Positions 1-64,000 of a stretch of 64,000 nucleotides of DNA are shown piece by piece. The DNA comes from Macrostomum lignano. Taxonomy: Eukaryota. Position 1 is the first letter of the stretch; the number at the start of each line of letters is the position of its first letter. The notes under the pieces were generated by a model. That model saw only the letters and a program-made list of their open reading frames with translations, made no database searches and was not told the origin of the DNA. The stretch spans positions 1 through 64,000 of the forward strand of contig NIVC01000512.1 of the NCBI GenBank assembly GCA_002269645.1, read 5' to 3'. A program made the translations under genes and the position numbers.

Positions 1-70
1 TGGCCATTTCTTTCTCCTTCTGCCACCCACTCCTCTGCAGTTAGCCCCTTTCCCTTTAGGCTCGCCCTCC

Positions 71-603
71 CTCTAGGGTCCGCTCTCACGGTCACTCTGG
101 GGTCCGCTCTCACGGTCACTCTAGGGTCCGCTCTCACGGTCACTCTTAGGGTCCGCTCTCACGGTCACTCTAGTGTCCGCTCTCATCGGTCACTCTTAGG
201 GTCCGCTCTCACGGTCACTCTAGGTCCTCTCACGGTCACTCTAGGGTCCGCTCTCACGGTCACTCTAGGGTCCGCTCTCACGGTCACTCTAGGGTCCTCT
301 CCCACGGTCACTCTAGGGTCCGCTCTCACGTTCACTCTAGGGTCCGCTCTCACGGTCACTCTAGGGTCCGCTCTCACGGTCACTCTAGGTCCGCTCTCAC
401 GGTCACTCTAGGGTCCGCTCTCACGTTCACTCTAGGGTCCGCTCTCACGGTCACTCTAGGGTCCGCTCTCACGGTCACTCTAGGGTCCGCTCTCACGGTC
501 ACTCTAGGGTCCTCTCTCGGTCACTCTAGGGTCCGCTCTCACGGTCATTCTTGGGTCCACTCTCACGTCATTCTTGGGTCCACTCTCACGGTCATTCTAG
601 GGC
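71..603. repeat. 24-bp minisatellite GGTCACTCTAGGGTCCGCTCTCAC, about 22 copies
   Basis: Tandem periodicity seen directly; ends about 140 bp upstream of the SLC38A10-like ATG. Confidence 0.97.
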
Positions 604-741
604 CTGCTCTCTAGGTCGCTCTAATGCAAATAAGGACTAGAAAATCCTGGACAAAAACTTTTCATGCCAAATTCACCAGCCAGAGGCGCCTCTCAACCAG
701 ATTGACAGTTCTAGTTAGGCCAGTGAACTGTTGACGGCCAG

Positions 742-9400
<8,659 letters not shown>

Positions 9401-11297
9401 AAAAGACTTGGAATAAATATGTTTATGGATTGTCTGCCAAATGACTCATCATCGATCGATATTCCTGGCCGGCATTTCGCACCGAGGCTCAGCAGCTCAT
9501 CGGGTCATCCACACTGTAGCTAAAATGATTTCGCCGTTTTCTACAGTTTTTAACATCTTTCTTAATCCAGAGTACTTTTGCCTGTTTTAAAAATCCCCTT
9601 GTTTTCACTTTATGCTTTGTATCTGGTTCCTTGAAATCTTTGTTCACGCAGCATTCCTACTAGACTTGAAATATACTTGTTAGTCACTGTGTACACAGAA
9701 AGTTTTTGTAAATCATCTCACTAGACTGATTGTTCGTAAAACACAAACTTTAATGATCTTTTCGTTAATAACTTCTTTATCGCGCAGATCGATCGAATGA
9801 CGTTATAAAAACTTTGAAAAACTGGTTAGAGTCAGTTCACAGGCCCAGTTGACCTCTGCAAATCGCATTTTACTTTTGTCAGCCAAGTTAATATTCTAGT
9901 AATGACAATTGCCATTTGGCAGCAGTGTACCAAGTTGAAATTTCTGATCATACAAATCTAGATCTGCAGTTAATCTACGGTAGATCTGATCTACTGCATG
10001 GGTCCATGTTTAAGCCAAGGACTTCTTAAGGTCTTAAGGTGTGATTAAGACGCCCTTGGTTTAAGCATGATTTCAATTAGCTCAAAAATACGAGGGGTGT
10101 CTCAGAAGTTTCCGGACTGAGTACCTTGGTACAAACCAATTTAATAATCCGATATTCTAAAAAGTTAATTTGAATCAATCTCGAACAAAAGAACTTAGTG
10201 AAATCCACAAAATTTGAGTCTATATAGCGTCCGACATGCGGCGTTCTGATTGTCTATTATAGACGTTTCAGTTGTGACCAGTCGAATTAAAGAATAGAGC
10301 AGGCATTCAAGTTTACTTTATATACAATAATATCTCTACGAAATTGTCTTGGATAAAATCAACAAAATCAATTGCTATGACTTTGAAGCTCGGGAATTTC
10401 GTGCACGTGTAAAAAACTAAATCTAAATTCTAAACATGTGCTGCATTTTGTACAGTAGTATCAGACGCGCATGATAGCTAAAAATAAAAAATTCAACACA
10501 TAAATTGTCCACATTGAATCCATTGGGAGCATCCACGACAGTCAGAAATTATGGAGACTGCTGATCCTCTTTCACCAGATCGTCAATGACAAACCAGATG
10601 CAGTGGAGCTGAAGGGGGTAATTTAATAGTGTCTGTTGATCAAACACTATAGAGTTTTTATATCAAAAACTATATACGGTTACTACTGGTAGTGCATCAT
10701 ACTACTTACACGTTTTCGAGTGCATTGGAAATTGAGAGAAGTTTAAAAAATGCTTAGGTTTTTTCTGAAATATGCGTATTAATTAAGCTACTAAACTGAG
10801 TAGTTTACGGTCTGCGCAGACTGAGCTGACCCGATCATATAGCATAATCGACTTAGTGTAGATAAAATCAATTAGCTTGAACAGTAGAACTCAAGGACTA
10901 AATTCTAGTGATGAAAGGCGCCGAAACGCCTTCGGCGACATCGTCTCACAACCAGCAGGCTGGGGCAATTCTGCCCATTCTGCTGACACCTGAGCTGAGC
11001 TGTTCTGCCCCGTTCTCTACTGATTAACCTCTAATTAGTTAGCACTAGCGCACCAAGCCCCTCATGGGGGCATTCAAATTCATAATACTTCCAAATCGAT
11101 TTTTTCATCAGTGGGTTTTCTGTATTCTTTCTATACATATCGCATTTGGCAGTTTCATATTTTTCGATACACATCGGTTTTATTTCCCTAGTTTTACATT
11201 TTTCGATACATATCGGCATTATTTCTCCAGCTTTAAATTTTTCAATACATATCGGCTTTATTTCACGGCCAGATTGTTCTCGAAAAGATCAATTACA

Positions 11298-11310
11298 CAG
11301 ACAGACAGAC

Positions 11311-11387
<77 letters not shown>

Positions 11388-11437
11388 GGCAGGCAGGCAG
11401 GCAGGCAGGCAGACACTAAGAAAGAGACAGACAGACA
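11298..11437. repeat. (CAGA)n/(CAGG)n microsatellite
   Basis: Seen directly. Confidence 0.97.
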
Positions 11438-11468
11438 AACAGCGCAAAATTCGTATATAGATTCGCAC

Positions 11469-12602
11469 CTCGGCAGCCAGAGCCAAGAGCCGTCCGGTGT
11501 AGAGCGCCGTCAGCGCCGCCCACTGCAGCGCCGGGCAGCCCAGGATGAAGCCGGGCAGCATCGCCCTGGCCAGCAGGAAGTGCGCCATGGGCAGGCCGAA
11601 CAGGCCGGCCATCGCCAGCGCACCCATCGGATTGTAGAATCCATTGTCGAATAGCCGGCTGAGCCAGCCGGGCATTTGGCGTTGCACGTTCGACTTCCAG
11701 GCGGCGGCGGCCGACGCAGTGGCGACGGAGCGGCGCTGATTGGCGGCAAAGGCGAGCCACTCGACACTGACGAACAGCGGGCCGAGCCGGCTGCCGCTGA
11801 GGTGCCAGAGGCAAGCGCGGCCGAGGTTGTCGCAGATGACGTCCAGCCAGGCGCCGAGGCTGGAGGTTTGCTTCAGGCGGCGAGCGGCCCAGCCGTCCAC
11901 CAGGTCAAGCAGGGAGGAGGCGACGTAGCACAGAGGGAAGGCGGCTTCGCTGAGCGGCAGGAGGAGCAGGCCGGCGAGCAGGAAGAGCAGGCGAGCATAA
12001 TCTGCGGGAAGGGCCGGCTCCAGGCGGTTGGGGGCTCTGCAAGCAAATTGCTTTACCGCAAATACAGCTGCAGTGGGAGCGGTAGCTTTTGGGAGATTTT
12101 CCTGTGGAAGATTTACCCGTGAGAGATTTCCTAGGGGAGATTTTCCAGTGGGAGACTTCCCTGTACGATATTTTCTATTTGGAGATTTCCCATTAAGACA
12201 GATTTCGAGCAAAGATTTCCCAGCAGGAATTTTTCTCGCCGAGCATTTCCTACGTGAGGTAGATTTCTTCATTACTTTCTATGAGGCTTCCTGATATCTA
12301 GAGGAAAATGGCTTTCTCCAGAAGGTTCTTTAGGTAAAAAACGATTCTAAAAATCATCCTAGAAAATTCTTTTGGCATTCCCCATATCATATAATTACAA
12401 ATCAACGTATGCCCCTCTTTAACTCTTACAGAATCCAATTATATGGAAGTAATTCAAACTACACCTGGAATCAAACATGACCTTTCAAACAAAAATAAAA
12501 CAATGCTACTACAATTGCAGGTTTGAAAAGGATTTTTCACTTACCTATTAGGTTTGGCACATATAAATAAATGTTTTTTCTGTTGTTGGAGCCTTTCTTC
12601 AT
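11469..12602 (-). CDS. CDP-alcohol phosphatidyltransferase family membrane protein (PIS/CDIPT-related); 3' end unresolved
   Basis: Exon 1 12602-12545 (MKKGSNNRKNIYLYVPNLI, donor GTAAGT) joins exon 2 from 12001 (acceptor CCCGCAG) to give LYVPNLIDYARLL. Contains the family motif DxxDGxxARx8GxxxDxxxD as DLVDGWAARRLKQTSSLGAWLDVICD. Exon 2 ends at a possible donor at 11468 or reads on into a (GTCT)n tract to the stop at 11289. Confidence 0.85.
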
Positions 12603-14642
12603 TTTAAAAATTAATAAAAATAATAGGTCTTTTTATTATGTAAATCTGATTGTCTGAAACAAAGTTAAGAGATGAAGAGATAAATATCCTTAAAAAACAT
12701 TTTTCTTGACAATAATCAATAAATTTATATGCAATTTGTCGTAATTCTAAATTTATTCAGAACTATGTACATCAACATCATTACTTAATAATAAATCATA
12801 TATATTGTTAGCTATGGCTTCAATAAATATTTGTTTCTTATAGAAATTTTCTATTGATTATTTACTATGCAAAACTTATATGGGACTGACATGAACAATC
12901 GGAAATTAGTTGGTAATTATTCATTCATTAAACAGAATTTTTGGTAAAAAAACACAGAGTTCGCTTGAATATAATTGATATAATAACTGATCAATACTGT
13001 ATCAAAGTAGCTTAGACTTGCTTATATAAATTTGTGAACATTTTTGTGTCAGCATTTTTGCTTAATGAAAAAGTATAGTCAAACGAACTCGTTCTTGTGT
13101 CTAATGAGATGCAATAATATGAAACATTTTTTTGAACATACTGGTATTATCTAATCTATATAGTCAAATTATTTTGTAAGCCACACCATTGCTCATAAAT
13201 AAAAAACTAATTCTAGCCAAGCTGTATAGCTTGTATGATTAAAAGTGAGTAATTTGGTCGATGACTGGGTGGCAAACTAAGAATCAGCTACATTAGTGAA
13301 ATATTATATTTTTAATATCTTGATTGAGGCTTGATAAGAGACAAGTTCGAAACAAAAACAACAAAGGGGTGCGACGGTCATACATTTATACATATACATG
13401 TGCTACAACTCAAATTCTATAAAAAATGCATAATAATTCTAGTTTTCGGAGCTTCAAAAAATGGTTTCCAGTGATCTAGCAAATTATAGAATAGTACAGG
13501 TAGGCCAAGTCTAGATAGACAGCCTAGTCTTTCTTGGGAAATTCTTTGAAAGTTTTAGTTTTAAATTTTATGCTTACATTAACAAACATACGCTTGTATT
13601 ACTATTTTAGTATCGTAGAGACCTATAATGAATTTAAGCAGATGAGCATAAATTAAAATACGTCGAACCAGCTTATCCAATGAAATAGAATTTGAATTTA
13701 GTTTTAAAGCTTCTTATGCTAAATGAAATATTTTGTATGCAGTTAATTAACTAATCGACAAATATATGCACTGAAATCAGAATTCAAATGAATTGTTGTA
13801 TTACACTACAATGGTGTTTAACAGAGAGTTTTTGAGATTCATTCACTACCCCGATTTTTTCGTAATGTTTTTGACAGACTATTTATGCCACACAGTGCTT
13901 ATGCTTCCGAGCTTATGTCCGAGCTGCTTCCCCCTCGAGTTGGTAGCCATGCAGACAACGCTCTAGATTGAATCTGCATAAATTTTACCCCTTTTACTTT
14001 CCGATTGGCCTTTTAACTCGTATCTATCATTCGCAAAGTTCAGTCGAGCCTGGAGTGAAATCATATAGGATGAAAAATGATCTGGGCTGAAAGAGCCAGA
14101 ATATATTTGAACTCGCTGCAATACAATGCTAGATTTTACAGTTTCTTGGAATCGCTGGGTAGACGCGCTCGGACGAACTTTGGCATTGATGAGTGAGCCC
14201 TAATTTTTCCGCGGGTAAGCTGCCCCGGATGAAAAATTGCAAGTGCATCCAGCTCGATTGCCCAGCGGGGCCCAGTGCATAACCATGTCGGTCAGTCAGC
14301 CGGGGGAGGTCGCGAATTATCGCTGATGCGATTCCCGCGCAGCGCAGAGTCGCCACCATATCTTATGTGGAAAATAAAAAATCGAAGTCAATTCGACCCT
14401 GCAGCCCAAAATCTCAGTCCCTTTGAGGATATTTACCGGCTTATTAAACACTCGAAATAATTTAAACGACCATAAATCACCGGACCAGCAAGGCACACAG
14501 CTCCTGATAGTACTTATCACCAAGCACTTTTCAACGGAGATAATCATGGAGCAACAGCAGCAACATCTGAGAGCACGCTGCGTTCAAGCATGGCCTCATG
14601 TTTTCTTAGAATAGGAAAATAGGGCACAAAATAATGCTGCCT

Positions 14643-14870
14643 TGTCTCCTGTATCTCCCTGTCTCTCCCTGTCTCTCCCTGTCTCTCCCTGTCTCTCCCT
14701 GTCTCTCCCTGTCTCTCTGTCTCTCCCTGTCTCTCTGTCTCTCTCTGTCTCTCCCTGTCTCTCTGTCTCTCCCTGTCTCTCTGTCTCTCCCTGTCTCTCC
14801 CTGTCTCACCCTCTCTGTCTCTCCCTATCTCTCGCTCTGTCTCTCTTCCCCTATATCTCACTCTCTGTCT
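14643..14870. repeat. 10-bp CTGTCTCTCC repeat
   Basis: Seen directly. Confidence 0.93.
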
Positions 14871-15463
14871 CGCCCTCCCCGTATCCTGCCTCTCTCACCC
14901 AGATCAGCATTTTTCTGCAGATTATGTTATTGCAGTTTATTAACCTTGCATATACGATCTAAATGTTAGTTTTGTCTTGTATGTTTTGCTAAATGTAGTT
15001 GTTCAAGACCACAGTCGATAATTTTAAGATTAAAATGCACCCCAGACAGCGACATCAATTTCTTTTTTTTCAGGCTTAGGTCCACCTCCGCAGGTGGTCG
15101 GCACTTGCCGGGCCAACGGCGCAATGTGGATGGCTAGTGAGCAGTGCCAATGCCTGAGAAGTGTCTCAATGCACGCCCCCTGCGCCTTGCCGGGTTGTGA
15201 GTGGGCGGCCCGGCAGCCAAATAGCAGCTTGAGCACTTAATTCCTCTGGCAACCGGCCCTAGTCACCTATACCGCCTCCCCCCGCCTGCTCAGAGACAGC
15301 GAAGCATGTCCAAAATTGGATTTCGAATGCATGCGCACATGAGCTGTCCGCCTAGTCTGGTTTTGATCTGCTTGAACTGTGCACTCGCAATCTCACAGTT
15401 TACTGACTGCGCTTTTTAACTGGGCTGCAACACCCACCGCCATTCCATTGCTGGATTTTGGCC

Positions 15464-15651
<188 letters not shown>

Positions 15652-16826
15652 TTCCGTTTTAGTGTTTGTCTGTCTGTCACAAGTGCTCAAACTCTCAACC
15701 AGTCTCCCTGCTTCATCAGCATTACTTTCTCAGTCTATATTAGGCATTGCTAGTTGCGCACGAGTTTTACAACCTGTCTCGGCAGGCATTCCTCAAGTGC
15801 AGCAGCGCGCCAGTCCGTGAGACAATCGCGTGTTCCCCACCCACCCAGCCAGCCCGGCAATCCAAAGCGGCATTTGCGCTGCCAGTTTTATGGCTGCTCC
15901 AATCTGCTCTATCGTTGGCGTCTTCTCCTGCTCAAGCGGGTAGATAAACTGTGATTTTCAAACTGCAATCATTGAAAATCCGATGAAATTAGGCAGCTCA
16001 TTTTACCGGTACAAGCACCTCATAATATAAATAATCTATTTAAAAAACCTGGGGAGAAGAGACTGGACAGCCAGACAGCAGAAGCCGCTGCTCAGGTGTC
16101 TGCACACATCTGTCATATATCAGAGGTGGGGCGAACTCACTCAGTGCGGGGGAGTTGCCAACCCCAGAACGCCCTGTTTGCTTGGGTGGTCCCGACGACT
16201 CAACCTGGAATTCACTAATTCGCCCTATACGAACGCAAGAGACAAGAGAGAGAAAGAGCTGGGAGAGTACTAGGGCAGAAGACACCTCAACTGGCAAGGC
16301 CCCCGCCTCATCAGGCTCACAAGAGTTTTCTAAATAAGACAGGAGGACTGGGGGGCAGCGCGCTGGGCCCCAAAACGCTGCGCTTTGTCCCGTCGCCATT
16401 GGGCAGCGAGAGACTCGCCTGAGCGGAGGAGAGAGACCCAGTGCTGGGGGTTGGCCGCGACCGAGTGGAGCACACAGCTCAGGACACGCGCGCTCTGCGT
16501 AGTTTGCGAGCTCTCTACTTCCAGAAGAAAAAGCAGGTGCCGGCAAATTTCTCATCGCAATCTCGTTTTTACTGTCGATCTTCTGCTTTTATTTCTTGCT
16601 CTCTCAATTCCAGCTCGCTGGAGGAGATAAAGAGGACTGATAGGCAGACTGGAACAAGACTGCACGAGAGCTTATCTGGCCTCTGCTTCTCTCTACTAAA
16701 TCTGTCTGCTTCTTCCTAAACCCCTGTGCAACGGGCACCAGAAATTTTAGCGCGCCAAAAGCAAACTGAAATTCAAATTAGGCGGCTGGAACGGACGAAA
16801 CCATGCTGGGCTGAATCAGACAGCGA

Positions 16827-19800
16827 ATGCCGCCAGCTGCTCCCATGCAGCACAGGAGTCCGCTGCTCCAGGCCATGCCCTTGCTGCTCCTGCTGCTGCT
16901 CCTGCTGCTGCCCAACGCCTCGCTGGGCCAGAGAGCTCGACAGCGACACAAGCAGCGCTGGAGAAGGCTGCCCGCCAAGCAGCTGCCATCAAGTGAGTGC
17001 GGCCACGAGTTTCACGACGCTCAGTCCAAGTGGCTGCAGTCCGACCTCGTCCTGCGCGCCACCTGGCGGGCAAGCGACGAGTCAACGCCGACCAAAAACG
17101 GCGCTTACAACATCTCCATGACGGTCGGGTCGCAGCTGAAGCCGTGGCGGCAGAACCTGGAGGGCCGGCGCATCACGGTCGGCACATTCAACCGGACCCA
17201 GGTGCGCCAGCAGCGAGCCAGGCAGCGGCAGACCTGCATGCCGTGCGACCTGCGCCGGCGCCCAGCTGGCTACGTGTTCTTCCTGACGGCCACGCGAGAC
17301 CCCGGCTTCTTCCGCCTGGCCTTCCTGCCTGCGCGCTTCAAGAAGAAGCTGAAGAAAAAGTTCAACCGGGTGCAGTGCAACGAGATGCGGGCCTGCCGTG
17401 AGTTTTTAACCATAGATTTTGCTGGCCCTCTAGTTAATCAGAATTGAGGAGGCGGGGTGGCTAAAATATGACAAAGAGCTACCAGCTCTGTGCACTGGCT
17501 TTTGCTATGCCCTGCTGGTGTACATCAGAAAGCGGAGTGCTTACGGCACTACAATTTATAAGTTGAACTTTCTTTTTTTCTTTAATCAGAATATTTGGTC
17601 ATTCGAGTTATTCGGACATTTTCCATGTGTATGTATGTAAATCGTGCAAATCTCAGTGGAAATTTAGCTTACTTGACTGTCTCTGATTGCATTTCTACGA
17701 AAATTATTGTGAAAAACTGATGTCGTATGAATCAAGTTTGAATTAAGAAATTAGATAAGGCTGATTTCACTGGTATCTTGTCTTGCTCTTACTTGGGATT
17801 TCGTCTTCAGCTTTGGAAGCAATCAAGATTGGCTCTCTGTGTTAGCTCGACAACTCTTTATAGTTTCACGATATTTCTGCCAAAAATTTTGGCAACAACA
17901 AGTAACTTCTTTCTTTTCCCGCTACTTTGCTTTTATATTTCTTCCCTAGCTTCTTTATATTTCTTCCCGGTCTCCCACGGCCAAAAGCATGCAGGCATGC
18001 AATCATCATTTTCTGCAAGATGGGGTTATTATAATGTAATTATCTATTCACGTACCTGGCAAGGCTGTCTTTTCCTGTCCGAAGTAGTTCATCTTAAAAG
18101 ACGTAGAGATAAGGATTCTTTTCAGGGATATTGCATTGTGCTGGATTTGTTCTCCTAATTACTTGCCAAGGCTACAGGAAATCATCATCTGGGCAGCTGA
18201 CTGTACAAACCGACGATTCACCCGGGGCTTCAAAAGAGTCATAAAGCTGAAGAATGAGTTCTTAGAAAATGACTGTGAAGACTGTAGACGCCACGCTACT
18301 CATATTGAAACTGATGGCTGCAAGCTCGCAATATGCAAATCTTACTGAGCTGTCAATTTTTCACTAAACTTTTGCTTTTAATTCCCTCAAATTTCCTCAA
18401 AGAATGCAAGACTGGTTCCTTTGAATTACGTCAGAAAGTGTTGAGAGCTAAGATGCTCAACTTGTCAGAAATTTGTCTTCAAGCTTATCAACACTTTTTT
18501 GCGACGAGTTTTTTATATCCATTAAAGGATGTCTGTTCTGACACAGATTATTGCAAGATTACCAGCTAGCTTTCAACCCAGTGGTACTGACACTTCGGCA
18601 CAGGCTTAGTAGAGCTCGAAAAGTGGGACTAAAGACTGAAGCAACGAAAAGAAACGAAAGATGGTCGAAAGTGGACTCAGAAAGCCTGGACTGGCTTCTC
18701 GAAGAAACCCGAGATTCTCTCGGGGGGGGGGCATACAAAATTGCTTTTGCGGTTGAGTTTCCAATTAAACTTGCTTTAAAGAAAAATAGCGCAGGCAATG
18801 GGAAAAGCTTTGAGTTCAAGAAGAGGACTTTGGGGATTGAATGATAGTAAGAAGAAAGGGGGGGGGTAAAAAATCAGAAAACAGCCAGATGAGGAAACCG
18901 TGGAAGATTTTCGACCTTACTTATCCGCTCGAGAGGGAATCAAATGAAGATTTACGTCGCGAGGATTTGGAGCGGGCGGCTGGGCGGCTCACTGACAGCT
19001 GCGCAGGCCCGGATGTCCCACCAAATTCTGTACGGTTGTTTATCCCGAGAGCCAGGCTTTCCGCGGGCCTGAAGCTGCACTATAACTTCTCCACTCAGCT
19101 CCCGTAGGTATACTGATGTTCGAACAGATATGAACAAAAATTTGCCGCTTTGGATTCGAAAATAAAAAAACAATAGTGCAGACAGTTGCGAACTCAGACA
19201 ACAGAGATCAGCAAGCAACAGCAGAAAAGAACAGGGTCACAATGGTATGCCTTGGAGCTGGACTCAAAAAGCGCGATGTGCTCCCCTTTCCATAACACAA
19301 ACTTTACCGAGCAGAATAATTTTAGGCAGAATAAATATTTCTTAGTATCCCTTAAGCGCACCCCTTAGGTTCCTAAGCGTTATCAGGCGATCTGCTGAGG
19401 TATTTTAGTTTGGTTTATAAGACTTTCTAAAGGGTGGATACCGACTGTTTTATCGGAGAATGCCTTAGAGGCTTCTGCATGCTTACTGGCAAACAAAATA
19501 GCTTTTTGTCTGCCGATAAGCAAAGTGCTGGTGCAATTCGAAAGAGATTTTTGTTTCAGTCATTTATCAGTTCCAACAAATTAAACCCCAGTCTTATTCG
19601 CCGACTATCAATCGCTGCAGGTGTTGAAACTACAATATGCGGTAAGCCGTTCGATCAAGTCGGTCCCCTTTTACCAACAGGCTGTTCCTGTGTTAAAGAA
19701 TTAAAGAGAAGTTTCTTAACAGGCCTTCGAAAGGCTGCCCTAACACAATTAGCAAGCATTGAGGCGGCGTGTCACTCACCCCCTCACCTTGCTGTGCGGC

Positions 19801-22800
19801 AGTGTAGGAGTACAGTGTATGCTCGAACGGGCCTACTACTAGCAATATCAGTTGCAATTTGCAATCCCTGCAGGCAACGAAATGCACAGTTGAAAGTGTC
19901 GAGTGCAGTGAAACCATAGAGACGTAATTTTGAGCACATTTTGTATCTTCCAATTTCATAACCAAATCTTACCTCAGCTGTATGGACGCTGATGGTCGTA
20001 TTTACGCTCGTAATGTAACACAATTATATTTATATATTTATACAAACATTTATTCCATGATTGCTTAAGCCACTTCTTCTGCGCATTTAAGTACACGAAT
20101 TCACCTTCTTATTATTAGACAAATAACTCCTCAGGGTTCTAGACTCACTGTATTCCGATCCTAAGTTTTAGTTATTAATCATAGTGAATTTTTAACAACG
20201 TGATGTGAATATTGGTCTCGATGAATGGGATCATCCGCCGTCAATTTTCGAGCGAACTGATCTAAATTACGCGTGTAGGTTAAGAATGAAGACACAAAAA
20301 TCAAGGAACGCTCCGACGGTACTAATTGTTTAAGTTTTGATTGTCGCACTTGAAGCTCTTTATCTATAGAATACTCGCACATCGTACTCTTTTCCTTAAC
20401 CAAAACGTTTGTTACAAGGAAGTTTTTAAAAAAATGCAAATTGCCAATTTTCCTTTTCCAGCGCGTCCCCCGCAACTGGTGAAGGAGATGCGCAAACGAA
20501 TCCGAAGGATCAGCCGCAGGCGCGGTGGCAGCCGTGGGATGCGGCTGCGACTGCGGCTGGTGTGCCGAGCGAACGGGCTGCCCCGTCCGAGGCCGCTATG
20601 GCTGCGCGACGGCGAGCCAGTTAAACTGGGCCGGGGCAGGGTGGCGCAGTTCAAGACCAGGTGAGTTTCTTAGAGGCAGGGGCTGTGAGCACCCTGGCGC
20701 ACTTTAGGCGACATTGTCATACAACCGGCGAGAGGCATTGATGATGCATCCGATTATCGCTCTACAGTCGCTGCATTTGATTTCGTGCACGACCACTGCT
20801 GTACACCCTGTGATCAAGTGCGCGCTTGGGGGCTAGCGAAATCGGGCATGACTTGGTCATTTCTGCAAATCATCTGCCCTCGTCTCTGTTTAATTTATTA
20901 CAAGTGTCTCTCCCTCTCTGGTCTGTAGCTCAGTCTTGTTATTCCTATCACTCTCCCTCTCTGGTCTGTAGTTCAGTCTTGTTATTCTTATCTCTCTCCC
21001 TCTCTGGTCTGTAGCTCAGTCTTGTTATTCCTATCACTCTCCCTCTCTGGTCTGTAGCTCAGTCTTGTTATTCCTATCACTCTCCCTCTCTGGTCTGTAG
21101 TTCAGTCTTGTTATTCTTATCTCTCTCCCTCTCTGGTCTGTAGTTCAGTCTTGTTATTCTTATCTCTCTTCCTCTCTGGTCTGTAGTTCAGTCTTGTTAT
21201 TCTTATCTCTCTCCCTCTCTGGTCTGTAGTTCAGTCTTGTTATTCTTATCTCTCTCCCTCTCTGGTCTGTAGTTCAGTCTTGTTATTCTTATCACTCTTC
21301 CTCTCTGGTCTGTAGTTCAGTCTTGTTATTCTTATCTCTCTCCCTCTCTGGTCTGTAGTTCAGTCTTGTTATTCTTATCACTCTTCCTCTCTGGTCTGTA
21401 GTTCAGTCTTGTTATTCTTATCTCTCTCCCTCTCTGGTCTGTAGTTCAGTCTTGTTATTCTTATCACTCTCCCTCTCTGGTCTGTAGTTCAGTCTTGTTA
21501 TTCCTATCACTCTCCCTCTCTGGTCTGTAGTTCAGTCTTGTTATTCTTATCTCTCTCCCTCTCTGGTCTGTAGTTCAGTCTTGTTATTCTTATCTCTCTC
21601 CCTCTCTGGTCTGTAGTTCAGTCTTGTTATTCTTATCTCTCTCCCTCTCTGGTCTGTAGTTCAGTCTTGTTATTCTTATCACTCTTCCTCTCTGGTCTGT
21701 AGTTCAGTCTTGTTATTCTTATCTCTCTCCCTCTCTGGTCTGTAGTTCAGTCTTGTTATTCTTATCACTCTTCCTCTCTGGTCTGTAGTTCAGTCTTGTT
21801 ATTCTTATCTCTCTCCCTCTCTGGTCTGTAGTTCAGTCTTGTTATTCTTATCACTCTCCCTCTCTGGTCTGTAGTTCAGTCTTGTTATTCTTATCTCTCT
21901 CCCTCTCTGGTCTGTAGTTCAGTCTTGTTATTCTTATCTTTCTCCCTCTCTGGTCTGTAGTTCAGTCTTGTTATTCTTATCTCTCTCCCTCTCTGGTCTG
22001 TAGTTCAGTCTTGTTATTCTTATCTCTCTCCCTCTCTGGTCTGTAGTTCAGTCTTGTTATTCTTATCACTCTCCCTCTCTGGTCTGTAGTTCAGTCTTGT
22101 TATTCTTATCTCTCTCCCTCTCTGGTCTGTAGTTCAGTCTTGTTATTCTTATCTCTCTCCCTCTCTGGTCTGTAGTTCAGTCTTGTTATTCTTATCTCTC
22201 TCCCTCTCTGGTCTGTAGTTCAGTCTTGTTATTCTTATCTCTCTCCCTCTCTGGTCTGTAGTTCAGTCTTGTTATTCTTATCACTCTCCCTCTCTGGTCT
22301 GTAGTTCAGTCTTGTTATTCTTATCACTCTCCCTCTCTGGTCTGTAGTTCAGTCTTGTTATTCTTATCACTCTCCCTCTCTGGTCTACCGTATAGTTCAG
22401 TCTTGTTTTTCTTGTCTCTCTCCCTCTCTGGTCTGTAGTTCAGTCTTGTTATTCTTATCACTCTCCCTCTCTGGTCTACCGTATAGTTCAGTCTTGTTTT
22501 TCTTGTCACTCTCCCTCTCTGGTCTGTAGTTCAGTCTTGTTTTTCTTGTCTCTCTCCCTCTCTGGTCTGTAGTTCAGTCTTGTTTTTCCTGTCTCTCTCC
22601 CTCTCTGGTCTACCGTATAGTTCAGTCTTGTTTTTCTTGTCTCTCTCCCTCTCTGGTCTACCGTATAGTTCAGTCTTGTTTTTCTTATCTCTCTCCCTCT
22701 CTGTTCTACCGTATAGTTCAGTCTTGTTTTTCCTGTCTCTCTCCCTCGCGCGGCCTTCTGATTGGCTCTTCAGTCTCACCTCTTTCCTCAGTCGCGCACT

Positions 22801-25800
22801 CTACCCCTCCTATTTTTACGACGCATCTGCACCCCCCCCCCCCTGAACAGAGACAAGGGCAAATGAGCTTTTTATTAGAGGCAGGGGGATGTGTACACCC
22901 TGGCGCAAGCGACATGTCGCACAACCGGTGAGAGGCATTACTGGCCATTCCGCCGACTCCCCTGAGCAGGCACACAAGCGCGCAGATACGTACGCAGTCA
23001 TACCCACAGGCACACACTCACACAGGGGTGTACAGCGGCCCTAACTTTATTTATCGTTAGGAATGTACACTTCACTGTGCCTGGGGGGGATATAAGATAG
23101 AAGATTGAAGTCCTGCCGTTAGCCCAACTCCTCGATAGCTCGCATGAATTCACCTCAAGTATTTTCTTCAACATTAACAGGAAAGGAATAGTCACGTCTC
23201 GTCTCGTGCTAAGAAGGGCATCGCCAGATGACGCTGGAAATTACACCTGCGTGTTCCGCAACCTGCAGGGCTCCATCAGCAGCAGCATCGTGCTGGCTGG
23301 TGAGCTGACTGCTATTTGAACTCAATCATTTTCTTAACCTTATTTGCCTTGTATTGTTCTTGCAGTAGTCAGGCTGATTGAGGGGGAGGCGAGCATGCTA
23401 ATAAAGTCTTGTTGCATCTCGAACGAAAAGGAATGCGGGGTATATCGAGTACCACAAACTTTTTTGTGAGTAAGCATCGTAAATGCATCTACCCCGCTCA
23501 AAGCCCTTACCCCGCTCTCACCCTGCGAACGCTTGAGCCAATCTCTGGGCAGTTTCGTCGGAGCAGTTTTGCTACTGTATATAAAGCGAACAACTAGAGG
23601 CGCTGGCCAACTCGTAGCTCCATTGTTAGTCTCTGAAAACCGCGAATTCAAAATTTTCATTCTATCACTCTATAACTGGTAAGCGATTTTGTTTGCCCAG
23701 TTAAACTTTAAACAACCAATCTCCACTGCTTGAAACTTAATATACGTAGACCGTAGTTCCAAAATCGCAGATAAACCCGTTTAGTGCCCAGTATTTTAGA
23801 CGCACGCAAATATGTATCCAGGCATGCTCACACCCTGGCCCTTCAGTTCGCTCGTGGAACCGACCTGGGGGACTTTCAGAGGAATGCCATAAGTTGCTGA
23901 TTTTCTAAACTAAGCGCCAAAAGTATTTAAGGAATCTTGTAGCACACCAAGTATCGTATTGACTTGTTTTTGTTACACCCAATTGGTCCCATATATGGAA
24001 TGAGCATCGGCAATGCAACAGTCTAGCGTAGACAAACGTATGTCATTCCAACAATAACTCAACTTGTCTGTGCAGTTTGTCTCATTTCAACGTTACAGCG
24101 GAAGAATTGAGCAGCTCGATGGGTCAGCAAACATCCACCACTGTGGGTAAGTGTTGTTCTGTTCAGAGCTCTATTTTAGGAGCTGCAAGCGTCTTTATTG
24201 CAACCTGTCTGTCTGTTAGTGTTGGCCAGTAACTATCTGGGGGCGGTATTCTTTTAGATGCCATTGTGAAAGTCAGCCCTGACCTATACGCAGAGCAGAC
24301 AGGGTGGGTGGGGAGAGCCGGCACAGTGGCTCAAAGCATTCGCAGACAGCTGACACACAGTTGGCAAGACTGCTTTGGTATGCGCTTTGAACGTCCAGCA
24401 TAAATAGTTAATTAGAATTGGGCTTGCTGAAACTTACTGGGCGGAGGCCGAGTGAAGCTCTAAACAGATGAATAACAAATCGATGAAAATATTCCAGCGC
24501 CCCAGCCGCAGAACTACCTGTGCAACTACAAGAATGTCACCTATTGTCTCAACGGAGGCACCTGCGTCATCAGTCGAATTACCAATAAGCCATCCTGCCA
24601 GTGAGTCAAACCTGCTTTCTGATCAAATCAAACAAGCTCAATTGGAATAATTCACTTTGATCTGATTAGTAATGACAGCTTGATGCCCATTTCGATCAGC
24701 TGCATCCTTGTGCACAAGGGATGTAGATTCATGTACTATTTAAGAAGGCACAATGCACGGATTACCGTATATATTATAGCAATAGCTGGGAACAGAATTC
24801 TATGTCCATTAGTTTTACTGCACAACCGGTACAATTAATTTACTAATAAAAATTCCAGATGTCCAGAAGAGTACATGGGGTTCTTCTGCGAGAATATCAA
24901 CATTGAGTACATGTACCGGGAGCAGATCAGGCAGAGTAAATTTTTCTTGCACAGCTTTCTAAGATTAATTAATAATATTTATGTCAATCAGATTTTCAAT
25001 CCAATTTCAACATTATCCAGTGCTGCATTTGATTTAGCTCACTTATAAAACCGAGAGTGGTCTAATGCCTTTGCTAATAGCTTTACAGTGTTGATTTTAG
25101 CAACGGATGCTTTGTTGATTATTCAGCTATTAATAACAATATCGCGTTATAACCATTGTTGATGAGTGGCACTAATTCATTTGCTTGAAACCGATTGCCA
25201 ATTTTTTAACCAGGTGCATATCGGCTGTAAACCTCAACGACACTGACTGCGTGGATTTGCAGAGTACGCTAGCAACCAATTTTTAACTTGGAATTCTATT
25301 TATAGTAATGCCTGTGTTGCTAAGACTTACAAATAAATTGGTTAGACAGCAAGACAGTCGTTAAGTGCGTATAAAACTGAATTTACAGCTTAAGCAAAGC
25401 ATTCTCATCAAAGCAAGAGCAAAGTGGCTCCGCACTTCAAAAGAGAATTCCAAAATTGCGGCGAATCGCTCGCGTGATCAACACCAGCTCCAGTCTCCAG
25501 CCTGCAGAGCAAATTGTGTTTGGTTTGAGTAAAGCAATAGAGGCATTGCAGACTCTCCTCTTCATCTAACTTGATCAGAATTCGGACAGGCAACAGGGAG
25601 GGCTGGCAGTAGGATATTGGAAGCTGTGTGGCTGATGAAGCTCAGCTACCAAGGCATCCGGACCCCTTGGACAGATCAGCTCAGAGACTAAGGAGAGTAA
25701 ACTCTGAGCTGCCAATGCTTTTGCAAGGTCAGGTCTAGGAAGATCCCGGAAGTCCACTATATCCTGTAATCAGCCTCCATCGCTCAATCTCAACCGCATT

Positions 25801-27749
25801 GCAGCCTACATTGAGCAGCATTTGCACCGTCGAGTCGATCGACTGTTGACCGCAGTTGCGGTAGCCATCGTAGCAGCGGTGCTCTGCTCCATCCTGCTGC
25901 TCTCCTGGTACTTGGCTAGGTTAGAAAAGTGCTGAATAAACTTCATATTTACTTTAGAAAGCCTTCCGTAGGGATCAACGGAATTGCACTACTAATAAGT
26001 AGAATGTTGCGTACATTCAGACCCGTTTACGGTTCAGTGGTAAATATTCCAATATAGTTGTTCATTAGCATTGGTTTTGTTTGCTCAGCTTGTAAGCCGC
26101 TTTCAGTAGTATATTGCATTGTTACCGACCTGCAATGGCTTGATGCTTTACAATAATGTTGTGTCACCTTATCCACCAAACCGACATGCGCCTGGTTGCA
26201 ATTGTTGTACTCCATTTGCCTTTATTTTTATTTTTACCACCGTCGCCGCCTGCTCTGTCTTTAGCTGCCTCTTCTTCCTGCATCAGCCTCTCTTCCTCAT
26301 CAAAATATTGCAGGCCTAATTCGAAATTTAGCAGTGGCAGGCGTGTCCGAGACGACTCTCTCCACCACGACCCTTGTGGCCGGTCTCGCCTTGATAGCCC
26401 TGTTTGTTGTGCTCCTGGCTATCTGTTGTATGGTTGCGGACATGTGAGTCCTGTTTATTAAGTATTTAAACAAATCATTTCAAAATCAGAACGCGCTCTT
26501 TTAGGTTCGTCAGGTCATAAATCGACACAGCTGTATTGTCCTGTCACATTGTTTCTCAGAGAATCGATGTCGTGATGACCTGTTTGTTTCAGTTTAAACT
26601 TCTGTTATAAAGTAGTTTGAGGCAAAGACAAAGCTTTTGAACATTCTGTTAAGGTTTCTTTTGAAAAAAAACATTTCAGACGTCGAAGACTGGATAGGAA
26701 GCATTGGACTGTCCCTGCGGGAAAGCGCTCTTCTGATGAGGAGGTGAGTGAAAGCAAGTGTCCAGTGATCACCGGTTCCCTAGTGATCACCGGTTCCCTA
26801 GTGATCACCGGTTCCCCTAGTGATCACCGGTTCCCTAGTGATCACCGGTTCCCTAGTGATCACCGGTTCCCTAGTGATCACCGGTTCCCTAGTGATCACC
26901 GGTTCCCTAGTGATCACCGGTTCCCTAGTGATCACCGGTTCCCTAGTGATCACCGGTTCCCTAGTCGTAAGAGAACGCAACACTTAAGTTAATAGGTGCT
27001 TATTTAAAGTCCTCATTTTGCTCAACAAAAATTTGCTTCACAGGATATCGTAGGAACGTTTCAGTTTTTAGCGCTAGAGATTGACAGTTGTTAAAATCTG
27101 ATGACTTCGGAGTTCCAGAAAGTTGGTGCTGAAAACTGGAAATCGCCAGTCTCGTTGAAGAAGCATATTAAATAAAAATTTCACCTTCAAATGCACTCCC
27201 GTAGATTTGTAGCGTTTAATTCTCTTACCACCCGGGGTCCTTGTCGACTTAGCGGTCCAGCCCAGCAAATTTTGTCCCATCAAAACTTCAGGAGCTGGGA
27301 AGTCGCCTGACATCATCAATTCGGTCACCCGCGCCGCATTTTGACGCGTCCACAATGACGGAATTTCCCGTGCACCCAGTGCCCCCTGTGCCTCCCCACA
27401 GTCAGCAGCCTCTGCCGCATCTGCAACCTCAAAACCAGTTCTATCTCTACCAGAATCCTCGGGAACCCAGCCTGAGCAATGGCCCAACCACCGTGGCGGT
27501 ACCGACGGCTGCTGCAGAGCCTCGGCGCAGTCACAACTCCGGTGCTGCTGGCGGCGGCGCGCCACTGTCGTACACCTACCGCACTCCCGGCCCGTCATCC
27601 AGCCAGCCCGTCGAGTTCCGCATTCAGCCAGTATTTAATTACGCCACTGCGGCCGCTGGCACCTCAGACGCGGCTGACAATCTGGACGACCGAAATGTTG
27701 ACGGCGAGGCTATTGACCTGTTGAAGGAGTTCAAGCGAGTTGAACTACT

Positions 27750-27785
<36 letters not shown>

Positions 27786-27912
27786 ACAACAACAACAACC
27801 ACAGCAGCAACAGCTGAAGCAACAACACAAAAAAGCGTCTGTAAAGCGACCGCTGCCTTTTCCGGGTCATGGCACGCCTTCATCTGCTTCTACTAGTAGC
27901 AGCAGGCAGTAA
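16827..27912 (+). CDS. Neuregulin/Vein-like EGFR-ligand precursor (signal peptide, N-terminal domain, Ig, linker, EGF, TM, polyQ cytoplasmic tail), about 638 aa
   Basis: Exons 16827-17397, 20462-20660, 23181-23299, 24099-24146, 24498-24600, 24859-24935, 25805-25919, 26680-26743, 27292-27912; all GT-AG, phases consistent, total 1917 nt. Ig motifs LVCRANGLPRP..WLRDG and DDAGNYTC. EGF spacing C-x7-C-x5-C-x10-C-x-C-x8-C with an intron between C4 and C5. TM followed by RRRR. Alternative exons at 25214-25263 and 26314-26443. Confidence 0.85.
18841..19660 (+). mobile_element. Possible decayed DIRS/Ngaro-type retrotransposon RT relic in intron 1 of the neuregulin-like gene
   Basis: Collinear peptides interrupted by stops: KIFDLTYP..ESN, G...LDSKSA...P, PKRYQAIC*GILVWFIR and SLIRRLSIAAGV....GKPF resemble my recollection of Ngaro/DIRS RT motifs. 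No YxDD seen and spacing is longer than expected. Confidence 0.35.
20905..22745. repeat. 43-bp minisatellite CTCTCTGGTCTGTAGTTCAGTCTTGTTATTCTTATCTCTCTCC, about 43 copies
   Basis: Tandem periodicity in intron 2 of the neuregulin-like gene; 47-bp variants at the right end. Confidence 0.98.
22875..23044. mobile_element. Small MITE-like element with imperfect TIRs; a related copy starts at 20670
   Basis: Left end TTAGAGGCAGGGGGATGTGTACACCCTGG, right end reverse complement TTAGGGCCGCTGTACACCCCTG. 22875-22939 resembles 20670-20739. Confidence 0.4.
25214..25263 (+). CDS. Candidate alternative EGF C-terminal exon of the neuregulin-like gene (CISAVNLNDTDCVDLQ)
   Basis: Acceptor TTTTAACCAG, donor GTACGC. 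Enters in phase 2 and leaves in phase 1, the same as exon 24859-24935, and supplies two Cys (C-x10-C). Confidence 0.5.
26314..26443 (+). CDS. Candidate alternative transmembrane exon of the neuregulin-like gene
   Basis: Acceptor AATATTGCAG, donor GTGAGT. Phase 1 to phase 2 like exon 25805-25919. Encodes LIRNLAVAGVSETTLSTTTLVAGLALIALFVVLLAICCMVAD and joins in frame to the RRRLDRK exon. Confidence 0.7.
26765..26964. repeat. 18-bp minisatellite GTGATCACCGGTTCCCTA x11
   Basis: Identical copies starting 21 bp after the donor at 26744. Confidence 0.98.
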
Positions 27913-28928
27913 GGCACTGACCCGTGTATTCCCCTCACTGCTTAGGAACCGGGTTTCGTAACCCTGGAGTTCAGGCGTTCAAGCCACGAGTTCACGGCAA
28001 AGTACGAATCGATGGCTATTATACTACTAAGTCTCGGGCTCGCCTTGAGCCTGTTCCGGCAGCAAGACATTTCCATTGCAGCATCAGTAACGAATTTTTC
28101 CCTGCAGAAGGCAATGCAAGCTCAAGCTTTCATCCGAAAATACCAATTATGTAGTAAAGTTCAGAGTGAACTAATGACATAGTTTTTCTACGTGATCTAT
28201 CGTTGGAAAATTGCCAGTTACAAGGCTAAATCAAGCCGCCTACCCTTCGAAGTCGGCAAACCAATATATGCCAGTTTATATAGATAGCTAGCTGTAATGA
28301 ACTACTCACTAGTAGCTTTAGTGAACATACAAATACTTTTCAATGCAGACCGTCGCTAGGAATGCACGCCTGATCTTTTAGGCACCGCTACATGTACAAC
28401 TCTCCAGTTCATTGTGCGTATCATTTATATCAGCTTCAGTTCCGCTGCACACAACAGCTGACTGATTCGACTCACTCCCTTGTTCGATGCAATTGCTTTA
28501 GACCGGAACTTGATGACAAATCTAATTGTGTTAGTTGTTGCTTTTGGCATGTGTTATAGCGTAGTTTTTTAATAAATTATAATGGCAATAAGTGTTACTC
28601 CATTACGGAGGACTCGTATTTGTTGTCTTTGATTTCTGCAGCAAACAGTTTCTTTGGAGTTTTTTATTGGCAAAGTCGTAGCCAACACAAGGACCACTAG
28701 GAACAATTCGGCCTTGGCCCGACAATGCTAGAATTTTATACTCGAAATCAACTCTTGGGCGTCACCCATTGGGCGATTAGTTAACATTGGATGTTTCAAT
28801 CCCTTTCAGGGCGTTGCCATGGATTTTATGGTGGGGGACAAAGCCAAGAATTCTACATATTGTATATGTACATGACGAAATCCCTATATGTACATTATTT
28901 TCAGAATGGTGCTGTCAGTGATTATTTT

Positions 28929-30070
28929 AGCGCCGCAGGCACTCATTTAAGCGCCGCAGGCACTCATTTTAGCGCCGCAGGCACTCATTTTAGCGCCGCA
29001 GGCACTCATTTTAGCGCCGCAGGCACTCATTTTAGCGCCACAGGCACTCATTTTAGCGCCACAGGCACTCATTTCATTTTGGCGCCACAGGCACTCATTT
29101 TAGCGCCGCAGGCACTCATTTTAGCGCCGCAGGCACTCATTTTAGCGCCGCAGGCACTCATTTTAGCGCCATAGGCACTCATTTTAGCGCCGCACTCATT
29201 TTAGCGCTGCTGGCACTCATTTTAGCGCCATAGGCACTCATTTTAGCGCCGCAGGCACTCATTTTAGCGCCGCACTCATTTTAGCGCCGCAGGCACTCAT
29301 TTTAGCGCCATAGGCACTCATTTTAGCGCCGCAGGCACTCATTTTAGCGCCGCAGGCACTCATTTTAGCGCCGCAGGCACTCATTTTAGCGCCGCAGGCA
29401 CTCATTTTAGCGCCGCAGGCACTCATTTTAGCGCCGCAGGCACTCATTTTAGCGCCGCAGGCACTCATTTTAGCGCCGCAGGCACTCATTTTAGCGCCGC
29501 AGGCACTCATTTTAGCGCCATAGGCACTCATTTTAGCGCCGCAGGCACTCATTTTAGCGCCGCAGACACTCATTTTAGCGCCATAGGCACTCACTTTAGC
29601 GCCGCACTCATTTTAGCGCCGCAGGCACTCATTTTAGCGCCGCAGGCACTCATTTTAGCGCCATAGGCACTCATATTAGCGCCGCAGGCACTCATTTTAG
29701 CGCCGCAGACACTCATTTTAGCGCCATAGGCACTCATTTTAGCGCCGCAGGCACTCATTTTAGCGCCGCAGGCACTCATTTTAGCGCCGCAGGCACTCAT
29801 TTTAGCGCCGCAGGCACTCATTTTAGCGCCGCAGGCACTCATTTTAGCGCCGCAGGCACTCATTTTAGCGCCGCAGGCACTCATTTTAGCGCCGCACTCA
29901 TTTTAGCGCCGCAGGCACTCATTTTAGCGCCGCAGGCACTCATTTTAGCGCCGCAGGCACTCATTTTAGCGCCGCAGGCACTCATTTTAGCGCCGCAGGC
30001 ACTCATTTTAGCGCCGCAGGCACTCATTTTAGCGCCGCAGGCACTCATTTTAGCGCCGCAGGCACTCATT
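28929..30070. repeat. 21-bp minisatellite GCGCCGCAGGCACTCATTTTA, about 54 copies
   Basis: Seen directly; intergenic. Confidence 0.98.
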
Positions 30071-30578
30071 TTTGTCGCCCTGAAGCAAAATTATTGATTT
30101 CCATAACAGGTCAACAAAGGTGGGGTGGGGGGGACAAACCATTAGCATGTCCCCCCATAGCTCTTACTGGGGGGACCACTTTCACTCTTCACCGATCGCC
30201 CCACCCCACATTACGCTCACGGTATTGTACGCTTTCACTCAGCTCATAAATATATCGACCCAGAGTATCTCGCTCTAGAGGCTGTTTCGTTTTTCATCGT
30301 TTCAATAGCAACAGAATATAGTTTGTCTTTCATCTCGAGTTATTCTAGCAACCAAAGAATATAGACCTAGTAACAAAAATAGGCCCTAACCATTTTTACT
30401 AGGTATCTAAAATTTTAATTATTCTGGAGACTAGATTGTCAATATTTTTTGTCATTTAATTTTGTGTTGAAAAAATAATTTTCTCCTATCTCGGTAGTGT
30501 TTTTTCATGCAATTGACCCCCCAAAAAAAAATTTACATGACCTTTGAGTTTTACGTCCTGCTATATACAGTGGTCCTG

Positions 30579-33500
30579 CACTTCCCCTCCCGCACTTCCC
30601 CCCCGGCATTTCCCCCCGGCACTTCCCCTCCCTCACTTCCCCTCCCTCACTTCCCCTCCGGCACTTCCCCTCCCTCACTTCCCCTCCGGCACTCCCCCCG
30701 GCACTTCCCCTCCGGCACTCCCCCCGGCACTTCCCCTCCGGCACTTCCCCTCCGGCACTTCCCCTCCGGCACTTCCCCTCCCGCACTTCCCCTTCCTCAC
30801 TTCCCCTCCGGCACTTCCCCTCCGGCACTTCCCCTCCGGCACTTCCCCTCCGGCACTTCCCCTCCGGCACTTCCCCTCCCTCACTTCCCTTCCCTCACTT
30901 CCCCTCCGGCACTTCCCCTCCCGCACTTCCCCTCCGGCACTTCCCCTCCCGCACTTCCCCTCCGGCACTTCCCCTCCGGCACTTCCCTCCGGCACTTCCC
31001 CTCCGGCACTTCCCCTCCGGCACTTCCCCTCCGGCACTTCCCCTCCCGCACTTCCCCCCGGCACTTCCCCTCCCTCACTTCCCCTCCGGCACTTCCCCTC
31101 CGGCACTTCCCCTCCCTCACTTCCCCTCCGGCACTTCCCCTCCGGCACTTCCCCTCCGGCACTTCCCCTCCGGCACTTCCCCTCCCGCACTTCCCCTCCG
31201 GCACTTCCCCTCCGGCACTTCCCCTCCGGCACTTCCCCTCCGGCACTTCCCCTCCGGCACTTCCCCTCCGGCACTTCCCCTCCGGCACTTCCCCTCCGGC
31301 ACTTCCCCTCCCGCACTTCCCCTCCCTCACTTCCCCTCCCTCACTTCCCCTCCGGCACTTCCCCTCCCGCACTTCCCCCCTCACTTCCCCTCCGGCACTT
31401 CCCCTCCGGCACTTCCCCTCCCGCACTTCCCCTCCGGCACTTCCCCTCCCTCACTTCCTCTCCGGCACTTCCCCTCCGGCACTTCCCCTCCCGCACTTCC
31501 CCTCCCGCACTTCCCCCCCGGCATTCCCCCCGGCACTTCCCCTCCCTCACTTCCCCTCCGGCACTTCCCCTCCGGCACTTCCCCTCCCTCACTTCCCCTC
31601 CGGCACTTCCCCTCCCGCACTTCCCCCCCGGCATTTCCCCCCGGCACTTCCCCTCCCTCACTTCCCCTCCCTCACTTCCCCTCCGGCACTTCCCCTCCCT
31701 CACTTCCCCTCCCGCACTTCCCCCGGCACTTCCCCTCCGGCATTTCCCCCCCGGCACTTCCCCTCCCTCACTTCCCCTCCCTCACTTCCCCTCCCTCACT
31801 TCCCCTCCGGCACTTCCCCTCCCGCACTTCCCCCCCGGCATTTCCCCCCCGGCACTTCCCCTCCCTCACTTCCCCTCCGGCACTTCCCCTCCGGCACTTC
31901 CCCTCCGCCACTTCCCCTCCGGCACTTCCCCTCCGGCACTTCCCCTCCGGCACTTCCCCTCCCTCACTTCCCCTCCCTCACTTCCCCTCCGGCACTTCCC
32001 CTCCCTCACTTCCCCTCCCTCACTTCCCCTCCGGCACTTCCCCTCTCGCACTTCCCCTCCGGCACTTCCCCTCCGGCACTTCCCCTCCGGCACTTCCCCT
32101 CCCTCACTTCCCCTCCGGCACTTCCCCTCCGCCACTTCCCCTCCCGCACTTCCCCTCCGGCACTTCCCCTCCGGCACTTCCCCTCCGGCACTTCCCCTCC
32201 CGCACTTCCCCCCCGGCACTTCCCCTCCCTCACTTCCCCTCCGGCACTTCCCCTCCGGCACTTCCCCTCCGGCACTTCCCCTCCGGCACTTCCCCTCCGG
32301 CACTTCCCCTCCGGCACTTCCCCTCCGGCACTTCCCCTCCCGCACTTCCCCTCCCTCACTTCCCCTCCCTCACTTCCCCTCCGGCACTTCCCCTCCCGCA
32401 CTTCCCCTCCCTCACTTCCCCTCCGGCACTTCCCCTCCGGCACTTCCCCTCCCGCACTTCCCCCCGGCACTTCCCCTCCCTCACTTCCTCTCCGGCACTT
32501 CCCCTCCGGCACTTCCCCTCCCTCACTTCCTCTCCGGCACTTCCCCTCCGGCACTTCCCCTCCCGCACTTCCCCTCCCGCACTTCCCCCCCGGCATTTCC
32601 CCCCGGCACTTCCCCTCCCTCACTTCCCCTCCGGCACTTCCCCTCCGGCACTTCCCCTCCCTCACTTCCCTCTCGGCACTTCCCCTCCCGCACTTCCCCC
32701 GGCACTTCCCCTCCGGCACTTCCCCTCCGGCACTTCCCCTCCGGCACTTCCCCTCCCTCACTTCCCCTCCGGCACTTCCCCTCCGGCACTTCCCCTCCGG
32801 CACTTCCCCTCCCGCACTTCCCCTCCGGCACTTCCCCTCCGGCACTTCCCCTCCGGCACTTCCCCTCCGGCACTTCCCCTCCCGCACTTCCCCTCCCTCA
32901 CTTCCCTTCCGGCACTTCCCCTCCCGCACTTCCCCTCCCTCACTTCCCCTCCGGCACTTCCCCTCCGGCACTTCCCCTCCCTCACTTCCCCTCCGGCACT
33001 TCCCCTCCCGCACTTCCCCCCCGGCATTTCCCCCCGGCACTTCCCCTCCCTCACTTCCCCTCCCTCACTTCCCCTCCGGCACTTCCCCTCCCTCACTTCC
33101 CCTCCCACACTTCCCCCGGCACTTCCCCTCCGGCATTTCCCCCCCGGCACTTCCCCTCCCTCACTTCCCCTCCCTCACTTCCCCTCCCTCACTTCCCCTC
33201 CGGCACTTCCCCTCCCGCACTTCCCCCCGGCATTTCCCCCCGGCACTTCCCCTCCCTCACTTCCCCTCCGGCACTTCCCCTCCGGCACTTCCCCTCCGCC
33301 ACTTCCCCTCCGGCACTTCCCCTCCGGCACTTCCCCTCCGGCACTTCCCCTCCCTCACTTCCCCTCCCTCACTTCCCCTCCGGCACTTCCCCTCCCGCAC
33401 TTCCCCTCCCTCACTTCCCCTCCGGCACTTCCCCTCTCGCACTTCCCCTCCGGCACTTCCCCTCCGGCACTTCCCCTCCGGCACTTCCCCTCCCTCACTT

Positions 33501-34735
33501 CCCCTCCGGCACTTCCCCTCCGCCACTTCCCCTCCCGCACTTCCCCTCCGGCACTTCCCCTCCGGCACTTCCCCTCCGGCACTTCCCCTCCCGCACTTCC
33601 CCCCGGCACTTCCCCTCCCTCACTTCCCCTCCGGCACTTCCCCTCCGGCACTTCCCCTCCGGCACTTCCCCTCCGGCACTTCCCCTCCGGCACTTCCCTC
33701 CGGCACTTCCCCTCCGGCACTTCCCCTCCCGCACTTCCCTCCCTCACTTCCCCTCCCTCACTTCCCCTCCGGCACTTCCCCTCCCGCACTTCCCCTCCCT
33801 CACTTCCCCTCCGGCACTTCCCCTCCGGCACTTCCCCTCCCGCACTTCCCCCCGGCACTTCCCCTCCCTCACTTCCTCTCCGGCACTTCCCCTCCGGCAC
33901 TTCCCCTCCCTCACTTCCTCTCCGGCACTTCCCCTCCGGCACTTCCCCTCCCGCACTTCCCCTCCCGCACTTCCCCCCCCGGCACTTCCCCTCCGGCACT
34001 TCCCCTCCCGCACTTCCCCTCCCTCACTTCCCCTCCCTCACTTCCCCTCCGGCACTTCCCCTCCGGCACTTCCCCTCCCTCACTTCCCCTCCGGCACTTC
34101 CCCTCCGGCACTTCCCCTCCCGCACTTCCCCTCCGGCACTTCCCCTCCCTCACTTCCTCTCCGGCACTTCCCCTCCGGCACTTCCCCTCCCGCACTTCCC
34201 CTCCGGCACTTCCCCTCCGGCACTTCCCCTCCCGCACTTCCCCTCCCGCACTTCCCCCCTCGGCATTTCCCCCCGGCACTTCCCCTCCCTCACTTCCCTC
34301 CGGCACTTCCCCTCCGGCACTTCCCCTCCCTCACTTCCCCTCCGGCACTTCCCCTCCCGCACTTCCCCCCCGGCATTTCCCCCGGCACTTCCCCTCCGGC
34401 ACTTCCCCTCCCGCACTTCCCCCCGGCATTTCCCCCGGCACTTCCCCTCCCTCACTTCCCTCCCTCACTTCCCCTCCGGCACTTCCCCTCCAGCACTTCC
34501 CCGCCCGCACTTCCCCTCCCGCACTTCCCCCCCGGCATTTCCCCCCGGCACTTTTCCTCCCTCACTTCCCTCCCGCACTTCCCCCGGCACTTCCCCTCCC
34601 GCACTTCCCCCCCGGCATTTCCCCCCGGCACTTCCCCTCCGGCACTTCCCCTCCGGCACTTCCCCTCCGGCACTTCCCCCCCGGCACTTCCCCCCCGGCA
34701 CTTCCCCTCCGGCACTTCCCCTCCGGCACTTCCTT
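30579..34735. repeat. 14-bp satellite CACTTCCCCTCC(GG/CG/CT), about 4.2 kb
   Basis: Seen directly; extreme C-rich plus strand and G-rich minus strand. Confidence 0.99.
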
Positions 34736-35087
34736 TCCGAGGGTAAGTTTTCTTAAGTCGCATATTAAACTTTTTATCCAATTTGGATGGCGGTGCTCAC
34801 TGCACACACTGCTACAAATATCTACCCAAATACAGACTAGCTTTCTGTGCACTACCGGGTTTGCTGCTTGTTTATGAACTTCCTCTTTCACCAAAGTACA
34901 CCACAATTTTGATCTGCTTGCTGTAGTTCCTTGTTCTAATTTAAACTCTGTCACGCAAAAAGTCACTCGTACACCAGGGCCCATGGTGTACATGTGGCCT
35001 GGCCCACGCAGCCTCTCTATCCGGCCCTCGGCTTATTTCGACTCTTCGCAATACCAACCGTCCGCTCAAGGTTGGTGTCTCTTTTTC

Positions 35088-35189
<102 letters not shown>

Positions 35190-35460
35190 ACATTCTCTCT
35201 TCTCTCTTTTATCCCCACTTCTCTTTCCCCTTTTTAGTTCCGTATTGGAGCGCGAGTCCAGCTGTGCAAGTTATGGGGATGAAATTAAGCTAGCTTAGTT
35301 CCTTATTTTTCCTTTCCATGCTTCCATTCCACTTCATTGGCCAGGCGGTTACCCAGCCCCATCCGCACTGCTATGTATATGCCCTCGCGGAAGCTGAAGC
35401 ATCCAAGTACGACTTGTATTGCACCATTTTGTAGATTCTTTCGTATCAGCCGCAGATGCC

Positions 35461-36885
35461 ATGGGAGGCTTCGTTTCTAAACAAAAGTCAGCCGAATTCA
35501 AATGCCTTTCTAACGTGCTGAAGCTCGTGAAATGCCTGAAGAATGAAGAATTGTGGCGCTCGATTCAATCGGTGGACACGGAGACGAAAAAGATCAATCA
35601 AAACGGTTTTAAAGTTAAGGAAATCCTTCCATTCGTAGACCTTATTTGTCTTGCCCAGACGACATGCAAAAAGCTGTTCGAACTTCGAATAGTTGCCGAA
35701 CGGAAGGACAGAGCGCTCCACAAAGAAGCAAAAGATCTCTGTGCATGTGTAAATAAAAAGGCTTCACAGCTCAAATTCTGCGGCAAGAAGCTGGCTCCGG
35801 TCCTGGATGAACTTGTCAAGGTTTGTCTTAAGATTTGTGACTCTATCGGTGACTTGGATTCTCGCCTCCAGAACTCAAAGGTAAGCGAGGACGAACTGAG
35901 AAAGCTGCGTGCTTCCACAGGGCAGGCAGGCAGGGAAGCATCTGAGATCGATATTCCTGTCCGCAGCATTCGTCAGATGGTCGGCTACTTCAAAAAGATA
36001 CCGCTGAAAACGCTTGATGATGCCAGGTGTGTGGACTTCGGAAGCAAGCGAATTTCCGGGCTGTACCAGGATTTGATCGTACGAAGGTCGAAGAAGACAA
36101 CCAATATGTGGAATAAGAAGTGTGGCATCTGTTCTGGTTGGGGTCAAGAGAGTCAAGATAGCCAACTGTCAGCGGCTCGACCTTCGATTCACTCTGTCGG
36201 AACCTGCTTCGTGTGCGAGGCCTGCGCCCTGGCGACTCTGAAGTCCTCCAACACAGACTATTTTCGAGATCGGACAAAAGCTATCCAGAAAGAAATCAAG
36301 CGGCTAACAAAAAAGTCTCCAAAATACGGGTACAAGGACAAGCTATCTGCGCTGACAACTGAGGCCGAGAGAGTGCCGCTGCTACCAAGCACTCTCGTCA
36401 AGAAGGTGAAGAAGAGCTTGAAGAAACTACGGAAAGCAAAAAACGAAAAGAAGCAAGTAATTCTATCAGAGATATGCAGCAGCTTGGTCAGGCTGTCGGA
36501 GGCAATGGGAAATTTCCGGGACGGACTCGAAACATTTGAAGGCGAGGCGAATAAGCTGCTTAACGAAGTAAACGGAGATGCCCGTATCAGGCAGGCCAAG
36601 GTTGAAAAAAATCGAAAACTGCAGGTTGAATGTATTAAAGCAGGAACTTCATATGCAAGTTCCAAAGCGGATGCGGCACTGTCTCTCTCACGTCAGAACC
36701 AGTACCCAGATCATTCAGAAGCGCTGAAGCTCTCCACTCAGAAAGCTGAAGTGTCTGAGGACGCCCGGAACCAGCTGACAGGTTTGGTGGACTCCGTCAG
36801 GTCTCTGGCCGACAGCGCAGTCGAGCTCTGCGAAGCTGTGAAGATAATGATCGTAGAGTACAGAGCTTTGGGCAATGAGTCATAG
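35461..36885 (+). CDS. Intronless orphan protein, copy 1 (474 aa): N-myristoylation motif, Cys/His cluster, predicted helical/coiled-coil
   Basis: Single ORF from ATG 35461 (MGGFVSKQK) to TAG 36885. Near-identical to 42301-43800 and all indels between the two are multiples of 3. AATAAA at about 37292. Confidence 0.8.
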   Translation: MGGFVSKQKSAEFKCLSNVLKLVKCLKNEELWRSIQSVDTETKKINQNGFKVKEILPFVDLICLAQTTCKKLFELRIVAERKDRALHKEAKDLCACVNKKASQLKFCGKKLAPVLDELVKVCLKICDSIGDLDSRLQNSKVSEDELRKLRASTGQAGREASEIDIPVRSIRQMVGYFKKIPLKTLDDARCVDFGSKRISGLYQDLIVRRSKKTTNMWNKKCGICSGWGQESQDSQLSAARPSIHSVGTCFVCEACALATLKSSNTDYFRDRTKAIQKEIKRLTKKSPKYGYKDKLSALTTEAERVPLLPSTLVKKVKKSLKKLRKAKNEKKQVILSEICSSLVRLSEAMGNFRDGLETFEGEANKLLNEVNGDARIRQAKVEKNRKLQVECIKAGTSYASSKADAALSLSRQNQYPDHSEALKLSTQKAEVSEDARNQLTGLVDSVRSLADSAVELCEAVKIMIVEYRALGNES

Positions 36886-37285
36886 GTGTGAACATAATGA
36901 TCGTAGAGTACAGAGCTCTGGATAATGAGTCATAGGCGTGAACATAATGATCGTAGAGTACAGAGCTTTGGGCAATGAGTCATAGCTGTGAACATAATGA
37001 TCGTAGAGTACAGAGCTCTGGACAATGAGTCATAGGTGTGAACATAATGATCGTAGAGTACAGAGCTCTGGACAATGAGTCATAGCTGTGAACATAATGA
37101 TCGTAGAGTACAGAGCTCTGGACAATGAGTCATAGGTGTGAACATAATAATCGTAGAGTACAGAGCTTTGGACAATGAGTCATAGGTGTGAACATAATGA
37201 TCGTAGAGTACAGAGCTGTGGACAATGAGTCATAGGTGTGAACATAATGATCGTAGAGTACAGAGCTCTGGACAATGAGTCATTG
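36836..37285 (+). repeat. 50-bp tandem array x9 whose first unit is the end of orphan ORF copy 1
   Basis: Unit GTGTGAACATAATGATCGTAGAGTACAGAGCTTTGGACAATGAGTCATAG; unit 1 ends at the ORF stop codon. Confidence 0.97.
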
Positions 37286-38179
37286 GTAGAAATAAAGTTT
37301 GCTTAGACGCGTATTAATGTTATGTTTGGTTAAAAAGCAAAACAATTTGATTTGATTATCACAATTGTCACGTTTGATTATCACAACAATAGTTTTCTAA
37401 GCTTAAAGTTTATATTTCTCTTTCTAGTATTTATCATTCTTAGAATCGCAAATATACATGTTTATCCCAGACAAAAGTAAAATCCTAGTAGCTTAAACCC
37501 CATTTGTCGATTTGTTAGTATCAATAGTTTAGAGTTAGACTTTAGACTTTGTCAGTTATCGTCTAACATACCTTTTTCGAAGTTTTCGCAGTTTGTTTTC
37601 GTAATTTTTATTCATTTTTTCATTATTCGTGTAAATTTGGTCATCTTTGTTTCGTTGTGTTTGAAATTTTGTTTAGAGATGAAGTTTTTTTCTATCTAAA
37701 ATAGAAATGAAGTCTTTTTAAATACACATTAAATGCGTTGCGATTAGACGTCTCACTGTTTTCATTTAAAGTCTAGAAATTGCAGGGGATTTAAGATTTC
37801 AAATTAAGGTCAAATTGTGGCGGTCAAATTGTTGCAGTCACATTGTGGCGGTCAAATTGAGGCGGTCAAATTGTCCGTTTGTCGTGTTTGTTCCACTTCT
37901 CTGCCTTTCCGAAGAGGATTGCCGCATCCTTGCGTTCGAGTGCCTCCTTCGAGACAATCGCAGCTTCAGGGAAGAACGCCATCTCGGTCAGCCAGGCCGG
38001 TTGTTGCTAGGCGGTTGTGGGGCTAGTGCTTATATAGACCTCAGAAAATGGCATGATACCAGCAAACCTCAGCAAAACAACATTCCGCGCGCTTTTACCA
38101 AATGTCAAAGGGACAACCAGCGCGCAGATTTTTTTCTAAATTTGCATGCAAGAAGCGTGAAGATAACTTGGAGATAACT

Positions 38180-40282
38180 TGGATTTGGAGAGGCTTCTGG
38201 AAATGTAGATTATACATGTAGGGGTGGCCATTCCGAGTCACAACACCAGCAAGGGCGCCTTTTGAGACGTCAGTTGTGATGGTGACCTCCTTCTCCAAGG
38301 AATAAGGTTGCACCACAGGCTGCGACGTAATCTCTTGCTTAAGTGCTTCAAACGCTCGATTCCAGGCATCCGTCCACTCAAACGCGACGTTGTCCAGCCG
38401 TAACTCTTTTAGCGGCTTCGCTTTGCCGGCAAAGTTGGGGATGAGCCTGCCGAAGAAATTTACCAAGCCAATGAAATGCTCTAGCTTCTTTTTGTCTAAT
38501 GGGACAGCAATGCGTTTGATTTTCTCCACAAGTCGGTTGTCTGGCTTGATGCCGGCTGCGGAAATTTGGAAGCCAAGAAAAGAAATTTAATCGATCTCCT
38601 CAACGCACTTGGCTTCATTGATTGTAACTTGTTTCTCGGCTAGCCTGGTTTTCACGGAGCGCAAGCGCTTGTGCAGGGAGTCAGAGTTTTCAGCAAAAAC
38701 CAGCACATCGTCCTGGTAGATCAAAACGCTCTTCATGTCGGAGAGAATCTGTTCCATTGTGCGTTGAAAAATAAAGGACGCGTTCTTCATACCCATCTGC
38801 AAGCGTTTTACGCGGAACAGTCCTTTAGAAGTGTTTGTGATTGACAGCTCTTGCGCAGCCTCATTCAGCTTGATCTGCCAGTAGGCAGATCGCAAATCAA
38901 CAGAGGCAAACTTTTTTGCGTTTTTCAACTTGGCCAGGAGATGCTCTACACTAGGAATAGGGTAATCCTCAGACTTAACTTTCGCATTCACATGTACGCT
39001 GAAATCAGCGCAAATTATCTGAGTGACCCGTCCTTCTTCTTCACCCATACAACCGGGGAGGAGTTGCTTACCGGGCCGTCAACAGGCTTGATCACACCCA
39101 GTTGTTGAAGTCCCTCCAGCTCAGCGTTTACCACAGACTCCATAGCAATTGGCACAAGACGGGCTCGGCAAAACTTTGGGGCAGCGCCTTCCACGAGTGA
39201 AATCTTCGCCTCAGCGCCCTTAGCTCGTAATCAACGAAAGTGTTTTGTCCTCCTTGGGAGCGGCTTCAGTCACGTTGAAGAGACTGTCAGATTGCAGAAG
39301 ATCACGGCTTAGCAGACCAAACTGCTTCTCAGCTTTGACAACGGTCAGCTGCATGAGCGGGATGTAGCCGGCCACGGTCTATGGTAGTCGTGAGAGTGCC
39401 GAGGACCTTGAGATCGTGACCATCGTAGGCCTGCAAGTGGCGATGACATTTTTGGAGCGGTGGCCTCTTTAGAGACTCCCAGATGGTGGATGAGATGACA
39501 GTCACTGCAGCTCCCGTGTCCAGCTGCATGGGAACGCGGACCTCGCCGATGACGATGTTCTCCATATTGGCGTCGACGGAGTTAACTGAGCTTATCTCAC
39601 CAACGTGAAGATCTTTTACATCACGAGGCGTCATAGAGCCTTCCATATGATGTGTCTGCTTGGGTCGAGAAGATCGACAAACACTAGCAAAGTGATTCGG
39701 CTTTGTGCACTTACTGCATGTTTTTCCATAGGCGGGACATTTCCCCACTGGATGCGACCTTCCACAGTAGCCACAGCCACGTTTGATGGCATTAGGGCGT
39801 CCCGAGTCGTTGTGATGAATCTCCTTGGATGACTCATGAGCAGAGTTCGCAATTGTCACGCTGACCCCGTCAATCGTTCGTTCGTTCTGTCTTCAATGAA
39901 TCAAAACTGCAGTGATTGGCAGCTTTACGTAGTCTAGTTAGTAAGTCCGGCAATACTTAGCCTTCATTCTGTCGCAGAAAGTAGAATTTTGTGCGCTCCG
40001 CTAGCATAATTCGGGTCTTAGGCTGCAGGTAAGCTGTGATGGCCTCTTGTATTGCGTCAAATGTTTATGTCTCGATAGCTTTTGGAGCAAGCAGAGCTGT
40101 GAGCTTCTCGAGGGCTGGTAGGCCACAAATAGCGATGAAATTGTCCGCGATCCGTTTTCCATCTTCATTATCTTGCCATTGTTTTGCTCGGGCAAGCGCA
40201 CGAAATGCTGTCAGCCAAGTCACCAAGTTCAGTTCAGATTCAGTTAGATTTAAAGGTCCAAGGTGTTGCAACGCCACTTATG
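38180..40282 (-). mobile_element. Decayed, 3'-truncated Ty3/Gypsy LTR retrotransposon (gag-PR-RT-partial RNase H)
   Basis: Gag with two zinc knuckles (CGYCGRSHPVGKC, CSKCTKPNHFASVC), protease LDTGAAVTVIS, RT motifs LRICADF, FASVDLRSAYWQI, YQDDVLV, SFLGF, FIGLVNFFGRLIPNFA, and RNase H start TTDVSKGALAGV. PR-RT-RH order. Several stops and frameshifts; no integrase or paired LTRs seen. Possible PBS TGGCG at 40276-40272. Confidence 0.92.
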
Positions 40283-42300
40283 TGACCGTAGCATGAACTA
40301 GTTGTGCAGGAAATAATTCATGTATGATAGTCTCAGATGAATACTCATCAGAGCCAAGCAAAAGCTTTAAGTTTGAAAACGAGGGGAGGCTGGTATTAAA
40401 GCAAGTTGACTTTGACAACGCGGGATTTATGAGTGACTAAGCACATTTGATTTGTAAAAAACTGCTTCGAGTATTACTCATCGCATCAATAGATATTGCC
40501 CTAGCTCCACGAAAGTATTAAATTGCTAAGCTGCTGAAGTTATTGCTAAAATGAGGGCTGAGTTGTTGTTGTAAAAAACTGCCGATATGTATCGAAAATC
40601 GGTTAGTTAACCGTAATAAATGCTGAGTAAAAAATAGATTCTTGAAAGGATCCTTTATTTCAGTTTGCTGTGGATACTGAGGAGCCGGCCGAGAAGAGAA
40701 CTGAAGACTGCTGAGGGGAACTGTAGATTGTCGAAACTATCATTCATGCAACTGCAAAGGGGACAAACTGCAAACTGCTGAGGTAGTTCCTCCAGACCAT
40801 ATAGATCATATCGTTTGGAGGATCATATCATAGAATGTAAAGATGTGAGATGTGCAGAAAGAGTTCCTCGCCTCCAGACCAAATTTCTGGAGGCAACTAA
40901 ATGCTTCTAAGGATTAAGTGCAGGTTGTTGATTACATGGGAGATTCTCATGGGAGAATTTCTGAGATTTCAAGCCCCAGGGGGAATTGCTATAATGATGT
41001 GACTACTGGAATGCTGTGGCTGTTGGAGGAATTGTTAGGGTAGGGGTAAGGGTTAAACCATAAAAGAATTGGCCTGACAAACATGCATGTAATAGACTCA
41101 TTTGGAAATTGCTAAGATCATAAGATGTCAAGGCTCATGGGAGGATATCTGAAAAGATATCCCATGTGGCTCACGGCTCATGGTAAATTGCCTGTGTGAA
41201 AGCTCATGTGGTGATCACTGTAACGATGTTAGCTGTGGCTCTTGCGTTATGGTTGAGACGCTAAGACTCACGAGGGAATAGCTGAGATTTCAAAGGCTCA
41301 TAAGGGAATTGCTGGAATTATTGGGCAGAGAAAAAATTCACTAAATATCAAGGTTCATAATTGGTTCATGCTGTGCCTCATGGGGGAGCTGAAATTCTGT
41401 GACTCGACAGGGTTGGGGTTCATCCATAAGACTCATGTGGAATTGCCAAGACATCAAAAGGTAAGTCGCTAGATTTTCAGGCTCATATGGAATGCTCATA
41501 GGGGAATTTATAATTTTTTGGGCTGAGGGGATTGCTGAAATGCTGTAACTCGGCTGCGGGTTAAGGGTTAGGGTTCAACCATACAACACTCGTCGTGTCA
41601 ACCAAAAATTACTCTAATTGCTAAGATGTCAAGGGTCATGTGGCAAATTACTGCCGGGGCTGCTGCCCCCAGGAAATTCGGGTCCTGCACGCAATGGCGT
41701 GGTGAACTATCTGTGCAGTATGAGACTGGTATGGCCCTTATCCCAGCCAGCGATGCTCACACCTGCCTCCACTGGCGGGCCGATGGCTCAAGAGACTCTG
41801 TCTCCTGCTTTTCACCTTGCAAGACGCACTTCGAAGGGTACTCGTCCCGTGGGTGTTAAGGCAGGCCTTCTTGGGCCTTGGGCCTACGTCTGTGCGCCCC
41901 CCCCCACCGCGTGTGTACGTTCTGTTTTGTGTTGGTTAGGTGCGCGCCAAGCGATCCACTGGCGGGGTGCATTTTATTGCAACCGCGCTGCTGAGCAGGC
42001 AGTGTTTTTGCGCAGTTCTTTTTTTCGGCAGAAGAAAGAGAAGAGGGGAGAGAAGACAAAAGAGAGAATTTAGAGAGAGAGCTTGAGAAAGAGACACCAA
42101 CTTTGAGCGGACGGGATTCATATTGTAAAGTGTCGAAATACCTGAGGGCTGGATAGAGAGGCTGCGCGTGGCAGGAGGTTCTGTTCGCGAATAGTGTACG
42201 CGAATCTATATATCCGCTTGAAGAAAAAATAATAAAGCCAGAAAAAAAATTTCGAGATTGCATTGCACCATTTTCTAGATTCCCGACTGCCGCAGACTCC

Positions 42301-43800
42301 ATGGGAGGCTTCGTTTCTAAACAAAAGTCAGCCGAATTCAAATGCCTTTCTAACGTGCTGAAGCTCGTGAAATGCCTGAAGAATGAAGAATTGTGGCGCT
42401 CGATTCAATCGGTGGACACGGAGACGAAAAAGATCAATCCAAAAGATTTTAAAGTTAAGGAAATCCTTCCATTCGTAGACCTTATTTGTCTTGCCCAGAC
42501 GACATGCAAAAAGCTGTTCGAACTTCGAATAGTTGCCGAACGGAAGGACAGAGCGCTCCACAAAGAAGCAAAAGATCTCTGTTCAGGTGTAAATAAAAAG
42601 GCTTCACAGCTCAAATTCTGCGGCAAGAAGCTGGCTCCGATCCTGGATGAACTCGTCAAGGTTTGTCTTAAGATTCGTGACTCTATCGGTGACTTGGATT
42701 CTCGCCTCCAGAACTCAAAGGTAAGCGAGGACGAACTGAGAAAGCTGCGTGCTTCCACCGGGCAGGCAGGCAGGGAAGCATCTGAGATCGATAGTCCTAT
42801 CCGCAGCATTCGTCAGATGGTCGGCTACTTCAAAAAGATACCACCGAGAACGCTTGATGATGCCAGGTGTGTGGACTTCGGAAGCAAGCGAATTGCCGGG
42901 CTGTACCAGGATTTGATCGTACGAAGGTCGAAGAGGACAACCAATATGTGGAATAAGAAGTGTGGCATCTGTTCTGGTTGGGGTCAAGAGAGTCAAGGAG
43001 ATCAAGAGAGTCAAGGAGGTCAAGAGAGTCAAGTGGGTCAAGAGAGTCAAGAGAACCAACTGTCAGCGGCTCGACCTTCGATTCACTCTGTCGGAACCTG
43101 CTTCATGTGCGAGGCCTGCGCCCTGGCGACTCTGAAGTCCTCCAACACAGACTATTTTCGAGATCGGACACAAGCTATCCAGAAAGAAATCAAGCGGCTT
43201 ACAAAAAAGTCTCCAAAATACGGGTACAAGGACAAGCTATCTGCGCTGACAACTGTGGCCGAGAGAGTGCCGCTGCTACCAAGCACCACTCTTAAATCGA
43301 ACACTCTCGTCAAGAAGGTGAAGAAGAGCTTGAAGAAACTACGGAAAGCAAAAAACGAAAAGAATAAGCAAGTAATTCTATCAGAGATATGCAGCAGCTT
43401 GGTCAGGCTGTCGGAGGCAATGGGAAATTTCCGGGACGGACTCGAAACATTTGTAGGCGAGGCGAAGAAGTTGGTAAACGAAATAAACGGAGATGCCCGT
43501 ATCAGGCAGGCCAAGGTTGAAACAAATCGAAAACTGCAGGTTAAATGTATTAAAGCAGGAACTTCATATGCAAGTTCCAAAGCGGATGCGGCACTGTCTC
43601 TCTCACGTCAGAACCAGTACCCGGATAATTCAGAAGCGCTGAAGCTCTCCACTCAGAAAGCTGAAGTGTCTGAGGACGCCCGGAACCAGCTGACAGGTTT
43701 GGTGGACTCCGTCAGGTCTCTGGCCGACAGCGCAGTCGAGCTCTGCGAAGCTGTGAAGATAATGATCGTAGAGTACAGAGCTTTGGAAAATGAGTCATAG
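42301..43800 (+). CDS. Intronless orphan protein, copy 2 (499 aa)
   Basis: Paralog of 35461-36885 with in-frame insertions (QESQ repeat expansion, TTLKSN, one Asn). Same downstream 50-bp array and shared 3' flank. Confidence 0.8.
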   Translation: MGGFVSKQKSAEFKCLSNVLKLVKCLKNEELWRSIQSVDTETKKINPKDFKVKEILPFVDLICLAQTTCKKLFELRIVAERKDRALHKEAKDLCSGVNKKASQLKFCGKKLAPILDELVKVCLKIRDSIGDLDSRLQNSKVSEDELRKLRASTGQAGREASEIDSPIRSIRQMVGYFKKIPPRTLDDARCVDFGSKRIAGLYQDLIVRRSKRTTNMWNKKCGICSGWGQESQGDQESQGGQESQVGQESQENQLSAARPSIHSVGTCFMCEACALATLKSSNTDYFRDRTQAIQKEIKRLTKKSPKYGYKDKLSALTTVAERVPLLPSTTLKSNTLVKKVKKSLKKLRKAKNEKNKQVILSEICSSLVRLSEAMGNFRDGLETFVGEAKKLVNEINGDARIRQAKVETNRKLQVKCIKAGTSYASSKADAALSLSRQNQYPDNSEALKLSTQKAEVSEDARNQLTGLVDSVRSLADSAVELCEAVKIMIVEYRALENES

Positions 43801-44949
43801 GTGTGAACATATTGATCGTAGAGTACAGAACTCTGGACAATGAGTCATAGCTGTGAACATGATGATCGTAGAGTACAGAGCTTTGGATAATGAGTCATAG
43901 GTGTGAACATAATGATCGTAGAGTACAGAGCTGTGTACAATGAATCATATGTGTGAACATAATGATCATAGAGTACAGAGCTTTGGACAATGAGTCATAG
44001 GTGTGAACATGATGATCGTAGAGTACAGAGCTTTGGACAATGAATCATAGGTGTGAACATGATGATCGTAGAGTACAGAGCTGTGTACAATGAATCATAT
44101 GTGTGAACATAATGATCGTAGAGTACAGAGCTTTGGACAATGAGTCATAGGTGTGAACATAATGATCGTAGAGTACAGAGCTTTGGACAATGAGTCATAG
44201 GTGTGAACATAATGATCGTAGAGTACAGAGCTTTGGACAATGAGTCATAGCTGTGAACATAATGATCGTAGAGTACAGAGCTTTGGACAATGAGTCATAG
44301 GTGTGAACATAATGATCGTAGAGTACAGAGCTTTGGACAATGAGTCATAGGTGTGAACATGATGATCGTAGAGTACAGAGCTTTGGATAATGAGTCATAG
44401 GTGTGAACATAATGATCGTAGAGTACAGAGCTGTGTACAATGAATCATATGTGTGAACATAATGATCATAGAGTACAGAGCTGTGTACAATGAATCATAT
44501 GTGTGAACATGATGATCGTAGAGTACAGAGCTTTGGACAATGAGTCATAGGTGTGAACATGATGATCGTAGAGTACAGAGCTGTGTACAATGAATCATAT
44601 GTGTGAACATAATGATCGTAGAGTACAGAGCTTTGGACAATGAGTCATAGGTGTGAACATAATGATCGTAGAGTACAGAGCTGTGGACAATGAGTCATAG
44701 GTGTGAACATAATGATCGTAGAGTACAGAGCTTTGGACAATGAGTCATAGGTGTGAACATAATGATCGTAGAGTACAGAACTCTGGACAATGAGTCAAAG
44801 GTGTGAACATAATGATCGTAGAGTACAGAGCTCTGGACAATGAGTCATAGCTGTGAACATAATGATCATAGAGTACAGAGCTGTGGACAATGACTCATAT
44901 TGTGAACATATTGATCATAGAGTACAGAGCTGTGGACAATGAGTCATTG
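43751..44949 (+). repeat. 50-bp tandem array x24 whose first unit is the end of orphan ORF copy 2
   Basis: Same unit as 36836-37285. Confidence 0.97.
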
Positions 44950-45479
44950 GTAGAAATAAAGTTTGCTTAGACGCGTATTGATTTTATGTTTGGTTAAAAA
45001 AACAAAACAATTTGATTTGATTATCACAATTGTCACGTTTGATTATCACAAAAATAGTTTTTTAAGCAAGGTTTATATCTCTCTTTCTAGTATTTATCAT
45101 TCTTAAAATCGCATAACTGCATGTTTATCCCAGACAAAAGTAAAATCCTAGTAGCTTAAACCCAATTTGTCGATTTGTTAGTATTTAATAGTTTAGAGTT
45201 AGACTTTAGACTTTGTCAGTTATCGTCTAACATACCGTTTTCGAAGTTTTCGCAGTTTGTTTTCGTAATTTTTTATTTATTTCGTCATTATTCATGTAAA
45301 TTTGGTAATTTTTGTTTCGTTGTGTTTGAAATTTTGTTTAGAGATGAAGTTTTTTTGTATCTAAAAAAGAAATGAAGTCTTTTTAAATACATATTAAATG
45401 TGTTGTGATTAGACGTCTTACTACTGTTTTCATTTAAAGTCTAGACATTGCAGGGGATTTAAGATTTCAAATTAAGGTC

Positions 45480-45688
45480 AAATTGTTGCGGTTAAATTGT
45501 TGCAGTCACATTGTGCCGGTCAAATTGTGGCGGTCAAATTGAGGTGGTCAAATTGTGGCGGTCAGTTTGTGGCGGTCAAATTGTGGCGGTCAGTTTGTGG
45601 CAGTCAATTTGTGGCGGTCGAATTGTGGCGGTCAGTTTATGGCGGTCAATTTGTGGCAGTCAATTTGTGGCGGTCGAATTGTGGCGGT
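45480..45688. repeat. 14-15-bp repeat AATTGTGGCGGTCA, shorter homolog at about 37812-37872
   Basis: Seen directly; marks the right end of both duplicated units. Confidence 0.9.
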
Positions 45689-47511
45689 CTATTCTCGGTT
45701 TCCCTGACCCGAGAGGAATTGAGCCCAATCAGGTTCATGCGAGGGGGAGGGCGGGGACAGCGGCGCGGGATTTCCGGCAGTCAGGGCGTTAGCGACGTCT
45801 CCCTATGCTCAGATGCAATCCACTGGTTGATCTGAGTGGTGACAACGGCGGTGGGAGCAGGGGGGGGGGCACAGGCAGGGGACCAGAAAAAGACCCGGTC
45901 GAGCCGATTACCTTGGCCAGGCGATCGGCCAACTCAACAGGTGAGGAAAGGCGCGCATTTGGCTGACGCCGGCGTCGCGGATTTGGTCTGCGAGGTGGCC
46001 TGCTTTTGCGCCAAAGCCCCGTGACGCAGCTTCCGTTGTAAGACCTACTGACAGCGTATATTATTGCTTGCGGCTGTTCAGAAGACAACAATAGTCAATT
46101 TTTTAGTTCCTAAAAACTGACGCTTGCTTACTCGCTAAAGATTTTTTAGCGAAAAGCTTCATGCTGGGAATGAAGTCTAGACTCATCAAGAACCAATAGA
46201 ATTAACCGTTGCATCAGGCCATATAGTGTAACAAGCTCTGAGCAGTCGAGCACAGCGAGTCGAGAAATGAATAGCAAAAAGCGAGCGTGAAACGAAAATT
46301 ATTACCATTTTCCCGGTTTATTTTTGTCTCTGTTGTCACCAATGAGTTTGAAATTTTGGTGATCAGGGTTGTACCTTATAATCAGAATACATTTTACAAG
46401 CGGCCTTATTTTCAGAGGGATTGCCTCTGGATGGAAAGGTCATTTGGCGTAAATGCTAAAAATAGACCCAAGAGTGTTCGCTGTCCCAGTGCCTTACCCA
46501 CCCAGCTCCTTACCCACCCAGCGCCCACCCCCGCACGGCTGTCATTGCTATTTTTAGCTACTAGGTTGTACCCTCTGGGCTTGGCTTGGAAAATCCAAGC
46601 AGATTTCAAACTGCTGAGGGAATTCCTTGGCTGAACCGTCGATATAGGCGTCATCAGTATGTTCTCAGATAGGCAGTTAAAGCATGGGCGACGCCACGGT
46701 ACTACCGTGTGCCATAGAAATGAGCTTAGTAGTATTTAAAGCCTCGGCTACAAGGTGCTGCCCTGTTCTCAGCATGCGGCAAAAGCAGAATCTTCCAACA
46801 ACAAGGTAGCACTCTGATATCTTGTTCAATCAATAGCCGTCCTGGTTGAATGGATCAAGCTGGTGAGTCGTTGTTATCTTCAGTTGTTTATGAAGTACGT
46901 GGTCAGGAGCGCAAGGCTCATGATTGGATAGTTATTAACACTAGCTCATAAGATGATTGCGAGGCTTTAAAGCGGGTCCTTAGAGATAAAAGCCCGAGGT
47001 TCAAACTATAACTTCTGAAAAGTGTGTATTGTTTCTCCTTAAGGTCAGTTTAGGTCAGTTTAAGCTCCTTAATTGATACTTAAGAAGTTAGCAAACTGAT
47101 TTGGCAGGAATACTGTACAAGCGTAGTTCATCAGAAATGTTATTGTATTAGTCGGCTCAGTGTCGGACACTGAGCGAAGTCGAAAATATTGACGAAAAAA
47201 TTACCGAAAACGAACTAGCCGATGATTAGTTTTACGAGTACAACGCTTAGTTAATAACTGGACGCGCGTTAAGAACTGTTAACGCTGAAGAGTGCTGCTT
47301 GGAATTATCCATTTGATTGGCTGATGGTCGATTGTCGATGGTGTAGTTCTGTTTGAAGTTAAGTTAGAAATCCCCATTGACTGCAGCAGCATGCAGCCAC
47401 TTCAAATAAGCATCCTTAGTGATCTTGTACCCAGCTTTGGAGCGCACCATGTACGACCTATACAAATTGAACGCCAATCCTCCTAAGCTCCTTTCGTGTT
47501 TCTATTTTTAG

Positions 47512-48658
47512 ATCAGCGTAAAACCTTCACGCAGTTTAGTGACGTGACCCCTTTGTTTGACTCGACACCGTCCGGGGATGATGAATTTCAAAAGCTGATG
47601 AGCGAACTCTTTACTGAGCCGGGTGTCGAAGTGGAAATGATGGTACGATAAAACGACTCATTTGAATAGACGTTCATTATTCATATACCACTTTCTTGAC
47701 TTTCATCAACCAATTTTAAACTCGAACAAACAAATTTCAGAGTATTGAGGGCGATTATCCCCAGCTAGTAACTATGAAGCGCCAGGTAGCGCAGTCAGAC
47801 GCTCTGGGTGACGCATTGGCTTTTGTCGAAACGGAACCCGATCCGTCTACCTCTACTTCTCCGGAATGCCCTCCGGTAATCACAGAATCGGCAGCCGTTC
47901 AAATGACAGCCCAGCAGGAGGACTCGACAAAAGAAGAGTGCAAAAATTCCTGGCTAGAGAACCAGGAGCAACAACCATCGACAACGTCAACGACAGCTGA
48001 GACGTCTTCAGAACGTTTCCACGATGTTGAAGTTAAAGTGGAGTACATGAAAGAGTGCTTGGGTAAGTTTGGGCGTTACAAGTTCACTTCTGTCTGCAAC
48101 TCTGACCTAAATAATTGTAAAGCCCCTATTATTCACTCATGCGCACACTTGCATTTCAATTACAGCTCGCTATGACAAAGAAGTCAAGGAAAATTCTTCT
48201 AATGGAAAGCTTCAGGTGCATCAGGTAGTCCTCTTTATATTGCTATCAACAGAGCATCACAGTGAGATGAGGTACCACCTTGACAACATTCTGGTATTCT
48301 GCGACAAAAACGGGAAGCCAAGCAACAGAAGAACGAATCATTTCCTGGCTAAAGACACGAAAACAATGGGTACTGTGTGGCAGATTGTGAAGGAAAATAG
48401 GAGAAGCACGTATGACACGTTTGCTCGTGCGATGAGGTGCGTATTACAGTGAATTACCAGATTGTTCCTGCCACTTAAGTCTCTCGTGTTCGCATAAGCC
48501 TACTTTCTTCGCATTGCAGAGTTGGTCGCGAGAAACACAAGGACTATTTTGAGTACCTGGACACCGGTAAAGGATCAAAAAAACGAGTTTATAAGCTCGG
48601 TTCCAAGGGTCTGGCAGATATGAAGAAAATGGAAAGCATGCTGCCCAAAATCTGCTGA
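47512..48658 (+). CDS. Divergent ETS-domain transcription factor, 5' end unresolved
   Basis: Exons 47512-47642, 47741-48062, 48166-48436, 48520-48658 (GT-AG, phases consistent). C-terminal GKLQVHQVVLFILL...HFLAKDTKTMGTVWQIVKENRRSTYDTFARAMR...KKRVYKLG aligns by eye with the ETS consensus (LwqFLleLL...Fk..D...va.lWg..K....mtYdklsRAmRyyy...rlvYkF). Phase-2 intron in the second Arg of RAMR, a position I recall in other ETS genes. Confidence 0.65.
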
Positions 48659-49497
48659 ACTTAAATTACACCACCCTGCTTGATTTCGATCTTTTGATGT
48701 GCACTTTTGGTGATGGAACTAAAATGTCCTAAACTTGAAGGAAATACGAAAAAGGTATAAAAAATTACATATTTTTTTACATTTTGCATCCCTTTTTTGT
48801 TTTATCTGTTTTATTGTTATCGGCGTGTGTAACCCGAGTACGAGCGTGTATTCCAGCTCCTTGTCTCTGTCCTATGCATTATGAGTTAAACTGCGTCTAT
48901 GCATGAAAATTGATTATTTTAATGTAGATTTCTATCACTCAGTTACAATTCACGCATACTACTCGTACTTGTGCATAGCACAGATCATCTCGTTGGTTTT
49001 TACAGAAATGTTTGGTACAATTTCCCCTTTGCTGAAAATATTTTATAAACTTTCTAAGTATGTAAAAATTATATTGAAAAAGCGCCACTTTCGAACAAAT
49101 TTATCTTTAATTAAGTCATAACAAAGACTAGCACGTATCTAAAATCCATTTATAGTATAATTTTTTAAAATAATCTGTCAACTTGATCTACTGATGTGCG
49201 AAAATTCCTGTATGTACGCCGTGCCAGCTGCAAAGCAATCAGTATGGCAATTCTTCGGCAATAGGTCAACGCTACATAGCTACCAATAGCTACAATAGCT
49301 TTTGTAAATGTACAATAAAGCTCTATCTTTTGTTGCTAATAAGTAAAGATTATAATATTTCAATGGCAAATAAGGTAAGGTATATTTTATAATTAAGTCC
49401 TTATTAGACTGCATAGAAGCTTAGGCACACAATAACACAAAAGGAATACATACACAATATCAGATGCGTGTTGCATATGCGTGTACAAAGGCGGGAG

Positions 49498-49720
49498 TCA
49501 CCGACAAAGTGCTCCACTTCTCAACACCGGAGACACAGAAAGGGCATTTCTCACTGCGGATTTCTCCTGAGGATGACAATGCCTGGCAAAACAGCCATGC
49601 TCTGAGAGGGCCATAGTCACCGCCCTGATGTCCCCTGCGGTGAGTCCGAGCAAGGCCCCGCGGAGGGCGCCGGCAGCCGGGGACCTTAAACCAAGAAAAT
49701 GCAGTCTGAGGTCACGAAGT
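49498..49720 (-). mobile_element. Fragment of a non-LTR retrotransposon ORF2 C-terminus (I/LOA/R1-like)
   Basis: LLGLTAGDIRAVTMALSEHGCFARH...EKSAVRNALSVSPVL resembles the post-RNase H LL.L.R..LR.L...LTGH..L..H...ET..H.L..CP.L region of I-group LINEs; degenerate. Confidence 0.45.
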
Positions 49721-51061
49721 CTTTGGGCACCACTTGATTTATTTAAATAGCGCTTAAGGTACATGTACGCTAGATGATAATTCGTTTCGCTAAAAGTTTT
49801 TTTGGGTGTTAATTTCACGTAGAGCTAAAATAATCAAGCGCACTGGCTATAGTCGGCAAGGGAGCTGGTCGGGATTTGAGTAATTCGGGCTTACAGTTGG
49901 GAACCACCGGTATTGGAATTTAAGATCCGGGTGCTGAGAGTTGGCATTCCCACCAGTCTGGGTTATGAGTATTCCACTCTATACTCTGGCCATGGGCGAA
50001 TTCCACACGAGTGTGGCAAGGGCTTGACGAGCACAGACTCTTTTATAGACTCTCATGAGACAGCGGGTGGGAGAGGATTGAGTTACACCCCCGGTGGAAA
50101 AGGTTAGCTAAGCTAGTACAACGGGTGGTAACTATAACCTCATTTAAATAAATAAAAAGTAAAATAAAAAAGGCGGGGCCAGCCTGCGTTTACATTAAGT
50201 GGAACATTACTTTTCATACAGGAAAAGAATGACGCATTTACACTGTACACTACGCAGAAAACGGTTTCATTCGGGTGTACATGTACGTACGTAGGCCTGA
50301 CCTACCACACTGTACGTGTTGCGCTTCAATCTCGCTGCTCCTTTCTTCAAATCTTGTATCTGTGACTATTTCGTCGGGGCGGTAGCATCTTATCGGTACT
50401 TGCTAAATATATTCGGCACATTTATTTACCTGTCGCCGTCAGTACCGAACTCGGACAAAAGGTCCTGTCACAGCTAGCATTATCATTCCGTCAGGTTGAT
50501 GAGTATTTGCGGAATTGAATTTACTGCATTTATCTCAATAAAAACATTTACGGATTAACTTTAATGTTTGTATCCTAGAGTAGATTAAATACACGTCTAA
50601 AAATCACTTCAGAACTAATAATTAACGCAATTAACGGACTCTTTATCAACTATTTAAGTACAACTTTAATAATAAAAATCATATCTACTTCACCAAATAA
50701 TGTCAGGCTATCCGAATGGTATCTATTCTTATTCCTTACGACACAGTTATCTAGGTAATTTTTTTCAATTTGTTTGTCTGCTCATTCAAACTCGAAAACT
50801 AATTGAAAAGTTAGCATTTCTATGAAAGCAGTTCAATCCTGGCAACTGGCATCATCATTTTCGTTTCTTGATTGAGACTAATGCCATTTTCATTCATTTT
50901 TTATCTCCGTATCCAGCCGAAAATGGTATTACTGATGTTGTCTATTGTTCTTGTTCTGAACTGTTCTCTACAGCAAAAAGACAAAAAATAAATATTTAAA
51001 ACATTCTTAAAAGTCACAGCTAACTCGTACTGCTTTATAGTTCTTTCTTGAACATATTAAT

Positions 51062-51255
51062 GGGCCGTATGCAGAAAGCTCTGTCTAGGGTAGTCTGGTC
51101 TTGAAAAGCTAGTCTGGACTTGGATTTGGTATGCAGAAACACAAAGTTAGACCAGTCTACTATAGACAGAACAAAGGTAGCTAGACCATAGACTATAGAC
51201 TGAACTACCCAAGTCCGGACTAGCTAGTCTGGACTAGGCTTTCTGCATACGGCCC
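51062..51255. mobile_element. PIF/Harbinger (Tourist-like) MITE, 194 bp
   Basis: Perfect 18-bp TIR GGGCCGTATGCAGAAAGC (51062-51079) / GCTTTCTGCATACGGCCC (51238-51255), with AAT on both sides (51059-51061, 51256-51258) as a 3-bp TSD; no coding capacity. Confidence 0.85.
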
Positions 51256-51788
51256 AATGTCTGCTGATTAGTTTAAAAAATACTAGCTATATACTGGAAA
51301 AGATAATAATTTTCTTTGAATTTCTATTTTTAGAGCCTAAAACTGTAATTAGAATGGTTACAATAATATTATTAATATTAACAATGAAAAGGGTGTTGAA
51401 AAATCTCAGATGCGGTGATACTTACCCAAGGAAAAAATATAGATTTATATAATACTTATAAATGTACTCTATATCCAATTATTATTGACAAGGATAGAAA
51501 AATTTATAGTAAAATTCTTTAGGATAAATTAATGAGACTATTAATAATTATTTAATTGTTTTAACTATTTAAACAGTGAAAAATAATTGTCCCTGCTTTT
51601 TTAGTTGTCTTTTTATAAAGAACACTTTTTTAATTTTTATAAATAAAACATTCATTTAAAAACAGACATCTAAAATTAATATCATATTAAATATTTCCTT
51701 TTTTATAGTTTTTAGGAATTTTTTTATTTTCATTTTAAGATTTATTGACTCCATTTGTATATCCCACAGCAACTAGACCAACTCTGCA

Positions 51789-54700
51789 ATGTTTTCATTT
51801 TTGCATAAAAATGATTCTAAGGAAGCAGATACATTTACTACTGTAGCCAATGGTCTGAAAAGGATTTATAAGACAAAGCTATTGCCATTGGAAGAGGTTT
51901 ACAAATTTCATGACTTTCATTCGCCAGCTCTGGAAGATGCTGATTTTCATAGGTAAGTTATTTTCATTAAAAACTACCATAGTACTTTTATTGGTCAAAG
52001 CACTTTTAATTCTAATTGATTTGAGTAGTTGTAACTAGGACACAATCAATTATTTTGATTGCAAATATCACCTTTGTAATAGTTTGGCTCAAAAAATACT
52101 TGCTTATTTAGTTATTTATCTAGTTGCTTGTGTTTTAGATAGATATATAAATTTTACAAAAATGCTAAGAACAAGTAGCTATGGGCTTTAAGATTATTGA
52201 CCAAATTTTGGTGTCAAATTGGTATATAGGTAGATGAATTTTAGGGAAAGTATAGCAGTTCAAATGTTATAGGGGTTCCAGGATCTTAGAAGAGTGCCAG
52301 GATCACTAGATAGGGTTCCAGGATCACTAGATAGGTTTCTAGGGCAGTCGTTCAAGGTCACTAGAAGATAAGAAATATATTTGCGACAAGGCCATAGCCC
52401 AAAAAATCCACCCATCACTTGGAACTTTTTCATCCACCCAGCAAGCCCATAATCCTGCTAGTGGGCCAGTACTCCACTGGCAAGACTACATTCATTCGCT
52501 ACCTGCTGGAGAGCGACTTTCCCGGCATTCACATTGGCCCTGAGCCAACTACCGACAAATTCATTGCTGTCATGCACGACGAAACTGAAGGTGTTGTGCC
52601 GGGTGAGTCAGACAGATAGAGGAGATAGTACTTTCCAATCGATAACAAAGCATCCGACTTATTTTATCTGCAAACTTTTGTTTCCAAGGCAACGCATTGG
52701 TGGTGGACCCGCAGCATCCCTTCCGTCCACTGAGCCGGTTTGGCAACGCCTTTCTGAACCGGTTCCAGTGCTCAACTGTGCGCAACGAAGTGCTCAAGTC
52801 CATCACTATCGTTGACACGCCCGGCATCCTGTCTGGTGAGTCTTCCATGGTCAACTTTGATCGCGTCTTTAGGGACATCTTTTCCAAAAAATCTTGCTTC
52901 CACTGAACATCTGGCTAACTTTGAGTGCAGTGCTCATCTGTCTCCTGCTGCTTTTCACCCGTTTGCGTCTCTCCGTCTCCCGCTTTACCCTCCATCTACC
53001 GCTTTACCCTCCGTCTCCCGCTTTACCCTCCATCTATTGCTTTACCCTCCATCTACCGCTTTACCCTCCATCTACCGCTTTACCCTCTGTCTCTCGCTTT
53101 ACCCTCCATCTACCGCTTTACCCTCCGTCTACCCTCCTTTCCCGCTGTTTTCCTACCCAGCCAGTTCTCATTTAGCCTGACCCGTTCCGTTTCACCCCTG
53201 AGCATCATCATCGCCACATCCTAGCCTCCTCCCGCCTTCCCCAGGCGAGAAGCAGCGCGTGGACCGCGGCTACTCCATGAACGAAGTGATCGAATGGTTC
53301 TCGGCCAGAGTGGACCGGATCGTCCTGCTGTTCGACGCGCACAAGCTGGACATCTCTGACGAATTCAAGGCGGTCATCGAGAGCATGAAAGGCTATGAAG
53401 ACAAAATTCGTATAGTGCTCAACAAGTCCGATATGGTGGACTCGCAGCAGCTCATGCGGGTGTACGGGGCGCTCATGTGGAGTCTGGGTGAGTCGGCAGC
53501 CATTTATCAAGTTTTAAGGGTTGTGGAATTTCGGGTTGTGGAGTCACAGGGTTGTGGAATTTCGGGTTGTGGAGTCTCATGGTTGTGGAGTCCCAGGGTT
53601 GTGGAGTCTCAGGGTTTTGGAGACTCAGGGTTTTGGAGTCTCGGGGTTGTGGAGTCTCAGGATTGTGGAGTCTCAGGGTTGTGGAGTCTCCGGGTTGTGG
53701 AGTCTCATGGTTGTGGAGTCTCATGGTTGTGGAGTCTCCGGGTTGTGGAGTCTCAGGATTGTGGAGTCTCAGGGTTGTGGAGTCTCAGGGTTGTGGAGTC
53801 TCAGGTTTTTGGGGTCTCAGGGTTTTGGGGTCTCAGGGTTTTGGAGTCTCAGGGTTTTGGAGTCTCAGGTTTGTGGAGTCTCATAGTTGTGAAGTCTCCG
53901 GGTTGTGGAGTCTCGGGGTTGTGAAATCTCCTGGTTCTGGAGTCTCAGGGTTTTGGAGTCTCGGGGTTGTGGAGTCTCATGGTTGTGGAGTCTCCGGGTT
54001 GTGGAGTCTCAGGATTGTGGAGTCTCAGGATTGTGGAGTCTCAGGGTTGTGGAGTCTCAGGGTTGTGGAGTCTCAGGATTGTGGAGTCTCAGGGTTGTGG
54101 AGTCTCCGGGTTGTGGAGTCTCAGGATTGTGGAGTCTCAGGGTTGTGGAGTCTCAGGATTGTGGAGTCTCAGGGTTGTGGAGTCTCAGGATTGTGGAGTC
54201 TCAGGGTTGTGGAGTCTCCGGGTTGTGAAGTCTCAGGATTGTGGAGTCTCAGGGTTGTGGAGTCTCCGGGTTGTGAAGTCTCAGGATTGTGGAGTCTCAG
54301 GGTTGTGGAGTCTCGGGGTTGTGAAATCTCCTGGTTCTGGAGTCTCAGGGTTTTGGAGTCTCGGGGTTGTGGAGTCTCATGGTTGTGGAGTCTCCGGGTT
54401 GTGGAGTCTCAGGATTGTGGAGTCTCAGGATTGTGGAGTCTCAGGGTTGTGGAGTCTCCGGGTTGTGGAGTCTCAGGATTGTGGAGTCTCAGGGTTGTGG
54501 AGTCTCAGGATTGTGGAGTCTCAGGGTTGTGGAGTCTCAGGATTGTGGAGTCTCAGGGTTGTGAAGTCTCCGGGTTGTGAAGTCTCAGGATTGTGGAGTC
54601 TCAGGGTTGTGGAGTCTCCGGGTTGTGGAGTTTCGGGGCTGTGGAGTCTCCGGGTTGAGAAGTTCGGCAAAGGCTGGAGTTCCGGTACCGGTATAGACAT

Positions 54701-57700
54701 TTAATCTGCACTTAAATATTCAATTGCATTCGAGTAGACTAAATTTGCGACAGCCGTGGACATGGACAGTGCGCGATTGATACGAGCGTAAATGACAAAA
54801 ATAGACTTATATATAGTACTTATACTTATTTGCTTATATATATTTATATACATACTTACTATCCATAGCTGCATACTATATATGCAGTCAAGGCTGTGCA
54901 GCCTGATAAAATATTTACAGGAAACGGGTCCCGGGCCGGAACTCAGGCTTTCTACTCGGGATTGTGAGTTTTCGTGATTGTGAAGTTTCAGGATTGTGAG
55001 TTTTCGTGATTGTGAACTTTCAGGATTGTGATTTTTCGTGATTGTGAAGTTTCAGGATTGTGAGTTTTCGTGATTGTGAACTTTCAGGATTGTGAGTTTT
55101 CGTGATTGTGAACTTTCAGGATTGTGAGTTTTCGTGATTGTGAACTTTCAGGATTGTGAGTTTTCGTGATTGTGAACTTTCAGGATTGTGAGTTTTCGTG
55201 ATTGTGAAGTCTCAGGATTGTGAGTTTTCGTGATTGTGAAGTCTCAGGATTGTGATTTTTCGTGATTGTGAAGCTTCGGGATTGTGAATCTTTGAGATTG
55301 TGAAGTTTCAAGATTGTGACACTTGAGGATTGTGAATTTTCGTGATTGTGAATCTTTGGGATAGTGGAATTAGAGATTGTGAAGTTTGAGGCTAAGTTTT
55401 GTGATCGTGAATCTTAGGGACTGTAAATCTTTGTGATTGTGAAGTTTGGGATTGTGAATTTTTGTGATTGTGAATTTTCAGATTGTGAAGTTTGGGGTTG
55501 TGAATATTCGGGATTGTGAAGCTTCAGGATGTGAAGTTTCGGGATTGTGAATTCTCGTGGTTGTGAAGCTTCAGGATTGTGAATTTTCGGGACTGTGAAG
55601 CTTCGGGATTGTTAAATTTCGGAATTGTGAAATTTCGGGATAGTAAAATTTCATGACTTTTAAGTTTCGGTTTGTAATTAATTCAATTTTTCACATAGCC
55701 CGGAAATGTCCCAAAATGCCCAGCTGTTTTATGTACTTTTCCCCAACCACCACAGGCAAGGTGCTGTACACCCCGGAGGTGGCCCGAGTGTACATCGGCA
55801 GTTTCTGGAACGAGCCACTGAAGTTCGACACCAACAAGCGCCTGTTCGAGCTGGAATCGCAAGACCTGTTCCGCGACCTGCAGTCGCTGCCCCGCAACGC
55901 CACGCTGCGCAAGCTGAACGACCTGATCAAGCGGGCCCGCCTGGCCAAGACCCACGCCTACATCATTGCCGCCCTGCACAAGCAGATGCCGTCCATGTTT
56001 GGCAAGGACAGCAAGAAGAAGCAGCTGATTAAAGATTTGCCACAGGTGTACGCCACGGTTGCTAGGGAGCACAATATCAGCCAGGGAGATTTGCCCAATC
56101 TGCAGCGGATGCAGCAGGCCTTGGAGGAGGCCGACTTTACTAAATTCCAACCGCTCAGAGAGCGGCTGGTCGCTACGGTTGACGGCATGCTGAGCGAGGA
56201 TATTGCCAAGCTGATGCAGATGATTCCGCAGGTGAGAGGGGGCGGATGAGGGCTTCAGGTGCTGAAGAGGGGGCGGATGAAGCCTTCTTCAGGTGCTGAA
56301 GATGGGGCGGATGAGGGCTTCAGGTGCTGAAGAGGGGGCGGATGAAGCCTTCTTCAGGTGCTGAAGAGGGGGCGGATGAGGGCTTCAGGAGCCGAAGAGG
56401 GGGCGAATGAGGCCTTCTTCAGGTGCTGAAGAGAGGGCGATGAGAGCTTCAGGTGCTGAAGAGGGGCGGATAAGAGCTTCAGGTGCTGAAGAGGGGGCGG
56501 ATAATAGCTTCAGGTGCTGAAGAGGGGCGGATAATAGCTTCAGGTGCTGAAGAGGGGCGGATAATAGCTTCAGGTGCTGAAGAGGGGCGAATAATAGCTT
56601 CAGGTGCTGAAGAGTGGGCGGATAAGAGCTTCAGGTGCTGAAGAGGGGCTGATGACTGCTTCAGGTGCTGAAGAGGGGGCGATGAGAGCTTCAGGTGCTG
56701 AAGAGGGGCTGATGACTGCTTCAGGTGCTGAAGAGGGGGCGGATGAGGACTTCAGGTGCTAAATAGAGGCGGATGAGGGCTTCAGGTGCTGAAGAGGGGG
56801 CGGATGAGGACTTCAGGTGCTAAATAGAGGCGGGTGAGGGCTTCAGGTGCTGAAGAGGGGGCGGATGAGGACTTCAGGTGCTAAATAGAGGCGGATGAGG
56901 GCTTCAGGTGCTGAAGAGGGGGCGATGAGAGCTTCAGGTATTGAAATATGGAGCATGGGAGAACAGTATCCTAAGTTTTCAGACGGCAGGTAAGCCTGAC
57001 GGAGGATTGGTGGGAGGGTGTGAAAGCTGGCAATATAGAATTTCTTCAATCTAATTTGAATACTGTGAATTTGCATTCCTATCCTATGCGGCAAACAGCG
57101 ACATCTCAAATGACAAATTCAAAGCAAAAATAAGGGCAGAATTTCAAGGTTTTATTCTGAGCTGTGTGGGTCTAGCAGTTAAAGTAAGGTATGCTATGCT
57201 GCTATCATGGACCTTTATCTCAGTGCGCACTGCAAACTGTTGCTGGGCAAAGTGCTACACTTTTCATATCATACATACTGTGCAATTTGAATATCTACTA
57301 TCATCAATAGGCTGTTTGTAAAAGCTTTCTTGTACATCATGTAGGTAATACATGTTTTTTTTAATTTGACGAACGTTTCCACTGAAAATGCTGCGCTTAC
57401 TTCGGTGCACACTTAATTGTACCATAATGCGCTTGTTTCAGGGGGTAACCATAGTTGCTCTTTTTCTGCGCAATAGATTTCCGTTTCTGTGCCAATTGAA
57501 ATATGTTATATCTTCGCAGATTTGTGATTTGCTTCAAATTTTGTCTTTAAATGACCCAGTAAAATTTTTTTTAAATTATTTTTTAAAATAGTTGTAAAAT
57601 GCTATCGACAGTAGTTTGGTCAGTAGTATCATCACAACCAAATGTATATTTTATAAATGATCAAAATTTAGGAGTCGACCAATCAGAGCAAGGACTGGGG

Positions 57701-58082
57701 CGTCATCGCCGGCGGCGCCTTCGTCCAGGCCACGGCCGACAACCCTTTCGCCTTCAGTGACAACCCCGGCCTGTCGGACGGCAAGTTCGAGCACGAATGG
57801 GTTGTTAATAAATTCCGCGCCGAGTTCGATGCCCAGTTTTACAGCCTCGGCCCGGTGGACGGCCGGCTGACCGGAGCGCAGGCCAAGGACGAGATGACCC
57901 GGTCCAAGCTGCCGTTCCAGCAGCTGGGCAAGATCTGGAAGCTGGCCGATTATGACCAGGACGGCATGCTGAACATTGAGGAGTTCGCGCTGGCCAAGTA
58001 TCTCATCCAGCTGCGGCTGGACGGCCACGAGCTGCCCGGCACCCTGCCTGAACACCTGGTGCCCCCAGGCAGCCGGCACTGA
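51789..58082 (+). CDS. EHD: EH domain-containing protein (EHD1/3, RME-1/Past1 ortholog), 6 exons, 533 aa
   Basis: Exons 51789-51952, 52442-52602, 52689-52835, 53245-53487, 55756-56231, 57672-58082; total 1602 nt, in frame. P-loop GQYSTGKT, GPEPTTD, DTPGILSGEKQR, LFDAHKLDISDEF, LNKSD, TPEVARVYIGSFW and a C-terminal EH domain (LGKIWKLADYDQDGMLNIEEFALA). Confidence 0.97.
52959..53135. repeat. 19-bp repeat CCGCTTTACCCTCCATCTA
   Basis: EHD intron 3. Confidence 0.93.
53515..54660. repeat. 16-bp minisatellite GGGTTGTGGAGTCTCA
   Basis: EHD intron 4; starts about 28 bp after the donor. Confidence 0.97.
54958..55630. repeat. 16/32-bp minisatellite GGATTGTGAGTTTTCGTGATTGTGAAGTTTCA
   Basis: EHD intron 4; related to the 53515-54660 array. 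Confidence 0.95.
56232..56938. repeat. About 29-34-bp minisatellite CTTCAGGTGCTGAAGAGGGGGCGGATGAGGG
   Basis: Begins at the EHD exon 5 donor. Confidence 0.96.
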
Positions 58083-58204
58083 TCGACCAATATGTGTCGA
58101 AAAAATAACTTCTCAATTTGTATTTTAATCTGTTGTAGTTTTTTATTTATCGAAAATCAGTGACGCCGAACTTTACAGAATTTGGTTATTAGTTTAGTAG
58201 TTGG

Positions 58205-58410
58205 TTTTTGTTATTGCCGATATGTTGCGAATTAAATAATCTAGATTGGAAAATTTAAATTTGATCATTAATTTAGTTTATATTTGTTATTGCCGATATG
58301 TTGCGAAGTTAATAATCTAGATTGGAAAATTTGAATTTGACCAATAATTTAGTTTATATTTGTTATCGGCGATATGTTGCGAAATTAATCATCTAGATCG
58401 GAAAATTTGC
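58205..58410. repeat. 76-bp tandem repeat, about 2.7 copies, just downstream of the EHD stop
   Basis: The GCCGATATGTTGCGAA motif recurs at 58216, 58292 and 58368. Confidence 0.9.
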
Positions 58411-59896
58411 CTTGTCGATTTTGCGCGTACAATCAGGTGTCGCATCTCTGATTGTTGATTTTAAATATTTAAAAAATATTGTTTATCCTTGTAGAGTGGC
58501 GTGCTGCCTTTGAAAATATATTCCTGCTTACTTCATGTTTTTCTTCCGTGTCCTTTTTATACTACTTATCTGGTCAGTAGCCAGTCAGTATTTGTTTTAG
58601 TTTTGATTATCGAATTTCTGCAATAGTAATAAGGTTAAAATTCAATCGGTTGTATTGCAATATTTCATTTTTATTTCTTAGTAACCAGATTTTTTATCAA
58701 GCAGAAACTGCCAGTCACTTTTGTTTATTGATATTTTTATTAATAAGTTTTTCCGTGGCTGTTTTCTCTCCACAACATGTGCCATACATTAGCTGCTCAT
58801 TCCTAGTATTATTGTCAAAAGATCTGCGAATTTGAAATGTGCTATCTATAAAAATACACGAGCAGAGAGTGTGTGCTGTAGCCTAACCCTGCCGCTATAT
58901 AAATGGCTGCAAAATAAACTACTGTTGATAGGTACTTGTGTTCTAACTAAAGCTTTTATTTAATCAGAGTGTCCGCGTTTAGTACACCAGAAAAAAGCTA
59001 ACCACAGTTCTTGAAAACAGGCCTGTTTCATGGCTTTTATAAGTAAAACTATAAAGCTAAAGCTGGTCCTTGAAGTTCGTATGCAATGTACATTATATAA
59101 TCTACAGTCAGCCTAATCTTTCCTACAGACAAAACGTTCCCCTGTGTAGTGACTAGAAACTATTAAGTTAGTAGCACAGTACTTGCATAGAACTTTTATT
59201 GATTATTTTTCTTAGTGCATTTTCCTTATACATGTATTAGTACTATTAGTAGAGTGCCAAAAACATTTCAGTATAACTATGTTAGGTGCTTTACGACTAC
59301 GAAATCAACATTCAAAACTACAAAAAATGCATTTATGAGACAATGTGCAATGAGACAATTTATGCTTTTGTCTAGACAATGATGATAATGAAGGATGCTC
59401 AAATCAATGTTTCAGACTCATTTAAAAATGAGGAACCTGCAGTAATCCAGGACAAAGTTTAGAGCAGACATCATGTAGTCCGCTAATAATATCCAGGATA
59501 CGACGGCTGATTTTTTAAATCCTTAATACGAACCCCTTTAATCCTGCCGCATGCAAGTTTTTATAGGAGTAGGAGTAGAGTAGAGTCTGGAACTCTACTC
59601 CTAGTAGGCACTTGGGGCATGATGACCTATTTAGCTGTATATTTCACTCTGTTGTGAGTGCAAGTGTCAACTGGCTTAGAGTTTTCCTGTCAATTAAAAC
59701 TGACATCGCTCTGTTGCTGAGTGAAATTCGATTTTTTACCTGGCAGGGTCGATGCTTTGGATTGATTTCACACTAAGAAAATTATCGGCTGGCGTGTGTG
59801 GGGACAACTTCCCAAGCAAAGCCCTGACTGCTTAGGTCTGTAATGAACTAAACGGGCTGCATTGCATCTGTCAAATGACCTTCCTCGTCATTTTTC

Positions 59897-60433
59897 TCAA
59901 TTCACTGATTCTCAATTCACCGATTCTCAACTCACTGATTCTCAATTCACCGATTCTCAACTCACCGATTCTCAACTCACCGATTCTAAATTCACCGATT
60001 CTCAATTCACCGATTCTCAACTCACTGATTCTCAACTCACTGATTCTCAATTCACCGATTCTCAACTCACTGATTCTCAATTCACCGATTCTCAACTCAC
60101 CGATTCTCAACTCACCGATTCGCAATTCACTGATTCTCAACTCACCGATTCTCAACTCACCGATTCTCAACTCACCGATTCTCAACTCACCGATTCTCAA
60201 CTCACCGATTCTCAACTCACCGATTCTCAACTCACCGATTCTCAACTCACCGATTCTCAATTCACCGATTCTCAACTCACCGATTCTCAATTCACAGATT
60301 CTCAACTCATCGATTCTCAATTCACCGATTCTCAACTCACCGATTCTCAATTCACCGATTCTCAATTCACCGATTCGCAATTCACCGATTCGCAATTCAC
60401 CTATTCTCAACTCACTGATTCTCAATTCACCGA
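59897..60433. repeat. 15-bp minisatellite CTCACCGATTCTCAA
   Basis: Seen directly. Confidence 0.97.
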
Positions 60434-60887
60434 CTTTGACATCATCACTCAAACATTAAATCACCACAAGTTTACCAATTAATTTTTATTTTATTTCAAA
60501 GGGCGCACGGAACACTTTGAACCTTAATTCGGCTTTCCAAAACCATAAAAATGCTTTCAGTCGCAAAAAACCCTTACTACACTACTCGTAAATCTGCACA
60601 ATTGCCGGCGCACTTTTGTCGCACCAATTTTGGCTTGATAGCTAATTAGATGAGGCTCGGGTGAAATCCCGTGCAGCTTCCTGTTGGCTGACTGTGTCGC
60701 TTGTGCATGTATATTAGTAATAATATTATTATTATTTCACTACAGCCGCCCCGGGAGCCGCTAATTGACAATTTCTCGGCTCGCTTAATTCGATTCGGCC
60801 AGCAAGTGGGAAGGAGGTGGGCAAGTCGGCAGCCATCACTGGGCTTTGAGGCTGGCCGACATTTTGTGATAGGGAAACTTGATGCAG

Positions 60888-61313
60888 TTGACCCAAGCCC
60901 TATGGCTCTTGACCCAGCAGCCTGACCCAAGCCATATGGCTCTTGACTCAGCCTGACCCAAGCCCTATGGCTCTTGACCCAGCAGCCTGACCCAAGCCAT
61001 ATGGCCCTTGACCCAGCAGCTTGACCCTAGTCAAATGGCTCTTGACCTATGGCAGCAGCCTGACCCAAGTCATATGGCTCTTGACCCAGCAGCTTGACCC
61101 TAGTCATATGGCTCCTGACCCAGCAGCTTGACCCTAGTCATATGGCTCTTGACCCAGCAGCTTGACCCAAGCCATACGGTCAATTCATATGGCTCTTGAC
61201 CCAGCAGCTTGACCCTAGTCATATGGCTCTTGACCCAGCAGCTTGACCCTAGTCATATGGCTCTTGACCAGAAGCCTGACCCAAGCCATACGGCTCTTGA
61301 CGCAGCAGCCTGA
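60888..61313. repeat. About 34-bp minisatellite GCAGCCTGACCCAAGCCATATGGCTCTTGACCCA
   Basis: Seen directly. Confidence 0.94.
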
Positions 61314-62039
61314 CAATAAAAAATGATTGATAATTATTTATAACTTCTACAGAGGTTCAGAAATATTTGCAGTTTAAAACAGTGTGAGAATTATTTGAAA
61401 CTGAGCCAGTGCAACTCCCATTCAAGCGCATGCTGACCAGAGCAACTTGGCGCATTCGGAATGAATAAAAAGCTTTGGGCAAAAAAACAAAACAACTTTC
61501 TGGACTCTCAGCAGCTTCTATTCCTCATCGAGGCTGGGCGGGCCTGAATCCGTTTCGTGGGAAAATTAATTGCAAAAAAGGGAGGCCGGGGGGGGGAACT
61601 GACGCGGCCAGATTTCGAGGGTCGACGAGCAGCGCAGCTGCGACGGCGAGGGCGAGGGCGAGAGAGCGCCGAGGACCTGGGGGAGAGACAGAAAAGGATT
61701 ATTTCATCTTTTGCCCCTTCCGCTCCGCCTGTCCCATCCTCGCTGTCGCACGCTACTGAGGGTGTGATGCGGGGCTTGCAGCCTCCTGCAGACCGATTTC
61801 CTGTGTGCCGCGGGTCAGGAAAAACGATGATGAGTCTGCGTGAGATGTCGGGCTTTAAGGCCGCTTCCTGTGTCTGAGCTGCCTACCCTACCGATAGGTC
61901 GCCAGCTTACTCCTCCAACTCGGATGCGAGTCGATGCGACTTCGGTCACGGCCACGCGCTGAGTGCACTTCTGCTGCTGCTGCCTTTTGGCTCTGGGCTG
62001 CTGGGCTGCTTACGCTGTCCCCAAAGACAGCGCAGCATC

Positions 62040-62785
62040 AGAGACGGCACAACCTCAAAGACTGTCCTCAAACCTCAGAGACAGCACAACCTCAAAGACA
62101 GCACAGCCTCAAAGACAGCACAACCTCAAAGACAGCACAACCTCAAAGACAGCACAGCCTCAAAGACAGCACAAACCCAAAGACAGCACAACCTCAAAGA
62201 CAGCAAAGCCTCAAAGACAGCACAACCATAAAGACAGCACAACCTCAAAGACAGCACAACCATAAAGACAGCACAACCATAAAGACAGCACAACCATAAA
62301 GACAGCACAACCTCAAAGACAGCACAACCATAAAGACAGCACAACCTCAAAGACAGCACAACCATAAAGACAGCACAACCATAAAGACAGCACAACCATA
62401 AAGACAGCACAACCATAAAGACAGCACAACCATAAAGACAGCACAACCATAAAGACAGCACAACCATAAAGACAGCACAACCATAAAGACAGCACAACCA
62501 TAAAGACAGCACAACCATAAAGACAGCACAACCTCAAAGACAGCACAACCTCAAAGGCAGCACAACCTCAAAGACAGCAGAACCATAAAGACAGCAAAGC
62601 CTCAAAGACAGCACAACCATAAAGACAGCACAACCTCAAAGACAGCACAACCATAAAGACAGCACAACCATAAAGACAGCACAACCTCAAAGACAGCACA
62701 ACCATAAAGACAGCACAACCATAAAGACAGTACAACCTCAAAGACAGCACAACCTCAAAGACAGCACAACCTCAAAGACAGCACC
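62040..62785. repeat. 17-bp minisatellite AAGACAGCACAACC(TC/AT)A
   Basis: Seen directly. Confidence 0.97.
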
Positions 62786-63257
62786 CTCAGCCAGCATATC
62801 CTCAAAGACAGAAAAATAAAATAAGTAGGAAGCATTTGAGTACAGTCGGTGAAGACTTTCAACTTCATGTCAAAGCCTGACTACTCATTCTCGGGCTCAA
62901 TACTTCACTGACTTTTTTGTTGAGAAATTTCTTCTTCTTCAAGCTAGTCAAGCAAAAGACGGATCTTGTCTGCTTCTTCTACAGGTCTAGTGCTGCAGCT
63001 TTTTTAACCTGTTGCAATTGTGGTAGCTAAGACCCTGAGCTGTACTCAGAGCCGGGCTCATGCATGGGTCGATGTTTACCTCTCCCTTAAGGCAGATGGC
63101 AAGGCGCTGTTTAATAATTGATGGCGCTACCGGTGCACCTTGACTGCTAAATGCGGTGGAAGCAGCTGGGTGGCTAAAATTCTTAGAAGACTTCTTACTG
63201 AGAATTGATTATCCAACTTGACTGCCTGTGGCTCCTGTGCAACGATACACGCCATAC

Positions 63258-63309
63258 CTGGCATGGTTGGTAATGGCGAACTTCAGCTCTTCATTTTTGT
63301 GGTAGAAAC
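63258..63309 (-). CDS. Possible isolated internal exon of an unidentified minus-strand gene (FYHKNEELKFAITNHA)
   Basis: Acceptor AATAAATATAG, donor GTATGG, open frame; no partner exon or homology established. Confidence 0.25.
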
Positions 63310-63344
63310 CTATATTTATTGTGAGCTGCCATGAGCTTCTTTGA

Positions 63345-63362
63345 GCTGCTATGCTCACAGTT

Positions 63363-63397
<35 letters not shown>

Positions 63398-63625
63398 GCT
63401 CACAGCTCATTGAGTGTGTGTGTGTGTGTGCTATGCTCACAGCTCATTCAGTGTGTGTTGACTGTGCTCACAGCTCATTGAGTTTGTGTGTGCTATGCTC
63501 ACAGCTCATTCAGTGTGTGTGTTGACTGTGCTCACAGCTCATTGAGTGTGTGTGTGTGCTATGCTCACAGCTCATTCAGTGTGTGTTGACTGTGCTCACA
63601 GCTCATTGAGTGTGTGTGTGCTATG
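63345..63625. repeat. Compound repeat (TG)n-CTATGCTCACAGCTCATT
   Basis: Seen directly. Confidence 0.9.
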
Positions 63626-64000
63626 CCCAAAGCCCAGTATCCACCCTCATATCGCTATCTACTTACACAAAGTTTAAAAGTGCATTTCAGACGAATAAAA
63701 TGTGCCAGAAACTTTAAGTTTGTCTATTTGAGTAGTACTCATTGAGTATACAGTTGACTTCACATCCAAGTATTCTAGCAGTGTTCTGAATAGGAAACTC
63801 AGATATCTTGTGAGTTGGAGTTTTTCTGGAACAAAAAGCAGAGCGAAGTCAGACTAGCAGTCATGCATGTAGGCAGATAAGGATGCTGAGGTGAGAGCCC
63901 GACGCCCGCCATCATCTCTTATTAATAACCCGGCTATCAGTTTTTTTTCTTCAATCCTATTTTTCTGCAGCGAATGCAAGTGAATGAGGAAGGGAAGTTT

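What the first reader, a model, noticed from the sequence alone, without database searches (positions are those of the whole stretch)
25805..26743. Two interchangeable transmembrane exons, one of them open in two frames
Seen: 25805-25919 (YIEQHLHRRVDRLLTAVAVAIVAAVLCSILLLSWYLA) and 26314-26443 (LIRNLAVAGVSETTLSTTTLVAGLALIALFVVLLAICCMVAD) both run phase 1 to phase 2 and both join in frame to the RRRLDRK exon. Their stalks differ sharply: basic/His-rich versus Ser/Thr-rich. If both are included, the second is read in another stop-free frame (RPNSKFSSGRR...YGCGH) and ends at TSKTG-stop. Established: the juxtamembrane stalk controls ADAM/rhomboid shedding of EGFR ligands. Inference: with the two EGF exons, a 2x2 splice code could set receptor binding and shedding separately. 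This is the best candidate for an undescribed system in the window.
Basis: partly seen in the sequence, partly recalled or inferred. Interest (0 to 1): 0.75.

Follow-up and report, generated by a model that had tools for sequence, protein, structure and literature searches.

The report
Alternative membrane-anchor exons in flatworm neuregulin
A neuregulin-type growth-factor gene of the flatworm Macrostomum lignano carries two different exons that can each supply its membrane anchor, and the one missing from every gene model of this gene is the older and better conserved, so the gene can probably switch how its signal is tethered to the cell.

Summary
Exon A (25805-25919, 115 nt) and exon B (26314-26443, 130 nt) each have AG/GT borders, run phase 1 to phase 2, encode one transmembrane helix and join in frame to the RRRLDRK exon.

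The gene is a Macrostomum lignano neuregulin-type EGFR ligand: signal peptide, Ig, EGF, TM and tail. Every retrievable model of this gene uses exon B.

Exon A is nevertheless a real coding exon.
- An A-type exon of exactly 115 nt, with the same phases and splice borders, sits at the same place in two old paralogs (about 45% protein identity, introns unalignable).
- Its alignment score is 86-102, against 31±4 for shuffled peptides.
- Synonymous sites are saturated, as expected under protein-level constraint.
- One paralog has only the A-type anchor, and a UniProt model splices into it.

Exon B is less conserved and is absent from that paralog.

"Open in two frames" is true but is chance: 40% of codon-shuffled versions of exon B keep that frame open.

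The second EGF exon (25214-25263) is also conserved. The only model that uses such an exon pairs it with the A-type anchor, which hints at coupling rather than a free 2x2 code.

No transcript shows exon A in use in this gene. Any effect on shedding is inference.

The parts
16827..17397 (+). Exon e1: start codon, signal peptide (poly-Leu) and a Cys-containing N-terminal domain
   Evidence: Hand-built model. It matches M. lignano proteins P0001 and P0151. There is a weak, sub-threshold Pfam NRG2_N match (E=0.037).
20462..20660 (+). Exon e2: first half of the Ig (I-set) domain
   Evidence: Ig_3 2.4e-9, I-set 5.3e-9.
23181..23299 (+). Exon e3: second half of the Ig domain
   Evidence: It is the best-conserved block against paralog L001 (79% nt identity).
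24498..24600 (+). Exon e4: EGF domain, Cys1 to Cys4, ends in phase 2
   Evidence: It aligns to the human NRG1 EGF domain in PDB.
24859..24935 (+). Exon e5a: canonical EGF C-loop (CPEEYMGFFCE...), 77 nt, phase 2 to 1
   Evidence: It is used in P0001, P0003 and P0151. With e4, its best PDB match is pro-neuregulin-1 beta (E=3.2e-6).
25214..25263 (+). Exon e5b: alternative, non-canonical EGF C-loop (CISAVNLNDTDCVDLQ), 50 nt, phase 2 to 1, with an N-x-T sequon
   Evidence: Its counterpart is L002 16856-16905 (50 nt, donor gtacga against gtacgc here), used in UniProt model P0157. In the shuffle test L002 to window, p=0.002 and the best hit falls exactly here. A candidate counterpart lies at L001 18923-18987.
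25805..25919 (+). Exon A: A-type stalk and TM anchor, 115 nt, phase 1 to 2, weak donor gttaga. This is the conserved, probably older anchor.
   Evidence: Counterparts of exactly 115 nt lie at L001 19665-19779 and L002 19577-19691. Scores are 86-102 against 31±4 for shuffles. pN is 0.41 against pS 0.79.
26314..26443 (+). Exon B: B-type Ser/Thr-rich stalk and TM anchor, 130 nt, phase 1 to 2, strong pyrimidine tract and gtgagt donor. This is the anchor used in the annotated models.
   Evidence: It is used in P0001, P0003 and P0151. Its counterpart is L001 19993-20128 (136 nt), with only weak similarity (p=0.05). L002 has none.
26680..26743 (+). Exon e7: cytoplasmic juxtamembrane RRRLDRK..., takes two bases from A or from B
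   Evidence: RRRLD is conserved in all three paralogs.
27292..27912 (+). Exon e8: cytoplasmic tail with a poly-Gln tract, and the stop codon
   Evidence: It matches P0001, P0003 and P0151. It is weakly conserved in L001 and L002.

Best explanation
The window holds a Macrostomum lignano neuregulin-type EGFR-ligand gene: signal peptide, N-terminal domain, Ig, EGF, one TM helix and a cytoplasmic tail. Its extracellular stalk plus membrane anchor is encoded twice, by two unrelated cassette exons, A and B. The two exons share the same phase class.

Splicing in exactly one of them keeps the reading frame. Including both shifts the frame and ends the protein early, and so does skipping both after an EGF exon.

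Exon B is the default. It has strong splice signals and is used in all the models. Exon A is the older anchor. It has been kept under protein-level selection in three old paralogs, and it has a weakened donor site in the two genes where it competes with B. It is therefore most likely a regulated, minor alternative.

The switch replaces the stalk and the TM helix while leaving the receptor-binding and cytoplasmic parts unchanged. The A stalk is short and basic (R-x-x-D-R-[LV]-L-T...L-S/A-W-Y-L-A-R). The B stalk is longer, with an A-V-A motif, and is Ser/Thr- or Ala/Ser-rich.

The expected effect is a change in how the precursor is cleaved, sorted or retained, that is, tethered versus shed ligand, or a different subcellular destination.

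Shown here: the frames, the splice borders, the conservation, the use of B in this gene, and the use of an A-type exon in a paralog model.

Inferred: the use of A in this gene, mutual exclusivity, and every functional consequence.
For: Gene identity:
- Ig domains pass the Pfam cut-offs.
- The EGF domain's best solved relative is human pro-neuregulin-1 beta (E=3.2e-6), followed by other ErbB ligands.
- Near-identical M. lignano proteins were found.

Frames:
-. Only the four patterns 'one EGF exon + one TM exon' give a full-length anchored ligand.

Exon B is used:
- P0001, P0003 and P0151 use it in this gene. P0002 and P0152-P0156 use B' in paralog Mlig015540.

Exon A is functional:
- Its counterpart in L001 is YLSSRSVRQTDRLLTSVAIGTACCVIGALFLLAWYLA. 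Its counterpart in L002 is YVDRRVNRAIDRVLTATTIGVAATVIIGIVVLSWYLA.
- Both are 115 nt, have AG/GT borders and the same phases, and lie between the EGF exons and e7.
- The surrounding introns are unalignable.
- Smith-Waterman scores are 86 and 102, against 31±4 for shuffles (maximum 49; 0 of 1000 shuffles reach the observed score).
- Against A', nucleotide identity is 50%, third-position identity 35%, second-position identity 65%, pS 0.79 and pN 0.41.
- Exon A is 43-46% identical between paralogs. This is level with the Ig and N-terminal domains and above exon B at 27%.
- A' is intact, with one synonymous change, in all three recent copies of Mlig015540.
- L002 has no B-type exon at all.
- UniProt model P0157 of that paralog splices e4-e5b-A.

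Splice-site pattern:
- The A donor is gttaga in the window and gtttgt in L001, where B is present. It is consensus gtaaga in L002, where there is no B.
Against: - No transcript, EST or gene model in the searchable collections contains exon A of this gene. All three models use B. The collection seems to hold no transcript-derived fragments of this gene at all, so this absence is weak evidence.
- A and B are 394 nt apart and B has strong splice sites. No mechanism that would skip B after A is included was found.
  - Inverted repeats and duplex energies are at background.
  - There are no shared Rbfox-type or similar motifs.
- A and B are not detectably homologous (p=0.17), unlike classic mutually exclusive pairs.
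- The premature stop of the A+B form lies only 46 nt from the last exon junction (13 nt in L001). By the 50-55 nt rule known from mammals it would not be removed by NMD. The frame alone may therefore not enforce exclusivity.
- Comparative evidence comes only from paralogs within one species. No orthologs from other species could be retrieved.
Confidence: 0.55

Rival explanations
1. Coupled modules rather than a free 2x2 code. The four cassettes are nested, in the order e5a [e5b A] B. They are used as two packages. One is e5a+B: a canonical receptor-binding loop with the B anchor. The other is e5b+A: a glycosylated, non-canonical loop with the ancestral anchor.
For: - The exon order e5a, e5b, A, (B) is the same in all three loci.
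- The only model with a b-type EGF exon joins it directly to the A-type anchor (P0157).
- Every model with an a-type exon in the two-anchor genes uses B.
- In L002 the a-type exon ends in a stop codon, so only e5b can reach A there.
- All three b-type loops carry an N-x-S/T sequon and lack the Y/F-x-G motif.
- With e5b, the match to NRG1 ends at Cys5.
Against: - It rests on about ten computational gene models and no reads.
- All four combinations are in frame in the window.
- The L001 e5b candidate differs in length (65 nt, C-x15-C) and was found by eye after a shuffle test that was not significant (p=0.12).
Confidence: 0.3
2. Exon A is included together with B, not instead of it. The product is a ligand held by the A helix with a short frame-shifted tail (RPNSKF...TSKTG*) and without the normal cytoplasmic domain. 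Alternatively the transcript is simply unproductive.
For: - B has a strong acceptor 394 nt after A's donor, so A-to-B is the naive splice.
- The shifted frame is open through B in both two-anchor paralogs.
- The stop lies 46 nt and 13 nt before the last junction, so the mRNA could be stable.
Against: - Openness of the shifted frame is expected in 40% of codon-shuffled exons.
- The shifted peptides are not conserved (p=0.16).
- In L002 there is no B. There A must join e7 directly, and the A|e7 junction W-Y-L-A-R|RRRLD is conserved in all three loci.
Confidence: 0.15
3. In this gene exon A is a recently retired relic. Only B is ever used, and A's conservation reflects past use, or present use only in the paralogs.
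For: - All three models of this gene use B.
- A has a non-consensus donor (T at +3) and a poor pyrimidine tract.
Against: - The frame is still open only in the coding phase, and the length and both splice dinucleotides are intact. The same holds independently in L001.
- Introns of the same age retain no similarity.
- The weak donor recurs in the other two-anchor paralog, which fits regulation better than decay.
Confidence: 0.12
4. Exon A acts as an alternative last coding exon. Read-through of its donor gives a tail-less, membrane-anchored ligand (...WYLARLEKC*).
For: - P0157 ends ...WYLAR, at the stop made by the L002 intron's g|taa.
- The window read-through stops after 5 codons.
Against: - No poly(A) evidence.
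- In L001 the read-through runs on for about 45 codons.
- The e7-like and e8-like exons downstream of A in L002 are conserved.
- The end of P0157 may be a prediction artefact.
Confidence: 0.05

Closest known systems
Vertebrate neuregulin-1 (NRG1) isoform system
   Same: - The architecture is Ig + EGF + single TM + cytoplasmic tail.
- The EGF domain's best solved relative is NRG1 beta.
- The last EGF loop is encoded by alternative exons (alpha/beta), and the alternative domains are mutually exclusive modules (PMC11360300).
- Some isoforms end before the TM and are secreted, as with the paralog's e5a exon that carries a stop.
- Bilaterian, including flatworm, 'NRG-type' ligands are already described (PMC4914847).
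   Different: - As far as I know, all membrane-bound NRG1 isoforms use one common TM exon. NRG1 varies the linker before it and the tail after it (own knowledge).
- Here the stalk and the TM helix are themselves swapped.
- The Pfam Neuregulin intracellular domain was not detected.
- The b-type EGF loop lacks the receptor-binding consensus, unlike both NRG1 alpha and beta.
C. elegans LIN-3 S/L/XL splice forms
   Same: It is an EGFR ligand whose alternative splicing changes the segment between the EGF domain and the TM helix. That change alters dependence on a membrane protease: LIN-3L needs the rhomboid ROM-1 and LIN-3S does not (PMC519001). This is the best precedent for the mechanism proposed here.
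   Different: LIN-3 uses an alternative donor and an extra cassette to insert 15 or 41 residues before a single TM exon. The TM helix itself does not change.
Drosophila Dscam1 exon 17.1/17.2 and, from my own knowledge, N-cadherin exon 18a/18b
   Same: Two mutually exclusive exons each encode the TM segment of a single-pass Ig-superfamily protein. The choice sends the protein to different compartments: TM1 to dendrites and TM2 to axons (PMC2566808).
   Different: - The gene family differs: these are adhesion receptors, not growth-factor precursors.
- Those exon pairs are recognisably related duplicates. A and B here are not.
Drosophila Spitz/Keren/Gurken versus Vein, a division of labour among EGFR ligands
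   Same: The tethered, protease-dependent ligands and the secreted Ig-containing ligand (Vein) exist side by side (PMC4914847; PMC519001). The M. lignano family seems to produce both kinds from single genes, by splicing.
   Different: In Drosophila these are separate genes. The determinants of rhomboid cleavage in the Spitz TM were not tested here.

Membership tests
Neuregulin-type (Ig + EGF + TM) EGFR ligand | Immunoglobulin (I-set) domain N-terminal to the EGF domain | tested here: met
   Pfam Ig_3 scores 38 bits against a cut-off of 30. I-set scores 36.5 bits against a cut-off of 23.7.
Neuregulin-type (Ig + EGF + TM) EGFR ligand | Six-cysteine EGF domain of the ErbB-ligand type | tested here: met
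   With e4+e5a, the best PDB hits are pro-neuregulin-1 beta (E=3.2e-6) and NRG1 (5.2e-6), then betacellulin, epigen, EGF, TGF-alpha and Spitz. Pfam EGF alone is below its cut-off (17.3 against 21.5 bits).
Neuregulin-type (Ig + EGF + TM) EGFR ligand | Single TM helix after the EGF domain | tested here: met
   A Kyte-Doolittle scan gives exon A a maximum of 2.88 and exon B a maximum of 3.11. Each is followed by RRRLDRK.
Neuregulin-type (Ig + EGF + TM) EGFR ligand | Neuregulin intracellular region (Pfam PF02158) | tested here: not met
   No hit at E<=1 on the full protein or at E<=10 on the TM and tail segments. There is only a memory-based resemblance of RRRLDRRLRRS to human KKLHDRLRQSLRSER.
Neuregulin-type (Ig + EGF + TM) EGFR ligand | NRG-type N-terminal domain | tested here: inconclusive
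   Pfam NRG2_N gives E=0.037 and 14.7 bits against a cut-off of 27.
Neuregulin-type (Ig + EGF + TM) EGFR ligand | Binds and activates an EGFR/ErbB receptor | not testable with these tools
   This needs a binding or signalling assay.
Mutually exclusive exon pair | Neighbouring exons with the same phase class, each of which alone keeps the frame | tested here: met
   A is 115 nt and B is 130 nt. Both are 1 mod 3 and run phase 1 to 2. The same holds in L001, with 115 and 136 nt.
Mutually exclusive exon pair | Transcripts contain exactly one of the two | not testable with these tools
   No transcript data could be reached. The models show B alone in this gene and A alone in paralog 3.
Mutually exclusive exon pair | The two exons are homologous, from a tandem exon duplication | tested here: not met
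   A against B scores 26, with shuffles at 22±4 (p=0.17). A' against B' gives p=0.42.
Mutually exclusive exon pair | A known exclusion mechanism: steric, U2/U12 incompatibility, competing RNA pairing, or NMD | tested here: inconclusive
   - The A-B intron is 394 nt, so the mechanism is not steric.
- All sites are GT-AG.
- Inverted repeats and duplex energies are at background.
- Including both exons gives a premature stop, but within 46 nt of the last junction.
NRG1 alpha/beta-type alternative EGF C-loop exons | Two alternative exons that each encode the Cys5-Cys6 loop | tested here: met
   e5a is 24859-24935 and e5b is 25214-25263. Both run phase 2 to 1. The b-type exon is used in P0157 and is conserved between the window and L002.
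NRG1 alpha/beta-type alternative EGF C-loop exons | Both variants keep the receptor-binding C-loop consensus (aromatic-x-Gly, C-x8-C) | tested here: not met
   The b-type loops are C-x10-C (C-x15-C in the L001 candidate). They have no Y/F-x-G motif and carry an N-x-S/T sequon. With e5b, the PDB match to NRG1 ends at Cys5.

The most novel reading that the evidence does not exclude
An old, conserved two-module splice switch in a flatworm neuregulin family.

- One module pairs a canonical receptor-binding EGF loop with a younger, cleavable anchor (B). This would be a shed, paracrine ligand.
- The other module pairs a glycosylated, non-binding or differently binding loop with the ancestral neuregulin-like anchor (A). 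This would be a tethered form, possibly used for juxtacrine or reverse signalling, or as a silent precursor.

The anchor swap itself, that is alternative non-homologous TM exons in an EGFR ligand, would be a mode of ligand regulation not described for this family.
Probability: 0.25. Interest if true: 0.7.

Novelty: new variant of a known kind. Interest (0 to 1): 0.55.

Why it matters
EGFR and neuregulin signalling depends on how the membrane-bound precursor is released or retained. The known routes to variation are separate genes (Drosophila), linker insertions (C. elegans LIN-3) or alternative linkers and tails (vertebrate NRG1).

A gene that swaps the stalk and the TM helix as one cassette would be a natural experiment. 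It would show what the anchor itself contributes to shedding, intramembrane cleavage, sorting and reverse signalling.

The animal is a transgenic-capable regeneration model, and EGFR ligands are already tied to stem-cell and regeneration control in its relatives (PMC4914847).

There is also a practical point. The current gene models of this family miss a conserved coding exon, and a conserved alternative EGF exon, in two of the three paralogs.

Tried and rejected
1. Searched for an exon-A-containing protein of this gene.
   - Profile search with the A-form segments of two paralogs.
   - Full listing of the 90% clusters.
   - None was found. Only paralog 3 has an A-type model.
2. Looked for homologs outside M. 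lignano.
   - The word-index searches returned only M. lignano proteins or nothing.
   - The exhaustive HMMER search was swamped by giant multi-Ig proteins. Its only new relative was P0013, a third M. lignano paralog.
4. RNA-pairing model for exon choice.
   - An inverted repeat that would loop out exon A, with a TTCTAA/TTAGAA core, appeared in both two-anchor loci.
   - Duplex-energy scans ranked it 7th in the window and outside the top 8 in L001. It was dropped as background.
5. Splicing-factor motifs (TGCATG, CU-rich, UG-rich, branch-point-like) showed no shared placement.
6. A second coding frame in exon B was rejected.
7. Tandem-duplication origin of A and B: no detectable similarity.
8. 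Recent constraint, from the three 94-96% identical copies of Mlig015540. A' and e5b' are intact with 0-1 substitutions, but the introns are also about 1-3% diverged, so the test has no power.
9. A-type anchor as the ancestral NRG anchor.
   - All three A-type exons, and neither B-type exon, resemble the human NRG1 stalk and TM (p = 0.036, 0.006 and 0.003, against 0.26 and 0.46).
No PDB chain matched and no paper text held it.
   - This is kept only as a lead.
10. A literature search for the paralog gene IDs found nothing.
Full report
**What is at the coordinates**

The window is animal DNA, rich in minisatellites.

Exon A lies at 25805-25919 and is 115 nt. It follows ...cattgcag and precedes gttaga. 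It encodes YIEQHLHRRVDRLLTAVAVAIVAAVLCSILLLSWYLA.

Exon B lies at 26314-26443 and is 130 nt. It follows ...tattgcag and precedes gtgagt. It encodes LIRNLAVAGVSETTLSTTTLVAGLALIALFVVLLAICCMVAD.

Both exons start with two bases that complete a codon and end with two bases of the next codon. Both join in frame to 26680-26743, which encodes RRRLDRKHWTVPAGKRSSDEE.

With A and B both present, B is read as RPNSKF...YGCGH and translation ends at TSKTG*.

**The gene**

I assembled a ten-exon model by hand:

| Exon | Coordinates | Content |
|---|---|---|
| e1 | 16827-17397 | signal peptide and a Cys-containing N-terminal domain |
| e2 | 20462-20660 | Ig, first half |
| e3 | 23181-23299 | Ig, second half |
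| e4 | 24498-24600 | EGF, Cys1 to Cys4 |
| e5a | 24859-24935 | EGF C-loop, canonical |
| e5b | 25214-25263 | EGF C-loop, alternative candidate |
| A | 25805-25919 | A-type stalk and TM anchor |
| B | 26314-26443 | B-type stalk and TM anchor |
| e7 | 26680-26743 | cytoplasmic juxtamembrane segment |
| e8 | 27292-27912 | cytoplasmic tail and stop |

- Pfam finds the Ig domain above its cut-offs and a weak NRG2_N match.
- The EGF domain's best solved relative is human pro-neuregulin-1 beta (E=3.2e-6), followed by other ErbB ligands.
- The nearest proteins are from Macrostomum lignano.
- 'NRG-type' ligands (Ig + EGF + TM) are already known in bilaterians, including flatworms (PMC4914847). The gene class itself is therefore not new.
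- The Pfam Neuregulin intracellular domain is not detected.

**Which anchor do existing models use?**

All three retrievable models of this gene use e5a+B. They are UniProt A0A1I8HAW4 (P0001), A0A1I8H3C4 (P0003) and A0A1I8GRW9 (P0151).

A 45%-identical paralog, Mlig015540 (P0002 and five cluster mates), also uses a B-like anchor.

No model of this gene contains exon A. The collection appears to hold no transcript-derived fragments of this gene of any kind, so this absence says little.

**Exon A is a conserved coding exon**

In the genomic locus of Mlig015540 (L001), an open frame lies between its EGF exon and its B-type exon. It encodes YLSSRSVRQTDRLLTSVAIGTACCVIGALFLLAWYLA. It is exactly 115 nt, follows ...cgacag, precedes gtttgt, and has the same phases.

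A third paralog is Mlig001833 (L002, found through P0013). It has YVDRRVNRAIDRVLTATTIGVAATVIIGIVVLSWYLA. This exon is again 115 nt and is bordered by ...cctcag and gtaaga.

Several results show that this is protein-level conservation.
- Outside the exons the loci do not align.
- Exon A scores 86 and 102 against these intervals. Shuffled peptides score 31±4, with a maximum of 49, and 0 of 1000 reach the observed score.
- Between A and A', nucleotide identity is only 50%. Third codon positions are near random (35%) and second positions are 65% identical.
- pS is 0.79 (saturated) and pN is 0.41. This is the signature of selection on the protein.
- Each A-type exon is open only in its coding frame.
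- Exon by exon, A is 43-46% identical between paralogs. That is as conserved as the Ig and N-terminal domains and more conserved than B at 27%.
- A' is intact in all three recent copies of Mlig015540, but these copies are too similar for a test.

**Exon B is younger or looser**

- B and B' are only marginally alike (p=0.05).
- L002 has no B-type exon at all. The A-type exon is the only TM-coding stretch between its EGF exons and e7.
- A and B are not detectably related (p=0.17).
- A lead from memory only: all three A-type exons, but neither B-type exon, resemble the human NRG1 stalk and TM segment. I could not verify the human sequence with the tools.

**An A-type exon in an independent model, and the second EGF exon**

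UniProt A0A1I8IZT6 (P0157, paralog 3) reads ...GKPHCV|CLIVSNETAENCVEFQ|TYVDRRVNRAIDRVLTATTIGVAATVIIGIVVLSWYLAR. That is e4, then a b-type EGF exon, then the A-type anchor.

- The b-type exon in L002 (16856-16905) is 50 nt with donor gtacga. The window's e5b is 50 nt with donor gtacgc.
- The two peptides share C-x10-C-V-[DE]-[LF]-Q and an N-x-T sequon.
- The L002 peptide's best match in the window interval is exactly e5b (p=0.002). The reverse test is weaker (p=0.10).
- L001 has a looser candidate, CLPDTANGSTAATPRDCAEFL, 65 nt, with the same phases.
- In L002 the a-type exon runs straight into a stop codon (CEKIDIY*). This is the NCBI model P0013, a secreted Ig-EGF form.
- With e5b, the similarity to NRG1 ends at Cys5. 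The b-type loop lacks the aromatic-x-Gly motif.

**Frame arithmetic**

There are 16 inclusion patterns for e5a, e5b, A and B. Only the four 'one EGF exon + one TM exon' patterns give a full-length anchored protein. Skipping all four is in frame but leaves no complete EGF domain and no TM helix. Every other pattern stops early.

Including e5a with neither TM exon gives a 383-residue secreted Ig-EGF protein. Its stop lies in the last exon.

**The 'two frames' point**

The shifted frame of B is open.
- The same is true of 40% of codon-shuffled versions of B, and of exons e4, e5a and e7 of this gene.
- It is also open in B', but the two shifted peptides are not alike (p=0.16).
- The resulting stop lies 46 nt (window) or 13 nt (L001) before the last junction. 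By the 50-55 nt rule known from mammals, the double-inclusion mRNA would not be an NMD target.

I treat the open second frame as chance.

**How the choice might be made**

- Where A competes with B, its donor has T at +3: gttaga in the window and gtttgt in L001. Where it is the only anchor, the donor is consensus gtaaga (L002).
- B and B' have long pyrimidine tracts and gtgagt or gtaagt donors.
- This fits B as the default and A as a regulated minor choice.
- I found no mechanism that would skip B once A is in. The A-B intron is 394 nt, and all sites are GT-AG.
- Inverted repeats and duplex energies are at background. No shared regulatory motifs were found.

This is the main gap in the mutually exclusive reading. 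It keeps the A+B rival alive.

**Likely function (inference)**

The swap changes about 12-19 stalk residues and the helix.
- The A-type stalk is short and basic, with an invariant D-R-[LV]-L-T entry and an L-[SA]-W-Y-L-A-R exit.
- B-type stalks are longer. They share an A-V-A motif and are rich in Ser/Thr or Ala/Ser.

Two precedents make the swap likely to matter.
- In C. elegans LIN-3, a 15-residue juxtamembrane insert makes the ligand depend on the rhomboid ROM-1 (PMC519001).
- In Drosophila Dscam1, two alternative TM exons send the protein to dendrites or to axons (PMC2566808).

From these I expect different cleavage, retention or sorting of the two precursors. Which form is shed is not established.

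**Verdict**

The finding is real and more than chance.

Three corrections apply.
- The unannotated exon A is the ancient one.
- The second frame of B is noise.
- The little model evidence there is points to coupled modules (e5a+B and e5b+A) rather than a free 2x2 code.

Use of exon A in this gene still needs transcript evidence.

Noticed in passing
window 25214-25263 (also L002 16856-16905, L001 18923-18987): An alternative EGF C-loop exon (e5b). It is non-canonical: C-x10-C, no aromatic-x-Gly motif, and a conserved N-x-S/T sequon. It is present in all three paralog loci and is used in UniProt model P0157.
   Followed up: yes
L002 16207-16257: In paralog Mlig001833 the canonical EGF exon ends in an in-frame stop right after the domain (CEKIDIY*). 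This gives a secreted, Vein-like Ig-EGF ligand (NCBI model P0013). The window gene can reach a similar product by skipping both TM exons (383 aa, stop in the last exon).
   Followed up: partly
window 26764-26965: An 18-bp minisatellite (AGTGATCACCGGTTCCCT, 11 copies) begins 20 nt after the donor of e7. Gene model P0151 reads into it (VSESKCPVITGSL), which is probably a prediction artefact.
   Followed up: no
window 20907-22747; 28924-30072; 30574-34733: Large minisatellites lie in and just after the gene. There is a 43-bp unit with 42 copies inside the Ig intron, and a 21-bp unit with 55 copies. A 14-bp unit with about 300 copies spans 4.2 kb, with GC 0.62-0.70 and a strong C-over-G skew. This last array gives spurious ORFs of about 1400 codons in three frames.
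   Followed up: no
window 35419-36885 and 42301-43800: Two tandem copies of an intronless ORF of about 490-500 aa, 89% identical. The shared reading starts MGGFVSK, which fits a myristoylation-type N-terminus. Each copy is followed by the same 50-bp minisatellite (36837-37287 and 43752-44951). There is no confident Pfam family; the second copy gives only a weak IntS14_C match.
   Followed up: partly
window 11289-12272 (minus strand): A 327-codon ORF with a CDP-alcohol phosphatidyltransferase domain (Pfam E=1e-8).
   Followed up: no
window 26680-26743 and exon A 25805-25919: The cytoplasmic juxtamembrane RRRLDR(R)LRRS, and the A-type R-[LV]-L-T entry to the helix, resemble human NRG1 (...KRVLTITG...KKLHDRLRQSLRSER).
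   Followed up: partly
L001, L003, L004 (three copies of Mlig015540): Three 94-96% identical copies of the paralog lie on different contigs. They differ by large indels in the intron between e5b and A (289 and about 2400 gap columns). This fits the recent genome duplication of M. lignano.
   Followed up: partly
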